This document shows, in pieces, positions 1 to 32,000 of a DNA stretch of 32,000 bases. The notes beneath the pieces were generated by a model that saw only the letters and a list, made by a program, of their open reading frames with translations, did no database searches and was not told the origin of the DNA. Position 1 is the first letter of the stretch; the number at the start of each line of letters is the position of its first letter. Source of the stretch: Geobacter metallireducens GS-15 (GTDB lineage Bacteria; Desulfobacterota; Desulfuromonadia; Geobacterales; Geobacteraceae); assembly GCF_000012925.1 (NCBI RefSeq), contig NC_007517.1, forward strand, positions 810,001 to 842,000. The letters are read 5' to 3'. Both the position numbers and the translations under genes were made by a program.

Positions 1-1
1 G

Positions 2-2185
2 GAGCCGACCTACGACAACTGTTATCAAGGGCCGTTTGCTTCCTACGGCTGTCCCAAGGACCCCTATGACAAAGAGAACGAAAACGCTCCGAGCCATCTG
101 GCCGATGTGGCGAAAGACATGCATGACGGCAACGCATCGCCGTTCAGTGGCAGGGTGCAGAATGTCTCCACCTACACCATCGGCTTGACGCTGGACAGCG
201 CCCTCCTCGATCAGACAGCGGTGAACGGAGGGGGAAAATACTTCACGACGACGTCGGGAATCAGTCTTGCCACGGCCGTCCAGAATGCCCTGGCCGATAT
301 TGTGTCCAAAATGGCGGCAGGAAGCAGCGTCGCCGTGAATACCCCGTTTCTGAACTCGAACAGCACGCTCTATCGGGCAAGATTCAAGTCACCGGACTGG
401 AACGGTTATCTGGAGGCCTTCAAGCTTGACGCCGCCACCGGTGCTATCATCGGATATCCGAACTCTCCCGAATGGGAGGCGGGCTCTCGACTCAATAGTC
501 GCTCATCTGCCCGGGCAATCTATACCGCCGGCGTGGATGGCGGCACGTACAAGCGGCTTGAGTACAGTACCGCCAACGGGACCAAACTGGCGGGTGCGGG
601 ATTCATGAATTTTTCGTCCGCAAAGGCCAGCGATCTCATCGGGTATATCCGCGGTGATCGCTACGGAACAACAAACCCCGCTGGGTATCGCAACCGGACG
701 AGCAAGCTCGGGGACATCATCTCATCATCACCCGTCGTCTACGGCCCTCCCGACGGTGTCTACACCGATGCAGCCTACAAAGCATTCAAGAGGGACTGGG
801 CAACCCGAACATCGCTCATTCTGGCGGGGGCCAACGACGGGATGCTCCACGCCTTTGACGCCGCGACCGGTGACGAGGCATGGGCTTTCATCCCGAATAT
901 TCTCTTAAGCAAGCTGAAGCTCCTGAGAAATGATCCCTATACGCACACAAGTTACGTCAATGGCGCGATCACGGTTGCCGACGCCTATATCCAGACGAAA
1001 AATGCCGACGGTACCACTGCCGGAACCGCGGGGTGGCGCTCCATAGCCGTCTGCGGCCTCCGCGACGGCGGCAAGGGGTATTTCGCCCTCGATATCACTG
1101 ATTCGGCCAATCCGATACCGTTATGGGAGCTTACCGCCACATCATCGGCAACACCGAACGGTCTGGGGTACTCGTTTGGAACCCCCCTGATCCTCAAACT
1201 GAGGGATGAAGCGGCAACCAGCGGATTCCGCTGGGTTGCGGCCCTTGCGAACGGCTATGAGGGACCCACAAGCAGCAAGGCCGCTTCGCTCATCATTGCC
1301 GACCTCGCCACGGGAGCGGTCATCAACGAGATCGTTGTCGACAAGTCGGCATTCAGTGGTGTCTCCCCTAATGGGCTTGCCTCTCCCGCTGCCATTGACA
1401 GGGATATGGACGGCTTCGCCGACACCCTCTATGCCGGGGATCTCAAAGGGAACATGTGGCGGTTTGACGTGAGCAGCGCCAAGATGGCCCAGTGGAAGGC
1501 TGACTGCATCTTTTCCGCCGGGGTCACCCAGCCGATAACCGCCGCTCCTGACGTGGTGGTGCGCCTCGGGTATCAGTATGTCTTCTTCGGCACCGGGAAA
1601 TACCTTGACGAGGGTGACAAGACCACATCATTCACTCAAAGCTTTTACGGGGTAAAGGATGATAATTCGACGAAAAATCTGACGCAAGCTGATCTGGTCG
1701 GTCAGACCATAACGGAGGTGACGTATTCGGGAGCCGTGTACCGGACCCTTTCAAGCTTTACGGTCGGCAGCAAGGATGGGTGGTATCTTGATCTCCCCGG
1801 TAAAGGCGAACGAGTTATCGCGGAACCTGAAGCTACCGGGACCAATGATGCCGGCAAGGTCAAATTCACAACTTTTATTCCATCCACCGATCCCTGTGAG
1901 CCGGGAGGTAAAGGTTGGCGCATGCAGGTCAATATGGAGACGGGTGGAGAGCCGAAGAAGTCGGTGTTTGTGGTGCCAGGAAGGCCGGACGGCACTGTCC
2001 CTGTGGGTGACAGCTCTCGGAGGCCCTCGGGGATGCTTCTCTCTTCTGGGACTGTGGCACCACCAGGAGGAACGAATGATTTGGATATCATCCAAAAAAT
2101 CGACACAGGTCTTGAACCTAAGCAAGATGAGAGCGGGACCCACCAGTTCGGTCTGCGGAGTTGGAGGCAGCTTCTGTCCATTTAG
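2..2185 (+). CDS. pilY1: PilY1-like type IV pilus tip adhesin, C-terminal part (5' end lies outside the window)
   Basis: The frame is open from nt 2 with no stop; the listed ORF 107..2185 simply begins at an internal GTG. The translation shows a vWA-like tail, then PilY1/PilC beta-propeller signatures GANDGMLHAFDAATGDEAWAFIP and the Ca-site-like DRDMDGFADTLYAGDLKGNMWRFD. Confidence 0.8.
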   Translation, partial: EPTYDNCYQGPFASYGCPKDPYDKENENAPSHLADVAKDMHDGNASPFSGRVQNVSTYTIGLTLDSALLDQTAVNGGGKYFTTTSGISLATAVQNALADIVSKMAAGSSVAVNTPFLNSNSTLYRARFKSPDWNGYLEAFKLDAATGAIIGYPNSPEWEAGSRLNSRSSARAIYTAGVDGGTYKRLEYSTANGTKLAGAGFMNFSSAKASDLIGYIRGDRYGTTNPAGYRNRTSKLGDIISSSPVVYGPPDGVYTDAAYKAFKRDWATRTSLILAGANDGMLHAFDAATGDEAWAFIPNILLSKLKLLRNDPYTHTSYVNGAITVADAYIQTKNADGTTAGTAGWRSIAVCGLRDGGKGYFALDITDSANPIPLWELTATSSATPNGLGYSFGTPLILKLRDEAATSGFRWVAALANGYEGPTSSKAASLIIADLATGAVINEIVVDKSAFSGVSPNGLASPAAIDRDMDGFADTLYAGDLKGNMWRFDVSSAKMAQWKADCIFSAGVTQPITAAPDVVVRLGYQYVFFGTGKYLDEGDKTTSFTQSFYGVKDDNSTKNLTQADLVGQTITEVTYSGAVYRTLSSFTVGSKDGWYLDLPGKGERVIAEPEATGTNDAGKVKFTTFIPSTDPCEPGGKGWRMQVNMETGGEPKKSVFVVPGRPDGTVPVGDSSRRPSGMLLSSGTVAPPGGTNDLDIIQKIDTGLEPKQDESGTHQFGLRSWRQLLSI

Positions 2186-2208
2186 CGGTGCTGCCGCAGT
2201 GACAGAAG

Positions 2209-3420
2209 TTACATGATTGAGAAATTCGTATGAATGGTGCGCTGGAGATCCTCGATTTTGATGAGAGCCTGGCGGATCTCCTCCCGTTCGTCGGCGGGGA
2301 GGGTGTAGGGGTTCAGGTAGTAGGAGCTCTTGTCGATTCCCTTGATGACCTTGATCTGGAGGAGGATCCGGTGCTTCGTCAAGGTGGTGTAAGCGTCAAC
2401 GAGCCCCTGGGCAAAGGTCGCCGAGAAGCTCCCCTCCTTCTGGAGCAGCTCGATTCGCCGCACGGTGTTCGTGGCCGGTATCCCCTGGTTGATGGCGAGA
2501 ATCCGAACGTTCATGACGAGTGGTGCCCAGGCGAGGAGCTTCAGGTTGAACTCTCCCTTGTGCTCCCCTGAACCTTCGGTCCAGAGCCGGTTCAGGAAGC
2601 CGAGGGCCAGCTTCATCTCCGTTGCCGCCTTGGCCATCCCCCAGAGTACCTGGAAGTAGTCCTGCTCCAGTCCCCGGATGAGTCCCACCAGGTCGTTGGC
2701 CAGGTCCTTGTCCCCCGCCACGTGGCGGGCGTCGGAGAGGACGATGAGGTCCATGAGGTTTTTGGCGTAATCCTCGTACTCGTAGCGGACGATGGCCAGG
2801 AGCTTTTTCTTCCATTGGCCGTAGGAGCCCCGCCAGGTGGGGTTCGACGGCATGATGTCGCCGGTGCACTTCTTGAATCCCATCTCCGCCATGCGCTCCA
2901 CCAGAGTCTCCGAGAATTCCCTGAACCACTGGTCGGCCGCCTCGCCGCCTTCGTCGCCGTAGACGATCAGGTAGTCCTGGTCGGTGATGAGGGTCTGCTC
3001 CTCCCGGCCGTCGCTCCCCATGCTGCAGAGGGCGTAGGAGCGCGGAGGGCTTCCTTTGCCGGTGGCTGCCATTTCCTGCTCCACCAGTTCCAGCGCCCGT
3101 CCCGCCAGGACATCCCGGTACTCCGTGCATGAGGCGTGGAGGGCGGTCACCGACTGAATCTTGAGAAACCGTTCCAGTTCCAGCCCATTCAATTCGTCGT
3201 GGATTTCCCGCAGCGCACCGTAGTCGGTTTCCCCCTTCACCCGGGCCATGAGTTCCCGCCGCCGTCCCGCTATCTGCCCCGTAAGGGCGATTTCATGATC
3301 GACCTCTTCCTTGAGCCGGTTGAGGATCAGCGGGATTTCGTCCTGTTCCAGGACCCGGACGAATGCGTTGATCCGGGCCATGGTTTCGGCTACGGCTGTC
3401 TGGATGATGTCGTTATGCAT
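2209..3420 (-). CDS. DUF294-type putative nucleotidyltransferase (DUF294 + DUF294_C-like half), without the usual N-terminal cNMP/CBS sensor domains
   Basis: ORF 2209..3456. I place the start at ATG 3420 (GAGGA Shine-Dalgarno 5 nt upstream, protein starts MHNDIIQ). The core CSMGSDGREEQTLITDQDYLIVYGD looks like a GS/DxD nucleotidyltransferase fold; the C-terminal half is helical. Confidence 0.6.
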   Translation of the reverse strand: MHNDIIQTAVAETMARINAFVRVLEQDEIPLILNRLKEEVDHEIALTGQIAGRRRELMARVKGETDYGALREIHDELNGLELERFLKIQSVTALHASCTEYRDVLAGRALELVEQEMAATGKGSPPRSYALCSMGSDGREEQTLITDQDYLIVYGDEGGEAADQWFREFSETLVERMAEMGFKKCTGDIMPSNPTWRGSYGQWKKKLLAIVRYEYEDYAKNLMDLIVLSDARHVAGDKDLANDLVGLIRGLEQDYFQVLWGMAKAATEMKLALGFLNRLWTEGSGEHKGEFNLKLLAWAPLVMNVRILAINQGIPATNTVRRIELLQKEGSFSATFAQGLVDAYTTLTKHRILLQIKVIKGIDKSSYYLNPYTLPADEREEIRQALIKIEDLQRTIHTNFSIM

Positions 3421-3438
3421 GCAGATCCTCGCGCGGGA

Positions 3439-3467
3439 TAAAAAAGGGGAAAGCAACGCTTTCCCCT
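3439..3467 (-). terminator. Intrinsic terminator downstream of the actP-like gene
   Basis: On the minus strand: AGGGGAAAGC-GUU-GCUUUCCCCU (perfect 10-bp stem, 3445..3454 / 3458..3467) followed by UUUUUUA (3444..3439). It lies 38 nt after the actP stop. Confidence 0.8.
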
Positions 3468-3504
3468 AATCCTAGCACAAATTATACCGAATTAAAAAGC
3501 CGTT

Positions 3505-5487
3505 CTAGTGGTCGATGGCCTTGGCCATGCCGATGCCGGTGTTCTGGCGGACGTAGATCTCGTCGAACATCTCCTCGGAGCGGCGGCTCGGGAAGGCGAG
3601 GCAGCCGATGATGGCGGCGATGAAGCCGAGCGGGATAGAGATGATGCCTGGGTTCTTCAGGTCGATGAGGGGCTTGTCGAGGCCGATGAAGGACTTGCCG
3701 TCCTTGTTGGTTTCGTAATCCTTCTTGGCCTTGTCGAGATCCTTCATTTCCTTATCGGAGAGGAGCGCGCCGGTGGCTTGCTTCTCTTCAAGCTTCACGA
3801 CCACCTTCTTGGCGTCGGCGGCAACCTTCTTCGGATAGGTCATGTTGGGGGAGACCATCACCAGGGCGATTGAGGCGATGGTGCCGACCACGAGGCCCGA
3901 CACGACGCCGGCGGTGTTGAACTTGCGCCAGAAGAGGGACATGACGACGACCGGCAGGTTGCCCGAGGAGGCAACGGCAAAGGCCAGGGCCACCAGGTGG
4001 GCGACGTTCTGCTTCTCGGCGGCGATGCCGATCAGGATGCCGGCGGCGCCGACGCAGAGGGAGGTGATCCGGGCGGCCATGACCTGCTCATGCTGGTCGG
4101 CGTGGCCGTCCTTGATAACGTTCACGTAGATGTCGTGGGCGATGGCGGCGGAGGCAGCCAGAACGAGGCCCGACACGACGGCGAGGATGGTGGCGAAGGC
4201 AACGGCGCAGAGGAAGGCCAGGAGCAGGTCGCCCAGGAACGGGGAGATGTCGCCGCCCAGCTTCTGGGCAAGCATCATGGCGGCCATGTTTCCGCCTTTA
4301 TCCACGGCGGAGATCCCTTGCGGGGTCACGTGGATGGCGGCGCCGAAGCCGAGGAGCGTCGTCAGGATGTAGAAGAAGCCGATGATGAACATGGCAACGA
4401 TAACGGACTTGCGGGCTGCCTGGGCGGTCGGCACGGTGAAGAAGCGCATCAGGATGTGGGGCATGCCAGCAGTGCCGAGCACGAGGGCCATGCCGAGGGA
4501 TATCTGGTCAAGAGGATTCTTCATGAAGAGACCCGGTTCAAGGAACCGCTGCCCGTAGTCGAAGCCGGCCACGGCCACGGGATCCTTCAGGACCACCTTC
4601 TGCACGTGCTCGATGATGTTGGGGCTGGTGGCGATGTCGTTGAAGAACTGGAACGGGTTCATGCCCGACTTGATGCCCACGAGGATGGAGAGAACGAATG
4701 CACCGGTCATGAGGAGGCCGGCCTTGATGATCTGGACCCAGGTGGTGGCGGTCATGCCACCGAAGACGACGTAGCCGACCATGAGGATGCCGACGCCGAT
4801 GATGGCGAACTTGTAGGGGATGCCGATCAGCAGCTGCATGAGTTTCCCGGCGCCGACCATCTGGGCGGTGAGATAGAAGGTGGAGACGGCCACGACGGAG
4901 AGGGCGCAGACGGCCCGGACCACTTTCGGCTCGGTACGGAAGGAGAGGATGTCCCCCAGGGTGTACTTGCCGGCGTTGCGGCACGGCTCGGCCACGATGA
5001 GGAGCACCGTGATGTAGGCCACGAGCCATCCCACCGAGTACATGAAGCCGTCATAGCCGTAGAGGGAGATCATGCCGGAAATCCCCAGGAAGGAGGCGGC
5101 CGACATGTAGTCGCCGGCGATGGCCCAGCCGTTCTGGGTGCCGGTGATGCCGCCGCCCGCGGTGTAGAAGTCGGCAGCCGACTTGGTCCGCTTGGCCGAC
5201 CAGACGACGACGGCCATGGTCACGGCGATGATGATCAAAAAGATCGGGATGGTGACCATCGGGTTGGCCTTGATGGTCTTCTTCTCGGGAGTTGCGGCCG
5301 GCGTTGCCACCTTGGCTGCGGTGGCTGCTGCGGGCGCCGTGGCTGCCGGGGCAGGGGTTGTGGCTGCCGGTGCGGTTACGGCGGTCGGAGCGCCGGGGGA
5401 CGCGGGGGCCTTGGCAGGCTCCTCGGCAAAGGCGGCGAACGAGCCCAGGGAGAGGGCCAGAGTTATACCAGCAAGCAGTTTTTTCAT
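3505..5487 (-). CDS. actP: Cation/acetate symporter, ActP-like (sodium:solute symporter family)
   Basis: 660-aa multi-TM ORF with a GGAGGA SD 5 nt before ATG 5487. ActP-type motif FYTAGGGITGTQNGWAIAGDYMSAASFLGISG. Directly preceded by a DUF485 gene, as in yjcH-actP. N-terminal signal peptide followed by a Pro/Ala/Thr-rich linker. Confidence 0.85.
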   Translation of the reverse strand: MKKLLAGITLALSLGSFAAFAEEPAKAPASPGAPTAVTAPAATTPAPAATAPAAATAAKVATPAATPEKKTIKANPMVTIPIFLIIIAVTMAVVVWSAKRTKSAADFYTAGGGITGTQNGWAIAGDYMSAASFLGISGMISLYGYDGFMYSVGWLVAYITVLLIVAEPCRNAGKYTLGDILSFRTEPKVVRAVCALSVVAVSTFYLTAQMVGAGKLMQLLIGIPYKFAIIGVGILMVGYVVFGGMTATTWVQIIKAGLLMTGAFVLSILVGIKSGMNPFQFFNDIATSPNIIEHVQKVVLKDPVAVAGFDYGQRFLEPGLFMKNPLDQISLGMALVLGTAGMPHILMRFFTVPTAQAARKSVIVAMFIIGFFYILTTLLGFGAAIHVTPQGISAVDKGGNMAAMMLAQKLGGDISPFLGDLLLAFLCAVAFATILAVVSGLVLAASAAIAHDIYVNVIKDGHADQHEQVMAARITSLCVGAAGILIGIAAEKQNVAHLVALAFAVASSGNLPVVVMSLFWRKFNTAGVVSGLVVGTIASIALVMVSPNMTYPKKVAADAKKVVVKLEEKQATGALLSDKEMKDLDKAKKDYETNKDGKSFIGLDKPLIDLKNPGIISIPLGFIAAIIGCLAFPSRRSEEMFDEIYVRQNTGIGMAKAIDH

Positions 5488-5502
5488 CTCAGTCCTCCTT
5501 CC

Positions 5503-5811
5503 TTATTTGAGCTCATCCACCAGCTCGCGGGTGAGCCGGTCGAAGTCTTTGTTGGCCACATGGGCGTAGTACATGGCGATCCCCCAGGAAACGAAGAACT
5601 GGGAGAGGGCGAAGAGGTAACCGAAGTTGATCCGCCCCAGGATCTTGATCTTGAAGAGGCCGGGAGCGTACGCGGCACCAATCGGGAGGAGGAAGTAGAA
5701 GACGGTGGAAAATACCCACCATCCGACGAGAAACGTAGTTTTCTTGCGGTGGAGTTCGACGAACTTGGGATTCTTGGCGATTGCGCCCCAGTCGTACTGT
5801 TTTTCAGCCAT
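5503..5811 (-). CDS. DUF485 (YjcH-like) small inner-membrane protein
   Basis: 102 aa with two predicted TM helices (FLVGWWVFSTVFYFLLPIGAAY, YLFALSQFFVSWGIAMYY). AAGGAG SD upstream of ATG 5811. Only a 15-nt gap to actP, the classic yjcH-actP pairing. Confidence 0.8.
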   Translation of the reverse strand: MAEKQYDWGAIAKNPKFVELHRKKTTFLVGWWVFSTVFYFLLPIGAAYAPGLFKIKILGRINFGYLFALSQFFVSWGIAMYYAHVANKDFDRLTRELVDELK

Positions 5812-5944
5812 GGTTTGTTACTCCTTTCTCCAAAATAATCACACATCCATGGAGCGGCGTCCCGCTCCGATTCTGTATCAACTTCCGTATCCGTCGTGTC
5901 TCCCCTCCTTTCGTCGAATAGTTGGTCCCGTTACTCCTCTGGTC

Positions 5945-6712
5945 CTAAAGCTTTGCGTAGCCAAACTTCAGGGAAAGCATCTCGGCGCCCTCCCGGAGGG
6001 AAGGGATGATCTCCTCCTCCAGCCGCGAGGCCATCAGCCTGAACGACGGTCCGAGCATGGTAAGGGCGCCGATTACCTTGCCGGCGTAATCCCGTACCGC
6101 CACGGCGACCGTGACGATCCCTTCGCCGAGCCCGTCGAAATCGACGGCGAAACCGCGCTCCCGAATCGCCGTCAGTTCAGTCTGGAGAAGGGCCGGATCA
6201 GGGGTCCCGCCATTTCTCCGTTTCTTGAAGAATTTCTCCAGGAGGTCAGCCGACTCCAGCGACTTGATGGCCTTGCCTGCCGCGTTGGTGAAGAAGGGGA
6301 AGCGCTTGCCGACAAGGGGGGCGGTTTTGATGGCCTGATCGCAGTCGACCATGTCGAGAAAGAGGACTTCCTCTCCCTTGAGGACCGCGATGTAGACCGC
6401 CTCGTCATGCTTGCGCGCCAGCTTCTCCATGACCGGGTGGGAATGCCGGATGAGGCTCGTGCTGTTGAGGAGCCTCTGGGCCAGTTCCACCGACGAAATC
6501 CCGAGGCGGTAGATGCCACTGGCATCGTCACGCTCCACGAGCCCCTTGCTCTCGAGGGTTGCCAGAAGACGGAAAGCCTTGTTGCGGGAGAGATCGAGCC
6601 TCTCCGCAAGGTAGGGAAGGGTGGCGTGCCGGCTTTCCTCGGTGAGCGTTTCGAGAATATCCAGGGCCTTTTCAACGGTTTGTACCGCGTATGAACTCTT
6701 TTCCCTGGTCAT
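5945..6712 (-). CDS. IclR-family transcriptional regulator
   Basis: 255 aa. N-terminal winged HTH (LPYLAERLDLSRNKAFRLLATLESKGLVERD) plus a C-terminal IclR effector-type domain. GGAAGG SD 5 nt before ATG 6712. Confidence 0.85.
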   Translation of the reverse strand: MTREKSSYAVQTVEKALDILETLTEESRHATLPYLAERLDLSRNKAFRLLATLESKGLVERDDASGIYRLGISSVELAQRLLNSTSLIRHSHPVMEKLARKHDEAVYIAVLKGEEVLFLDMVDCDQAIKTAPLVGKRFPFFTNAAGKAIKSLESADLLEKFFKKRRNGGTPDPALLQTELTAIRERGFAVDFDGLGEGIVTVAVAVRDYAGKVIGALTMLGPSFRLMASRLEEEIIPSLREGAEMLSLKFGYAKL

Positions 6713-7073
6713 CGTTACCTTCCGTCAAGAATGGTGTGCAAGGCTGTTTTATAAACAATGTTATATTGTGTGATTATTTTTTAGCACGACGTTTTACTTG
6801 CGTCAACATCAATTTCAATAAAAAAATTAAATTTAAAAAAATAATACGTAAATCCGGTGCGTTAAAAACATGAGTTACCATATATAGACGCTGGAGCGCC
6901 GTTTTGTTTGCTTTATAGAACGTGGTTTATGGTAGTGCCTGGGTTTGTCGGGGTGCGTTTGATTATGCTGTTGATTCTGTGGCGGGTGTAATGGGGTTTG
7001 AATGAATTTATAAAGGGCGAGTGGGGGTAAGGATAGGAAAAGATAATAAGGGGGCGGGTGGAAGGGGTGGCGG

Positions 7074-7472
7074 TCAGTTGAATCTGATCGCTATCCCCTT
7101 TGCTTTGATGGAGGTTGAGGGGAAGAAGAGGTAAGACCCTTTTTTCGCTTGGACTTCGGGGAGGATGATGGCATCGGCCCCCAGTTTTGCGGCTTCGGCT
7201 CCTAGGGCGTCGTAGGCCCATTCGTCAGCTTCGTTCTTTAGGTCGTCGATGTGTCCCAGGCGCTCACGGCTCACCTCGACGGTGCCGATTTTGGTGTAGG
7301 GGCGGATGATCTCATCCTGGGCGAGGATGGGAGGAAGTTTGTTCGGGTCGAGAGCGGTAGTGGGGGTGAGGGTTGCGCAGGCAGCAGTGAGGAGGGCAGA
7401 GGCCGCCAGAAGACGAGCGAGTCTGCCGAGGCGGGGGGAAGCAGAACCGGTAATAGGGGCAGGACGAGTCAT
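7074..7472 (-). CDS. Small putative lipoprotein / exported protein of unknown function
   Basis: 132 aa. Signal peptide ending in LLTAAC (lipobox-like Cys). GAGG SD 6 nt before ATG 7472. The C-terminal GADAIILP...KGIAIRF resembles small beta-rich stress-protein domains, but this assignment is uncertain. Confidence 0.55.
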
Positions 7473-7625
7473 GGGCGTACCTCGCGGATCATTGTGGGTG
7501 GGGTGTCATGGAGTCCGATTCGCCCATTTTACATAAACTTTCAACCTTTACAACCAAGATTTTCCCATGCTACTATCTGCCGATTTCGGGCGCCGGCCCA
7601 CAGTTTAGCAGAAGGAGCAGTCGCG

Positions 7626-8369
7626 ATGTCTGGACATAATAAATGGAGCACGATCAAACACAAGAAGGGTGCCGCAGACGCCAAGCGGGGGAAGGTCTTC
7701 ACCAAGATCATCAAGGAGATCACCGTGGCCGCGAAGCTGGGTGGCGGCGATCCCAACGGAAACCCCCGTCTACGCAGCGCCGTTGACAAGGCAAAGGCCG
7801 AGAACATGCCCAAGGACAACATCGAGCGGGCCATCAAGAAGGGGACCGGCGAGCTTGAGGGGGTCAACTACGAGGAGATCGTCTACGAGGGGTACGGCCC
7901 CGGCGGCGTGGCGGTCCTCGTGGAGTGCATGACCGACAACCGCAACCGGACCGTCGGCGATGTGCGGAGCACCTTCACCAAGTGCAACGGCAACATGGGT
8001 GAGACCGGTTGCGTCTCCTGGATGTTCGACAAGAAGGGGCTCATCGTCGTCAGCAAGGATGCCGATTTCGAGAAGCTCTTTGAGGTGGCCCTGGAGGCCG
8101 GCGCCGAGGACGTGGCTGACGAGGAGGAGCAGTACGAGGTGTTGACCGACCCGTCCTCCTTCATGGAGGTGCGTGAGGCCCTGGAGAAGGCCGGGTTCGC
8201 TCATGAGTCCGCCGAGATAACCATGATCCCCCAGACCATGGTGAAGCTGGACGGCAAGAACGCCGAGAACATGCTGAAGCTCATGGACCGGCTCGAGGAC
8301 AACGACGACGTGCAGAACGTCTATGCCAACTTCGACATCTCCATGGAGGAGATGGAAAAACTGATGTAA
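7626..8369 (+). CDS. yebC: YebC/PmpR-family probable transcriptional regulator
   Basis: Hallmark N-terminus [41 protein letters not shown] 8 nt upstream of ATG 7626. Sits upstream of ruvCAB, as in many bacteria. The longer ORF start at 7251 is rejected. Confidence 0.9.
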
Positions 8370-8416
8370 GCGGAACGGAGGAGTACTCTCCCGTTTTACA
8401 TGCATGCTTATTCAAG

Positions 8417-8455
8417 CGCGGAAGCCGGAAGCCAGCCTTTCCTTCCGCGTTTTTT
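8417..8455 (+). terminator. Intrinsic terminator after yebC
   Basis: CGCGGAAG (8417..8424) pairs with CTTCCGCG (8442..8449), followed by TTTTTT (8450..8455). Confidence 0.7.
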
Positions 8456-8495
8456 CTCTGTGTTCTCTGTGCCCTCTGTGGCAGAATGCTTCCCC

Positions 8496-8990
8496 ATGAG
8501 AGTTCTCGGCATTGACCCCGGGTCGCGCATCACCGGCTACGGCATCATAGAAAAGGTCGGCAACCGCCTCGTCCATGTGGACAACGGCGCCATCCATACC
8601 GATAACCACAAGGAGTTCGCGCTCCGCCTCCACAGGATATTCGAAGGACTCTGCGAGGTTATCGCAGAATACCGTCCCGACGCCATGGCCGTGGAGCAGG
8701 TGTTCCTCGCCCACAACGCCCAGAGCGCCCTGAAGCTGGGGCAGGCCCGGGGGGCCGCCATCGTGGCCGGGGTGAACGCGGGGCTCCCGGTCAGCGAGTA
8801 CACGGCCATGCAGGTCAAACAGGCGGTTGTCGGCTACGGCCATGCCCGCAAGGAGCAGGTGCAGCAGATGGTCAAGTCCCTCCTTAACCTTCCTGAGATC
8901 GCCCAGGCCGACGCCTCCGACGCATTGGCCGTGGCGGTCTGTCACGCCAATTCGGCCGGCATGAAAAACATCCTCCGGAGCATCAGATGA
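8496..8990 (+). CDS. ruvC: Holliday junction resolvase RuvC
   Basis: [19 protein letters not shown]... is the typical RuvC N-terminus with the catalytic Asp. 164 aa. The stop overlaps the ruvA start (ATGA at 8987). Confidence 0.9.
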
Positions 8991-9586
8991 TAGCCCGTCT
9001 CACCGGCATGCTCGCCCACAAGTCCCCCGACGCCATCATCATCGACGTGAACGGTGTCGGCTACCGGGTCCAGATCCCCTTTTCCACCTACTACGAGCTT
9101 CCCGATGAGGGGAAGACGGTTTCCCTTTCCATTTACACCCACGTCAAGGAAGACGCCATCAGCCTCTTCGGGTTCAGGACCGTTGCCGAGAAGGAGTTCT
9201 TCCAGGTTCTCATCTCCGTTTCCGGCATCGGCCCCAAGATGGCCCGGGACATCCTCTCCAACATCCAGCCCGACGAGCTGGCCGGAGCCATCCTCCAGGG
9301 GAATCTGGTCCGGCTCTCGTCGATTCCCGGCATCGGGAAGAAGACCGCCGAACGCCTCGTGCTGGAGCTGAAGGAGAAGGTGCGGAAGATGGATGTAGCT
9401 CCCTCGACAAAGGAGGCGGCCCCCAGCGAGGCACCCCCCGAAGTGGCCGATGACGTGGCCTCCGCCCTGGTGAACCTGGGCTACAAGGAGGCGGTGGTCC
9501 GTAAGGTGCTGGCGGAAATGGCCATCGAATCCGGCGCCTCCACCGAAGCGGTCCTCCGGCAGGCATTGAAGATTCTGATGAAATGA
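8987..9586 (+). CDS. ruvA: Holliday junction branch-migration complex subunit RuvA
   Basis: 199 aa. MIARLTG...[14 protein letters not shown] is an OB-fold N-terminus. HhH motifs ([32 protein letters not shown]) and a C-terminal domain III are present. Confidence 0.9.
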
Positions 9587-9633
9587 CAATGTAGGGGCAA
9601 TTCATGAATTGCCCTTACGGGTAGACACCCGTT

Positions 9634-10650
9634 ATGACCCGACTCGTTACCCCCGACATAACCGAAGACGACCTGATCGAATCGTCCCTGCGCCCCCGGG
9701 CACTGGACGACTACATCGGCCAGGAGAAGGCCAAGGGAAACCTGCGGGTCTTCATCGATGCGGCGCGGAAGCGGGGCGAGGCCCTGGACCACGTCCTCCT
9801 CTATGGCCCGCCGGGGCTGGGAAAGACGACGCTGGCCAACATCATCGCCTGCGAAATGGGAGTGAACATCAAGTCCACCTCCGGCCCGGTCATTGAGCGC
9901 CCCGGCGACCTGGCGGCGATCCTCACCAACCTGGAGCCCCACGACGTCCTTTTCATCGATGAGATTCACCGTCTCTCCCATGTGGTGGAGGAGATCCTCT
10001 ATCCGGCCATGGAGGACTACCAGCTCGACATCATTATCGGCCAGGGACCCAGCGCCCGGACCATCAAGCTGGACCTTCCGAAGTTCACCCTCGTGGGGGC
10101 CACCACGAGGGCCGGCCTCCTCTCCTCGCCGCTTCGGGATCGGTTCGGGGTCATCTCCCGGCTGGAGTTCTACACCGATGATGAGCTTACCACCATCGTC
10201 ACCCGTTCCGCCCGTATCCTGAACATCGGCATCGAACCGGAGGGTGGCCGGGAACTGGCCCGCCGAAGCCGCGGTACCCCCCGCATCGCCAACCGTCTCC
10301 TGCGCCGGGTGCGGGACTTCGCCCAGGTCCGGGCCGATGGTGTCATCACCGCACCGGTGGTGGACGAATCCCTGAAACTGCTGGAGATCGACGAGAAGGG
10401 GTTCGACCATATGGACCGGACCATTATGCTCACCATCATCGACAAGTTCGGCGGCGGTCCCGTGGGGCTCGACACCATCGCTGCCGCCATCGGCGAGGAG
10501 CGGGACACCATCGAGGACGTCTACGAACCGTTCCTCATCCAGCACGGCTTCATCAACCGCACCCCCCGCGGACGGGTGGCGACCAGGGCGGCCTACGAGC
10601 ACTTCGGCCGCATCGCTCCGCCGTCATCGTCCCAGGGGAATCTTTTCTAA
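9634..10650 (+). CDS. ruvB: Holliday junction branch-migration ATPase RuvB
   Basis: 338 aa. [16 protein letters not shown], Walker [12 protein letters not shown], Walker [26 protein letters not shown]. Confidence 0.95.
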
Positions 10651-10656
10651 CGTCCC

Positions 10657-11388
10657 ATGCAACTTGTCTTCGACTTTCCCGTCAATCCCAAGTATTCCCT
10701 CGACAATTTCGTCATCTGCTCCGGCAACGAAACCGCCTACCGCTTTGTCCGGCGGCTCACGGACGACGAGGGGGCGGAGAACCTCCTCTACCTCCACGGC
10801 CCCTCCGGGTCCGGAAAGACCCACCTTCTCATGGCGATTGGAGCACACTTCAGCGCACGGGCGGGACTCTCGTCGGTTCCCTGCATCTCCTTCAAGGACG
10901 TGGACGAGGTGTATGGCGGAGAATACCCGGCCGAGGCGGTGTCGAAACTGGCCGAGCGGTTTCGCAACGCTCCGGCCCTCCTCGTGGACGACCTCCACCT
11001 CATCCCCGACCAGCAGGCGGTGCGGGTCGAGCTCTGGCAACTCTTCAACGACTTTTACCAGGCCGGCCGCCCCATCGCTATCACCGGCCTGTACCCCCCG
11101 AAAGAACTTCCCACCATTGATGACCACCTCATCTCCCGCCTCCTCTGGGGGCTCGTGGCCCGGGTCGACATCTCCGACGACGACTCCCGCCGTCTCATCA
11201 TGAAAAAACTCGCTGATGACCGCCAGATTGTCCTCCCCGCCGACGTCATCGATTACCTCCTCCTCCACGTCCGCCGCGACGTTCCCTCCCTCATTGAGGC
11301 ACTGGACGCTATCAGCCGGTATGCCCTGGCCGCCAAGCGGAAGGTTTCCGTGCGGCTGGCCCGGGAGGCGCTGGCTTTTCACTCCTAA
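10657..11388 (+). CDS. DnaA-related AAA+ protein (Hda-like regulatory inactivator of DnaA)
   Basis: 243 aa. FVICSGNETAY, Walker A GPSGSGKTHLL, Walker B LLVDDLHLI; the size and layout are typical of Hda/DnaA-domain-III proteins. The SD is weak. Confidence 0.7.
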   Translation: MQLVFDFPVNPKYSLDNFVICSGNETAYRFVRRLTDDEGAENLLYLHGPSGSGKTHLLMAIGAHFSARAGLSSVPCISFKDVDEVYGGEYPAEAVSKLAERFRNAPALLVDDLHLIPDQQAVRVELWQLFNDFYQAGRPIAITGLYPPKELPTIDDHLISRLLWGLVARVDISDDDSRRLIMKKLADDRQIVLPADVIDYLLLHVRRDVPSLIEALDAISRYALAAKRKVSVRLAREALAFHS

Positions 11389-11578
11389 AATTTTTCATCG
11401 TTGTTGAAGTTTACTTGTTGGATTGTCGGATTACTTTACATGCGTGTTGTCGCGTTTTGTTGTCGTAACTGTTCGAAATGACTTGCTATTATGTGATTGG
11501 TGTCGTGCTGTGTCGGATTTGCTTTCAGGTTGATGGATGGTGTTGTTGATATGGCTGGTGATTTCAACTAGTTACGAA

Positions 11579-11594
11579 TGGCATACTCTGTGCT
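11579..11594 (+). promoter_or_regulatory. Candidate sigma-54 (-24/-12) promoter of the PEP-CTERM gene
   Basis: TGGCAT-ACTCT-GTGCT: GG at 11580-81 and GC at 11592-93, giving the exact 12-nt GG-to-GC register of TGGCAC-N5-TTGC. About 75 nt upstream of ATG 11669. Confidence 0.6.
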
Positions 11595-11668
11595 AATTAA
11601 AAATCCAAAGTTCTCACTTTAAGCTTTAAGAAGTAGCGATTTGATCGCATAGAAGAACGGAGGCATTT

Positions 11669-12376
11669 ATGAAAAGGATACTATTTGCGCTTGCGCTGGT
11701 TGCATCAGTGGCAACATCTGGCTGGGCTATTACGTATACTGGTTCACTAGCCAGCAGTCCTGGTGGTGGATTGCTTGCAACTCTGGACTGGGCAGGGATA
11801 ACCACTGCCGGTGCTCCTAATTCTTCCCTGAGTTGGACTGTTGACGATACGACCAATACCGGTCTCTGGACCTACAACTACATCTGGACCGGAACGCGTA
11901 AGGGATTGAGCCACATCGTCATTGAAGTGTCGGATACTTTTACTAAAGACAACATTATGCAAATTTCCAGCGGGTATGATGGGGATGCCCCTAAAACCTA
12001 TTCTCCTTCTGATGCATCCAATGATGGCCTTCCCGCTGACATTTGGGGCATAAAGTGGAATGCTGAGGGAACTGTCTTCAATTTCAGTATCGTTACCGAT
12101 CGTGAGCCCATGTGGGGCGATGTATATGCCCGTGATGGAAAGACTGGCGGATCAGATGTCTATGCGTACAATACCGGCTTCGGCTTCGATACTGCTGCTG
12201 TCATTGCCGATGGCAACGCGTTCGATCAAGCGACCGGTCGCGCATGGGCACTGGTTCCCGATACGGAGAATGGCGGCGGCGGGCAGCAGGAGGTCGTTCC
12301 CGAACCGGGCACGATTATGCTCCTCGGCACCGGTCTGATCGGCCTTGCGCTTTATGGCAGGAGACGGATGAAGTAA
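11669..12376 (+). CDS. PEP-CTERM sorting-domain protein (predicted exosortase substrate)
   Basis: 235 aa. Signal peptide MKRILFALALVASVATSGWA. C-terminus VPEPGTIMLLGTGLIGLALYGRRRMK (PEP motif + TM helix + Arg cluster). GGAGG SD 5 nt upstream. GC is visibly lower than in the flanks. Confidence 0.9.
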   Translation: MKRILFALALVASVATSGWAITYTGSLASSPGGGLLATLDWAGITTAGAPNSSLSWTVDDTTNTGLWTYNYIWTGTRKGLSHIVIEVSDTFTKDNIMQISSGYDGDAPKTYSPSDASNDGLPADIWGIKWNAEGTVFNFSIVTDREPMWGDVYARDGKTGGSDVYAYNTGFGFDTAAVIADGNAFDQATGRAWALVPDTENGGGGQQEVVPEPGTIMLLGTGLIGLALYGRRRMK

Positions 12377-12405
12377 CACACAGCTACAATCCAAGGGATA
12401 CGTTG

Positions 12406-12435
12406 AAGGGGAGACGGCACGCGCTGTCTCCCCTT
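12406..12435 (+). terminator. Stem-loop after the PEP-CTERM gene (possible terminator, weak U-tract)
   Basis: AAGGGGAGAC (12406..12415) pairs with GTCTCCCCTT (12426..12435). No strong T-run follows. Confidence 0.45.
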
Positions 12436-12458
12436 CGTGCGCCTGGGGATGAAATGAG

Positions 12459-12493
12459 AAAGGGGACAGTCAATTGGCTGTCCCCTTTGTTCT
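12459..12493. terminator. Stem-loop between convergent genes, probable terminator of S8 peptidase A (minus strand)
   Basis: AAAGGGGACAG (12459..12469) pairs with CTGTCCCCTTT (12478..12488). On the minus strand it is followed by the T-rich UUCUCAUUUCAUC. Confidence 0.6.
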
Positions 12494-12513
12494 GAATAGT
12501 GGTCGAAGCGGCG

Positions 12514-14277
12514 TTACTTGTAAACCGTTATGGAAGTGGTTGTGGTGTTGCCGGCGGCATCGAAGGCTTTGGACAGTATGGTGTGGGCACCGGTAGCGAT
12601 TTTTCGCGTATTCCAGCTGTAAGACAGGCTGGTGACGCCTGTTTTGCTGGTTGCCAGCTTGCCGTCAATGTAGAGCTCGATGCGGCTTACCCCCACATTG
12701 TCGCCGGCGGTGATGGTGATCGTTGCACTGGTCCCGACCTTTGCGCCGTTGGCCGGGGAGGTGATGGCGACGGTCGGGGCGATGGTGTCGGGAGTGTTTG
12801 AAACCTTGACCGAAACAGCGCTTGATTGCCCCATGTTTCCCGCGCCGTCGAAGGCCACGGCCTCCAGGGTGTAGGAGCCGTCCGCCGTGGTGGTGGTGTC
12901 CCACGAGAAGGCGTAGGGCGCGGTGGTTGCCGTGGCGAAGGGGGCGCCGTTGATGCGGAGCTCCACCTTGGCCACGCCGACGTTGTCAGAAGCCGCCACC
13001 GCCACCGACGCGTTTCCTTTCACGATACTGGAACTCGCGGGGGAGGTGATCGATGCGGTCGGGGCAGTTGTGTCGCCGACCGGCACTGCATTCTGGGCAG
13101 CCGTGAGGCTCTTGAGGACGTTGATCCGGCCGTAGCCGAAGTACTGATCGAAGCCGGGGGTGCCGATGTCGTCGGCATTTTTGGTGATGATGTCCACCAC
13201 CTGGGCATTGGTCAGGGTCGGGTTAACGGAGAGGATCAGCGCGCCGAGCCCCGCCGCGATGGGAGAGGAGAAGGAGGTGCCGCTCACGCTCGCATAGCCG
13301 CCGCCGTTGGCGGTGGTGAGGATGGAGACGCCGGGGGCCGCGATATCGATGGTGGAGCCGTAGTTGGAAAAGCTCGCCTTGGCGTCGTTGGCGTCGGTGG
13401 CCGCCACCGACACGGCGTTGGTGCAGGCGGCCGGATAGTAGGGGGTGCTCGTGTTGTAGTTGGCTGCCGAGGCAAAGACAATGGCTCCTTTGTTCCAGGC
13501 GTAGTTCACGGCATTCTGGAGAGTCGAGGAACTGGTGGAGCCGCCGTAGCTGAGATTGATGATGCGGACCCCATGATCGGCGGCGTAGGTGATGGCACTG
13601 GCCATGCGCGAGTAGGTAGCGTAGCCGGTGGAATCCGCGATCACCAGGGGCATGATCTGGTTCTGCCACGCCACGCCGGCAACCCCGGCGCCGTTATTAC
13701 CCATGGCCCCGGCCGAGCCTGCGACCTTTGTCCCGTGCCCGGTCACATCGTGGGTATCGGTGTTGTTGAAGACAAAGTTGAAACCGGGGAGAAGCTTGCC
13801 GGCCAGGTCCGGGTGAGATGGATCGACGCCCGAGTCCAGGATGGCGATGTCAACGGAACTGGAGCCGGTGGAGATGTCCCATCCCGCCGGAGCGGCAATC
13901 TTGGGGAGATGCCACTGGGAGGCGTAGGAGGGATCGTTGGGAACCATTGTCTGCTCAGCCAGGTAATTCTCTTCGACGAACGTTACGTGGGGATTCTTGG
14001 CCAGAGCAGCCTTGACCTTTGCCCGGGCAGCAGCAGGGACCTTGATCCTCTTTACCCGGATCGGAGCGATTTCCTCGGCTTCCCGGGCGCCGGCTCCCTT
14101 GAGGACGGTGTCGGCATTGGCCTTGTGGACGCCAGCCTTGAACTGGACAAGGAGCTCATCGGTTACGAACTTCTGGGGAGGGGGTGCGGCACCGGCCATT
14201 CCCGCTGCCAGGCAGAGGATGCCGAGGGTGCCAAGGTGAAGGGTGATCTTTCCACAAACTCGTTTCGTGCAGCGCAT
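12514..14277 (-). CDS. Secreted subtilisin-like serine peptidase (S8 family) with I9-like propeptide and two C-terminal Ig-like domains, paralog A
   Basis: 587 aa. Signal peptide ...LCLAAGMAGA/APPPQ. Catalytic triad contexts AILDSGVD, HDVTGHGTKVAG, SGTSFSSPIAAG. The C-terminus has 2 x (D-T-APT-x-I-T-SP...DNVGV..VE..I.G....WNT/WDT...G.H/Y.L...A.D.AGN). GGAGGTG SD upstream. Confidence 0.9.
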   Translation of the reverse strand: MRCTKRVCGKITLHLGTLGILCLAAGMAGAAPPPQKFVTDELLVQFKAGVHKANADTVLKGAGAREAEEIAPIRVKRIKVPAAARAKVKAALAKNPHVTFVEENYLAEQTMVPNDPSYASQWHLPKIAAPAGWDISTGSSSVDIAILDSGVDPSHPDLAGKLLPGFNFVFNNTDTHDVTGHGTKVAGSAGAMGNNGAGVAGVAWQNQIMPLVIADSTGYATYSRMASAITYAADHGVRIINLSYGGSTSSSTLQNAVNYAWNKGAIVFASAANYNTSTPYYPAACTNAVSVAATDANDAKASFSNYGSTIDIAAPGVSILTTANGGGYASVSGTSFSSPIAAGLGALILSVNPTLTNAQVVDIITKNADDIGTPGFDQYFGYGRINVLKSLTAAQNAVPVGDTTAPTASITSPASSSIVKGNASVAVAASDNVGVAKVELRINGAPFATATTAPYAFSWDTTTTADGSYTLEAVAFDGAGNMGQSSAVSVKVSNTPDTIAPTVAITSPANGAKVGTSATITITAGDNVGVSRIELYIDGKLATSKTGVTSLSYSWNTRKIATGAHTILSKAFDAAGNTTTTSITVYK

Positions 14278-14438
14278 GCGCCACCTCCATGGGTTGAGTT
14301 TGCTTCCTACCTCAGAAACAGACCCCCGTACCTATGGAAGGCGGGCGTTGCTCTTCGACAACCCGGCTATCCTGACCATGGAGTCAGGACCCGTGGCTTT
14401 GCGTCCCCCGGTTACCCGAAGTTTGCCCTTTCGGAAAC
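13057..14438. repeat. Direct repeat copy 1 (about 1.38 kb, near-identical to 15912..17293)
   Basis: By-eye alignment at a constant offset of 2855 nt. Identity begins at the codons for ...VPVGDTTAPT and runs through the catalytic domain, the start codon and 161 nt of leader. It ends abruptly at 14438/17293. Confidence 0.9.
14353..14438 (-). promoter_or_regulatory. GEMM-I (c-di-GMP / 3'3'-cGAMP class) riboswitch aptamer, copy 1, in the leader of S8 peptidase A
   Basis: Minus-strand RNA: GUUUCCGAAAGGGCAAAC-UUCGG-GUAA-CCGGG-GGACGCAAAGCC-ACGGGU-CCUGAC-UCCAUG-GUCAGG-AUAGCCGGGUUGUCGAAG. It contains the conserved GGCAAAC and GACGCAAAGCC blocks, a GNRA-capped P2, a P3 hairpin and the AGCCGGGUU block in canonical order. 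Confidence 0.75.
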
Positions 14439-14497
14439 TTTCTTCTTTATCTGTTACTACATTTCGGCGTCAGGATGGATAACTTGAGGGGAAAAAA

Positions 14498-14513
14498 TGT
14501 GACTTGAATCACA
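14498..14513. promoter_or_regulatory. CRP/FNR-superfamily-type palindrome TGTGA-N6-TCACA upstream of S8 peptidase A leader
   Basis: TGTGACTTGAATCACA is a perfect match to the CRP core half-sites. It lies about 67 nt upstream of the aptamer 5' end and overlaps the stop codon of the Crp/Fnr-family gene. Confidence 0.5.
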
Positions 14514-15225
14514 AAAACGGGGGATTGAGAAAGAGGGTAGGTTTGAGGAGCATTCTTCTGCTGGCGAGGAGTTCGATCTCTCCAGCACGGGAGAAGCGGC
14601 CCAAAATGCGGCTTGCCGTCTCCCGGGATACCGATGCGTAACCGGCGACGGTGCGGTGGGTTAGCTTGATGCTGAGAATTTTGCCACGAGAATCGTCCAC
14701 GCCATACTGGGTTCCGAGATATTTGAGGACTCCCCTGACCTTCTGCTCGGCGGAGGAAAAGCGTGACAGCTTCATGAGGAACCATGATTCGCGCAGCCGC
14801 GAACAAAGCACGCTGATGATCTGCCGCAGCATCCGGTCGTTGGTGAGAATCTGGTTTTCAAAGGCTGTCCGGGCAATGAGGCCGACGGTGGCGTCTTCGT
14901 GGGCGATGAGCGTTGCCGGAGACGTGCGGCCGTCAAGGAGGGCCATTTCGCCGAAAAACGCCCCCTTGCGATGAATGGCAAGGACCTGTTCCGTGCCGTC
15001 GTTGCTGTGCTGGACTACCCGCACTTTTCCCGCAAGGACGAGGTACATGTAGTTGGCTGTATCGGCTTCATGAAGGATGGTGCGATTTTTCGGAAAGACC
15101 TGGATCTCAATGAGCTTGCTTAACGTATTGATGTCATCGGGTGGGAGGGGGGCAAAGAGCGGAATGGCGCTCAGAATCGATTGGAGAGGGGCCGGTATGG
15201 TTGTACGTGGATTCTTGGAGTTCAT
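14509..15225 (-). CDS. Crp/Fnr-family transcriptional regulator (cNMP-binding domain + C-terminal HTH)
   Basis: cNMP-binding signature GAFFGEMALLDGRTSPATLIAHEDATV. HTH: THRTVAGYASVSRETASRILGRFSRAGEI. Start placed at ATG 15225 because a strong sigma-70-type promoter lies inside the longer GTG-initiated ORF (15288). Confidence 0.85.
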   Translation of the reverse strand: MNSKNPRTTIPAPLQSILSAIPLFAPLPPDDINTLSKLIEIQVFPKNRTILHEADTANYMYLVLAGKVRVVQHSNDGTEQVLAIHRKGAFFGEMALLDGRTSPATLIAHEDATVGLIARTAFENQILTNDRMLRQIISVLCSRLRESWFLMKLSRFSSAEQKVRGVLKYLGTQYGVDDSRGKILSIKLTHRTVAGYASVSRETASRILGRFSRAGEIELLASRRMLLKPTLFLNPPFL

Positions 15226-15249
15226 GGTGAGATACCTGTCGGTTGCCGG

Positions 15250-15277
15250 ATTATAATGCAAGTATAGCAGCCTTGAA
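15250..15277 (-). promoter_or_regulatory. Sigma-70-type promoter of the Crp/Fnr-family gene
   Basis: On the minus strand: TTCAAG (15277..15272), 16-nt spacer, TATAAT (15255..15250). About 25 nt upstream of ATG 15225. Confidence 0.55.
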
Positions 15278-15304
15278 GATGAATACACGTAACAGGGTAA
15301 CAGA

Positions 15305-15346
15305 CAAAAAAAGAGGGGAGGGGCTGACTCTGCCCTCTCCCCTTTT
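15305..15346 (-). terminator. Intrinsic terminator of S8 peptidase B
   Basis: On the minus strand, an imperfect GC-rich hairpin (GGGGAGAGGGC-AGAGUCA-GCCCCUCCCCUC) is followed by U8 (plus-strand A-run 15306..15313). About 22 nt after the stop at 15369. Confidence 0.7.
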
Positions 15347-15368
15347 CGTTAACCCGCAATGGAGTTGA

Positions 15369-17132
15369 TTACTTGTAGACGGTAATGGTGGTCGTACCGA
15401 CGTTTCCGAACCAGTCGAAGGCCTTGGCGAGAATTGTGTGAGTGCCCGTGGCTACCTTGCGGGTGTTCCATGCATAGGTGAGGGTGTTGGTGCCGCTTGC
15501 CGTGGTGAGGAGGAGTCCGTCAAAGTAAAGTTCAATCTTTCTGACCGCCAGATTGTCTTTTGCTGAAATGCTGACCGTCGTTTTTGTGCCGAGCGTGATG
15601 CCCGTTGCCGGCGCTGTGATGGAGACCGTGGGCGCAATGGTGTCCAGTGAGTTGTACACGACGATTCCCGCTAGGCTCAATTCTCCCACGTTCCCGGCGG
15701 CGTCATAGGCTTTGACCGCGATAGTGTAGATGCTGTCGGGCAGGGTGGTTGTGTCCCATGAGAAGCTGAAGGGGGATGTGTTACTGGAGGCGTACAGTGC
15801 GCCGTTTATGTAAAGCTCTATCCGGGTGACACCGATGTTGTCGGCTGCCGCAACGTTGACTGTTACCGTTCCCTTGACCGTCGAGCCGGCGTTGAGCGAT
15901 GGGATTGAGACTGTCGGGGCAGTTGTGTCGCCGACCGGCACCGCATTCTGGGCAGCCGTGAGGCTCTTGAGGACGTTGATCCGGCCGTAGCCGAAGTACT
16001 GATCGAAGCCGGGGGTGCCGATGTCGTCGGCATTTTTGGTGATGATGTCCACCACCTGGGCATTGGTCAGGGTCGGGTTAACGGAGAGGATCAGCGCGCC
16101 GAGCCCCGCTGCGATGGGAGAGGAGAAGGAGGTGCCGCTCACGCTCGCATAGCCGCCGCCGTTGGCGGTGGTGAGGATGGAGACGCCAGGGGCGGTGATA
16201 TCGATGGTGGAACCGTAGTTGGAGAAGCTCGCCTTGGCGTCGTTGGCGTCGGTGGCCGCCACCGACACGGCGTTGGTGCAGGCGGCCGGATAGTAGGGGG
16301 TGCTCGTGTTGTAGTTGGCTGCCGAGGCAAAGACAATGGCCCCTTTGTTCCAGGCGTAGTTCACGGCATTCTGGAGAGTCGAGGAACTGGTGGAGCCGCC
16401 GTAGCTGAGATTGATGATGCGGACCCCATGATCGGCGGCGTAGGTGATGGCACTGGCCATGCGCGAGTAGGTAGCGTAGCCGGTGGAATCCGCGATCACC
16501 AGGGGCATGATCTGGTTCTGCCACGCCACGCCGGCAACCCCGGCGCCGTTATTACCCATGGCCCCGGCCGAGCCTGCGACCTTTGTCCCGTGCCCGGTCA
16601 CATCGTGGGTATCGGTGTTGTTGAAGACAAAGTTGAAACCGGGGAGAAGCTTGCCGGCCAGGTCCGGGTGAGATGGATCGACGCCCGAGTCCAGGATGGC
16701 GATGTCAACGGAACTGGAGCCGGTGGAGATGTCCCATCCCGCCGGAGCGGCAATCTTGGGGAGATGCCACTGGGAGGCGTAGGAGGGATCGTTGGGAACC
16801 ATTGTCTGCTCAGCCAGGTAATTCTCTTCGACGAACGTTACGTGGGGATTCTTGGCCAGAGCAGCCTTGACCTTTGCCCGGGCAGCAGCAGGGACCTTGA
16901 TCCTCTTTACCCGGATCGGAGCGATTTCCTCGGCTTCCTGGGCGCCGGCTCCCTTGAGGACGGTGTCTGAATTGTCCTTGTGGACGCCAGCCTTGAACTG
17001 GACGAGGAGCTCATCGGTTACGAACTTCTGGGGAGGGGGGGCGGCACCGGCCATTCCCGCTGCCAGGCAGAGGATACCGAGGGTGCCAAGGTGAAGGGTG
17101 ATCTTCCCACAAACTCGTTTCGTGCAGCGCAT
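15369..17132 (-). CDS. Secreted subtilisin-like serine peptidase (S8 family) with two C-terminal Ig-like domains, paralog B
   Basis: 587 aa, the same length as paralog A. Only 4 aa differences over the first ~405 residues (signal, propeptide, catalytic domain), but roughly half identity over the last ~180 residues (Ig-like domains). Confidence 0.9.
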   Translation of the reverse strand: MRCTKRVCGKITLHLGTLGILCLAAGMAGAAPPPQKFVTDELLVQFKAGVHKDNSDTVLKGAGAQEAEEIAPIRVKRIKVPAAARAKVKAALAKNPHVTFVEENYLAEQTMVPNDPSYASQWHLPKIAAPAGWDISTGSSSVDIAILDSGVDPSHPDLAGKLLPGFNFVFNNTDTHDVTGHGTKVAGSAGAMGNNGAGVAGVAWQNQIMPLVIADSTGYATYSRMASAITYAADHGVRIINLSYGGSTSSSTLQNAVNYAWNKGAIVFASAANYNTSTPYYPAACTNAVSVAATDANDAKASFSNYGSTIDITAPGVSILTTANGGGYASVSGTSFSSPIAAGLGALILSVNPTLTNAQVVDIITKNADDIGTPGFDQYFGYGRINVLKSLTAAQNAVPVGDTTAPTVSIPSLNAGSTVKGTVTVNVAAADNIGVTRIELYINGALYASSNTSPFSFSWDTTTLPDSIYTIAVKAYDAAGNVGELSLAGIVVYNSLDTIAPTVSITAPATGITLGTKTTVSISAKDNLAVRKIELYFDGLLLTTASGTNTLTYAWNTRKVATGTHTILAKAFDWFGNVGTTTITVYK

Positions 17133-17293
17133 GCGCCACCTCCATGGGTTGAGTTTGCTTCCTACCTCAGAAACAGACCCCCGTACCTATGGAAGGCGGG
17201 CGTTGCTCTTCGACAACCCGGCTATCCTGACCATGGAGTCAGGACCCGTGGCTTTGCGTCCTCCGGTTACCCGAAGTTTGCCCTCTCGGAAAC
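15912..17293. repeat. Direct repeat copy 2 (near-identical to 13057..14438)
   Basis: See copy 1. I counted about 8 mismatches in the ~300 nt next to the 3' junction and very few elsewhere. Confidence 0.9.
17208..17293 (-). promoter_or_regulatory. GEMM-I riboswitch aptamer, copy 2, in the leader of S8 peptidase B
   Basis: Same sequence as copy 1 (offset +2855) except for 2 substitutions (17262, 17285). One converts a predicted U.G pair of P2 into U-A, which is consistent with the proposed helix. Confidence 0.75.
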
Positions 17294-17350
17294 ATGTTTG
17301 TTATAAAACAGAGCAAAAAATACCAGATAATAGTGTGTTAATCAAGGAGT

Positions 17351-17366
17351 CGTGACGGTTGTCACA
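17351..17366. promoter_or_regulatory. CRP-type palindrome CGTGA-N6-TCACA upstream of S8 peptidase B leader
   Basis: CGTGACGGTTGTCACA lies about 65 nt upstream of the aptamer 5' end, at almost the same distance as box 1, although the surrounding sequence is outside the duplicated segment. Confidence 0.45.
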
Positions 17367-17506
17367 GAAATTATTAATAGCTCATTGAGGTGCCTTTGCA
17401 GAACTATCGCCCGTCAGCTTCGCGTATGAATGCTTGAGCCTGCTGTACCGTTTGGGGTACTATCGGCATAGAGTATCGTTCAGACGTCATTCTCAAGGGT
17501 TAAGTC

Positions 17507-18049
17507 ATGAAAATCCTCCTCCATATGTGCTGCGGGCCGTGCGCCGCCTATCCGGTTGAGCAACTCCGGGGCCAAGGCGCGGCGGTGACCGGCTACTGGT
17601 TCAACCACAATATCCACCCCTATCAGGAGTACATGCGTCGTCGCGACACGGTGCGGGCGTATGCGGAAAAGGTGAGGCTCGATGTGATCTGGCGCGACGA
17701 GTACCGGCTGGAGGAGTTCCTGGCCGCGGTGGCCCAGAACCCGGACGATCGCTGCTTTTACTGCTACTTCTCTCGTCTTGATGCTGTCGCGGCCGCAGCA
17801 GCGGCAGGAGGATTCGACGCGTTCAGTTCCACGCTCCTCTACAGCCGCTACCAGAAGCATGACGCGATCCGCGACTGCGCCGAGCGGGCGGCAGAGCGTC
17901 ACGGCGTGGCCTTCCATTACGACGACTACCGGCGGGGATGGCAGGAGGGGATCCGCCTCTCCAAGGAGCTGGGGCTCTACCGCCAGCAGTACTGCGGCTG
18001 CATTTACAGCGAGAAGGAACGGTATCATCCGCGGGAAGGGGCGAAGTGA
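17507..18049 (+). CDS. queH: Epoxyqueuosine reductase QueH (DUF208 family)
   Basis: 180 aa. MKILLHMCCGPCAAYP (HxCCxPC) and YRQQYCGCIYSEKERY are hallmark DUF208/QueH motifs. Confidence 0.85.
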   Translation: MKILLHMCCGPCAAYPVEQLRGQGAAVTGYWFNHNIHPYQEYMRRRDTVRAYAEKVRLDVIWRDEYRLEEFLAAVAQNPDDRCFYCYFSRLDAVAAAAAAGGFDAFSSTLLYSRYQKHDAIRDCAERAAERHGVAFHYDDYRRGWQEGIRLSKELGLYRQQYCGCIYSEKERYHPREGAK

Positions 18050-18261
18050 TGCAGGGGCTCGGCAAATCGCTCATCGTCTTCGGGCTCATCATTGCCGCCA
18101 TCGGAGTCGCCCTCACCTTCGCCGGCAAGATTCCCTGGCTCGGCCGGCTTCCCGGCGATATCTACGTGAAGCGCGACAACTTCACCTTCTACTTCCCCCT
18201 CGCCACGAGCATCCTCATCTCCGTGATTCTTTCCCTCATCCTCTGGCTTCTGAGGAAGTGA
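18049..18261 (+). CDS. DUF2905-family small membrane protein
   Basis: 70 aa: MQGLGKSLIVFGLIIAAIGVALTFAGKIPWLGRLPGDIYVKRDNFTFYFPLATSILISVILSLILWLL. The ATG overlaps the queH stop by 1 nt (TGATG). Confidence 0.75.
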   Translation: MQGLGKSLIVFGLIIAAIGVALTFAGKIPWLGRLPGDIYVKRDNFTFYFPLATSILISVILSLILWLLRK

Positions 18262-18357
18262 GCATCTTCTGTTAAAATCCCTCAAGTTTTGTCACTGTTG
18301 CCCGATACGTGCTACAAGCTGCAACAACGTGAAACGGCTGTTTGAACGGAGGTCCCC

Positions 18358-19419
18358 GTGGCGATCAATGACATGAACGCGGTCTTTCTCGAAGTTATCG
18401 AGTGGTTCGACGACAGCGGCCGGGAGATGGTCCGCCGCATACCTCCCCAGGGGTCGGCGGAGATCAAATTCGGCTCCCAGTTGGTGGTGCGGGAGAGCCA
18501 GCGGGCGGTCTTCTTCAAGGACGGCAAGGTCGCCGACTGCTTCGGCCCGGGGCGTCATACCCTCACGAGCGCCAACCTCCCGATCCTGACCAAGCTCCTG
18601 GCGCTCCCCTGGGGGTTCACCTCACCCTTCCGCTGCGAAGTCTGCTTCGTGGGGATGCACACCTTTACCGATCTCCGCTGGGGGACCAAGGAGCCGGTCC
18701 CCTTCCGTGACAGCCGCTTCGGCATGGTACGTCTGCGGGCCTTCGGCTCCTACACCCTGCGGGTTGTGGAGCCCCAGCTCCTGGTGAACGCCCTGGTGGG
18801 GACCCGGGGGCTCTACACGGCCGCCGAGCTGGAGGAGTTCTTCCGGGACATCATCGTGGCGCGGCTGAACGACTACCTGGGTGAGACCATCGACACGGTC
18901 CTTGACCTCCCGGCCCGGTACGACGAGATGGCTTCAGCCCTCAAGGAGCGTCTTGCCGGGGATTTCGGCGGTTTTGGCATCGAGATGGCCGAACTCTACG
19001 TGAATGCGATTACGCCGCCGCCGGAGGTCCAGAAGGTCATTGACGAGCGCAGCTCCATGGAGGCGGCCGGGGACGTGGACCGCTATCTGAAGTTCAAGGC
19101 GGCCCAGAGCCTGGAGAAGGCGGCCTCGGCGGAAGGGGGCGGCGAGGCGGCCCAAGGGATGGGGCTCGGCCTTGGGGCCGGTCTCGGCATGATCCTCCCC
19201 GGCATGGTGGCCAACGCCATGGGGGGAGGGGGGGCGAAACCGGCACCGGCTCCTGCGGGAGGGGGGTGTCCCCGTTGTGCAACGCCGCTTGTGGCTGGGG
19301 CCAGGTTCTGCCACCAGTGCGGCGCTGCCGCGGAACCCGGCTTTTGCGCCGGCTGCGGCAAGGAGCTGCCGGGGGATGCCCGGTTCTGCCCCGGGTGCGG
19401 ACGGCCCGCCGGAGGATAG
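18358..19419 (+). CDS. SPFH/Band-7-domain protein (COG4260 'virion core protein-like' type) with Gly-rich linker and C-terminal double zinc ribbon
   Basis: 353 aa. GTG start with a GGAGG SD 5 nt upstream. The N-terminus ...[20 protein letters not shown]...[22 protein letters not shown] is typical of this SPFH subfamily. C-terminus: [19 protein letters not shown] and [19 protein letters not shown]. Confidence 0.8.
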
Positions 19420-19422
19420 CCG

Positions 19423-20140
19423 GTGACCGTGTCCTGCCCCCAATGCGGCGCCTCGGTCGAGGCCCGCACCGAGACCCGCTTCCACCACTGCCCCTTCTGC
19501 ACCTCCTCCTTTGTGGCGGAAGAGGGAAGGGGGATTGTCGAATATTACCTGGCCCACAGCCGGGATGACCGGTTGGCATGGAGCACCCTCGCCTCCACCC
19601 TGGAGGGTGGGGGGGATGATTCGCCGGTGGAGCGGCTCGGCTGCGAGTATCTCGTGGCCCCCTTCTGGCTCTCCCGCTCCGGCGGCGGAACGCGCCTCGT
19701 CCCGGCCCTGCGGCACCCGTGGTTCGGGATGGCATCCCTGGTTCTCCCCGGGGGGGATCTCCTCTACGTACCGAAGGGAAGCGATTTCACCCCGCCCGAC
19801 ATCCCCGTGGCCGAGGCCCTGGGGGGACGGGGCCGGGAGGGAGCCCGGCTCCTTGGCCCTCGTCCATCTTCCCCTCTATCTCCTCACCTTCCGCGTTGGC
19901 GGCAGTGATTGCCGGGCCGTGGTATCGGCGGTGGACCGCCGGGCGTATCTCCTGGATCCCCTGCCACGGAGCGCCGTTACGCTTCCGCTGCGCCACGTGG
20001 CGCTGGTGGTGGGGTATTCCCTGCTCCTTGTCATCGTCGGCATGGCGGTGAAGAACCACCTCCACCGGGCCATTGCCTTCGCCATCATCTTCGGAATGGC
20101 ATATTTCTCCTTCAATGCGTTTCTCCGGCGGGAGGCCTGA
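19423..20140 (+). pseudogene. Zinc-ribbon / C-terminal double-TM protein (paralog of the next gene), reading frame interrupted by an apparent 1-nt frameshift
   Basis: The N-terminal part (MTVSCPQCG...HHCPFC...APFWLSR...) is in frame 1 up to about 19830. The C-terminal part (...SLALVHLPLYLLTFRVGG... plus TM helices) is in frame 2 and ends at 20140. The total length of 718 nt is not a multiple of 3. Both halves align with the 20141..21118 protein. Confidence 0.55.
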
Positions 20141-21118
20141 ATGGCCGAGCAGCAGACCGTCACCATCTCCTGTCCCCAGTGTGCAAGCCCCTTCTCCTTC
20201 CGGGAGGGTGACCGCAACGCCCGGTGCCCCTCCTGCGGCACCTCCCTTGCCATCTCGGGGGAGGCGGGGATTTCCCGATTCTGGATCGAGGAGCGGATCG
20301 ACCTGGCCCAGGCCCGGGCCAATGCCCGCAGGGCCGTGGCCGCGGCAGGCGGCGACCCGGATGTGGTGGAGCGGCTCCGGTTCGAGGGGGGCGAGCTTTG
20401 CTTTCTCCCCTTCTGGCGGTTGCGGGGGCACGCCGCCGGCTGGCTCTGGACCGAGCGGGAAACGGTGACGCGGGAGGAAGAGTACGACGAGAACGGCATG
20501 AAGACGGTGCGGGAGGTGCGGGGCCCCAACCAGTGCGCCACCGAGAGCGTCATGGTGGCGGTGGACTACAGCTCTCCGGCCTGCGATGTGTCGCGCTTCG
20601 GCCTGCGGGGGATCGCCGTGGCCGGCGCCGTCCTTCCCCTCCGGGGGATGGATTTCGTTCTCGTCTCCGGCCGGGGGACGGTGTTCGACCCGGTGAAGGA
20701 CCCCGACGAGGTGCGGCGGGAGGCGGTGGCTCAGGCCAGGGCCAGGGGCGGGGGAAACGGGGTGATCCGCTCCACGGGGCGCTTCTCCCTCTGCGGGGAG
20801 CGCCTCGCCCTCATCTCGTACCCGGTCTGGAGCCTCACCTTCGCCCGTGACGAACGCCTCTATCCCGTCACCGTTGACGGGGTGAACGGCCGGGTTCTGG
20901 CGGGGCGGCTTCCGGGGAGCACTCGCCTGACGCTCCTGCGCCCCCTCCTTACGGTGACGCTCCTCGTGTTCGCCTTCACGCTCCATCAGCTTCTCGGCGC
21001 CGCCGTCGCCGTGGGGTTCCTGGGGTGGCTGGCCGCCAACGGCGGGCTCTCTCCGGAGCGGCTTGCCGGCTGGTTTTTCGCCCTCGTGGAGCGGCAGAGG
21101 GAGGTGGAGCTTGGCTGA
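20141..21118 (+). CDS. Zinc-ribbon protein with C-terminal TM helices, unknown function
   Basis: 325 aa. CPQCASPFSF...ARCPSCG zinc ribbon, FLPFWRLRG motif, ISYPVWSLTFARDERLYPVTVDGVNGRV, then hydrophobic LLTVTLLVFAFTL / AVAVGFLGWLAA. The ATG abuts the preceding stop (TGAATG). GGGAGG SD. Confidence 0.7.
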   Translation: MAEQQTVTISCPQCASPFSFREGDRNARCPSCGTSLAISGEAGISRFWIEERIDLAQARANARRAVAAAGGDPDVVERLRFEGGELCFLPFWRLRGHAAGWLWTERETVTREEEYDENGMKTVREVRGPNQCATESVMVAVDYSSPACDVSRFGLRGIAVAGAVLPLRGMDFVLVSGRGTVFDPVKDPDEVRREAVAQARARGGGNGVIRSTGRFSLCGERLALISYPVWSLTFARDERLYPVTVDGVNGRVLAGRLPGSTRLTLLRPLLTVTLLVFAFTLHQLLGAAVAVGFLGWLAANGGLSPERLAGWFFALVERQREVELG

Positions 21119-21764
21119 CCGGCACGACCTCCGCGTCATCCCTCTCCGCTGTCCGGCCTGCGGCGCCACCCTTGAAGCGGGCGGAGAGGATGTCATCTAT
21201 CCCTGCAAGCCGTGCGGCTCCTACCGGGAACTGGTGGGGGAAGAGCTGGTGCAGCGGGAGATTGTCCACGTGGCAGGCCCCGACTTGGACGCTCCCCCGG
21301 CCGCGCGGCGGGAGATGCCGCGGCTCCCCTTCTGGGTCTTCCCCTTCCGGGCGGTCACGGTCGGTGGTGAGGTGGCCACCCTCCGGGAGTATCTGGCCCT
21401 GGCGGGCTCAGTCTCCCCGCTCTCGCCGGGCCGGGGGGAGAAGTCTCCCCTGGTCTTTGTACCGGCCTTCGCTGCCAAGTCAGCCTCGCTTCTCAGGGCC
21501 GGTCGCCTCCTGACCCTCCGATCCCCCGCCTTTGGTCGCTCCGCCGGCGTCCCTTCGCGCATTGCCCCCATCGTCTTCCGTGAGGCCGATGCCCGTGCCC
21601 TGACCGAAGCAGTGGTGCTCGCCACCGTCGCCACGGAGCGGCGCGTGAACCAGCGGTTTCTCGACTCTTTTGCAGTTCGGTGCGGGGCCGGCCGACTCCT
21701 CTCGATCCCCTTCGACGACCGGGAAGGAAGGCTCCATCAGCCCGATCTCGATCTGGAGATATAG
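21111..21764 (+). CDS. Soluble zinc-ribbon protein, third paralog, unknown function
   Basis: LRCPACGATL...YPCKPCG zinc ribbon, LPFWVFPFR motif, LLSIPFDDREGRL. I prefer TTG 21111 (GGAGG SD 6 nt upstream, 8-nt overlap with the preceding stop) over the listed ATG 21063. Confidence 0.55.
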   Translation: MADRHDLRVIPLRCPACGATLEAGGEDVIYPCKPCGSYRELVGEELVQREIVHVAGPDLDAPPAARREMPRLPFWVFPFRAVTVGGEVATLREYLALAGSVSPLSPGRGEKSPLVFVPAFAAKSASLLRAGRLLTLRSPAFGRSAGVPSRIAPIVFREADARALTEAVVLATVATERRVNQRFLDSFAVRCGAGRLLSIPFDDREGRLHQPDLDLEI

Positions 21765-21840
21765 GGAAGATGCTTGTCTTTTTCGCCATTCCTGCTACGT
21801 TTTAACCGTGTGATGACAGACCATTGAGGAGGATTCGACC

Positions 21841-22161
21841 ATGATCGAGCTTATCGAAAAAGCGGTTCTGACCGGCCTGGGGGTTGTGTCCCTCTCCCAG
21901 AAGAAGGCCGAGGAGTTGGTGTCCGACCTGAAGGAGAAGTACAAGGTGGGGGAAGACGAGGGGAAGGCGCTCGTGGAGAAACTCCAGAACATGGCCAAGG
22001 ATGCCCGTGAGCGGGTCGCCGAGATGGCGGACCAGGAGGTCAAGAGGGCTATCGAGCGGCTCGGCCTCGTCCCACGCGAAGAGTACGACCGTCTCGTGAA
22101 GCGGGTGGATGTCCTGGAGGCGAAGCTCTCCACCTGCACCGAACCCGGCACTGAATGCTGA
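21841..22161 (+). CDS. Phasin-like / COG3937-type small coiled-coil protein
   Basis: 106 aa: MIELIEKAVLTGLGVVSLSQKKAEELVSDLKEK...LGLVPREEYDRLVKRVDVLEAKL. GAGGAGG SD. The 3' end overlaps the UbiB start by 7 nt. Confidence 0.6.
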   Translation: MIELIEKAVLTGLGVVSLSQKKAEELVSDLKEKYKVGEDEGKALVEKLQNMAKDARERVAEMADQEVKRAIERLGLVPREEYDRLVKRVDVLEAKLSTCTEPGTEC

Positions 22162-23840
22162 CGTTCATCCAGCTCAACCGCAATATTCGGAGCCTGCGGC
22201 GCTACCGGCAGATTGTCCGCGTCCTCTTCAAGTTCGGCTTCGACCATGCGCTGGAGCTCATGGGGCTCTCCCAGTTCGTGGCCCGGGGGCGCAAGCTCTT
22301 CCGCAGGCCGGCGTCGGAGCTTGCTCTCCTCTCGCCTGCCGAGCGGATGCGCCTCTCTCTGGAGGAGTTGGGACCCACCTTTGTGAAGCTGGGGCAGATC
22401 CTCTCCACCCGACCCGACGTCATTCCCCGCAGCTTCATCCTGGAATTCGCCAAGCTCCAGGATCAGGTGCCGTCGTTCCCCTTCGAGGCGGTGGAGGACC
22501 AGATCCGCAAGCACCTGGGACGGGAGCCGTCCGAGTGCTATTCCTTTATCGACTCCGAGCCCCTGGCCGCCGCCTCCATTGCCCAGGTCCACCGGGCCCG
22601 GCTCGTCTCCGGCGAGGATGTGGTCATCAAGGTCCGCCGTCCCGGCGTCGTGGGGCTCGTGGAGACCGATGTGGACGCCATGATGGGGCTCGCGATGCTG
22701 GCCGAGCGGCACCTCCCCGGCAGCGACCTCTACGATCCCGTGGGGCTCGTGAAGGAGTTTGCCCGCACCATCCGGCGAGAGATGGATTTCTCCCGGGAGG
22801 CCCATACCATCGAGAAGTTCGCCGAGAACTTCGCCGGCGACCCCACCCTCCATTTCCCCACGGTCTACTGGGGCCAGACCGCCGGCGGGGTCCTGACCAT
22901 GGAGCACGTGGACGGGATCAAGGTCTCGGACACGGCGGCCCTGGATGCGGCGGGGCTCGACCGCAAGCTCCTCGCCCGGCGGGGGGCCGATGCCTTCCTC
23001 AAGATGGTCCTCATCCACGGCTTCTTCCACGGCGACCCCCATCCGGGCAACGTCCTGATCCTCCCCAACAACGTCATCTGCCTCCTGGACTACGGCATGG
23101 TGGGGCGCCTCGACACCCAGCTCAAGGGGTACCTGACCGACATCCTCCTGGCCATCGTGCAGCGTGATGTGGACGAGGTGATCTCGCTGCTGCTCTACTC
23201 CGGGGACATTACCGACACCCTCGACACCCGGGCCCTGCGGCGGGACCTGTCGGGGCTCATCGACAGCTACTACGAGGTGCCGCTCCAGCAGATCGAGGTG
23301 GGGCGGATGCTCCTTGAATTCCTGGAGGTGATCACCACCTACCACATCCGGTTCCAGCCCGACCTGATGCTCCTGGCCAAGGCCCTGGTGGCCATCGAGG
23401 GGATGGGGCGGGAGCTGGACCCCGACTTCGACATGGTGGAGCACCTGCGTCCCTTCATGAAAAAGGCCCTGCGGGACCGGTTCTCGCCGGAACACCTCGT
23501 GCGCGAAATGGGCTCGCACATCACCTCCTACGTGACCCTGTTCCGCAATCTTCCCAAGGATTTGAAGGAGTTCCTCAACCGGATCAATCGCAACAAATTC
23601 AAGATCGATCTGGAGCACCGGGGGCTCGACCGGGCCCTCAGGGACTTCGACAAGTCCATCAACCGCCTCTCCTCCAGCCTCATCATCGCCGCCCTTATCG
23701 TCGGTTCATCCATCATCATGCAGACCGACAAGGGGCCGAAGATCTTCGAATTTCCCATCTTCGCCTTCATGGGATACACCATCGCCGGCTTCATCGGCCT
23801 CTGGTGGGTCTTCGCCATCATCCGCTCCGGCAGGCTGTAG
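22155..23840 (+). CDS. ubiB: ABC1/UbiB-family atypical protein kinase with C-terminal TM helices
   Basis: 561 aa. EELGPTFVKLGQILSTRPDVIP, PLAAASIAQVHRA, REMDF..E, FFHGDPHPGNVL, LDYGMVG are typical ABC1/AarF/UbiB motifs. Two C-terminal TM segments. Confidence 0.85.
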   Translation: MLTFIQLNRNIRSLRRYRQIVRVLFKFGFDHALELMGLSQFVARGRKLFRRPASELALLSPAERMRLSLEELGPTFVKLGQILSTRPDVIPRSFILEFAKLQDQVPSFPFEAVEDQIRKHLGREPSECYSFIDSEPLAAASIAQVHRARLVSGEDVVIKVRRPGVVGLVETDVDAMMGLAMLAERHLPGSDLYDPVGLVKEFARTIRREMDFSREAHTIEKFAENFAGDPTLHFPTVYWGQTAGGVLTMEHVDGIKVSDTAALDAAGLDRKLLARRGADAFLKMVLIHGFFHGDPHPGNVLILPNNVICLLDYGMVGRLDTQLKGYLTDILLAIVQRDVDEVISLLLYSGDITDTLDTRALRRDLSGLIDSYYEVPLQQIEVGRMLLEFLEVITTYHIRFQPDLMLLAKALVAIEGMGRELDPDFDMVEHLRPFMKKALRDRFSPEHLVREMGSHITSYVTLFRNLPKDLKEFLNRINRNKFKIDLEHRGLDRALRDFDKSINRLSSSLIIAALIVGSSIIMQTDKGPKIFEFPIFAFMGYTIAGFIGLWWVFAIIRSGRL

Positions 23841-24000
23841 CTACATCCTTGCTGTTGCATTAATGCAACACTGGTCGTGGCGCCAGCACCACACCCGCAG
23901 CGCCGACGCCCCACTTTGAATGGTAACCTCTGTCCGCAACTGCTCTAAATTATTGAATATGTGCTTTGTGTGATGGTTGGCTCGGTAGTTCGCGATCTTC

Positions 24001-25107
24001 TTACACCTTCACCAACTCATACTCCCTTGTCCCCAAGCCGATCTTCTCGGCATGCACCAGTTGCACTTCCCAGTCGATGTCCGGGTGCACGCCCCGGAAC
24101 TTGTCCCCCCCCGGTTCATGGCCGCTTTCCAGGGCCGTGTTCTGGTTACCCTGGGCGTCGTTGACGAGGTCGGCGCAGGCCTGGTCCAGGGCCACCGGGT
24201 CGGTGGAGGCGCAGATACCGATGTCGTTCACGATGGGGGCGTCGGCGTGGCCGTAGCAGTCGCAGGCGGGGGAGACCTGGGTGATGAAGTTGATGAAGAG
24301 GGTCTTCGTCTCTTTTCCCACGACCGCCCCCTTGGCGAATTCGGCCATCTTCTTCATGACGAGATCGGCGGCCTCGTTCCACTGGATCTGGACCGCCTTG
24401 GTGGGGCAGACGGTGATGCAGCGGCTGCAGCCGGCGCAGTGGGCGGGATCGAGCTTTGCCTTCCCCTCGATGATGGCGATGGCGTCATGGGCACAGGCCT
24501 TGAGGCAGAGGCCGCAGCCGGTGCAGTACGTCTCGGCGATCTTCGGGGCCACGGTGGAGTGCTGGGTCATCTTCCCCTCGCGGGTGGAGCATCCCATGCC
24601 GAGGTTTTTGAGGGCGCCGCCGAAACCGGTCAGCTCGTGGCACTTGAAGTGGGAGACCGCCACCATGGCGTCGGCCTCGGCGATGGCGGAGGCGATGGGA
24701 ACCTTCTTGAGGATTTCGCCGTTCACCTCCACGACGGTCGCCGAGTTTCCCCGGAGACCGTCACACATGATGAGGGGGGCGCCGGCCACCGCGTAGGCGA
24801 AGCCGTTCTCGACGGCGCAGGTGAGGGCCGAGACGGCCTCCTTCCGCTCGCCGGGATAGAGGGTGGACGAATCAGTGAGAAATGGTTTGCCGCCGCATCC
24901 CTTGATTTCCTCCACCATCCGCCTGATGAAGATCGGGCGAATGAAGGTGTGGTTCCCCCGCTCGCCAAAGTGGACCTTGACTGCCACAAGATCCCCGGTG
25001 GAAACCCGCTCCCTGACCCCGGCCAGGATCATGAGCTTGCCGATCTTGTCGAAGAGGTTTTCCTTGTGGCCGGCCCGCATGTCGGCGAAATAGACTGTGT
25101 TCGGCAT
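24001..25107 (-). CDS. DUF362-domain protein with embedded 2x[4Fe-4S] ferredoxin motif
   Basis: Start at ATG 25107 (GGAGG SD 8 nt upstream; the ATG at 25113 is only 2 nt from the SD). MPNTVYFADMR...VAVKVHFGE is the DUF362 N-terminus. CTGCGLCLKAC and CAGCSRCITVCP are cluster motifs. Confidence 0.8.
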   Translation of the reverse strand: MPNTVYFADMRAGHKENLFDKIGKLMILAGVRERVSTGDLVAVKVHFGERGNHTFIRPIFIRRMVEEIKGCGGKPFLTDSSTLYPGERKEAVSALTCAVENGFAYAVAGAPLIMCDGLRGNSATVVEVNGEILKKVPIASAIAEADAMVAVSHFKCHELTGFGGALKNLGMGCSTREGKMTQHSTVAPKIAETYCTGCGLCLKACAHDAIAIIEGKAKLDPAHCAGCSRCITVCPTKAVQIQWNEAADLVMKKMAEFAKGAVVGKETKTLFINFITQVSPACDCYGHADAPIVNDIGICASTDPVALDQACADLVNDAQGNQNTALESGHEPGGDKFRGVHPDIDWEVQLVHAEKIGLGTREYELVKV

Positions 25108-25270
25108 TGTCATGTCCTCCCTGGTGTGTCTGTCGTCGTCTCCCTGAAACGCTAACACAAGGGGCTCTGGTTTTCAATATTTGGGAGATTCTGGCCCTGT
25201 CCCCTTGCAGATGCATGAAAATTTGTTATTTTACTCATTAACAGTTCACGTGCGCAGTCCGGGGGATTCC

Positions 25271-26008
25271 ATGAGTGATACGCAACGGCAGCCCGAAATC
25301 TGGCTGATGGGGTTGGGATGTGATGAGGAGCGTTCGGCGAAGGTGCGCGATTATCTGACCTATGCAGGATACCGGGTGACCTGCCACGGGATGGATGATT
25401 TTGCCGACGGCAGGCCCCTCGGGGTGGTTCTCGACCTCTCGCCCTTTTCCAGGGACGGGTGGGGGATTCTGCTCGACATCAAGAATAACGCGGCCACCCG
25501 TGACGTGCCGATACTGCCGGTCTATCTCAGCCAGGAGGGGAAGGTGGGAGGGATTTTCCCCGCTGTCGGATTTTTCACCCTTCCTGTCGATCCCGACTAC
25601 CTCTTGACGAAATTGGCGGTGTTGGGGCTCACGGAGGATGCCGAGACCTGGGACCTGCAGGTGATGGTGGTGTCGAAGCGGGGTGAGGAGCATCTGGCCA
25701 AGGCGCTAACGTCCCTCGGCTTCGATGTGGTTAACGCATACACCGGCAAAGAGGCGGTTGCCCTTGCCACCATCGGCCGCCCCTTCATGGTCTTCTGCTG
25801 CGTAATGCTTCCCGACATGTCGGCGTTCGAGCTCATGGAGCGTTTCCGCCTCTTTCCCCAGGTGCGCAACGTTCCCTTCTTCGTGCTGGTCAAGGATGCC
25901 ATGAAGGAGGGGGAGAGGGCGGCGCTGAGCCGTCAGGTCGAGCATCTGGTAAGGAAGAAAGAGCTGACGCGGGAGGAGTTTGCGACCCACCTTCGGCGCC
26001 GGCGCTGA
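25271..26008 (+). CDS. Double receiver-like (REC/pseudo-REC) protein without output domain
   Basis: 245 aa from ATG 25271. Two CheY-like repeats; the first keeps an Asp (VVLDLSPFSRDGW). The second has VMVVSK in place of the DD pair and FCCVMLPDMSAFE in place of the phospho-acceptor Asp context. Confidence 0.55.
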   Translation: MSDTQRQPEIWLMGLGCDEERSAKVRDYLTYAGYRVTCHGMDDFADGRPLGVVLDLSPFSRDGWGILLDIKNNAATRDVPILPVYLSQEGKVGGIFPAVGFFTLPVDPDYLLTKLAVLGLTEDAETWDLQVMVVSKRGEEHLAKALTSLGFDVVNAYTGKEAVALATIGRPFMVFCCVMLPDMSAFELMERFRLFPQVRNVPFFVLVKDAMKEGERAALSRQVEHLVRKKELTREEFATHLRRRR

Positions 26009-26187
26009 ATCCTTTTTTCCCCTCAAGTTTTTTTCGCGACGGCCGAAGAGATAACCAGAGCAGGCATTCGATGTTCGAAAGGAGGCGCAGGTCGAAACAG
26101 CGGTCCGAAAACCAGTGCTGTAGCACCTGAGGTAGGTTTCGGCCTACCGTAAACATCCGGCTAGTGCCGGGTCGACACCGTCTCGAG

Positions 26188-26221
26188 AAAAGGCTGCTGG
26201 GTTACTCCCCTGCAGCCTTTT
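26188..26221 (-). terminator. Intrinsic terminator of the sigma-54 activator gene (hairpin usable on both strands)
   Basis: AAAAGGCTGC (26188..26197) pairs with GCAGCCTTTT (26212..26221), with extra inner GGG/CCC pairs. It lies 11 nt after the stop at 26233. On the minus strand the stem ends in UUUU, followed by CUCGAG. Confidence 0.7.
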
Positions 26222-26232
26222 CGTCTTTTTGC

Positions 26233-29043
26233 CTACAGCTTCACGGTCTTGTATAAAAAGTTCTTGAATTTAAAGAATTTTTTCCGCTCATCGTCGTTTT
26301 CCTCGTCGTCGCCGTTCACCGCTTTCAGATAACGGGCCACCTGGGGCATGGCCTTGCCCGCCGCATCCTTTGCCCGCTCGATAACGAGCCGCACCACATC
26401 CCGGGAGATGGCGTTGGCGGAGTAGGGCTCGTAGACCGCTTCCCAGAAGGTCGCGCCGTTGGCGATCTGCTGCATGATGTCAACTGACAGCCGTTCGTTG
26501 AGCTCCTGGGCGGCGTTGGCAGGGGGGAGTTCCCGCATGCCGGCGGCTAGGGCACGGCGGATGTCGTCGGCGGTAAGGACTTTCCCTTTCCGGAAGAAGA
26601 GCGCCCGCAGCAGGATGCTCCGTAGCTCCCGGATGTTGCCGTGGTAGTGGTGGTTCATCAGGAGCTGCTTGGCGTCGCGGGTGAGGGTGGGGGTGTCCTC
26701 CTTGGGCTCGTCGCCGCGATAGGTGCGGTAGAGCTTGCCGAGGAAGTGGGTGGCCAGGTCGGGGATATCCTCACGCCGGTCATTCAGGGACGGCACCCGC
26801 ATCGACAGCTCCGAGAGGCGGTGGTAGAGGTCTTCCCGGAAGTTTCCCCGCCGGATCTCCTCGGTCAGGTCCTTGTTGGTGGCGGCCACCAGCAGCACCC
26901 GGCTGAACCGGTCCTGGTTGTCCCCCAGGCGCACGAAGCCGCCGTTGTCGAGAAAGCGCAGGAGCTGCACCTGGGTCTTGGGGTCGGCGTCGCCGATCTC
27001 ATCCAGGAAGACGATTCCCCCCGCCGCTTCTTCCAGAATCCCCTTCCGGTCGCTGTAGGCGCCGGTGAAGGCCCCCTTCTTGTGGCCGAAGAGCTCCGAG
27101 TAGGTGAGGTCCCCGCTGTAGGCGGCGATGTTGGTCTTTTTCACCGGGAGCTGGCCGCTGGGGTTCAGTTTCTCCCGGTACATCTCGTTCAGCTTGTTGT
27201 AGAGGTTGTTGAAAAAGAATTCCTTGCCGGCGCCGGTCTGCCCCAGGACCAGGATGGAGGGGAGGCCGATGGTGGCTTCCTGGAGCACGTTCTTGGACCA
27301 GAGGGTGATCCGGTTGAAGAGGGGAACCGACACGGTCTCGATGAAGTCGACGATCTCCTGGGCCTTGCGGCTGTTGCCGATGATGTTGCCGAGGCGGTAG
27401 GAGGAGATCTGGGGGTCTTTGTAGGCCACGTCGCTTTTAAGTCGCGTCACCTCGTTCTGGAGCCGCTCGATCCGCGTCAGGTCCGAGATGTGCCGGGCCG
27501 TGAGCCGGTCGATGATCTGGAGGATCCGCTTGTGCTCCTCGGTGAACCAGGCCGGCTTCAGGGAGTTGAGGCAGACCACGGCGATCACCTCGTCGTCGCA
27601 GACGATGGGGACGGCGATCTCGCTCTGGATCTGCTCGTGCATGGAGCGGTGGAACCCCTCGCCCTGCTGTTCGTCGGCCACGTGGGCGATGATCCTGGGC
27701 TGCTTCGACCAGGCCACGTACCCCGTGAGGCTCCGTTCCTCCGGGGGGAGCTCCCCCCCGCCGATCCGGAAGGGGGGGATGTGCTTCTTCATCCACGCCT
27801 TGTTCTTGGCGCCGACGATGGTCCCTTCCTCGTCCTCCACCAGGAGCCACTTACCCCCTTCCCGCTCCTCCACGATGGCGATGCTCCCGGTGTCGGCGCC
27901 GATGAGCTCTGTCGCCTTGGAGAGGACCTTGGTGAGGAAGGGCTGCAGCTCTTCGGTCCGTTCCTGGAGGAGTTCGGTGATTTCGGCCAGGACCCGGATC
28001 TCCAGGTGCTCGCCGCCGATCTCGTTCACGGCCCGCTCGGCCATCTCGGCGTGGGTTTGGAGAAGCCCCATCTCGAAGTCGGAGAAACGGTAGAGCTCAA
28101 CGGTGAAGTAGTTCACGAGGCAGATGACCTTGCGGCTGGACGGCTCGTAGCGGGGGACCACGTAGAGGGAACGGAGCGCCATCTCTTCGGTGAGGGCCTT
28201 CTTCTGGAGGGAGTGCTGGGTGAGGTCGGGGATGAAGAGGGGGCGCAGGAGCCGTTCGTCAGTAATGACGGCGTTGTCGTCGATGAAGCGGGAGATGAGG
28301 GAGGTGCCCCGCTGCAGCGCGATCTCTCCCTGTTCGTCGTAACGGGACTTGAACCGGGGGTCTTCCGAATGGCTGGCAAGGATGGCGAGTCGCGCCGTGC
28401 CGTCGTCGCCCATGACCGGCACGAGCACCGAGGCGAGCACCAGCTTGTCGATGAGGCGCACCGCCGACTGGACCATGAAGGAGGCGGCCTCCCGTTTTTT
28501 GTACTCGTCAACCCGCCGGGCCAGCAGGAGCTGCTGGTGGTAGATGCGGGCGGAGTCGATCCGGTCGGCCACGGAGGTGATGAACTCGCCCAGGAGGGCC
28601 TTATCCTTCCCCCTGAGGAGATCCGCCGGCTGGAAGCGGTCGATGCAGGCCACGCCGATGGACTTCCCCTGGCTCACCACCGGCAGGAGCGAGGAGATGC
28701 CGACGGCGAACCGCTCGGCAAAGCCGTTGTCGAAGGTGCTCGGGCCGGCCGGGTCATGCCGGAACTCAGCCGGGTACTGGCTGACGAACACGCTGGAGAC
28801 CGTGGCCTCCCGGGAAATGATGGGGAAGCTTACCGCACGGATCTCGTCTGCCAGAGGGCCCGAGGCGTAGACGCAGGAGAGGACTCCGCGGGTCAGGTCC
28901 TCCAGGTAGATGCGGATACGGTCCTGGCCCGAGACGAGGCGGATTCCCTCGGCAACGGCATGGAGCATCTCCTCCAGGTTTTCCTTGCCATAGTCGGCGA
29001 TGCGGTCGCGGAGTGCATTGAGCTGGGTGCTGAGATTGGTCAT
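26233..29043 (-). CDS. Sigma-54-dependent transcriptional activator (bEBP) with three N-terminal GAF-like domains
   Basis: 936 aa. Walker A LGQTGAGKEFF, the sigma-54 contact loop GAFTGA (GHKKGAFTGAYSDRKG), Walker B GGIVFLDEIGD, ELFGH. A long N-terminal region with repeated GAF-like units. The C-terminal ~100 aa is not a textbook Fis-type HTH by eye. Confidence 0.85.
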   Translation of the reverse strand: MTNLSTQLNALRDRIADYGKENLEEMLHAVAEGIRLVSGQDRIRIYLEDLTRGVLSCVYASGPLADEIRAVSFPIISREATVSSVFVSQYPAEFRHDPAGPSTFDNGFAERFAVGISSLLPVVSQGKSIGVACIDRFQPADLLRGKDKALLGEFITSVADRIDSARIYHQQLLLARRVDEYKKREAASFMVQSAVRLIDKLVLASVLVPVMGDDGTARLAILASHSEDPRFKSRYDEQGEIALQRGTSLISRFIDDNAVITDERLLRPLFIPDLTQHSLQKKALTEEMALRSLYVVPRYEPSSRKVICLVNYFTVELYRFSDFEMGLLQTHAEMAERAVNEIGGEHLEIRVLAEITELLQERTEELQPFLTKVLSKATELIGADTGSIAIVEEREGGKWLLVEDEEGTIVGAKNKAWMKKHIPPFRIGGGELPPEERSLTGYVAWSKQPRIIAHVADEQQGEGFHRSMHEQIQSEIAVPIVCDDEVIAVVCLNSLKPAWFTEEHKRILQIIDRLTARHISDLTRIERLQNEVTRLKSDVAYKDPQISSYRLGNIIGNSRKAQEIVDFIETVSVPLFNRITLWSKNVLQEATIGLPSILVLGQTGAGKEFFFNNLYNKLNEMYREKLNPSGQLPVKKTNIAAYSGDLTYSELFGHKKGAFTGAYSDRKGILEEAAGGIVFLDEIGDADPKTQVQLLRFLDNGGFVRLGDNQDRFSRVLLVAATNKDLTEEIRRGNFREDLYHRLSELSMRVPSLNDRREDIPDLATHFLGKLYRTYRGDEPKEDTPTLTRDAKQLLMNHHYHGNIRELRSILLRALFFRKGKVLTADDIRRALAAGMRELPPANAAQELNERLSVDIMQQIANGATFWEAVYEPYSANAISRDVVRLVIERAKDAAGKAMPQVARYLKAVNGDDEENDDERKKFFKFKNFLYKTVKL

Positions 29044-29241
29044 GGATGCCTCTGAGTGTAGGAAATGTACTCAGAAGCAGTGTAGGAGAAGGGGGGGAGG
29101 GAAGTCAAGGAAATCGGGGACCGGTGATCTGGGACCGGGGACCGGGAAGCGCATGTTCACATGGGTGCGGCTGGTGTGGCAGCATGGCTAACGCGGCTTT
29201 GGGAAGTGGGTTTTACTGGTCCCCGGTCCTTGGTCCCGGCC

Positions 29242-31086
29242 TTAACTGAGCCCTTTGCGTATCTGGTAGAGTTGTTCGAGGTCGAGCCGGTTCAGCTCGA
29301 AGTATTCCCGCTCCAGTTCCTCCACGTAGAAGCGGTCCAGGCCCGAGTTCTCCAGGAAATCCTCCCGCAGGGCGCTGTCCTTCTCGCCGATGATCTGGGG
29401 GAGGAGGTTATGGAGGTAGACCGCCTCCTTCTTGATGGTAACGATGGTCTCGTCAAAAAGCCGTGAGGGGATGGAGCCGGTTATGATTTTCCGTTTCCGC
29501 AGATCCTCGGTCACCTCGCGTTTCATGGTCGCCTGGTCGTCCCGGGTGGCGTAGTTGGAGTAGAAGTTCCTGATCCGGTCCCGCACATGGTTCAGGAGGG
29601 CGATGGCGAGCCGCTCCTCGCGGTCGATGGCCAGCAATTCGTCCAGCAGCGTCGCCACGGTGAGTCGGTTCTCCTCGATAAGCCGCAGCCCCGCCACGAG
29701 CGCCGTAACCTTCCTCCGTCCGTAGCGGCCCAGATACTTGTTCTCCAGGATCCCGTCAATGAAGATCTCGGTGAAGAGCCCCGGCCGCAACTCCTCGAAG
29801 GCGCTCCGGTTTCCCAGGAGGCTCCGGATCATCTCCTCGGAGATGCGCACGGTTTCCATGAACGCGAGTTGGTTCACCGCCTGGGACGTGGCGTCGAACC
29901 GGTCGAAATAGGTGATGATGTGGGAGAATCCCTCCAGGAGCGCCATGTCCGCCCCGTCGCGGATCCTCTCGTCGCACCCCTTGCTGGCGTCCAGAAGAAT
30001 CTCCTCGAAGGTGTGGTCCCTGACCTCGGAGGCGCGCTTTTTGGCGAAAAGAAGCCTCACCATGTCCTCCCGGTCGATGGCGCTCTCGATCTCCCGTTCC
30101 CGCAGGAAGAGCCCTTCGAGGATCTGGCGGGTCTCGGCGATGGATTCGTGCTCCTCGGTCCCCCCGATCTTCTTGTCTTTTTTCAGCATGTCGTCGAGGG
30201 CGTAGAAGAGGGCACCAGGAATCTTGTTTCGCACCGACAGGGTCTTAAGGCGGGTGAGCCGGGCGTTTTCCAGGGCGCTGATCTCCCCCTTGAGGTGGCA
30301 GCCAATGAGGATGTTCTTGTATTCGTCAACGATCCGCCGATTGGCCGGATGTTTGTACATGACATCGATCCGGATCCGCTCCTGCTGGTAGCGGTCGATG
30401 TTGTGACGCTCGGCAATGTCCGAAAGCCCGGCGAAATCCTCGTCGGAGATTTTCTTGCTGGCAAAGTAGAGGCTGCGGAAGGTGTCGTAATATTCCCGGT
30501 GATGGATGTTCACCAGCTTGAAGAGAAAGAAGAGGGCGCCGGGGTCGTTCAGGAGCCCGAGCACCTCGTCGATGAGGGTGTTCTCGTCATGGGCGCCCAC
30601 GGTCGGAGAGCGCTTGAGGGCCTTGCCGACGGCGCGGACGATGGCTGTCTGCTGTTGGCGGAGGCTCGCGCCGAGGCGTTCCGAGGCGAGGAAAAAGAAG
30701 TAGTTCGCCACCGCGTTGCCGTCGAAGAAAATTTTGTCGAAGCCCAACTCCCCACTGGTCTGTTCGCTGAAGTGGAGCGTCCCTCCCTCGTCGCCGGAGC
30801 GGGCGCCGTAGACCACGAGCCGGTTGATGACATCCCCCTTGGCCAGGTCAGCCATGGGCTGGTCCACGCCGAACATGTACTCGCAGAATGAGCCGCCATT
30901 GCCTGCGTGTCGTATGCCGCCGCGGCCGATGACGAACTCGTTGCCGGGGGAGAAGAAGCGAAGCTGCGCCCCGTTGCTCTCGGCGGCGTTGAAGAAGTAG
31001 CGCCGGTGGGCATCCTCGCCAGCCACGATGGCGTAATACTCGATTCGATCGTCGATATGTCCGTGGAGGCGGATGTCTTTGTTCAT
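29242..31086 (-). CDS. Conserved hypothetical protein, 614 aa, no recognisable catalytic motif (possibly the family NCBI labels TIGR04442; from memory, unverified)
   Basis: A long, clean ORF with coding-like composition and no TM helices. N-terminal ~150 aa is beta-rich (GNEFVIGRGGIRHAGNGGSF...); the remainder is helical. Only 34 nt downstream of the MBL-fold gene. Confidence 0.6.
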   Translation of the reverse strand: MNKDIRLHGHIDDRIEYYAIVAGEDAHRRYFFNAAESNGAQLRFFSPGNEFVIGRGGIRHAGNGGSFCEYMFGVDQPMADLAKGDVINRLVVYGARSGDEGGTLHFSEQTSGELGFDKIFFDGNAVANYFFFLASERLGASLRQQQTAIVRAVGKALKRSPTVGAHDENTLIDEVLGLLNDPGALFFLFKLVNIHHREYYDTFRSLYFASKKISDEDFAGLSDIAERHNIDRYQQERIRIDVMYKHPANRRIVDEYKNILIGCHLKGEISALENARLTRLKTLSVRNKIPGALFYALDDMLKKDKKIGGTEEHESIAETRQILEGLFLREREIESAIDREDMVRLLFAKKRASEVRDHTFEEILLDASKGCDERIRDGADMALLEGFSHIITYFDRFDATSQAVNQLAFMETVRISEEMIRSLLGNRSAFEELRPGLFTEIFIDGILENKYLGRYGRRKVTALVAGLRLIEENRLTVATLLDELLAIDREERLAIALLNHVRDRIRNFYSNYATRDDQATMKREVTEDLRKRKIITGSIPSRLFDETIVTIKKEAVYLHNLLPQIIGEKDSALREDFLENSGLDRFYVEELEREYFELNRLDLEQLYQIRKGLS

Positions 31087-31120
31087 GGGAACCTTATGCC
31101 GCTTGTTTGGTCAGCTCCGT

Positions 31121-31876
31121 CTACAAAGCAATCTCCATGCCGTCGTATGCAAACTCAACACCTTCGGGGAGCCGCGACTCATCCCCATGGGCCACCTCGT
31201 GGGTCAGGTGGGTAAGGATGGCCCGCTTTGGCTTCAGTTGCTCCACGATCCTGAGCGCCCCCTCGATGTTGAAGTGGTTCTCGTGGGGAGTGTAGCGGAG
31301 GGCGTCCATGATGAGGATGTCCAGGCCGGTCAGGAGCGATAGCGACGAGTCGGGGATGCGGCTGCAGTCGGTGAGGTAGGCGGCGCCGTCGATCCGGTAG
31401 CCGGTGGCGGGCATGGCGCCGTGGTAGAGATGGATCGGGACGATGCTCTGCCCGAAAAGGGCGAACGGTTCGTTCACAATGTGGGCTTCCATGAGGGGAG
31501 AGTAGCCGACCACCTCCAGCCCCCGGAAGATGTAGGAGAAGTTCCTTTGCACCGCCTCCATGGTTGTCCGGCTGCCGTGGCAGGGGATCACCCGGCGGTG
31601 GATGAAGTGAAAACCGCGCAGGTCGTCAATGCCGTTTATGTGGTCGGCGTGGGGATGGGTGAGGAGTACCGCGTCGATGTAGGGAATCCGCTGACGCAGG
31701 GCCTGGCGCCGGAGGTCCGGCGAGGTGTCCACGAGGATGTACTTCCCCGCCGTCTCGATCATGATAGAGGACCGGGTTCGCTTGTCCTTCGGGTCGCTTG
31801 ACGAGCAGACGGGACAGTGGCAGCCGACCATGGGGACGCCGGTTGAGGTGCCGCTGCCGAGAATGGTTATTTTCAT
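31121..31876 (-). CDS. MBL-fold metallo-hydrolase, PhnP-like (cyclic phosphodiesterase-type)
   Basis: Start at ATG 31876 (MKITILGSGTSTGVP). Cys cluster GCHCPVCSS, metal motif THPHADH, later His/Asp ligands. 251 aa. The layout is typical of the PhnP/GPMC-type MBL subfamily. Confidence 0.8.
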   Translation of the reverse strand: MKITILGSGTSTGVPMVGCHCPVCSSSDPKDKRTRSSIMIETAGKYILVDTSPDLRRQALRQRIPYIDAVLLTHPHADHINGIDDLRGFHFIHRRVIPCHGSRTTMEAVQRNFSYIFRGLEVVGYSPLMEAHIVNEPFALFGQSIVPIHLYHGAMPATGYRIDGAAYLTDCSRIPDSSLSLLTGLDILIMDALRYTPHENHFNIEGALRIVEQLKPKRAILTHLTHEVAHGDESRLPEGVEFAYDGMEIAL

Positions 31877-32000
31877 GTGGTGAATTCCCTGTAAAATATC
31901 TACGAAAAATACCATGAGCCGGAGCAGCCCTGCAAGGGCTTTGTCCTTGCATCGGAAGGCGCAGTCAGGCTACTATCCTCGCTCCGAGAGGAGCCTCCCG

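Follow-up and report, generated by a model that had tools for sequence, protein, structure and literature searches.

Recurrent gene conversion as the likely cause of partial homogenization in a pair of riboswitch-preceded S8 protease genes of Geobacter metallireducens

Two S8 protease genes of Geobacter metallireducens GS-15, S8_A and S8_B, are nearly identical from the riboswitch through the catalytic domain and differ strongly in the region encoding the C-terminal Ig-like domains. They are very likely an old duplicate pair, in which recurrent gene conversion homogenizes the segment from the riboswitch platform to the catalytic domain; the evidence for conversion is the comparison of genomes, not a recombination event observed directly. 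The window is the whole stretch of 32,000 nt that was analyzed, and its relevant features are the following.

12452..12485, minus strand: intrinsic-terminator-like hairpin with a T run, 3' of S8_A (read from the sequence; copy-specific)
12514..14277, minus strand: S8_A gene, 587 aa (ORF and Pfam domains)
12514..13057, minus strand: A-type tail, two Big_7 domains and the stop codon
13058..14438, minus strand: homogenized segment, copy A, 98.7% identical to 15913..17293
14278..14352, minus strand: expression platform, copy A; predicted terminator-like hairpin, U-rich run (14313-14345), then the ribosome-binding site GGAGG
14353..14436, minus strand: riboswitch aptamer, copy A (Rfam RF03168, 69.7 bits)
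14498..14513, no strand assigned: CRP/FNR-type palindrome TGTGA-N6-TCACA upstream of copy A, overlapping the crp stop codon
14509..15225, minus strand: Crp/Fnr-family regulator gene, 238 aa from the ATG at 15225 (Pfam cNMP_binding and HTH_Crp_2)
15306..15342, minus strand: intrinsic-terminator-like hairpin with a T run, 3' of S8_B (read from the sequence; copy-specific)
15369..17132, minus strand: S8_B gene, 587 aa, architecture as in S8_A (ORF and Pfam domains)
15369..15912, minus strand: B-type tail, two Big_7 domains and the stop codon
15913..17293, minus strand: homogenized segment, copy B
17208..17291, minus strand: riboswitch aptamer, copy B (Rfam RF03168, 69.2 bits)
17351..17366, no strand assigned: CRP/FNR-type palindrome upstream of copy B, in the same register as in copy A

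Organization of the locus

The S8_A and S8_B products share one layout, that is, a signal peptide, a Fervidolysin_NPro-like propeptide, a thermitase-like Peptidase_S8 domain, and two Big_7 Ig-like domains (Pfam). S8_A carries the motifs DSGVD (148), HGTKVAG (181), and GTSFSSP (333), and the closest PDB sequences are 1DBI (E-value 7e-67) and 1THM (4e-66). Both 587-aa reading frames and the repeat with its constant 2855-nt offset, described in an earlier sequence-only reading, were recovered. The term "tandem" used there does not strictly apply, since the copies are not head-to-tail: a single Crp/Fnr gene, itself outside the repeat, intervenes. The mechanical reading frame of this gene runs to a GTG at 15288, and its orthologs have 238 residues. 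No second crp copy or crp remnant was found at the locus, including the region upstream of crp by the B cassette.

The gene order queH, S8_B, crp, S8_A is common to the window, G. hydrogenophilus DSM 13691 (L001), and a Geobacter metagenome-assembled genome (MAG; L002), and is also shared by the metagenome scaffold L041 and the G. grbiciae contig L042. In relatives in which one S8 gene is seen, the order is queH, crp, riboswitch-S8. Thus the position of S8_A, downstream of crp, is ancestral, and S8_B is the extra copy, residing between queH and crp as in L001, L002, and L041.

The best Rfam model for both aptamers is RF03168 (c-di-GMP-I-UAU) of the c-di-GMP-I clan, with a gathering score of 65.9 bits; the window aptamers have G at position 10, where the RF03168 consensus has U. 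To our knowledge, no ligand has been established for this variant. In relatives, too, the S8 orthologs have riboswitches of the c-di-GMP-I clan upstream. The putative expression platform of copy B (17133-17207) is identical to that of copy A, and its function is predicted from the sequence features listed above. Further upstream, the CRP/FNR-type box lies 57-59 nt from each aptamer and is kept in relatives; the 32-kb window contains only two matches to it with at most one mismatch, both in this register. The copy B palindrome is followed by a conserved -35 box TTGATT (17340-17345) and -10 box TATTTT (17317-17322). Because the register of the box is common to both copies, the unit first duplicated probably extended at least ~75 nt further upstream and included the promoter.

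Homogenized core and copy-specific flanks

The homogenized segment spans the aptamer, the expression platform, and codons 1-407, encoding the signal peptide, the propeptide, the catalytic domain, and the first Big_7 residues. Ungapped comparison yields 18 mismatches per 1381 nt in this core (13058..14438; 98.7% identity) and 212 mismatches per 544 nt in the tail (12514..13057), where identity is 61% at the nucleotide and 55% at the amino acid level, with no gaps. Past 14439 it drops to ~25%, the random level. Four amino acid differences fall in the first 407 residues (A53D, A55S, R65Q, A313T) and 81 in the last 180, with no indels between the two proteins. The near-identity of leader and catalytic part and the half-identical, equally long tails noticed earlier are thus both borne out. 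The identity profile is step-like, not gradual: under a two-rate model, the maximum-likelihood change point is at 13058 (2-lnL support 13058-13062, lnL gain 245). Both tails consist of the same two Pfam Big_7 domains.

The sharp 5' edge at the riboswitch, also claimed earlier, holds in that the identity between the copies stops 2 nt upstream of the RF03168 model start, but it is partly a matter of conservation. Two positions, corresponding to 14430 and 14407 of copy A, distinguish the aptamers, and the same copy-specific states are found in G. hydrogenophilus. Hence conversion since the split from this species missed the first ~30 nt of the aptamer, whose likeness is conservation, not recent conversion.

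Comparison of genomes separates the core from its surroundings. In three genomes sharing the gene order, the sequences of leader, propeptide, and catalytic domain sort by genome, and those of promoters, Ig2, and 3' flanks sort by ortholog. In neighbor-joining trees, the catalytic domain groups by genome with 99-100% bootstrap and Ig2 groups by copy type. The core paralogs are 99-100% identical within each of the three genomes. Assemblers can exaggerate the likeness of repeats, however; L001 was assembled from short reads, and L002, L041, and L123 come from MAG or metagenome data, so the 0 differences in L002 may overstate the true identity. The core orthologs are 83-95% identical between the window and G. 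hydrogenophilus and 72-90% identical between the window and the MAG. Synonymous sites are homogenized as well: in the window genome, paralog dS in the core is 0.03 (catalytic domain) and 0.06 (propeptide), whereas ortholog dS is 0.22-0.42 for the window and G. hydrogenophilus (below, W and H) and 0.62-0.92 for the window and the MAG. Close Crp orthologs, moreover, reside mostly on contigs of 1.1-1.6 kb, as expected of a unique segment flanked by two near-identical repeats.

Quartet sites in the W/H comparison are partitioned in the same way. From the platform to the junction (14329 to 13063), 96 sites are concerted and none follow orthology, and the respective counts are 2 vs. 18 in the promoter, 0 vs. 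2 in the aptamer, 4 vs. 31 in the linker and Ig2, and 1 vs. 25 in the 3' flank. The sequence-only reading was therefore right to reject both a simple old and a simple recent duplication, since the core clusters by genome, the flanks by ortholog, and synonymous sites are homogenized; of the processes it proposed, gene conversion is strongly supported by these data.

At the 3' side, near-perfect identity ends within ~80 nt across the three genomes (window-equivalent positions 13057, 13135, and 13132). This recurring edge, as far as can be read from the sequences, would fit a mechanical limit of homology and selection alike. The junction between the catalytic and Ig-like domains is no absolute barrier, since G. 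hydrogenophilus and G. grbiciae have an A-type Ig1 in copy B.

Competing explanations

One rival view is that the B tail, or even the entire crp-S8 locus, was imported from another Geobacter lineage, giving rise to the step, with conversion being secondary. GC3 of the B tail is slightly lower (0.72 vs. 0.79), and a single close relative of this tail, on the metagenome scaffold L041 (82-83% amino acid identity), was found among the 5.8 billion proteins searched. Ig2 dS is 1.9 for W_B and H_B vs. 0.35 for the A copies, while the A-type tail is 86-92% identical at the amino acid level to the G. hydrogenophilus A tail, with dS 0.18-0.35; the history of the B tail is not simply vertical. Moreover, L041 and L123 have ~96% identical flanks, yet they differ in gene order, and identity between their crp genes is only 86%. 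As two near relatives differ in gene order, inter-genome recombination also shapes the locus. However, the divergence of the W_B and L041_B tails (dS 0.47-0.68; core 0.38) is approximately that predicted by the flanking genes, the W_B/H_B Ig2 retains its excess of orthology-type sites (31 vs. 4), and import of a tail leaves the synonymous homogenization of the core in three genomes unexplained. Import as the principal cause is thus unlikely. Cassette exchange, considered in the earlier reading, is not needed for the window, where the B tail is common to a metagenomic relative; it may operate alongside conversion in some lineages but does not replace it, and the B tail may have a non-vertical history in some lineage.

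Judged from the window alone, a sharp step would also be expected if one recent partial duplication or segmental replacement had copied 1.4 kb, from the leader to the catalytic domain, onto an older paralog. This is very improbable and already contradicted by the cross-genome data: G. hydrogenophilus and the MAG L002 independently show the same pattern, each in a core sequence particular to its own species. Further, the core mismatches are clustered, with seven in 13255-13486, eight in the 168 nt of 14084-14251, and none in the intervening 597 nt; the perfect run is bordered by patches with 3-5% mismatch, and its chance under a uniform spread is P = 7e-4. Derived states are present in both the A and B copies. 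The uneven mismatch density and the derived changes in both copies point to several conversion events, with tracts of different age.

Diversifying selection may plausibly target Ig-like domains at the C terminus of secreted proteins. It could have quickly split the tails after a recent duplication of the whole gene, and the tails are exactly equal in length. Still, this earlier proposal does not hold up and is scarcely credible, as paralog dS is saturated in the tails (1.31 for Ig1, 1.88 for Ig2) vs. 0.03 in the core. The tail omega is 0.17-0.34, a pairwise measure that could miss a few positively selected sites, and 104 of the 212 tail mismatches are at third codon positions. Each tail is kept in its own ortholog line with omega ~0.2 (W_A/H_A and W_B/L041_B). 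The tails are old and constrained, not fast-evolving.

Finally, short-read assemblies do break at the repeat, but a collapsed repeat written twice is a negligible prospect, given that the window cores differ at 18 positions, including copy-specific states shared with G. hydrogenophilus, and that each copy has unique flanks, tails, promoters, and terminators.

Proposed mechanism and related systems

We suggest that the duplicated cassette comprised a promoter with a Crp box, a riboswitch of the c-di-GMP-I clan, and the gene for a secreted thermitase-like S8 protease with two Big_7 domains, and that in the window's lineage the second cassette arrived between queH and crp. Intrachromosomal gene conversion between these direct repeats, a homology-dependent, non-reciprocal recombination presumably of the RecA type, would then repeatedly overwrite one copy with the other. 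The overwritten stretch would begin at approximately the 3' half of the aptamer, take in the propeptide and the catalytic domain, and end only a few nucleotides from the DTTAPT motif, where the first Big_7 domain starts. Past this motif, the ~39% nucleotide mismatch may be too great for heteroduplex extension. Tracts overwriting a tail would probably be selected against, because both tail types are under purifying selection. Such a boundary would be self-reinforcing: the converted part would remain identical and keep converting, while the tail would go on diverging.

RecA-dependent gene conversion among bacterial paralogs is known for tufA/tufB in Salmonella, rRNA operons, and the bab/sab outer-membrane protein genes of Helicobacter pylori; concerted evolution of this kind is reportedly reviewed by Santoyo and Romero (2005). 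As in these cases, identity within a genome exceeds that between orthologs, synonymous sites are homogenized, tract edges are discrete, and the process recurs independently in related species. Unlike them, the S8 pair is homogenized in one module only (platform, propeptide, and catalytic domain), while the two genes retain their own Ig-like modules and promoters. Also different are the return of the 3' edge to one domain junction in three genomes and the presence of a regulator gene, itself not duplicated, between the repeats.

A constant module joined to a variable C-terminal one, with recombination involved, also recalls pilE/pilS-type antigenic variation and diversity-generating retroelements. 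The S8 pair is the opposite of such cassette-variation systems, since recombination homogenizes the constant part and the variable tails are stable and under purifying selection. Neither silent tail cassettes nor an adenine-specific mismatch pattern were found in the window, nor was a reverse-transcriptase domain among the large ORFs scanned in it.

The window S8 proteins resemble thermitase and AK.1-type subtilases (1THM, 1DBI) in the D-H-S motifs, N-terminal propeptide, and signal peptide, but add the two C-terminal Big_7 domains. The Geobacter GEMM-I riboswitches (c-di-GMP-I clan) include the cGAMP-selective GEMM-Ib class (PMC8835794, PMC6456294). Similarly, the S8 leaders carry an aptamer of Rfam clan CL00126, followed by a terminator-like platform, upstream of a gene whose product is secreted or extracellular; unlike GEMM-I, these aptamers score best with the RF03168 variant. 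A Geobacter subtilisin-like protease matures OmcZ, according to the citation of Kai et al. (2021) in PMC10599522.

As an instance of concerted evolution, the S8 pair is clear but ordinary; it adds a new example to a known process. Its functional consequence would be two proteases with the same catalysis and riboswitch, separate promoters, and different Ig-like C-terminal modules, which probably set substrate or surface targeting.

The protease pair and its surroundings

Two genes encoding S8-family proteases of 587 residues, S8_A (copy A, 3' of the Crp/Fnr-family gene crp) and S8_B (copy B, between queH and crp), lie at a constant offset of 2855 nt, as the sequence-only reading of this DNA had described. 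The features of the window considered here are the following.

107-2185, PilY1-domain protein gene
9634-10650, ORF, putative RuvB as read from its sequence
11669..12376, PEP-CTERM protein gene, convergent with S8_A
12452-12485, terminator-like hairpin of S8_A
12514..14277, minus strand, S8_A, 587-aa ORF
14353..14436, S8_A strand, copy A aptamer, c-di-GMP-I clan, best model RF03168 (c-di-GMP-I-UAU), 69.7 bits
14498-14513, CRP/FNR-type palindrome TGTGA-N6-TCACA of copy A, overlapping the crp stop codon
14509..15225 (likely extent), Crp/Fnr-family gene between the copies, 238 aa
15306-15342, terminator-like hairpin of S8_B
15369..17132, minus strand, S8_B, 587-aa ORF
17208..17291, S8_B strand, copy B aptamer, c-di-GMP-I clan, best model RF03168, 69.2 bits
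17351-17366, CRP/FNR-type palindrome TGTGA-N6-TCACA of copy B
17507..18049, queH, divergent from copy B
26233-29043, GAF/sigma-54 activator gene

Both proteins consist of a Fervidolysin-like propeptide, a Peptidase_S8 domain, and two Big_7 Ig-like domains, here Ig1 and Ig2 (Pfam). Their assignment to family S8 is supported by PF00082 at 1e-53, by PF22148, and by the Asp-His-Ser motifs DSGVD at 148, HGTKVAG at 181, and GTSFSSP at 333; among PDB entries, those of AK.1 protease (1DBI) and thermitase (1THM) are closest in sequence, with E about 1e-66. The catalytic side is nearly identical, as had been noted: residues 1-407 differ at four positions, compared with 81 in the final 180, and indels are absent. 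The divergent tails are indeed homologous Ig-like repeats, since PF17957 (Big_7) matches twice in each protein and the tails align without gaps at 55% amino acid identity.

Each aptamer is located in the 5' leader, 76 nt upstream of the ATG, and is followed by a terminator-like hairpin and a GGAGG ribosome-binding site. The covariance-model matches span the full-length model, although both exceed the RF03168 gathering score (65.9) by only about 4 bits, and both carry G at model position 10 (14427 and 17282), where the RF03168 consensus is U. In other Geobacter, the leaders of orthologous S8 genes fit the UAU variant model in some cases and the GGC one in others. A literature search found no paper on this gene pair or on the RF03168 ligand, and the genome paper of G. 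metallireducens makes no mention of GEMM or of these proteases.

The two CRP/FNR-type palindromes, one perfect and one with a single mismatch, are situated 57-59 nt upstream of their aptamers at a mutual offset of 2853 nt. They are the only matches to TGTGA-N6-TCACA (at most one mismatch) in the 32 kb, where 0.48 are expected; at least two matches were obtained in six of 100 shuffles. Most of the relatives examined keep the box, several of those with one S8 gene among them, so that by sequence these are upstream palindromes conserved in orthologues, as in Crp/Fnr-regulated promoters; a pattern search upstream of S8 in three other Geobacter loci (L004, L007, and L011) found no such box. Because the boxes stand in nearly the same register and are conserved in most relatives, the original duplicated unit probably included the Crp-box promoter, and the promoters have diverged since then because conversion, discussed below, stops short of them. 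Neither copy yielded a consensus sigma-70 site in a promoter scan; a conserved TTGATT-17-TATTTT, seen in the alignment only, is found upstream of copy B. The arrangement suggests two-level control of the proteases, with a putative Crp-type regulator acting at initiation and the riboswitch downstream of it.

Homogenization of the leader and catalytic domain

Identity between the copies changes in steps.

Ungapped identity of the two copies at the fixed offset (copy A coordinates)
Beyond 14439: about 25%, random
13058..14438: 98.7%, 18 mismatches in 1381 nt
12514..13057: 61%, 212 mismatches in 544 nt

A two-rate change-point model places the break at 13058, with a 2-lnL support interval of 13058-13062, after codon 407 and at the DTTAPT motif that opens the first Big_7 domain. 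The step thus extends over a few nucleotides, and the sharp junction between the catalytic and Ig-like domains stands. Within the core, that is, the leader and codons 1-407, the mismatches are patchy (0 in 597 nt versus 8 in 168 nt, P = 7e-4), and both window copies carry derived states; together these observations indicate several tracts differing in age and direction. The segment therefore combines the discrete boundaries and the tract mosaic expected of gene conversion.

The order queH, riboswitch-S8_B, crp, riboswitch-S8_A was also found by a genome scan in G. hydrogenophilus DSM 13691 (L001), the nearest named genome (S8 protein 91% identical, flanking genes 93-94% identical in nucleotides), and in a Geobacter MAG (L002). 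Over the segment that starts with the riboswitch and ends with the catalytic domain, paralog identity is 99-100% in each of the three complete two-copy loci, while the same segment is 83-95% identical between G. metallireducens and G. hydrogenophilus and 72-90% identical between G. metallireducens and the MAG. Accordingly, similarity is higher within than between genomes, as in concerted evolution. In neighbor-joining trees the catalytic domain groups by genome with 99-100% bootstrap, and Ig2 groups by copy type. Sites that group the copies by genome (concerted) or by copy across genomes (orthology) are distributed in the same way.

Informative sites in the G. metallireducens/G. hydrogenophilus quartet
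Promoter: 2 concerted, 18 orthology
Aptamer: 0 concerted, 2 orthology
Expression platform to domain junction: 96 concerted, 0 orthology
Linker and Ig2: 4 concerted, 31 orthology
3' flank: 1 concerted, 25 orthology

The duplication predates the compared speciations, as indicated by the shared gene order and by the promoter, Ig2, and 3' flank, which follow orthology. Synonymous divergence, calculated separately for the two segments (Nei-Gojobori), gives the same partition: between the window paralogs dS is 0.03 in the catalytic domain and 0.06 in the signal peptide and propeptide, versus 1.31 in Ig1 and 1.88 in Ig2. Between genomes, core dS is 0.22-0.42 for G. metallireducens and G. hydrogenophilus and 0.62-0.92 for G. 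metallireducens and the MAG. As synonymous sites are homogenized, purifying selection alone cannot account for the identity of the core. These sequence comparisons, with the core grouping by genome in all three cases, argue strongly that the locus is an old duplication in concerted evolution through gene conversion, one of the alternatives proposed from the window alone. The best account of the process is non-reciprocal recombination of RecA type between the direct repeats. Under it, divergence of the tails would halt the conversion tracts, a limit that purifying selection on the two different tails probably reinforces.

The upstream edge is less simple than it had appeared. Identity does end at the 5' end of the riboswitch, but the aptamers of the two copies differ at 14430 (A/G) and 14407 (G/A), each copy sharing its states with its G. 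hydrogenophilus ortholog, and the first concerted-type site is 14329. Conversion since the split of these species has thus missed the first ~30 nt of the aptamer; the identity there is explained by conservation of the riboswitch, which is 99% identical between the two species, and not by recent conversion.

Among the rival explanations, the import of cassettes may contribute in some lineages, but leaves the homogenized synonymous sites unexplained. A single recent segmental copy is contradicted by the recurrence of the pattern across genomes and by the heterogeneity of tracts in the window core.

The Ig-like tails and the 3' edge

Diversifying selection, one of the causes proposed for the tail divergence, is contradicted by saturated dS and low omega: tail omega is 0.17-0.34 between the window paralogs, 0.21 between the A copies of G. 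metallireducens and G. hydrogenophilus, and 0.18-0.21 for the window B copy against that of a metagenome scaffold (L041). About half of the tail mismatches fall at third codon positions. By these sequence measures the tails are old and constrained, not pushed apart by positive selection. Variation by a DGR or by silent cassettes was rejected, as the mismatches are not adenine-specific and are most frequent at third codon positions; a tblastn search with the tails matched only the two S8 genes within the window, with no silent tail copies, and no reverse-transcriptase domain was seen among the large ORFs scanned.

The window B-type tail has a single close relative, the L041 protein at 83% identity, in a search of 5.8 billion proteins. 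Between G. metallireducens and G. hydrogenophilus, Ig2 dS is 1.9 for the B copies and 0.35 for the A copies. The G. hydrogenophilus B-copy Ig2 is synonymously saturated relative to the window B Ig2, though the species are close (core dS 0.23). A foreign origin of the B tail could not be argued from composition, the difference in GC3 (0.72 versus 0.79) being too small to decide. In the lineage of G. hydrogenophilus and G. grbiciae, copy B has an A-type Ig1 (L001 8300-8900; L042 1-628; L126 3-413) and an added 15-aa Thr/Pro-rich linker; here Ig1 of copy B has been overwritten by an older tract.

Near-perfect identity ends at window-equivalent positions 13057 in G. metallireducens, 13135 in G. 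hydrogenophilus, and 13132 in the MAG, that is, within about 80 nt. A more far-reaching reading, which we consider unlikely, is a two-slot platform, in which conversion maintains the uniformity of the regulatory and catalytic module common to both copies, selection preserves different Ig-like targeting modules that are occasionally swapped between lineages, and the S8/Big_7 boundary is held by selection and not just by a limit of homology. Such a platform would fit the edge lying at the same place in three genomes, the overwriting of Ig1 only in the G. hydrogenophilus/G. grbiciae lineage, the non-vertical divergence of the B tail, and the different structures of two loci (L041 and L123) with about 96% identical flanks.

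Rearrangement of the locus and its consequences

The pair had been called a tandem duplication, which strictly it is not: a single crp separates the copies, with no second copy or remnant elsewhere in the window, including upstream of copy B, so that the genes are not arranged head to tail. A remnant upstream of copy B would have supported a history in which crp and S8 were duplicated together and one crp was lost afterwards. The longest crp ORF begins at GTG 15288, 18 nt downstream of the S8_B terminator-like hairpin, but the true start is probably ATG 15225, since the orthologs are of 238 aa. The context is that of ordinary chromosomal genes, and the large window ORFs that were scanned include no mobile-element gene.

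In more distant Geobacter loci, crp is followed by a single riboswitch-S8 gene, both with full 10-kb flanks (L007 and L013) and on shorter contigs (L009-L011); L127 has queH, crp, and S8 on a 3.5-kb contig ending just past S8. A place downstream of crp is thus ancestral for S8. The one S8 gene shown in three of these loci (L009, L010, and L013) is preceded by a c-di-GMP-I-GGC variant aptamer and encodes a 750-aa protease whose tail is internally duplicated, with four Big_7-type domains.

Three assemblies of another Geobacter (L123-L125) have crp adjoining queH. L123 (5001-9985) is the sole contig spanning the whole locus, in the order queH, crp, S8 (607 aa), S8 (587 aa), PEP-CTERM; L124 and L125 support the queH-crp junction only. 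Both L123 tails are A-like. The paralogs agree at 88-93% of positions, and at 97-100% nowhere but in the 3' half of the catalytic domain, which suggests a separate tandem duplication that has undergone conversion over a tract of its own. L123 and L041 share about 96% identity in their flanks, yet L041 is arranged like the window as far as the first S8_A codons, at which its contig stops. Near relatives thus differ in the structure of this locus.

An assembly artefact is excluded in the window by the 18 differences between the copies and by their unique flanks. Most close Crp orthologs are found on contigs 1.1-1.6 kb long, as expected where two near-identical repeats flank a unique segment; the G. 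grbiciae contig L042 (1648 nt), for instance, contains only the B tail and crp, and both its ends break inside the repeat. The size of crp-bearing contigs may mark the exact repeat end in each strain. When metagenomes were scanned with the Crp protein, the relatives recovered were all only about 33% identical.

What the locus shows is a known evolutionary process in a new instance and no new kind of biology, but it offers a clean, well-bounded natural case of domain-limited gene conversion in a bacterium, in which the riboswitch platform and catalytic domain evolve in concert and the promoters and binding modules independently. Its attraction lies in a tract bounded by a protein module, in the recurrence of this boundary across genomes, and in the apparent combination of Crp-type and riboswitch control. 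Catalytic-domain trees and orthology calls for these proteases will mislead, as only the tails and flanks carry orthology, and short-read assemblies break at this locus or may collapse the copies. By sequence, each cell would have two secreted thermitase-like proteases that share a catalytic domain and riboswitch platform and differ in having separate Crp-box promoters and distinct Big_7 modules, and we suggest that the S8_A and S8_B tails may confer different targeting. The two copies constitute a natural experiment on the role of the Big_7 tail in a protease apparently under cyclic-dinucleotide and Crp-type control.

What the first reader, a model, noticed from the sequence alone, without database searches (positions are those of the whole stretch)
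14278..14440. GEMM-I cyclic-dinucleotide riboswitch in the 161-nt leader of a secreted subtilase (copy 1)
Read on the minus strand, the leader is 5'-GUUUCCGAAAGGGCAAACUUCGGGUAACCGGGGGACGCAAAGCCACGGGUCCUGACUCCAUGGUCAGGAUAGCCGGGUUGUCGAAGAGC...-3'. All GEMM-I hallmark blocks are present in canonical order: GGCAAAC; a hairpin capped by a GNRA loop (UUCGG-GUAA-CCGGG); GGACGCAAAGCC; a second hairpin (CCUGAC/GUCAGG); then AGCCGGGUU. The whole is closed by a possible P1, UUUC(C)GA / UCGAAG. As I remember it, the V. cholerae Vc2 aptamer reads ..GGGCAAACC..GAAA..GGGACGCAAAGCC....GCGGGGUUACC. Geobacter is known to use GEMM-I variants for both c-di-GMP and 3'3'-cGAMP (GEMM-Ib; Kellenberger 2015, Nelson 2015), mostly in front of extracellular electron-transfer and surface genes. 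An extracellular S8 protease under this control would extend that regulon. Downstream I see no clean terminator. However, CUUCCAU (14340..14334) can pair with AUGGAGG (14290..14284, overlapping the SD) or alternatively with GGAAGC (14307..14302), which suggests translational gating. I cannot decide ligand specificity by eye.
Basis: partly seen in the sequence, partly recalled or inferred. Interest (0 to 1): 0.8.

Follow-up and report, generated by a model that had tools for sequence, protein, structure and literature searches.

The report
GEMM-I riboswitch with U92 pocket variant
The leader of a secreted subtilase gene in this Geobacter genome carries a real cyclic-dinucleotide (GEMM-I / c-di-GMP-I) riboswitch, an ordinary kind of element, but one ligand-contacting base is U where the textbook aptamer has C, so its ligand preference (c-di-GMP or cGAMP) needs testing.

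Summary
Rfam finds a full-length aptamer of the c-di-GMP-I clan on the minus strand at 14353-14436 (69.7 bits, E 2e-13). A near-identical second copy lies at 17208-17291 in front of a paralogous subtilase. The best-scoring model is the variant family RF03168 (c-di-GMP-I-UAU), not RF01051.

The three pocket positions read G20 / A47 / U92. This is neither the canonical GAC, nor the Geobacter cGAMP type (A20), nor true UAU.

Orthologous subtilase leaders in other Geobacteraceae carry the same aptamer. Five lineages have U92 and five have C92. In an unselected metagenome sample U92 is rare (3 of 122).

The most likely ligand is c-di-GMP, read through a G-U wobble at lower affinity. cGAMP recognition through an A-U92 pair remains open.

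The expression platform is a conserved four-strand swap combined with an anti-SD:SD helix that covaries between orthologues. I infer that ligand binding masks the ribosome-binding site (OFF switch). The direction is inferred, not shown.

Each leader also has a TGTGA-N6-TCAC site next to a Crp-family gene.

Verdict: a new member of a known kind, of moderate interest.

The parts
14353..14436 (-). Aptamer, copy 1 (c-di-GMP-I clan; best Rfam model RF03168). Key nucleotides: G20 = 14427, G21-C46 = 14426/14401, C22-G45 = 14425/14402, A47 = 14400, G91 = 14359, U92 = 14358, C93-G14 = 14357/14432. GUAA tetraloop at 14415-14412.
   Evidence: 69.7 bits, gathering score 65.9, E 2.3e-13, full length; positions read from the cmscan alignment and; structure counts.
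14431..14438 (-). Strand a: the 5' strand of P1 (GUUUCCGA). Sequence identity between the two copies, and conservation among orthologues, begins here, so the transcript probably starts just upstream.
   Evidence: alignments; a:b and a:b' duplexes in 7 orthologues.
14349..14358 (-). Strand b: U92 plus the 3' strand of P1 and a linker (UCGAAGAGCA). It can pair either with strand a (forming P1) or with the U-rich strand a'.
14334..14347 (-). Anti-SD segment CGCCCGCCUUCCAU. It is also the 5' strand of local hairpin I.
   Evidence: MFE folds; duplex -26.2 kcal/mol, 3.6% of shuffles as good; analogous covarying segments in orthologues.
14319..14350 (-). Hairpin I (extended stem CAAC.GCCCGCCU / AGG..CGGGG.GU.UG). 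It sequesters the anti-SD and is terminator-like, being followed by UUUCU.
   Evidence: terminator-like hit, not enriched over shuffles; fold of the truncated transcript, -15.8 kcal/mol; compensatory G-C to A-U change in L122.
14312..14319 (-). Strand a': GUUUCUGA, a U-rich mimic of the P1 5' strand. It pairs with strand b or with strand b'.
   Evidence: conserved in all 7 orthologues.
14298..14308 (-). Strand b': AGGAAGCAAAC, a purine-rich mimic of the P1 3' strand. It pairs with a' (helix H2) or with the 5' end strand a (helix X).
   Evidence: helix X state at -63.5 kcal/mol; a':b' -7.0 and a:b' -8.5 kcal/mol; the G-to-A change in L123 keeps both pairings.
14279..14290 (-). SD-side strand of the sequestering helix, AUGGAGGUGGCG. 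It contains the Shine-Dalgarno GGAGG at 14288-14284. The start codon is at 14277-14275.
   Evidence: probability that the SD is unpaired is 0.01-0.04 at equilibrium.
12514..14277 (-). Regulated gene: 587-aa secreted S8 subtilase (Fervidolysin N-prodomain, Peptidase_S8, two Big_7 Ig-like domains). It is 91% identical to a Geobacter hydrogenophilus S8 peptidase.
14498..14513 (-). TGTGATTCAAGTCACA palindrome (CRP/FNR-type site), centred about 67 nt upstream of the aptamer start. It overlaps the stop codon of the Crp-family gene.
   Evidence: 3 matches in the window, all in the two leaders; expected 0.2; conserved in orthologous leaders that have an adjacent Crp gene, absent in L126, which has none.
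14509..15288 (-). Crp/Fnr-family regulator gene (cNMP_binding + HTH_Crp_2) between the two subtilase modules. Judging by the 238-aa orthologue, the likely true start is the ATG at 15225.
17208..17291 (-). Aptamer, copy 2. It differs from copy 1 at 2 positions and has the same G20/A47/U92.
15369..17132 (-). Paralogous subtilase controlled by copy 2. The leader and the first ~1.4 kb are 94-100% identical to module 1; the C-terminal Ig-like region is only ~60% identical.
17352..17366 (-). TGTGACAACCGTCAC site upstream of copy 2, centred about 65 nt upstream of the aptamer start.

Best explanation
Each subtilase mRNA starts with a functional class-I cyclic-di-GMP (GEMM-I) riboswitch. The aptamer has the standard architecture: three helices, a GUAA tetraloop, the G21-C46 / C22-G45 junction pairs and the intercalating A47. 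G20 is available to read one guanine of the ligand on its Hoogsteen face. The nucleotide that normally forms a Watson-Crick pair with the second guanine (C92) is U.

I propose that the natural ligand is still c-di-GMP. The second guanine would be held by a G-U92 wobble, which makes this a lower-affinity, higher-threshold sensor that may also accept 3',3'-cGAMP.

Gene control works through a four-strand swap:
- With ligand, strand a (GUUUCCGA) pairs with strand b (UCGAAG) to close P1. The U-rich mimic a' then pairs with the purine mimic b' (helix H2). This undermines hairpin I, and the released anti-SD (CGCCCGCCUUCCAU) pairs with AUGGAGGUGGCG and hides the ribosome-binding site. Translation is OFF.
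- Without ligand, b pairs with a' and a pairs with b'. This extends and locks hairpin I around the anti-SD and leaves the SD free. Translation is ON.

A Crp-family regulator encoded next door probably controls the promoter through the TGTGA-N6-TCAC site.

What is shown: aptamer identity, the pocket nucleotides, conservation, and the complementarities. What is inferred: the ligand, the direction of switching, and the role of Crp.
For: Aptamer:
- Rfam full-length hits at E ~1e-13 for both copies.
- The same aptamer lies 52-87 nt upstream of orthologous subtilase genes in L121, L122 (x2), L123, L125, L126, L127, L128, L211 and L236.
- 98% of structure cells are paired, with 4 compensatory pairs including C22-G45 to U22-A45.

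Pocket:
- The cmscan alignment places G at model position 10 (Vc2 G20), A at 37 (A47) and U at 76 (C92).
- The roles of G20, A47, C92 and the G14-C93 pair come from PMC6140456 and PMC9049102.

U92 is maintained, not a one-off mutation. It is in both copies in three genomes and in two further lineages whose subtilases are only 68% identical.

U92 is tolerated for c-di-GMP. Vc2 C92U still responds to c-di-GMP in vivo, more weakly (10.1101/617340). Orthologous leaders alternate between C92 and U92, and so do leaders of FN3-like secreted proteins.

Platform:
- Every orthologue's MFE fold contains an anti-SD:SD helix whose sequence differs with each orthologue's own SD flanks: CACCUUCGC/GCGAAGGUG in L125, GUCUACC/GGUAGAC in L127, UCCACCUCC/GGAGGUGGA in L126. 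L125 reaches z = -3.8.
- The a, b, a', b' complementarities are present in all 7 orthologues tested.
- In the window, enforcing the aptamer favours the SD-masked state by 11 kcal/mol over the hairpin-I state (-65.8 against -54.8). Without P1, the hairpin-I + helix-X state (SD free) is only 5.7 kcal/mol above the MFE.

Precedent: the C. difficile zmpI protease mRNA has a class-I riboswitch and is repressed by c-di-GMP (PMC6366702).
Against: - No binding or expression data exist for this RNA.
- The best Rfam model is the variant RF03168. As far as I know its ligand has not been established, so related U92-type aptamers may not bind c-di-GMP at all.
- A review (PMC12032345) reports that C92U lets the class-I aptamer bind 3',3'-cGAMP. 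Geobacter uses cGAMP signalling (PMC6456294), so cGAMP is a serious alternative ligand.
- Characterised Geobacter GEMM-I riboswitches are ON switches with terminators, the opposite polarity to my model.
- In L125 and L127 the P1 3' end (ACAG) overlaps the base of a good hairpin plus U-tract, which reads naturally as ligand-dependent antitermination.
- At equilibrium the SD is masked with or without the aptamer constraint, so the switch has to be kinetic. Folding energies cannot settle the polarity.
- Anti-SD duplex scores are only modestly better than shuffles in most single orthologues, and not better in L128 and L236.
Confidence: 0.5

Rival explanations
1. The G20/U92 aptamer is a 3',3'-cGAMP (or dual cGAMP / c-di-GMP) sensor. 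It would read the ligand in the mirror orientation of GEMM-Ib: the guanine sits on G20 and the adenine forms a Watson-Crick pair with U92. This would place the subtilases in the Geobacter cGAMP regulon.
For: - PMC12032345, citing Shanahan et al. 2011, states that C92U enables the class-I riboswitch to bind 3',3'-cGAMP. C92U Vc2 structures 3UD3 and 3UD4 exist.
- Geobacter makes cGAMP and has many cGAMP riboswitches on surface and extracellular genes.
- U92 is kept in both copies across several species, although it is rare in general (3 of 122).
Against: - Known Geobacter cGAMP riboswitches all use A at position 20 with C at 92. An example is L039.
- Orthologous leaders with C92/G20, the canonical c-di-GMP type, control the same gene in sister lineages. 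A ligand change would therefore mean rewiring an orthologous gene.
- Vc2 C92U still responds to c-di-GMP.
- The primary paper could not be read.
Confidence: 0.2
2. The same aptamer acts as a transcriptional ON switch, like other Geobacter GEMM-I elements. Without ligand, the hairpin plus U-rich tract (14350-14312) terminates transcription. Ligand-stabilised P1 withholds the base of that hairpin and allows read-through.
For: - Hairpin I is followed by UCUGUUUCU.
- In L125 and L127 the P1 3' end ACAG is the base of an 11-bp hairpin followed by UUUUU or CUUUUCU.
- Geobacter GEMM-Ib riboswitches are terminator-based ON switches (PMC6456294).
Against: - In the window and its close relatives the core of hairpin I (14350-14319) does not overlap P1. 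P1 competes only for pairs made by the U-tract itself.
- The U-tract is short and interrupted (UUUCU).
- Terminator-like hits in this region are no more frequent than in shuffles.
- The model leaves the covarying anti-SD:SD helix unexplained. It also predicts that read-through mRNA would be translationally masked.
Confidence: 0.22
3. The U92 aptamers belong functionally with the orphan c-di-GMP-I-UAU variants and sense some other, unidentified ligand. Alternatively, U92 pairs with A15 to close the pocket, so that the RNA has become a ligand-independent structured leader.
For: - The best Rfam match is RF03168, above its gathering score.
- RNAalifold finds an alternative GACG:UGUC pairing that is possible only in U92 sequences.
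Against: - Position 20 is G, not the conserved U of the UAU model, in all eleven U92 and C92 orthologues.
- The rest of the pocket (A47, G21-C46, G14-C93) is intact.
- The high score for RF03168 is explained by shared lineage features (GUAA loop, CCACGG, AGCCGGGUUG) plus U92.
- The aptamer sequence is under strong conservation, which argues against decay.
Confidence: 0.08

Closest known systems
c-di-GMP-I riboswitch (GEMM-I, Rfam RF01051; prototype V. cholerae Vc2)
   Same: - Three-helix junction, GNRA tetraloop hairpin, GCAAAC and ACGCAAAGC blocks.
- G20, A47, and the G21-C46 and G14-C93 closing pairs.
- Position in a 5' leader of a secreted or surface gene.
- Same Rfam clan.
   Different: - Position 92 is U instead of the C that forms a Watson-Crick pair with G-beta.
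- J1/2 is one nucleotide shorter than in Vc2 (4 nt, also seen in some C92 members).
- The RF01051 score could not be displayed.
c-di-GMP-I-UAU variant (Rfam RF03168; from Weinberg et al. 2017 PNAS, which I could not read; ligand not established to my knowledge)
   Same: - Highest-scoring Rfam model, above its gathering score.
- Shares U at position 92, G at 91, the GUAA loop, the CCACGG/AGCCGG P2 base and the UGUC-AAG 3' end.
   Different: The model's conserved U at position 10 (Vc2 position 20) is G in the window and in every orthologue. The pocket is therefore G-A-U, not U-A-U. It looks like an intermediate between GAC and UAU.
GEMM-Ib 3',3'-cGAMP riboswitches of Geobacter (Gs1761, pgcA; PDB 4YAZ)
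   Same: Same genus, same fold, G at the position equivalent to 91, and extracellular or surface gene targets.
   Different: - GEMM-Ib has A at position 20 and C at 92; here it is G20 and U92.
- GEMM-Ib members are terminator-based ON switches; here an SD-sequestering platform is inferred.
Vc2 C92U laboratory mutant (PDB 3MUR, 3UD3, 3UD4)
   Same: Identical pocket composition, G20/A47/U92. It retains a weakened c-di-GMP response in vivo and is reported to gain 3',3'-cGAMP binding.
   Different: It is an engineered point mutant in a Vibrio scaffold. The window carries a natural, evolutionarily maintained version with its own expression platform.
C. difficile zmpI (PPEP-1) class-I c-di-GMP riboswitch
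   Same: A secreted protease whose mRNA leader carries a class-I aptamer and is repressed by c-di-GMP. This is the same regulatory logic that I infer here.
   Different: - Firmicute metalloprotease, with transcription termination as the mechanism.
- Its surface-protein substrates are known. Here a link between the subtilases and the neighbouring PEP-CTERM protein is only a guess.

Membership tests
c-di-GMP-I clan (Rfam CL00126) | Significant covariance-model match over the full aptamer | tested here: met
   69.7 and 69.2 bits, E ~2-3e-13, model positions 1-81 of 81. Three more clan hits above their gathering scores are hidden by the clan filter.
c-di-GMP-I (RF01051, canonical GEMM-I) | RF01051 hit at or above its gathering score | tested here: inconclusive
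   The tool reports only the best family per clan. Lower-scoring clan hits above their gathering scores exist, but which families they are is not shown.
c-di-GMP-I (RF01051, canonical GEMM-I) | P1 / P1b / P2 three-helix junction with base-pair conservation | tested here: met
   26 pairs, 98.1% of cells paired, 4 pairs with compensatory change. Slid controls give 30-54%.
c-di-GMP-I (RF01051, canonical GEMM-I) | GNRA tetraloop on the first hairpin (docks into P2) | tested here: met
   GUAA at 14415-14412; GCAA in some orthologues. The receptor contact itself was not tested.
c-di-GMP-I (RF01051, canonical GEMM-I) | A47 intercalating adenine | tested here: met
   A at 14400, invariant in all orthologues. 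Role from PMC9049102.
c-di-GMP-I (RF01051, canonical GEMM-I) | G at position 20 (reads G-alpha) | tested here: met
   G at 14427. G in all 11 orthologous leaders.
c-di-GMP-I (RF01051, canonical GEMM-I) | C at position 92 (Watson-Crick pair with G-beta) | tested here: not met
   U at 14358 and at 17213. C in orthologues L125, L126, L127, L211 and L236. This position is described as less conserved in the family.
c-di-GMP-I (RF01051, canonical GEMM-I) | Binds c-di-GMP and changes gene expression | not testable with these tools
   Needs in-line probing or ITC, plus reporters.
c-di-GMP-I-UAU (RF03168) | Score at or above the curated gathering score (65.9 bits) | tested here: met
   69.7 and 69.2 bits.
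c-di-GMP-I-UAU (RF03168) | U at position 20 (model position 10, conserved U in the consensus) | tested here: not met
   G aligned to model position 10 in both copies and in all orthologues. That the family name refers to positions 20/47/92 is my inference from the model consensus; the defining paper was not available.
c-di-GMP-I-UAU (RF03168) | U at position 92 (model position 76) | tested here: met
   U at 14358 and 17213.
GEMM-Ib (3',3'-cGAMP riboswitch) | A at position 20 (A14 of Gs1761) | tested here: not met
   G at 14427. Definition from PMC6140456.
GEMM-Ib (3',3'-cGAMP riboswitch) | Selective binding of 3',3'-cGAMP | not testable with these tools
   Needs binding assays. C92U is reported to permit cGAMP binding.

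The most novel reading that the evidence does not exclude
A clade of Geobacter has fixed a G20/A47/U92 pocket in both subtilase riboswitches. These RNAs would be natural cGAMP (or dual c-di-GMP/cGAMP) sensors that read the adenine of 3',3'-cGAMP at the beta site through an A-U92 Watson-Crick pair. That is the mirror image of the GEMM-Ib solution (A20 at the alpha site). It would also be the evolutionary intermediate between canonical GAC aptamers and the orphan UAU variant. They would act as translational OFF switches layered on a Crp-dependent promoter.
Probability: 0.15. Interest if true: 0.7.

Novelty: new member of a known kind. Interest (0 to 1): 0.4.

Why it matters
As a riboswitch call this is routine. 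GEMM-I elements are abundant in Geobacter, and Rfam detects this one automatically. Three things give it some value.

1. It puts two secreted subtilases under cyclic-dinucleotide control. A conserved neighbouring Crp-family regulator and a PEP-CTERM protein may belong to the same picture. This extends the Geobacter second-messenger regulon from cytochromes and pili to extracellular proteolysis.

2. The pocket is the natural counterpart of the much-studied Vc2 C92U mutant, and it sits in an organism that uses both c-di-GMP and cGAMP. Orthologous C92 and U92 leaders of the same gene are a ready-made natural experiment on how one nucleotide tunes affinity or specificity.

3. The G-A-U combination links the canonical class to the orphan UAU variant and may help identify that variant's ligand.

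Tried and rejected
- **RF01051 score.**
- **Primary papers not held in the library.** Weinberg 2017 PNAS, which defines the GGC and UAU variants; Smith 2009 and 2010; Kellenberger 2013 and 2015; Shanahan 2011. Statements about C92U therefore rest on secondary citations.
- **First genome-wide pattern.** The pattern was too loose at its 3' end.
- **Exact look-up of the window's subtilase** found nothing.
- **My own covariance model.** I considered building one from the canonical C92 aptamers. I rejected it as circular, because those sequences were retrieved with a pattern derived from the window.
- **RNAalifold on the orthologues** mis-pairs the junction (GACG with UGUC/UGCC). I therefore counted pairs on the Rfam-type structure instead.
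- **Equilibrium folding** cannot decide polarity, because the SD is masked with or without the aptamer constraint.
- **A P2-3'-strand : CAAC-CCC 'helix C' antiterminator** was rejected as the main switch. It is absent from the C92 orthologues.
- **Cyclic-dinucleotide enzymes.** No GGDEF, EAL or HD-GYP gene was found in the window, so local context does not point to a ligand.
Full report
**1. What is there**

A scan of the whole 32-kb window against all Rfam families at curated thresholds returns only two hits. Both are on the minus strand, full length, and to the same model: RF03168 'c-di-GMP-I-UAU' (clan CL00126). They lie at 14353-14436 (69.7 bits, gathering score 65.9, E 2.3e-13) and at 17208-17291 (69.2 bits). 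Three additional overlapping clan hits that passed their own thresholds are suppressed by the tool.

**2. Genes and organism**

Each aptamer lies 76 nt upstream of a 587-aa ORF: 12514-14277 and 15369-17132, both on the minus strand. Each ORF has a hydrophobic N-terminus, a Fervidolysin-type prodomain, a Peptidase_S8 domain and Ig-like Big_7 domains. The closest database protein is an S8 peptidase of Geobacter hydrogenophilus (91% identity). Synteny with that genome is complete: QueH, subtilase, Crp, subtilase, PEP-CTERM protein, Hda, RuvB.

Between the two modules sits a Crp/Fnr-family regulator gene (14509-15288). The two modules are 94-100% identical from the first base of the aptamer to about codon 400, and only about 60% identical after that. 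Within G. hydrogenophilus and within L122, the two leaders likewise share their own private substitutions. The modules therefore evolve in concert.

**3. The aptamer is conserved with the gene**

Orthologous subtilases were found in these loci:
- G. hydrogenophilus (L121, two copies)
- L122 (two copies)
- L128
- L123 / L124
- G. argillaceus (L127)
- L125 and L126
- two metagenome contigs (L211, L236)

All are preceded by the same aptamer. On ten of these leaders, the standard GEMM-I structure is formed in 98.1% of cells. Four pairs show double (compensatory) changes, including the junction pair C22-G45 becoming U22-A45. No shuffle reaches the observed value, and slid controls give 30-54%.

**4. 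The ligand pocket**

In Vc2:
- G20 reads G-alpha through its Hoogsteen face.
- A47 intercalates.
- C92 forms a Watson-Crick pair with G-beta.
- The G14-C93 and G21-C46 pairs close the pocket.

The Geobacter cGAMP class (GEMM-Ib) replaces G20 by A (PMC6140456, PMC9049102, PMC7288161).

In the cmscan alignment the window has:
- G at model position 10 (= position 20; coordinate 14427)
- A at position 37 (= A47; 14400)
- G-U-C at positions 75-77 (= 91-93; 14359-14357)

The pocket is therefore G20 / A47 / U92. The RF03168 consensus has a conserved U at position 10, so the window RNA is not a true 'UAU' aptamer. It wins that model because of U92 and because of lineage-specific similarity (GUAA loop, CCACGG, AGCCGGGUUGUC).

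**5. How unusual is U92?**

- Among orthologous subtilase leaders, U92 occurs in the window, L121, L122, L128 and L123. C92 occurs in L125, L126, L127, L211 and L236. G20 is invariant.
- A metagenome scan with Y allowed at position 92 gave 119 C and 3 U among 122 matches.
- Two of those three U92 cases (L158, L229) precede FN3-like secreted proteins. A paralogous or orthologous leader of the same type (L198) has C92.
- A U92-biased genome scan shows G20/U92 aptamers scattered through many phyla.

U92 is thus rare and recurrent. In this Geobacter clade it is stably inherited in both copies.

**6. Ligand inference**

The engineered Vc2 C92U mutant has the same pocket. It keeps a reduced c-di-GMP response in vivo (10.1101/617340). 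According to a review citing Shanahan et al. 2011, it also gains 3',3'-cGAMP binding (PMC12032345; structures 3MUR, 3UD3 and 3UD4 are listed).

The same gene in sister lineages is controlled by a canonical G20/C92 aptamer. I therefore take c-di-GMP, held by a G-U wobble with lower affinity, as the most likely ligand (about 0.6). A cGAMP or dual-specificity sensor is the main alternative (about 0.2-0.25). Neither can be decided computationally.

**7. Expression platform**

Three features are conserved in the orthologues even though the sequences diverge.

(a) *A pyrimidine-rich anti-SD just 3' of P1.* It is complementary to each orthologue's own SD region:
- window: CGCCCGCCUUCCAU with AUGGAGGUGGCG
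- L125: CACCUUCGC with GCGAAGGUG
- L127: GUCUACC with GGUAGAC
- L126: UCCACCUCC with GGAGGUGGA
- L211: ACACCUCCU with AGGAGGUGU

This helix is in every MFE fold. It beats dinucleotide shuffles modestly in most cases, strongly in L125, and not at all in L128 and L236.

(b) *A local hairpin (hairpin I, 14350-14319).* It contains the anti-SD and is followed by a U-rich tract.

(c) *Four mutually complementary strands.* These are a (GUUUCCGA, 14438-14431), b (UCGAAGAGCA, 14358-14349), a' (GUUUCUGA, 14319-14312) and b' (AGGAAGCAAAC, 14308-14298). The pairings a:b, b:a', a':b' and a:b' are possible in all seven orthologues tested.

In the window, the energies are as follows:

| State | Energy (kcal/mol) |
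|---|---|
| Aptamer (with P1) enforced, SD masked | -65.8 |
| Aptamer (with P1) enforced, hairpin I retained | -54.8 |
| No P1: b:a' + a:b' + hairpin I, SD free | -63.5 |
| Unconstrained MFE | -69.2 |

The simplest reading is a kinetic OFF switch. Ligand-locked P1 leaves a' free to pair with b'. Hairpin I is undermined, and the anti-SD captures the SD.

The alternative reading is a terminator-based ON switch, as in characterised Geobacter GEMM-Ib elements. It fits L125 and L127 reasonably well, because there P1's ACAG forms the base of the hairpin. It does not fit the window, where the hairpin core does not overlap P1, and it leaves the anti-SD helix without a role. I give OFF about 0.5, ON about 0.25, and the remainder undecided. 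Repression of a secreted protease by a class-I c-di-GMP riboswitch has a precedent in C. difficile zmpI (PMC6366702).

**8. Promoter context**

The pattern TGTGA-N6-TCAC occurs only in the two leaders: 14498-14513 (palindromic) and 17352-17366. That is 3 matches against 0.2 expected. The sites are centred 65-67 nt upstream of the first conserved aptamer base. The motif is conserved in orthologous leaders that have an adjacent Crp-family gene. It is missing in L126, which has no such gene. A Crp-family activator and a riboswitch therefore probably act in series. This is inference only.

**9. Verdict**

The element is a new member of a known class, and Rfam already recognises it. Its only unusual trait is the naturally maintained G20/A47/U92 pocket, which sits between the canonical, cGAMP and orphan UAU types.

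- Interest: 0.4.
- Probability that it is a functional clan-CL00126 riboswitch: about 0.9.
- Probability of the full package (c-di-GMP ligand plus translational OFF switch): about 0.35-0.5.

Noticed in passing
window 17208-17291 (-), with gene 15369-17132 (-): A second, near-identical riboswitch-subtilase module. The leader plus the first ~1.4 kb of the gene are 94-100% identical to module 1, and the C-terminal Ig-like domains are only ~60% identical. The same two-module layout, with within-genome identical leaders, occurs in G. hydrogenophilus (L121) and in L122. This indicates concerted evolution or gene conversion that includes the riboswitch.
   Followed up: yes
window 14498-14513 and 17352-17366; Crp-family gene 14509-15288 (-): CRP/FNR-type palindromes (TGTGATTCAAGTCACA and TGTGACAACCGTCAC) about 65-67 nt upstream of each aptamer. 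These are the only matches in the window (expected 0.2). They are conserved in orthologous leaders that have an adjacent Crp-family gene and absent in L126, which has none. The copy-1 site overlaps the regulator's own stop codon.
   Followed up: partly
window 11669-12376 (+): A PEP-CTERM (exosortase-sorted) protein gene lies convergent to subtilase 1. A PEP-CTERM gene is in the same position in L121, L123, L126, L127 and L128. It could be a substrate or partner of the protease; no riboswitch precedes it.
   Followed up: partly
window 14280-14272 (-): The start codon sits in the middle of a perfect palindrome, CGCAUGCGC (GGCGCAUGCGCUGC). In the SD-free state this folds into a small hairpin with the AUG in or near the loop. 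Its relevance is unknown.
   Followed up: no
L158, L229 against L198 (metagenome contigs): Another Geobacter-like GEMM-I leader family, upstream of FN3-like secreted proteins, also alternates between U92 (L158, L229) and C92 (L198). The C-to-U change at position 92 therefore recurs independently of the subtilase leaders.
   Followed up: partly
alignment A3 columns 36-39 with 85-88 (window 14405-14402 with 14360-14357): RNAalifold prefers a non-native GACG:UGUC pairing. Its A-U pair exists only in U92 sequences (it is A-C in C92 orthologues). U92 might therefore stabilise an alternative ligand-free fold of the junction.
   Followed up: no
L126 5988-6094 (+): A PyrR-binding-site RNA (RF00515, 61.6 bits) lies upstream of a phosphoribosyltransferase / aspartate carbamoyltransferase pair in one orthologous contig. 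It is unrelated to the finding.
   Followed up: no
window 107-2185 (+) and 26233-29043 (-): A PilY1-domain protein (type IV pilus-associated) and a GAF-domain sigma-54 activator are encoded elsewhere in the window. No GGDEF, EAL or HD-GYP gene was detected in the ORFs scanned.
   Followed up: no

Follow-up and report, generated by a model that had tools for sequence, protein, structure and literature searches.

A perfect CRP-type palindrome lies across the stop codon of a Crp/Fnr-family gene of Geobacter metallireducens GS-15, ahead of a protease gene with a riboswitch in its leader. This arrangement raises the question of whether the palindrome is a working control site and, if it is, which protein occupies it and with what effect. 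The window that we analysed is a stretch of 32,000 nucleotides (GCF_000012925.1 NC_007517.1:810001-842000), and all of its features described below lie on the minus strand. Two genes for S8 peptidases flank the regulator gene (14509..15225; 238 aa). Protease A (12514..14277), the putative target downstream of the regulator, has Pfam matches to a fervidolysin-like propeptide, a subtilase domain and Big_7 domains, and its tandem paralogue, protease B (15369..17132), is a putative second target. A strong intrinsic terminator (15312..15345), 3' of protease B, separates that gene from the Crp transcription unit; the region around it (15300-15360) folds with -25.8 kcal/mol and continues into a T-run. 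No terminator was found between crp and protease A, so read-through from crp could supply the leader of protease A. A search of the crp promoter for an autoregulatory box gave none in 15226-15310 or in the orthologues, the only conserved element there being a TATACT hexamer that resembles a -10 element.

Each protease gene carries in its leader an aptamer of the c-di-GMP-I-UAU family (Rfam RF03168), a GEMM-I variant, located at 14353..14436 for protease A (69.7 bits) and at 17208..17291 for protease B (69.2 bits). Both scores place the aptamers in this family, if barely, the gathering score being 65.9. To our knowledge, no ligand has been established for the UAU variant, and the literature we searched contained nothing on its ligand and nothing useful on the control of GEMM genes by Crp regulators in Geobacter. 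In the expression platform of protease A (14278..14352), the predicted fold pairs an anti-SD, CCGCCUUCC, with the SD of protease A, GGAGGUGG, and the leader as a whole (14268-14466) has a minimum-free-energy fold of -73.1 kcal/mol (z = -2.7). Given this predicted anti-SD/SD pairing, the protease A riboswitch probably acts on translation.

The initial annotation of this DNA had described a perfect TGTGA-N6-TCACA palindrome at 14498-14513, and this match is borne out. Box A (14498..14513), TGTGACTTGAATCACA, which reads TGTGATTCAAGTCACA on the gene strand, is the sole perfect match within the 32 kb window, where 0.03 would be expected by chance and where at least one match arose in 3 of 100 dinucleotide shuffles. 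It covers the last codon and the stop of the Crp gene: 14509-14511, read as the reverse complement, is the stop TGA and falls inside the box, as had also been stated, and the half-site TGTGA is supplied by the last sense codon (Leu, TTG) together with the stop (TTG|TGA). Read along the gene strand, the codons TTT, TTG and TGA are followed by the spacer ttcaag, the half-site TCACA and, directly 3' of the box, a run of six T, which agrees with the T-run first reported. The box ends 61 nt from the start of the protease A aptamer (69.5 nt from the box centre), close to the distance of about 67 nt originally given. The overlap with the stop codon had been taken as incidental; it is instead the most conserved and most unusual feature of the site.

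A further box, absent from the initial annotation, precedes protease B. Box B (17351..17366; TGTGACAACCGTCACG on the gene strand) has one mismatch and ends 59 nt from the protease B aptamer, matching the distance at box A, and degenerate copies of it occupy the same place in the related loci L001, L002 and L099. This second, weaker box lends support to the earlier proposal of a regulator gene placed between the two genes that it controls. Matches with two mismatches are fewer in the window than chance would give (4 versus 8.2 expected), and the two-mismatch boxes at 2198 and 28102 were rejected as sites, being at chance level.

Orthologous loci carry the same box at the Crp stop, including those of Geobacter hydrogenophilus (L001; Crp identity 84%; TGTGATCGGCATCACA), an uncultured Geobacter (L002; 78%; TGTGATACCCATCACA), a Geobacter genome from a metagenome (L163; 83%; TGTGACATAAATCACT) and a read-archive assembly (L165; 74%; TGTGATGTTCGTCACT). 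The half-sites are fixed among orthologues, while the 6-nt spacers are unrelated (TTCAAG, TCGGCA, TACCCA, CATAAA, TGTTCG and CAATTA). The same order of Crp gene, box, riboswitch and protease extends to L086, where Crp identity has fallen to 47% and a TAA stop lies 4 nt before TGTGACAATTATCACT; at the second protease promoter of L163, the box is kept within the non-coding remnant of the 3' end of a Crp gene. Box A thus has the marks of a CRP-type operator, in that it is rarer than chance, is kept in orthologues and has a free spacer. There is little doubt, in our view, that it is a functional protein-binding site, and these sequence comparisons make it very probably a true, strongly conserved CRP-type operator, a chance palindrome being unlikely.

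The register of the box relative to the stop codon is a trait of the regulator subfamily as a whole. In 10 loci, whose Crp proteins are 47-84% identical to that of the window, the box starts exactly 2 nt before the stop, and the last codon and stop read TTG, ATG or GTG and then TGA (NTG|TGA). Leu, Val and Met are the only residues with codons able to end in TG. The regulator has 647 homologues at E <= 1e-30, and when we counted the C-terminal residues of the best 120 of these (46-100% identity), 96 ended in Leu (83), Val (7) or Met (6); the tails of these best 120 are otherwise variable, and a C-terminal Ile (1) or Phe (2) is rare. All homologues ending in Leu, Met or Val whose DNA was fetched have a box starting 2 nt before the stop. 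These include perfect boxes with TTG|TGA in L166 and in Geobacter sp. DSM 9736 (L169) and with ATG|TGA in L167 and L172, as well as a one-mismatch box with GTG|TGA in L168. The 12 sites compared never depart from the core GTGA-N6-TCAC, and all of them have a pyrimidine at position 6. As controls, none of 12 distant Crp-family genes (26-34% identity) has a box near its stop, and just 19 of 77 regulator-sized representatives of more distant Crp clusters end in Leu, Val or Met. It is because the stop-codon overlap recurs throughout the subfamily that we consider the box very probably a working control site.

Two loci in which the regulator gene and its target are arranged differently are informative about what holds the box in place. 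In L170, a protein with a C-terminal Phe whose NCBI name assigns it to a Nitrospirota genome, the distance is 70 nt from the stop to the box and 22 nt from the box to TACAAT. The gene next to the regulator in L171 is convergent and there is no box at the Crp stop, but two boxes are present in the promoter of the neighbour, which encodes a Big_7 secreted protein, and these precede a c-di-GMP-I riboswitch. Compared across these sequences, the position of the box follows the target gene and not the stop codon as such, and a box accompanies the subfamily gene in 13 of 13 sampled loci, across rearrangements. We rejected coding constraint alone as the cause of the conserved TGTGA, because the box persists in non-coding DNA (L086 and the second promoter of L163) and because it moves with the target in L170 and L171. 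A need at the protein level for a hydrophobic C-terminus is also unlikely, as Ile (1) and Phe (2) are rare among the C-termini yet Met (6) is common, and distant relatives are unbiased. The operator includes the last codon of the regulator gene, which is why the final residue is Leu, Met or Val, and this subfamily offers a clear case of a DNA-level regulatory constraint that shapes the C-terminus of a protein.

The protein encoded next to box A belongs to the Crp/Fnr superfamily, with matches to PF00027 (5.6e-23) and PF13545 (5.6e-08), and its PDB matches are GlxR, Mycobacterium tuberculosis CRP and E. coli CAP, the first two being the closest by sequence. Its recognition helix, VSRETASR, aligns with CSRETVGR of E. 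coli CRP and retains R180, E181 and R185 (R-E-x-x-x-R), the pattern of CRP-type specificity, and SRET[AV][ST]R is kept in the large majority of the best 120 of the 647 homologues. The adjacent regulator is likely to be the protein that binds box A, although what singles it out over another CRP-like paralogue is linkage only. The nucleotide pocket presents a different picture. The CRP equivalog model NF008732 gives 59.2 bits against a cut-off of 266. The pocket signature of the subfamily, FGE-x4-DG[K/R]TSPAT (motif FGEMALLDGRTSPAT), when compared with the canonical cAMP pocket (G71, E72, R82 and S83 of CRP), keeps the G-E pair and has the canonical phosphate-binding Arg displaced; BLAST aligns R82 and S83 of CRP to S and P, whereas HMMER, run against GlxR, introduces a deletion of 2 residues and then aligns the Arg. 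Judged by its sequence, then, the pocket is non-canonical, and with its Arg displaced and placed differently by the two alignments, it does not point to a particular ligand. The two layers of cyclic-nucleotide-type control that had been proposed for protease A find no support in that form, given the non-canonical pocket, the score of 59 against 266 bits and the assignment of the riboswitch to the UAU variant.

Class II CRP-dependent promoters of E. coli, such as galP1, have CRP centred at -41.5. They share with the present locus the 16-bp TGTGA-N6-TCACA site and the R-E-x-x-x-R helix, and with most loci of the subfamily a -10-like hexamer 20-22 nt after the box in the absence of a good -35 element. 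We defined a -10-like hexamer by A at position 2, T at position 6 and at least 3 of 6 matches. In the loci other than the protease group, such a hexamer stands 19-22 nt downstream of 10 of 13 boxes, with a peak at 21 nt, compared to 2.7 of 13 expected by shuffling, and none of 5000 shuffles reached 10. As read from these sequences, the 19-22 nt spacing in the non-protease loci is the geometry of a class II activator, with the site centred at -41.5 and poor -35 elements. In the protease group, the same spacing occurs at 5 of 11 boxes, which is not significant (P = 0.23).

At protease A itself, a simple sigma-70 scan gave no promoter. The sequence contains a candidate weak -10 hexamer, CATCCT (14472..14477), 20 nt after box A, and no other hexamer there has class II spacing. 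With CATCCT as the -10, transcription would begin (+1) around 14464-14465, and the box would be centred at -40.5 to -41.5; the counterparts of CATCCT in the orthologues are AATGGT, CATTAT or CATCTT, 18-21 nt after the box. Other -10 candidates would put the box centre at -58.5 (TAGTAA), -61.5 (TAACAG) or -67.5 (GATAAA), and none of them, nor CATCCT, is decisive. The geometry across the subfamily (10 of 13) fits the position near -41.5 that had been offered earlier as an option, while at protease A the -10 element is weak and a candidate only. It is because of this weak -10 that activation at protease A is only inferred, and we give an even chance to the regulator activating this gene from a position resembling that of class II. 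Protease B, L163 and L165 share a conserved TTGATT-N17-TAnnnn starting 5-10 nt after the box. Taken as the promoter, this element would put the box centre at about -48.5 to -53.5, a range atypical for CRP activation, -48.5 itself being a non-canonical CRP position. A sigma-54 promoter at protease B was rejected by inspection, the GG-N8-GC spacing being wrong.

The association of such boxes with GEMM-I leaders extends beyond this locus. A metagenome scan with a GEMM-I aptamer pattern yielded 82 loci (481 kb), and the 4 perfect boxes in these 481 kb all lie within 200 nt upstream of an aptamer. In two of the loci, L102 and L117, the promoters are homologous and differ in their spacers, and TAGACT or TAGAAT follows the box at 20 nt. 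A second perfect box in L169 precedes TATTAC by 21 nt, and tandem c-di-GMP-I aptamers come after it. Since the pairing is seen in scanned metagenomic loci, in L169 and in L171, we conclude from sequence that the combination of a CRP-type site with a GEMM-I leader recurs independently in several lineages. This design, an initiation site followed by a leader riboswitch, recurs for secreted or surface proteins, among them S8 proteases, Big_7 proteins and a dockerin-like protein.

Several other explanations of box A deserve consideration. The regulator, bound over its own stop, might act mainly to halt RNA polymerase arriving from the crp promoter, and could do so alongside activation; the truncated, non-stop crp mRNA would be rescued by trans-translation, giving negative autoregulation, and protease A would be insulated from read-through. 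A fixed stop-codon register across the subfamily would be expected if position relative to the regulator gene matters, and the operator does lie over the end of the regulator gene itself, beginning 2 nt ahead of the stop in the 10 loci, with no terminator found ahead of the protease A leader. There is also a precedent, described in PMC3711431 with reference to Abo et al. 2000: LacI sitting at O3, an auxiliary operator, is a roadblock to transcription of lacI, and the shortened product receives an SsrA tag and is degraded. More generally, PMC13584721 states that proteins bound to DNA can obstruct coupled transcription-translation, from which trans-translation provides a rescue. However, cAMP-CRP is not a roadblock in the lac system (PMC3711431), the box leaves the stop codon and moves with the target when the latter is not directly downstream (L170 and L171), and a block of this kind leaves the conserved spacing from box to -10 unexplained. 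We consider this account rather unlikely. The palindrome could also be nothing other than a weak intrinsic terminator or pause hairpin of the crp transcript, the alternative first put forward with the palindrome. Once transcribed, it can fold into a hairpin of 6 bp with U6 behind it (-5.1 kcal/mol, z = -4.7), and the T-run is kept in the protease group. But hairpins of -5.1, -4.6, -4.9 and -2.6 kcal/mol in four species are slight next to the -25.8 kcal/mol of the terminator region after protease B, the box is absent from the output of the terminator scan, the arms never covary among the 12 sites, the T-run is missing in L166-L169 and L172, and the same box occurs in promoters away from gene 3' ends (L170, L171, L102 and L117). 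With its 6 bp and -5.1 kcal/mol, box A falls short of an intrinsic terminator despite the U-tract, and termination as its sole function, which we reject on the weak hairpins in four species, the lack of arm covariation and a T-run unconserved outside the protease group, is hardly credible.

Two further alternatives accept a protein-bound operator and differ in what the protein does or which protein it is. The box might overlap or abut the true promoter elements, for example TTGATT-N17-TAnnnn, so that RNA polymerase is occluded until a ligand releases the regulator. Such repression would suit the protease-group loci, where a clean class II -10 is missing and where the -35-like TTGATT follows the box by 5-10 nt in protease B, L163 and L165 (centre -48.5 to -53.5), and Crp/Fnr-family proteins can repress, HcpR sites having been predicted over promoter elements (PMC545781). 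On the other hand, a site centred upstream of -35 would not occlude the core promoter, and the other loci of the subfamily show class II geometry with poor -35 elements, which leaves repression unlikely. It is distinctly improbable that another CRP-like protein of the cell, for example a global CRP, occupies the box and that the adjacency is incidental. GlxR and Mycobacterium tuberculosis CRP have specificity for sites of the TGTGA-N6-TCACA type. The R-E-R helix and this specificity are indeed common to many Crp-family proteins, Desulfovibrio HcpR among them (PMC545781), and perfect boxes precede GEMM-I riboswitches in L102, L117 and L118, where no subfamily gene is visible. These contigs are short, however, and the box goes with the subfamily gene in all 13 sampled loci and with none of the 12 distant Crp genes.

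We therefore favour, with a probability of about 0.6, the reading in which the box is the operator of the adjacent Crp-subfamily regulator and serves class II-type activation of the riboswitch-led protease A. A dimer of the regulator, with its CRP-like helix (R-E-x-x-x-R), would bind TGTGA-N6-TCACA. The site would take the place of the -35 element of a promoter reading in the same direction, with the box centre near -41, and class II-type activation from there would yield the riboswitch-bearing leader of the S8 protease A. The weaker box B may act likewise, or similarly, before the paralogous protease B. Expression would then pass two checkpoints, transcription initiation being set by the regulator and subsequent expression being gated by the GEMM-I-variant riboswitch, probably by sequestering the ribosome-binding site. 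As the target promoter would start at the end of the regulator gene, the upstream half-site would be fixed on the last sense codon and the stop, and the NTG|TGA overlap would be old and kept across the subfamily. The sequences themselves show the site with its register and conservation, the recognition residues of the regulator, the riboswitch and the distance from box to -10 across the family; that this protein is the one bound, that it activates the locus instead of repressing it, and where transcription starts are what we infer.

A more elaborate version would combine a self-terminal operator that does a dual job with a regulator that senses a cyclic dinucleotide, and we offer this joint reading as speculative and unlikely. 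Were the dual job real, the regulator seated on its own stop would activate the next promoter and at the same time block the polymerases and ribosomes finishing its own message, a built-in negative autoregulation through non-stop mRNA and trans-translation. A site used in both ways would account for the freezing of the NTG|TGA register and of the Leu, Met or Val C-terminus across the subfamily. A cyclic dinucleotide as the signal sensed by the regulator would be in keeping with its non-canonical pocket (G[K/R]TSPAT) and with the repeated pairing with GEMM-I riboswitches, in which case one signal would be read at both initiation and the leader.

Some parts of this arrangement are already known, namely class II CRP sites, a CRP site combined with a c-di-GMP riboswitch, as in gbpA, and roadblock of a regulator's own transcript, as in lacI-O3. 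In the last of these, the lacI stop codon lies inside O3. At both loci, the regulator's site covers the 3' end of the gene that encodes it, and the regulated promoter follows directly. The present site differs in serving a Crp-type protein as its main site, probably for activation, and in that the overlap is kept across a whole subfamily and fixes the C-terminal residue. In comparison with E. coli CRP, the regulator is not a CRP equivalog and has a non-canonical pocket, and it looks local, linked in cis to its target, where the E. coli protein is global. Vibrio cholerae gbpA has cAMP-CRP at its promoter and the Vc1 c-di-GMP-I riboswitch in its leader (PMC4545359), and thus resembles protease A as a gene for a secreted or surface protein with a CRP-type promoter site and a riboswitch of the GEMM-I class in its 5' UTR. 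The V. cholerae regulator, however, is the global cAMP-CRP encoded elsewhere, whereas protease A has a dedicated neighbour and a UAU aptamer, and the pairing found here recurs in several lineages.

Crp/Fnr-family proteins outside the enterobacteria provide another comparison. For Desulfovibrio HcpR, which is often encoded beside its target, the predicted site is TTGTGA-N6-TCACAA (PMC545781). HcpR, GlxR and Mycobacterium tuberculosis CRP share this wider family with the present regulator, but its subfamily is separate from them (about 25-35% identity or less), none of the three is reported with a site on its own stop codon, and only the present subfamily has the pocket signature G[K/R]TSPAT. 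As far as the literature we searched shows, three elements are new: a dedicated Crp subfamily with its operator fixed on its own stop codon, the visible constraint that this operator places on the C-terminal residue, and the recurrent coupling of the stop-codon operator to GEMM-I riboswitches. Together they define a compact cassette of regulator and promoter in a widespread Crp subfamily, of which we found no earlier description in that literature, and they provide a candidate regulator for the genes of an orphan riboswitch variant, of use to work on Geobacter signalling. Members of the subfamily were seen in Geobacter, in Nitrospirota and in other metagenomic lineages.

Judged from the genes that follow the operator at related loci, the targets of the Crp subfamily represented in the window are predicted to be, in general, secreted or surface proteins. 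At two of the comparison loci, L168 (3936-6346) and L172 (3326-5723), the box precedes a gene for a pilin-like N_methyl protein and, next, one for a TMEM260_N/PMT_2 glycosyltransferase-like protein. In Geobacter sp. DSM 9736 (L169 3707-4264, LT896716.1), a Crp homologue with 47% identity is succeeded by, in order, a box on the stop codon of the homologue, a second perfect box, two tandem c-di-GMP-I aptamers and a dockerin-like gene, so called from a weak Pfam match, the product of which is presumably secreted. At L163, from a Geobacter metagenome genome, a non-coding remnant of a Crp 3' end (6950-7004; aaaccagccctc...ttttgtga), with the box still present in it, lies within the second protease's promoter; the operator was copied along with the end of the Crp gene during duplication at this locus.

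The S8 proteases of the window (12514-14277 and 15369-17132, both on the minus strand) are paralogues in tandem. While their leaders and roughly their first 400 aa are near-identical (96% over a 300-nt stretch), the C-terminal Big_7 regions differ, a pattern that points to a recent duplication or to gene conversion. The fold predicted for the protease A leader pairs an anti-SD, CCGCCUUCC, with the protease SD, GGAGGUGG (14278-14352, minus strand), so that translation, and not termination, may be the step on which the riboswitch acts.

A strong intrinsic terminator (15312-15345, minus strand; region fold -25.8 kcal/mol, then a T-run) lies 3' of protease B, so the Crp gene is driven from its own promoter; a -10-like TATACT upstream of crp is kept in orthologues. 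The encoded regulator carries a subfamily-specific pocket motif, FGEMxLLDG[K/R]TSPAT (about residues 92-106; window 14908-14952), with Lys commoner than Arg at the K/R position across the subfamily. Since the canonical phosphate-binding Arg of cNMP pockets is displaced from its usual place in the subfamily, the ligand may be other than cAMP.

The ORF at 17507-18049 (plus strand) is probably QueH, given the PF02677 match of its L163 counterpart. Because this ORF and protease B are transcribed divergently, box B (17351-17366) falls in the intergenic region that they share and could influence the ORF as well. Convergent with protease A is a gene for a PEP-CTERM-anchored protein (11669-12376, plus strand); a functional link with the S8 protease is conceivable, as both kinds of protein are exported. 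The DUF294 nucleotidyltransferase-type gene and its adjoining sodium:solute symporter (2209-5487, minus strand) appear unrelated to the box and Crp finding.

Follow-up and report, generated by a model that had tools for sequence, protein, structure and literature searches.

A four-gene cassette of Geobacter metallireducens with a soluble SPFH protein and three YdjG/SamG-like paralogs, one of them frameshifted

Described systems and the Geobacter cassette

Soluble SPFH proteins of the Band_7_1 type are common and have barely been studied. The only characterized example is YdjI/SamI of Bacillus subtilis, which is encoded in the envelope-stress operon pspA-ydjGHI (renamed pspA-samGHI) and has already been connected with PspA and with two membrane partners of uncertain wider distribution. 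YdjI is soluble and its membrane foci require YdjG and YdjH; in two-hybrid assays YdjG interacts with YdjH, and YdjH, a TPM-domain protein, is the partner that contacts YdjI and PspA (PMC8581546). Genetic evidence in B. subtilis points to SamI restraining SamGH signaling (bioRxiv 10.64898/2026.02.06.704340). SPFH genes are also found in operons with NfeD genes, such as stomatin/QmcA-YbbJ and FloT-YuaF, and such pairs occur widely in both bacteria and archaea (PMC2636767). E. coli PspA-PspBC, which offers an analogy only, combines small membrane proteins with a peripheral oligomeric protein that is recruited or restraining under membrane stress.

The window analyzed here is a 32-kb stretch of G. 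metallireducens DNA. It contains a real cassette of four genes on one strand, positions 18358-21764, with the following features in and around it.

17507-18049, plus strand: QueH (Pfam), upstream of the cassette
about 18049-18261, plus strand: DUF2905 (Pfam), upstream of the cassette
18358-19419, plus strand: gene 1, SPFH protein, 353 aa, GTG start (Pfam, BLASTP)
19423-19908, plus strand: gene 2, N-terminal frame, 161-aa ORF with zinc ribbon, helix and APFW motif
19821-19826, plus strand: gene 2 frameshift site, a run of six G versus five in orthologs
19827-20140, plus strand: gene 2, C-terminal part in the +1 frame, with the hairpin block LVHLPLYLLTFRVGG and two TM helices
20141-21118, plus strand: gene 3, 325 aa, long YdjG/SamG-like paralog
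21111-21764, plus strand: gene 4, 217 aa, TTG start, soluble divergent paralog
21841-22161, plus strand: phasin-like helical protein of 106 aa (Pfam), downstream of the cassette
22155-23840, plus strand: UbiB/ABC1 (Pfam), overlapping the phasin-like gene

All four cassette genes have a GGAGG-type Shine-Dalgarno sequence 5-7 nt ahead of the start. Translational coupling can be read from the junctions, which are a 3-nt gap between genes 1 and 2 (TAG 19417-19419, GTG 19423), a 0-nt gap between genes 2 and 3 (TGA 20138-20140, ATG 20141), and an 8-nt overlap between genes 3 and 4 (TTG 21111, TGA 21116-21118). A promoter scan of the cassette gave no promoter-like sites, and the terminator-like matches found in it all lie within coding regions. 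No terminator-like site was found between gene 4 and the phasin-like gene (21764-21841).

The cassette resembles pspA-ydjGHI in two of its components. As in that operon, its genes lie next to each other on one strand. Like YdjI/SamI, gene 1 has a Band_7_1 domain, no TM segment, a low-complexity linker, and a C-terminal zinc ribbon, although gene 1 has two ribbons where YdjI has one. Genes 2-4 share with YdjG/SamG an N-terminal zinc ribbon, a helix, a PFW motif, an alpha/beta domain, and a 'YPxW...DGxxG' hairpin, and genes 2 and 3, but not the soluble gene 4, share the C-terminal membrane anchor. However, the order is reversed, with the SPFH gene first in Geobacter, and both PspA and the TPM-domain protein YdjH are missing. 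There are three YdjG-like paralogs, one of them soluble, instead of one. Each has a single zinc ribbon versus two in YdjG, an architectural variant within the superfamily, and the anchor is a TM hairpin rather than a single C-terminal TM segment. Because Geobacter is a Gram-negative deltaproteobacterium, sigma-W regulation does not apply as it does in B. subtilis. The SPFH-NfeD operons likewise couple an SPFH scaffold gene tightly to the gene of a dedicated membrane partner, but the Geobacter partners are unrelated to NfeD (no Pfam match and no OB-fold match), and the SPFH protein of the cassette is soluble in the cytoplasm, whereas those of the NfeD operons have an N-terminal anchor. In PspA-PspBC the peripheral protein is an ESCRT-III protein; in the cassette it is an SPFH protein.

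Sequence relationships of the cassette proteins

Sequence comparison indicates that gene 1 is a homolog of YdjI/SamI with the same domain order. Residues 33-235 match PF13421 (Band_7_1) with E 1.9e-67 and 227.4 bits (Pfam gathering cutoff 24), and BLASTP aligns YdjI over the full length (107 bits, E 4e-31, 25% identity, 340 columns). A Gly-rich low-complexity linker at residues ~255-300 is followed by DZR (2.1e-10) and Zn_Ribbon_1 matches at residues 304-350, where four CxxC motifs form two CxxC...CxxC zinc ribbons. A hydrophobicity scan of gene 1 gave no hydrophobic segment, so the protein has no membrane anchor of its own, and 29 of 32 SPFH relatives also lack such segments. In Ignavibacteria the SPFH proteins have a SHOCT-like tail in place of the C-terminal zinc ribbons, and contacts between zinc ribbons therefore cannot be the universal interface.

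By the same kind of evidence, genes 2, 3, and 4 are true paralogs belonging to the YdjG/SamG superfamily. Family profiles of the three align in hhalign at 99.9%, 97.8%, and 96.2%, the second value being for the gene-3 and gene-4 families (E 1e-12, 191 columns). BLASTP relates the gene 2 N-terminal ORF to the N-terminus of gene 3 at 7e-10, and a second BLASTP match among the three is at 1e-3. The gene-3 family aligns with the Firmicutes YdjG family at 99.0-99.5% (E 7e-18 to 9e-22, 268-287 columns), while YdjG matches the gene-2 and gene-4 families at 97.7% and 95.3%, and YdjG scores 80.7 bits with a broad gene-3-family HMM (hmmsearch). A broad family profile is needed to bring out this homology; a narrow gene 3 alignment compared with the single YdjG sequence gives a 33-column match at 82%.

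Each of genes 2-4 has one CPxC...CxxC ribbon, and in alignments it pairs with the second of the two YdjG ribbons. Gene 3 continues with an alpha/beta domain containing LPFW, the hairpin ISYPVWSLTF...VDGVNGRVLAGRLPG, a TM hairpin, and a conserved cytoplasmic tail, ER..EVELG. Gene 4 consists of the zinc ribbon, LPFW, and an alpha/beta domain. Two C-terminal hydrophobic segments are present in genes 2 and 3 and none in gene 4, and the relatives behave similarly: two segments are found in 58 of 67 gene-2-like and 86 of 111 gene-3-like proteins, and none in 80 of 85 gene-4-like proteins. Of 16 long relatives, at least 13 have gene-4-like and gene-3-like domains fused in one chain. The gene 3 profile matches 2199 representative clusters (50% identity).

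Searches of Pfam, NCBIfam, PADLOC, and PHROGs with genes 2-4 gave only sub-threshold zinc-ribbon matches, and no catalytic or signaling domain was recognizable with Pfam, NCBIfam, or Foldseek against the PDB. AF2 models of gene 3 (pLDDT 83) and gene 4 (pLDDT 87.6, pTM 0.85) matched nothing in the PDB at E <= 1e-3 in Foldseek, only fragments the size of a zinc ribbon. The NTF2/YpeB-like fold assigned to YdjG (PMC11237479) is thus without structural confirmation here.

An earlier note made from the DNA had described an SPFH/zinc-ribbon scaffold followed by three related zinc-ribbon proteins, and Pfam, BLASTP, and hhalign bear this out. Its reading of strong Shine-Dalgarno sequences and of the three junctions agrees with the sequence, as do its Gly-rich segment and two zinc ribbons in gene 1, the mutual relatedness of genes 2-4, and the two C-terminal TM segments of genes 2 and 3 next to a soluble gene 4. 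The Pfam search that it had proposed gave no family for genes 2-4 beyond sub-threshold zinc-ribbon matches. Its count of four ORFs is right for genes 1, 3, and 4, but its gene 2 was two frames joined together. Similarly, all of the motifs that it quoted are present, but the two from gene 2, APFWLSR and VHLPLYLLTFRVGG, are in different frames.

The frameshift in gene 2

Gene 2 is split over two reading frames because the run at 19821-19826 has one G too many. The region from 19423 to 20140 is 718 nt long, which is not divisible by 3. APFWLSR is in frame 1, and beyond ~19826 this frame is an out-of-frame tail leading to a premature stop. VHLPLYLLTFRVGG and the TM helices are in frame 2, which reads to 20140. 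In alignments the run has six G in G. metallireducens and five in G. grbiciae, and removing one G restores an ORF of 238 aa with ~96% identity to the ortholog in G. grbiciae. Gene 2 is intact at 238-242 aa in every ortholog examined outside G. metallireducens, and a single in-frame gene is found in G. grbiciae, G. benzoatilyticus, G. sulfurreducens, and loci L009, L010, L014, L015, and L099. GS-15-like assemblies, those of strain RCH3, and five Logan read-set assemblies all have the identical frameshifted sequence. The single-G insertion is probably recent.

Both parts of gene 2 are free of further stops or indels, and they differ from G. grbiciae by 16 synonymous and 10 non-synonymous codon changes. 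The gene-2-family HMM gives 206 bits for the N-terminal part, which has no hydrophobic segment, and 125 bits for the C-terminal part, which has two. Source annotations call a 95-aa ORF in the C-terminal part, and a restart at TTG 19853 is possible. At best, the predicted product is a soluble N-terminal fragment of 161 aa, possibly with a separately initiated TM fragment. With gene 2 disrupted, the module is probably impaired or altered in G. metallireducens.

Distribution, proposed function, and alternatives

The cassette genes are co-conserved in the Geobacter lineage and its relatives, and the three partner genes are found together far beyond it. The order gene 2-gene 3-gene 4 is present in 80 of 80 sampled loci where the contig allows (Chloroflexota, Ignavibacteria, and archaea), in a sample drawn with a 12-sequence subset and biased to lineages carrying YYPLW..RY. 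An SPFH gene is directly upstream of this triad in 23 of the 80 loci and also in the archaeal-type contigs L011 and L012; in Geobacter, Ignavibacteria, and archaeal loci it is always there, with tight spacing. In the other 57 loci (Anaerolineae), no SPFH gene is within 8 kb, showing that a neighboring one is not a strict requirement for the triad. In 20 Anaerolineae loci, gene 4 is followed after ~15 nt by a PLD-like (two-HKD) gene, and a HerA/FtsK-like ATPase is downstream of the triad in 13 loci.

Among Geobacter species the arrangement QueH-DUF2905-cassette-phasin-UbiB is stable, with gene 3 identities of 77 to 100%. The QueH-DUF2905 pair (17507-18261) precedes the cassette in every Geobacter-type locus and in L009 but does not do so in L010 or in other phyla; it is context only, with no module membership implied. 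L010 has the phasin-like gene after the cassette as well, though without UbiB, and L009 lacks the phasin-like gene; the link of the phasin-like/UbiB pair (21841-23840) to the module is uncertain. A helical protein upstream of the SPFH gene in other lineages was compared with PspA and with the phasin-like protein of the window and is unrelated to both.

The earlier note had pointed to pspA-ydjGHI as the closest analogy, and for two components (gene 1 with YdjI, genes 2-4 with YdjG) the analogy proves to be homology. The absence of PspA that it reported also holds: at the single-sequence sensitivity of phmmer, no PspA was found in the window or in ~100 related loci other than those of Bacillus, and no cassette protein showed homology to B. 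subtilis PspA. A YdjH HMM matched Bacillus loci only, and PF04536 had no match among the cassette proteins. The note had treated a lack of co-conservation as grounds for abandoning the module, and the genes are in fact kept together across phyla and domains. It also knew of no characterized function. For the module this stands, in that literature searches on Band_7_1/PF13421/COG4260, on Geobacter SPFH proteins, and on SPFH with zinc ribbons found no description of it. However, the combination is not wholly uncharacterized, since there is B. subtilis work on the SamI and SamG types (PMC8581546; bioRxiv 10.64898/2026.02.06.704340).

The cassette is probably an SPFH membrane module of the SamI/SamG type in its Geobacter form. 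By homology with B. subtilis, the membrane-anchored paralogs most likely dock or regulate an SPFH oligomer at the inner membrane. At the cytoplasmic face of this membrane, the N-terminal zinc-ribbon and alpha/beta domains of genes 2-4 would assemble into a hetero-oligomeric platform, held in place by the TM hairpins of genes 2 and 3. The SPFH oligomer, which lacks an anchor, would dock on the platform and in turn organize or restrain it. The result would be a module for membrane homeostasis or envelope stress that works without an operon-encoded PspA or TPM protein. These steps are taken by homology from the B. subtilis experiments. Docking by YdjG-like proteins is an extrapolation, because YdjI is contacted there by YdjH, which is absent here.

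A wider proposal, which we make tentatively, is that the triad (short two-TM, long two-TM, and soluble proteins) is an ancient autonomous membrane-associated complex and a new class of dedicated SPFH partner. Bacteria and archaea would share the triad, which would be to its SPFH proteins what NfeD is to stomatins. Its recruited accessories would vary and include a Band_7_1 SPFH protein with one to three zinc ribbons or a SHOCT tail, a LIMLP_15305-like helical protein of 176 aa, or a PLD-like enzyme. SamG of B. subtilis, with the TPM protein SamH and PspA, would be a reduced and derived version. It is also conceivable, though unlikely, that the triad is the primary membrane sensor or effector and the SPFH protein an optional brake, with an output in signaling or in lipid or membrane-protein handling instead of microdomains. 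The Anaerolineae triads with no SPFH gene nearby, the PLD-like and ATPase genes, the proposed restraint of SamGH by SamI, and the gene 3-gene 4 fusions, which indicate that the paralogs act together irrespective of SPFH, are in line with this. However, genes 2-4 have no recognizable catalytic or signaling domain, and the tight upstream placement of the SPFH gene in every Geobacter, Ignavibacteria, and archaeal locus counts against it. An anti-phage defense or other conflict system built on the SPFH protein is very improbable. Some SPFH and zinc-ribbon proteins do occur in conflict systems, and there are weak sub-threshold zinc-ribbon matches to PADLOC/PHROG models, but the PADLOC-DB 2.0 matches are the size of a zinc ribbon with E >= 0.003, the cassette has no nuclease, NTPase, or toxin domain, its chromosomal synteny is stable in Geobacter, and relatives are absent from 2.9 million viral contigs and 72,556 plasmids.

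The frameshift allows two further explanations. If it marked loss of the whole module, the cassette would be a decaying relic in G. metallireducens. Its fixation in GS-15-like, RCH3, and five independent read-set assemblies agrees with this, and close relatives are all intact, making the lesion lineage-specific. Decay is nevertheless improbable, as genes 1, 3, and 4 are intact and identical across the G. metallireducens assemblies. The gene 2 halves, with no further stops or indels and with 16 synonymous against 10 non-synonymous changes, mean that the lesion is very recent or that the pieces are still used, and either a split gene 2, with the TM part made from TTG 19853, or occasional +1 slippage on the G run could retain function. 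Alternatively, the six-G run could be a regulatory device for programmed +1 ribosomal frameshifting or transcriptional slippage. After slipping by one base along GGGGGG, a tRNA-Gly on GGG can again pair perfectly, and reading on in the +1 frame restores the ancestral protein. This is hardly credible, however, for the site has no in-frame stop or hungry codon as a stimulatory element, and orthologs outside G. metallireducens are in frame with five G or interrupted runs, so that the shift site is not conserved.

YdjG/SamG is part of a large superfamily that has no dedicated Pfam, NCBIfam, or PADLOC model. Outside Firmicutes it is typically a fixed set of three paralogs, often coupled to an SPFH gene, and in none of the sampled loci is PspA coupled to it. 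Seen in this way, the B. subtilis system is one variant of a wider module of SPFH proteins and their partners. G. sulfurreducens has all four genes intact and is genetically tractable, and G. metallireducens provides a natural gene 2 frameshift mutant for comparison.

A compact cassette of an SPFH gene and three zinc-ribbon paralogues

The cassette consists of a gene for an SPFH protein (gene 1) followed by three genes for zinc-ribbon proteins (genes 2-4). The 3-nt gap, 0-nt gap, and 8-nt overlap that the earlier note described between them are all present in the raw sequence, and a GGAGG-type Shine-Dalgarno sequence precedes each of the four starts. A consensus scan found no promoter-like sites or intergenic terminators. 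Strain RCH3 encodes a protein, GeomeDRAFT_2122, with 100% identity to the product of gene 3.

Cassette genes and other features of the window
12514-14277 and 15369-17132, minus strand: two subtilisin-like (S8) protease genes, 587 aa each
14509-15288, minus strand: Crp/Fnr-type regulator ORF, between the two protease genes
17507-18261, plus strand: QueH and DUF2905 (small membrane protein), with a stop/start overlap between the two genes
18358-19419, plus strand: gene 1, 353 aa, GTG start (ORF listing and raw sequence)
19423-20140, plus strand: gene 2, GTG start at 19423, two reading frames
20141-21118, plus strand: gene 3, 325 aa (ORF listing and raw sequence)
21111-21764, plus strand: gene 4, 217 aa, TTG start (ORF listing and raw sequence)
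21841-22161, plus strand: phasin-like protein, 106 aa, helical (PF05597, 3.4e-9)
22155-23840, plus strand: UbiB/ABC1, its start overlapped 7 nt by the end of the phasin-like gene

The S8 proteases are nearly identical over their N-terminal ~400 residues, and their C-terminal Ig-like repeats have diverged. The upstream regions are duplicated too, with near-identical short ORFs at 14243-14482 and 17098-17355.

The gene 1 protein matches Pfam Band_7_1 (E 1.9e-67), has a double zinc ribbon at residues 304-350, and contains no hydrophobic segment. Genes 2-4 gave only sub-threshold zinc ribbons in searches of Pfam, NCBIfam, PADLOC, and PHROGs. The proposal that these three are mutually related holds: pairwise BLASTP links their N-termini (7e-10 and 1e-3), and family profiles of ~80-120 sequences each, compared with hhalign, align over nearly the full length (gene 3 with gene 2, 99.9%, E 2e-34; gene 3 with gene 4, 97.8%, E 1e-12; gene 2 with gene 4, 96.2%). 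Judged by these alignments, genes 2-4 are genuine paralogues. In all three, a single CPxC...CxxC ribbon occurs together with a helix, a strand bearing (L/A)PFW, and a conserved PA motif; genes 2 and 3 additionally have an 'hYPhW..h.F....Y.h.VDG..G.V' hairpin followed by two hydrophobic helices. AlphaFold2 models are confident for gene 3 (pLDDT 83) and gene 4 (pLDDT 87.6, pTM 0.85). Foldseek searches of both models against the PDB returned no neighbor apart from the zinc ribbon. Residues that are invariant in gene 3 include no evident catalytic motif.

The gene 3 family is large. A word-indexed search found only 48 relatives, for the most part from Geobacteraceae, and an exhaustive HMMER profile search, covering 1.84 billion representatives, recovered 2199 clusters with E <= 1e-3, of which 477 reach E <= 1e-10. 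Lengths are mostly 320-380 aa. Where relatives have a name in their source, it is 'RPC12/RpoP', taken from the zinc ribbon alone.

A frameshift in gene 2 of G. metallireducens

Gene 2 is interrupted by a frameshift. The interval 19423-20140 is 718 nt long, which is not a multiple of 3. Frame 1 holds a 161-aa ORF with the zinc ribbon and the APFW motif, ending at a stop at 19908, and the +1 frame, open to 20140, encodes the beta-hairpin block and two TM helices. DNA alignments place one surplus G in the run 19821-19826 (window CTGGGGGGAC, G. grbiciae CTGGGGGAC); the corresponding runs are also one base shorter in G. benzoatilyticus, G. sulfurreducens, and two related loci (L015 and L099). Deleting one G in silico gives a 238-aa ORF with ~96% identity to the G. 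grbiciae protein and no further lesions. The codon differences between the two comprise 16 synonymous and 10 non-synonymous changes.

Both RCH3 and five independent assemblies from read sets carry the identical frameshifted sequence. This rules out sequencing error, and the frameshift is therefore a real species-level mutation. The orthologues examined outside G. metallireducens, each of which has one single 238-242-aa ORF, speak against programmed frameshifting. In G. sulfurreducens none of the four cassette genes is disrupted. Decay of the whole cassette in G. metallireducens is possible, but the intact state of genes 1, 3, and 4 does not point to it. The frameshift is a caveat for the G. 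metallireducens genome in particular.

Conservation and variation of the module

The order and tight spacing of the four genes are kept in Geobacter species and in remoter relatives, such as loci L009 and L010 (55% and 49% identity in gene 3), while the flanks vary. Every Geobacter-type locus has the QueH-DUF2905 pair 5' of the cassette, as does the distant L009; L010 and the loci of other phyla do not. The phasin-like gene is also found 3' of the cassette in L010, there without UbiB, and is absent in L009.

A scan of GTDB species representatives yielded 80 loci, from Anaerolineae and other Chloroflexota, Ignavibacteria/Bacteroidota, and archaea, among them Methanoperedens, ANME-2, Hadarchaeota, and MAGs labelled Thermococci and Methanobacteriota. 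Because the search pattern YYPLW..RY biases this sample, fractions drawn from it are indicative only. A six-frame HMM scan of these loci showed gene2-like, gene3-like, and gene4-like ORFs as neighbors on one strand and in the same order in every locus where the contig permits. The topology is kept as well: gene-2-like and gene-3-like proteins each have two TM segments, gene-4-like and SPFH proteins none. A Band_7_1-type SPFH gene is immediately 5' in 23 of the 80 loci, comprising Ignavibacteria/Bacteroidota and most archaeal loci, and the archaeal-type contigs L011 and L012 carry a C-terminal SPFH fragment at their 5' edge. The Anaerolineae loci have no SPFH gene within 8 kb.

Gene3-like and gene4-like domains are fused in a single chain in at least 13 of the 16 long (at least 440 aa) family representatives (P0099, P0130, P0147, P0152, P0185, P0193, P0195, P0213, P0219, P0225, P0230, and others). 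These fusions are Rosetta-stone evidence for joint action of the two paralogues. They contain a full gene-4-like domain, and many lack the TM hairpin between the domains.

The SPFH tail varies between lineages. Bacillus (B. subtilis) has one C-terminal zinc ribbon and Geobacter two; three are found in L009, L010, and most archaeal loci (compared in L027, L048, L056, L063, L067, L070, and L082). The Ignavibacteria proteins (L079-L097) have a SHOCT-like tail without cysteines in place of the ribbons. A Gly/Met/Gln-rich linker always precedes the C-terminal module.

Neighboring genes also differ. In 12 loci from Ignavibacteria and archaea, the SPFH gene is immediately preceded by a gene for a ~176-aa all-helical protein with IPGFxGY and GYSG motifs (L041:891-1421, L070:6287-6817, L096:994-1524, L079:5175-5693, and 8 more loci). 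It has a sub-cutoff NCBIfam match to the Leptospira LIMLP_15305 family (3e-15), belongs to no Pfam family, has no similarity to PspA, and is unrelated to the phasin-like protein. Geobacter loci lack this protein, which may be a fifth module component. In 20 SPFH-less Anaerolineae loci a PLD-like gene lies ~15 nt 3' of the gene-4-like gene (L033:9585-10685 and 19 others; two HKD motifs, PF13091 3e-54), and its product has an N-terminal signal or lipoprotein-like sequence. An 850-aa HerA/FtsK-like ATPase is encoded farther 3' in 13 loci.

Relation to the B. subtilis SamGHI system and possible role

A B. subtilis system already under study, pspA-ydjGHI (renamed pspA-samGHI), includes the same component families. 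The earlier note drew an analogy with this operon, whose locus was obtained by a metagenome-contig scan with a ydjG primer from PMC8581546. YdjI aligns with gene 1 over its full length (E 4e-31) and has the same order of SPFH domain, low-complexity linker, and zinc ribbon. YdjG, whose architecture was described by Ravi et al. (PMC11237479), scores 80.7 bits with a 123-sequence HMM of the gene 3 family, above the G. sulfurreducens gene 2 orthologue. Compared profile to profile with an alignment of 20 Firmicutes YdjG sequences, the gene 3 family matches at 99.0-99.5% probability (E 7e-18 to 9e-22, 268-287 columns). The matched region begins at YdjG's second zinc ribbon and extends to the C-terminal TM. 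The families of gene 2 and gene 4 match at 97.7% and 95.3%. The analogy is therefore true homology for two component types, YdjI and YdjG. It does not extend to YdjH, a TPM-domain protein, or to PspA: neither the window nor any related locus yielded a TPM homologue or, in a single-sequence search, a PspA homologue; the earlier note had already found no PspA gene in the window. The searchable literature yielded no description of the three-paralogue arrangement, of its coupling to Band_7_1 SPFH genes in bacteria and archaea, of the gene3-gene4 fusions, or of independence from PspA.

A role for the cassette in defence is unlikely, given the stable chromosomal synteny and the lack of PADLOC matches and of relatives in viral and plasmid searches. 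The membrane anchors and the lack of any other DNA-binding domain contradict a 'TFIIB-like' role in binding DNA.

A role at the membrane is suggested by work on B. subtilis, where soluble YdjI needs both YdjG and YdjH to form foci at the membrane; YdjH is bound by YdjG and itself binds YdjI and PspA (PMC8581546). Loss of SamI causes constitutive stress signalling that depends on SamGH (bioRxiv 10.64898/2026.02.06.704340). By transfer from this system, the zinc-ribbon/alpha-beta cytoplasmic domains of genes 2-4 would form a hetero-oligomer held at the inner membrane through the TM hairpins of genes 2 and 3. There, binding and regulation between this platform and the SPFH oligomer would be mutual. 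Control could run either way: the triad may serve as an anchor for the SPFH protein, or may itself be under an SPFH brake. The SPFH-less Anaerolineae loci favor an independent activity of the triad. The function of the module would lie in membrane homeostasis or in sensing stress, with no PspA encoded in the operon.

Follow-up and report, generated by a model that had tools for sequence, protein, structure and literature searches.

Identity and layout of the locus

As judged by curated family models and by comparison with related genomes, three neighboring genes in the 32-kb window (the whole stretch of DNA analyzed) are a real, conserved set, already catalogued by NCBI, and together they make up the GPMC locus of a genome of the Geobacter metallireducens type. 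We tentatively favor the reading that the first two products, an MBL-fold hydrolase and a TIGR04442 protein, act upstream of the third, a sigma-54-dependent activator, which would itself work on distant promoters.

The three co-directional ORFs are on the minus strand (26233..29043, 29242..31086, and 31121..31915), with gaps of 34 nt between the MBL and TIGR04442 genes and 198 nt between the TIGR04442 and activator genes. The ORF list thus bore out the coordinates, shared strand, and spacing given in the preliminary description of this DNA. The longest form of the MBL ORF (31121..31915) encodes 264 aa, and an alternative start at 31876 gives 251 aa. From sequence comparison, the latter is the better start, because the NCBIfam alignment spans residues 2-249 against model positions 1-249, public gene calls are 251 aa long, and the conserved promoter described below falls inside the longer ORF. 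Two GEMM-I-type riboswitches were observed in the same 32-kb window as the trio.

All three proteins scored above curated cut-offs: the MBL enzyme (31121..31876, minus strand; 251 aa) reached 411 bits against NF038231 (cut-off 360), the 614-aa protein (29242..31086, minus strand) 1021 bits against TIGR04442 (cut-off 150; Pfam PF27907/CHP04442), and the 936-aa activator (26233..29043, minus strand) 1644 bits against NF038230 (cut-off 1200). The family names given in the preliminary description were therefore correct, and public records of these proteins also bear the GPMC and TIGR04442 names. Gene order, orientation, and the Geobacter/Pelobacter-type taxonomic range all agree with the "GPMC system" of NCBIfam; we found no difference, and the locus is that system. 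The association is indeed catalogued, as had been supposed, but the catalogue entry gives no function. Full-text searches yielded no functional study and no paper mentioning the system, in line with its earlier description as functionally uncharacterized.

Conservation of the trio

We surveyed 80 related loci from Geobacterales/Desulfuromonadales. In 76 of them, the TIGR04442 gene was directly preceded by the MBL gene (median gap 54 nt), and in 61 of the 80 the activator gene came after it on the same strand. This linkage was kept across several genera despite changing outer flanks, with a glycosyltransferase, NRAMP, or MetX gene upstream and a response regulator, an integrase, or other genes downstream. 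The activator accompanied TIGR04442 even where other genes separated them; insertions of 1.7-6.5 kb between the two were tolerated in 8 loci. On these counts, the synteny is far beyond chance, and the association is conserved throughout the Geobacterales. Of the 76 Geobacterales loci whose flanking sequence sufficed for a judgment, 15 had no activator beside TIGR04442; in these 15, none was present within 3-8 kb and unrelated genes came next. The locus kept a fixed position and was passed on vertically, sharing 60-90% identity between genera; the activator family was limited to the clade carrying the MBL-TIGR04442 pair.

TIGR04442 was also present without its MBL or activator partner in Acidobacteriota, Nitrospirota, and other lineages. 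These solo genes were often found in housekeeping surroundings (ribosomal-protein, SSB, LptFG, and CCA-enzyme genes). In Acidobacteriota, TIGR04442 was flanked by genes for an HTH_17 protein and a Hanks-type Ser/Thr kinase in four out of four loci, which share wider synteny and therefore represent one observation only. A PilZ protein was encoded two genes downstream of TIGR04442 in one metagenomic locus.

The MBL-fold hydrolase

The MBL enzyme matched Pfam Lactamase_B_2 and carried the cysteine cluster GCHCPVCSS and the motif THPHADH; the PhnP-like cluster and HPHADH motif noted earlier were thus both present. Among known structures, PDB 6B9V was a full-length match (E 1e-69, about 50% identity), followed by the Brucella structures 3PY5/3MD7 (1e-47) and the PhnP structure 3G1P (5e-18). 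6B9V is Fpd, a PhnP-family enzyme named "FAD photoproduct diphosphatase" (Beaudoin et al. 2018, as cited in PMC7599082) and an ADP-sugar/FAD diphosphatase. The Brucella homologue, BrabA.11339.a (3PY5/3MD7), binds AMP/GMP at a di-Mn site, and alpha-beta cleavage of AMPPNP was inferred by its authors. The GCxCxVC cluster and HxHxDH motif of the MBL enzyme, along with its remaining metal ligands, are shared with this Fpd-type group. Fpd is reported to have almost no activity on a cyclic phosphate, and the Fpd assignment was reportedly based on clustering with flavin synthesis and transport genes. In contrast, no such genes were found among the annotated neighbors of the MBL gene, whose partner is TIGR04442.

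Homology to PhnP was detectable, with the same MBL subfamily architecture, cysteine cluster, and metal motif; however, the enzyme scored 107 bits against the PhnP model TIGR03307 (cut-off 272), no phn gene was present among the scanned neighbors, and its closer characterized relative, Fpd, has another activity. It also remained below the cut-off of the equivalog model PRK02113 (250 versus 386 bits). By homology, the enzyme is an Fpd-like, PhnP-family, di-metal phosphoesterase. The cyclic phosphodiesterase activity suggested previously has lost ground, as the closest characterized relative (about 50% identity) is a diphosphatase and not a cyclic phosphodiesterase.

The TIGR04442 protein

As noted previously, no motif could be assigned to the 614-aa protein: searches of our local Pfam-A copy and of PDB sequences gave no match, nor did it match catalytic, synthase, cyclase, or nucleotidyltransferase families. 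An AlphaFold2 model (pLDDT 85.8) predicted an N-terminal beta-sandwich domain (aa 1-193; nt 30508-31086, minus strand; pLDDT 90.7 when modeled alone), followed by an all-alpha region of about 420 residues (aa 194-614; nt 29245-30507, minus strand).

In the Foldseek search that had been suggested for this protein, the PP2C family was the sole recurring top match of the N-terminal domain in two libraries, and the viral structure library gave no match. This resemblance was weak (best match E 6.5e-3, TM 0.36, rmsd ~10 Å) and lacked the metal-binding aspartates. TM-scores to PP2C/PPM phosphatases and pseudo-phosphatase domains (SpoIIE, RsbX, and the C-terminal domain of RssB) were 0.31-0.37; however, the DGxGG motif of PP2C corresponds to a conserved GNGG from which the aspartate is absent, PP2C and SpoIIE HMMs did not match, and the 420-residue helical extension has no counterpart in PP2C/PPM proteins. 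A further point of likeness to the latter is the Hanks-type kinase gene adjoining TIGR04442 in Acidobacteriota. In the family alignment, few polar residues were invariant, most invariant positions being Gly, Phe, or other hydrophobics; D80 was the one invariant acidic residue of the N-terminal domain. The earlier suggestion that this protein "makes" a ligand found no supporting sign, given the few invariant polar residues and the lack of a catalytic-family match.

The sigma-54-dependent activator

The sensory part of the activator had been described as about three GAF-like domains. GAF1 (aa 22-159; nt 28567-28980, minus strand) was barely above threshold in Pfam (23.9 versus 22.4 bits), GAF3 (aa 366-511; nt 27511-27948, minus strand) was a strong match, and the middle one (about aa 190-340; nt 28024-28476, minus strand) was weak (16.6 bits, E 0.011); "about three" is therefore reasonable, with two established. 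The AAA+ and lid region (Sigma54_activat; aa 596-838; nt 26530-27258, minus strand) contained the GAFTGA motif, and HTH_8 was not detectable in the C-terminal tail of about 60 aa. The sensor region was 66-92% identical across Geobacterales.

The AAA+ core was closest to RtcR-type models, RtcR being the best non-GPMC family (229 bits over aa 595-881; PADLOC model RtcR_PspF2 CARF_AAA_HTH, 233 bits), but the activator has neither a CARF domain nor an rtcBA operon. It shares an N-terminal GAF sensor with NifA and NorR. The nifL gene lies upstream of nifA, and the activator gene here is likewise directly preceded by a possible modulator gene, TIGR04442. However, TIGR04442 lacks the PAS and GHKL domains of NifL, the trio has separate promoters and not one shared operon, and, in contrast to both RtcR and NifL-NifA, there is no sigma-54 target near the trio.

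Promoters and regulatory elements

A putative sigma-70-type promoter (31906..31950, minus strand) precedes the MBL gene, with a -35 element TTGCA(G) at 31935-31930, an 18-nt spacer, and an extended -10 element TGGTATTTT at 31914-31906. Of 75 related loci, 62 carried the pattern TTG[CT][CA]-N14-19-TGnTA before the MBL start. Here, the -35 element overlaps with an inverted repeat, GCAAGG...CCTTGC (31950-31932), and 29 of the 75 loci had a CAAG...CTTG repeat. We infer that the MBL and TIGR04442 genes form a two-gene unit behind this one conserved promoter.

The length of the TIGR04442-activator spacer varied widely among loci (0 to 6458 nt; median 175). Here, it contains GGGACC-rich inverted and direct repeats (29115..29237; inverted repeats I1-I3, I5, and I6), which may fold into a long hairpin or serve as a terminator-like or repeat element. 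Next to them is a putative sigma-70-type promoter (29079..29108, minus strand; TTGACT, 18-nt spacer, TACACT), identified by a consensus scan. As all 59 of the listed loci had TTGAC-N17/18-TAnAnT ahead of the activator gene, this gene is probably promoted separately.

The activator gene also has a 17-bp palindrome, GAGTA-N7-TACAC (29056..29072; family consensus GWGTA-N7-TACWC), located after its -10 element and before its Shine-Dalgarno sequence; the conservation of this palindrome makes it a candidate operator. It occurred once in the 32-kb window (shuffle mean 0.27). In 52 of 61 loci it directly preceded the activator gene, and loci without that gene lacked it. Half-site combinations (~13 perfect versus ~41 hybrid) showed no excess complementarity, which argues for a DNA site and not an RNA stem. 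No copy of this palindrome precedes the MBL-TIGR04442 pair. Conserved sigma-54 promoters were found neither upstream of any trio gene nor paired with the palindrome. With conserved promoters of the sigma-70 type and none of the sigma-54 type, the activator appears not to drive its neighbors, and its targets are probably elsewhere than near the trio.

Possible roles of the trio

In the reading that we tentatively prefer, the activator would work on distant sigma-54 promoters, with the palindrome probably mediating its autoregulation, and any functional link would run from the other two proteins to the activator, at the level of protein or ligand. In this scheme, the hydrolase would control how much of a nucleotide-derived ligand, for example an ADP-linked or phosphodiester compound, is available for sensing by the GAF domains, and TIGR04442 would be a non-catalytic signaling or adaptor partner, with a PP2C-like domain lacking catalytic aspartates and a large helical interaction domain, and not a ligand synthase. 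This reading is favored by the curated family membership of all three proteins and their linkage (76/80 and 61/80) amid varying outer flanks; by the separate sigma-70-type promoters, the palindrome (52/61), and the lack of a conserved sigma-54 promoter; by the similarity of the hydrolase to Fpd/6B9V (~50% identity) and nucleotide binding by the Brucella homologue; by PP2C as the only recurring fold match, with one invariant acidic residue there; by regulators adjoining TIGR04442 in other lineages; and by the very strong conservation of the sensor region. Against it are the weakness of the PP2C resemblance, the existence of TIGR04442 elsewhere without its partners, often among housekeeping genes, and the 15 loci without an activator within 3-8 kb.

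An alternative that we rate as only slightly less likely is that a housekeeping pair lies beside a functionally unrelated activator. The hydrolase would then be the Geobacterales version of a widespread Fpd-type metabolite-damage or nucleotide diphosphatase, TIGR04442 would have a separate, core role, and the activator gene would be a vertically inherited neighbor with its own regulon. The separate promoters, the lack of a sigma-54 promoter or palindrome before the pair, the solo TIGR04442 genes near housekeeping genes, the 15 loci without the activator and the 8 with insertions, and the close similarity of the hydrolase to an enzyme of established, unrelated role all fit this explanation. However, 61 of 80 loci over several genera keep the three genes together while the outer flanks change, the activator goes with TIGR04442 even across inserted genes, the activator family is confined to the clade with the pair, and NCBI curators class all three as one system.

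The make/break/sense module proposed in the preliminary description, in which TIGR04442 would make a small molecule (e.g., a cyclic phosphate or nucleotide), the hydrolase degrade it, and the GAF domains sense it, is a speculation that we consider unlikely. GAF domains commonly bind cyclic nucleotides, and the two established here, the conserved gene linkage, the cyclic phosphodiesterases of the PhnP family (relative detectable at E 5e-18), and the heavy cyclic dinucleotide signaling in Geobacter, with two GEMM-I-type riboswitches in the window, are consistent with it. In contrast, no synthase, cyclase, or nucleotidyltransferase family matched TIGR04442, Gly, Phe, and other hydrophobics make up most of its invariant residues, its fold resembles only a phosphatase family whose catalytic residues it lacks, other phyla have it without the degrading enzyme or sensor, and the closest characterized relative of the hydrolase is named a diphosphatase in the account cited above.

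Finally, an anti-phage defense or mobile-element module, with an Apyc1-like or 6A-MBL-like nuclease and an RtcR/CARF-like regulator, is highly improbable: a weak Apyc1 Pfam flag in precomputed annotations, a weak 6A-MBL match (E 1.7e-5), and the likeness of the AAA+ core to CARF_AAA_HTH PADLOC models are set against no PADLOC match for TIGR04442 and negligible ones for the hydrolase, nothing from the viral structure library, GAF and no CARF domains in the activator, and a locus that is vertically inherited, stays in place, and shows 60-90% identity between genera.

Identification of the trio

The MBL hydrolase gene (31121..31876, minus strand, 251 aa), the TIGR04442 gene (29242..31086, minus strand, 614 aa), and the sigma-54 activator gene (26233..29043, minus strand, 936 aa) appeared in the ORF list as three co-directional open reading frames with gaps of 34 and 198 nt, as stated in the preliminary description. 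A longer, 264-aa reading of the MBL gene reaches position 31915; we favour the 251-aa start, because the NF038231 family model aligned from residue 2, the public gene calls were of 251 aa, and a conserved promoter fell within the longer ORF.

All three proteins passed the curated NCBIfam cut-offs: the 251-aa protein scored 411 bits with NF038231, 'GPMC system MBL fold metallohydrolase' (cut-off 360); the 614-aa protein scored 1021 bits with TIGR04442 (cut-off 150); and the 936-aa protein scored 1644 bits with NF038230, 'GPMC system transcriptional regulator' (cut-off 1200). Public records carried identical names, and those given in the preliminary description were correct. The closest named relatives of the trio proteins came from Geobacter grbiciae and G. 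hydrogenophilus, with 97-98% identity. The trio is thus real, correctly named, and already catalogued, as the GPMC system, within a reference genome. Full-text literature searches by family name or accession, as well as on Geobacter GAF-type enhancer-binding proteins, retrieved no paper on the GPMC trio, and an Rfam scan detected no RNA family within or close to it.

Conservation of gene order

With a 10-sequence alignment of the 614-aa family as the query, and one genome scanned for each species, relatives of this protein were identified in 537 genomes. All of the best 80 loci were from Geobacterales or Desulfuromonadales, as were all organisms with names. The MBL gene was located immediately upstream of TIGR04442, on the same strand, in 76 of these 80 loci (median gap of 54 nt); it had been pushed away by a 3.3-kb insertion in two loci, and in two others the contig ended before the gene could be placed. 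The activator gene was found downstream in 61 of the 80 loci, either within 1 kb of TIGR04442 (53 loci) or past an insertion of 1.7-6.5 kb (8 loci). It was missing from 15 loci with 3 kb or more of visible sequence downstream, and its presence could not be judged in four. The outer flanks differed by lineage, with a glycosyltransferase, an NRAMP transporter or MetX upstream, and a response-regulator-like protein, an integrase, a polysaccharide deacetylase or his genes downstream. The association noticed in a single genome was therefore borne out across Geobacter- and Pelobacter-type genomes, with the MBL-TIGR04442 pair as the stable core and the activator as a frequent but dispensable third member.

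Since the best 80 loci were all Geobacterales-like, more distant contexts were taken from single look-ups. TIGR04442 members from Acidobacteriota, Nitrospirota, and unassigned metagenomes were 27-44% identical, and neither an MBL gene nor a sigma-54 activator was found in their neighbourhoods; in these look-ups, the synteny of the trio did not extend beyond the Geobacterales and Desulfuromonadales. The four Acidobacteriota loci (L085, L089, L092 and L093) all had a Ser/Thr kinase gene after TIGR04442. In three of them (L089, L092 and L093), this kinase carried an FGE-sulfatase domain and the gene of a small HTH_17 DNA-binding protein was located immediately ahead of TIGR04442, with gaps of 2-20 nt. 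Because the wider synteny was common to all four loci, they count as one lineage-level observation.

Several additional genes were observed beside the trio. One Pelobacter/Desulfuromonas-type clade exhibited a FlgM-like ORF of about 100 aa (PF04316 anti-sigma-28 domain, E 2e-11) between TIGR04442 and the activator gene, at 9913-10218 in related locus L056, with equivalents in L059, L065, L066, L067, L068, L071 and L072. In 12 loci, an ORF judged by eye to resemble an NRAMP-type divalent-metal (Mn2+) transporter was located immediately upstream of the MBL gene (2706-3962 in related locus L054, plus 11 further loci, forming cluster 5); this neighbour drew attention because the closest characterised MBL relatives are Mn-dependent, and it could be a coincidence. 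Finally, a plus-strand gene at 25271-26008, convergent with the activator gene, encodes a protein of 245-275 aa, with a weak, sub-threshold match to the receiver domain (24.5 bits versus a gathering score of 30.2). In about 10 Geobacter-proper loci, both this gene and a divergent gene for a DUF362 4Fe-4S protein are found with the trio.

The MBL hydrolase

Both the PhnP-type Cys cluster (GCHCPVCSS) and the HxHxDH motif (THPHADH), which had been claimed for this enzyme, were read from the translation and aligned to PhnP-family structures. PhnP itself was a distant relative (PDB 3G1P, E 5e-18): the Geobacter enzyme scored 106.9 bits with the PhnP model TIGR03307, below the equivalog cut-off of 272.25. 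Moreover, no C-P lyase (phn) genes were found among the scanned neighbours of the MBL gene in the window, which encode a glycosyltransferase, a HerA-like ATPase, TIGR04442, the activator, a response-regulator-like protein, a DUF362 Fe-S protein and UbiB.

The closest solved structure was that of Fpd (PDB 6B9V; E 1e-69, about 50% identity), which, according to a paper citing the original work (PMC7599082), is the Mn-dependent 'FAD photoproduct diphosphatase' of Beaudoin et al. The alignment covered the full length of the Geobacter enzyme, with residues 3-249 matching 7-258 of 6B9V, metal ligands included. Fpd reportedly also cleaves FAD and ADP-ribose and is said to be nearly inactive on riboflavin cyclic phosphate; to our knowledge, diphosphatase activity on these ADP-linked substrates (FAD photoproducts, FAD, and ADP-ribose) is known for the Koribacter enzyme only. 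The next closest structure was that of a Brucella protein (PDB 3PY5/3MD7) with AMP or GMP bound at a di-Mn centre, whose authors infer cleavage of AMPPNP between the alpha and beta phosphates. No genes for FAD synthesis or transport were detected among the annotated window neighbours or the recurrent flanking clusters of the 80 loci.

Based on these two closest structures, the best-supported expectation is that the Geobacter enzyme would be a nucleotide-diphosphate (ADP-X) hydrolase. The likeness to Fpd and to the Brucella protein weakens the cyclic-phosphate premise of the preliminary description; its cyclic phosphodiesterase chemistry stands against a closest characterised relative that is a diphosphatase and a PhnP score below the cut-off.

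The TIGR04442 protein

TIGR04442 is a small, uniform family, with 215 matches among 1.84 billion representative proteins and about 30 full-length clusters (50% identity), all of 600-633 residues and with no alternative architecture. No relatives by sequence were found in Pfam-A, in the PDB (searched with the single sequence and with the family profile) or in PADLOC, in agreement with the initial view that the protein has no assignable motif.

An AlphaFold2 model, built on a 31-sequence alignment, was confident, with a pLDDT of 85.8 for the full length and 90.7 for the N-terminal domain alone. Residues 1-193 were predicted to form a beta-sandwich with three helices, and residues 194-614 were predicted to be wholly helical. 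In a Foldseek search of the PDB, the helical part matched nothing significantly. The N-terminal domain gave 15 top matches that all belonged to the PP2C family of phosphatases and pseudo-phosphatases, among them SpoIIE, RsbX, PPM1K and plant PP2Cs. These matches were weak, with E values between 6.5e-3 and 0.2, TM scores of 0.21-0.37 and an rmsd of 10 Å or more; the best had an E of 6.5e-3, a probability of 0.84, a TM of 0.36 and an rmsd of about 10 Å, and the full-length model followed the same trend. The viral structure library BFVD yielded nothing recognisable except one PP2C protein.

The family alignment (31 sequences) revealed a conserved GNGG...YMFG...P..D motif in the N-terminal domain, in which D80 was the sole invariant acidic residue. 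However, the aspartate of the PP2C DGxGG motif had no conserved equivalent, as a variable residue precedes GNGG. No Pfam model, those of PP2C and SpoIIE included, matched any of the 31 sequences when E values of up to 1 were allowed, and the profile search of the PDB retrieved no PP2C. No test run placed the protein in the PPM family. Given the weak structural matches and the lack of a conserved counterpart to the DGxGG aspartate, the possibility that the N-terminal domain is PP2C-like, and probably non-catalytic, is a lead rather than a finding.

The sigma-54 activator

The identification of the 936-aa protein as a bacterial enhancer-binding protein was supported by the presence of a canonical AAA+ sigma-54 interaction domain (PF00158 Sigma54_activat, E 7.6e-45, aa 596-747), a matching lid (PF25601), and, in the translation, the GAFTGA loop and the Walker motifs GQTGAGKE and FLDEIGD. 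Of the three GAF-like domains initially proposed, two passed the Pfam thresholds, one strongly (aa 366-511) and one barely (aa 22-159), whereas the stretch between them (between 159 and 366) was only weakly GAF-like. The last 124 residues, which include the C-terminal tail, had no match to HTH_8 or any other Pfam family; public annotations label the protein 'Fis family'.

Its own family aside, the AAA+ core was closest to RtcR-type activators (229 bits with the NCBIfam model and 233 bits with PADLOC RtcR_PspF2). Nevertheless, the former score is far from the RtcR cut-off of 650 and corresponds to an alignment of the AAA+ part alone. Moreover, GAF domains form the N-terminus of the Geobacter protein, which is without the CARF domain of RtcR, and neighbour scans around its gene found neither rtcA nor rtcB, and thus no rtcBA operon. 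The 590-residue sensor region had 813 database relatives, and all the named ones were from Geobacter, Geotalea or Desulfuromonadales. Identity ranged from 66 to 92% among the 120 relatives listed of these 813, an unusually high level for a sensory region.

Putative promoters and operator

A sigma-70-type promoter was recognised ahead of the MBL gene (31906-31936, minus strand), with a -35 element TTGCC/TTGCA and an extended -10 element TGnTAttTT; the pattern recurred in 62 of 75 loci. Upstream of the activator gene, a TTGAC-N17/18-TAnAnT promoter was present in all 59 loci examined. Between the -10 element of this promoter and the ribosome-binding site, we observed a 17-bp palindrome, GWGTA-N7-TACWC (29056-29072), which was found upstream of the activator gene in 52 of 61 loci and had a single copy in the 32-kb window, versus a mean of 0.27 after shuffling. 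The palindrome travelled with the activator gene where insertions part the latter from TIGR04442, and was not found in loci without an activator gene. An RNA hairpin was considered and not favoured, as there was no excess of complementary half-site pairs. The half-sites did not co-vary (about 13 perfect versus about 41 hybrid combinations), which suits a DNA site bound by a protein more than an RNA stem. The palindrome is thus a plausible candidate for an autoregulatory operator. We infer these promoter and operator roles from conservation only; the elements make the activator regulon testable.

None of the three genes of the trio was preceded by a conserved -24/-12 (GG-N10-GC) sigma-54 promoter, no strong sigma-54 site recurred in 1.2 Mb of related loci, and no copy of the palindrome was located beside a strong sigma-54 promoter in the window or in these 1.2 Mb. 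The lack of a local conserved sigma-54 promoter suggests that the activator probably does not transcribe its neighbours and has its targets elsewhere in the genome.

Two candidate sigma-54 sites were rejected. The first, CGGCATGGAGATTGCT (31127-31142), in the 3' end of the MBL gene and 40 nt ahead of the TIGR04442 start, was kept in close relatives only, where the same DGMEIA peptide is encoded, and was gone in other genera. The second, a TGGTAC/TGGTAT element upstream of the MBL gene, had no -12 GC in most loci, was too near the start codon, and is consistent with an extended -10 element paired with the conserved -35.

In eight related loci (L017 at 12781, L022 at 17759, L025 at 12586, L027 at 12593, L031 at 12644, L032 at 9013, L042 at 4764, and L048 at 12685), the palindrome pattern was matched a second time, by GTGTAYGARCCNTACWC, inside the 3' part of the activator coding region; this match was absent from the window. 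It seems to correspond to a conserved peptide, VYEPYS, and is probably a coding by-product. Between TIGR04442 and the activator gene, the 198-nt spacer contained direct and inverted repeats rich in GGGACC, the arms of which were up to 20 nt long (29115-29237); short simple repeats, such as CTCTAGC, CAACCTT, and CACTGGT runs, occupied the same spacer in other species, and it therefore looks like a hot spot of repeat expansion.

Possible function of the trio

Metal reduction and electricity-producing biofilms are studied with Geobacter species as model organisms, and these species have many sigma-54 activators of unassigned input. We propose, with rather more doubt than confidence, that any functional link would run from the MBL-TIGR04442 pair to the activator, via a ligand or a protein. 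The level of a nucleotide-derived compound would be set by the hydrolase and detected by the GAF sensor of the activator, with TIGR04442 as an adaptor or partner without catalytic activity. A housekeeping role is nearly as likely for the pair, which is kept in loci without an activator gene; the activator, which accompanies the pair in most loci, would then be an unrelated, inherited neighbour. It is also possible that the trio makes, breaks and senses a small molecule, as first suggested; TIGR04442 would be the synthase, the hydrolase would degrade the molecule and the GAF domains would sense it, but no result of our analysis supports this model. Use of the trio as a defence system is very unlikely; TIGR04442 was without a PADLOC match.

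Action of the pair on the activator may also be framed in a narrower form, which we regard as improbable: TIGR04442 would be the founder of a class of signalling proteins that is new, PP2C-like and non-catalytic. Together with the Fpd-like hydrolase, it would gate an RtcR-like, GAF-sensing sigma-54 activator on a molecule derived from a nucleotide, either a product of damage or a signal, for example a cyclic-phosphate species or a sugar linked to ADP. If true, this gating would constitute a new input pathway into Geobacter sigma-54 transcription.

The GPMC trio is a near-universal, strongly conserved and wholly uncharacterised module of the Geobacter group. Once solved, its function would provide a role for a protein family of at least 537 species genomes, and might show what this GAF-type activator senses. 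New in the present analysis are the first, predicted, structural description of TIGR04442, the phyletic limits of the trio, the expectation of a diphosphatase rather than a cyclic phosphodiesterase, a candidate operator motif for locating the activator regulon, and the prediction of activator targets elsewhere in the genome.

Other regulatory elements in the window

Two GEMM-I-type riboswitch aptamers (Rfam c-di-GMP-I-UAU) were detected on the minus strand, at 14353-14436 and 17208-17291, with 69.7 and 69.2 bits, respectively, versus a gathering score of 65.9. In Geobacter, many riboswitches of the GEMM-I type respond to cGAMP rather than to c-di-GMP. Each aptamer was located upstream of one of two tandem paralogous genes for secreted subtilisin-like proteases (12514..14277 and 15369..17132, 86% identical), and a CRP/FNR-family regulator gene (14509..15288) sits between the two riboswitch-protease units.

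A sigma-54-like promoter, TGGCATACTCTGTGCT (11579-11594, plus strand), with no GWGTA-N7-TACWC palindrome close to it, was located about 75 nt ahead of an ORF (11669..12376) encoding a 235-aa protein with a C-terminal PEP-CTERM sorting motif (PF07589, E 5e-7). This promoter may belong to an exosortase/PEP-CTERM regulon rather than to that of the GPMC activator.
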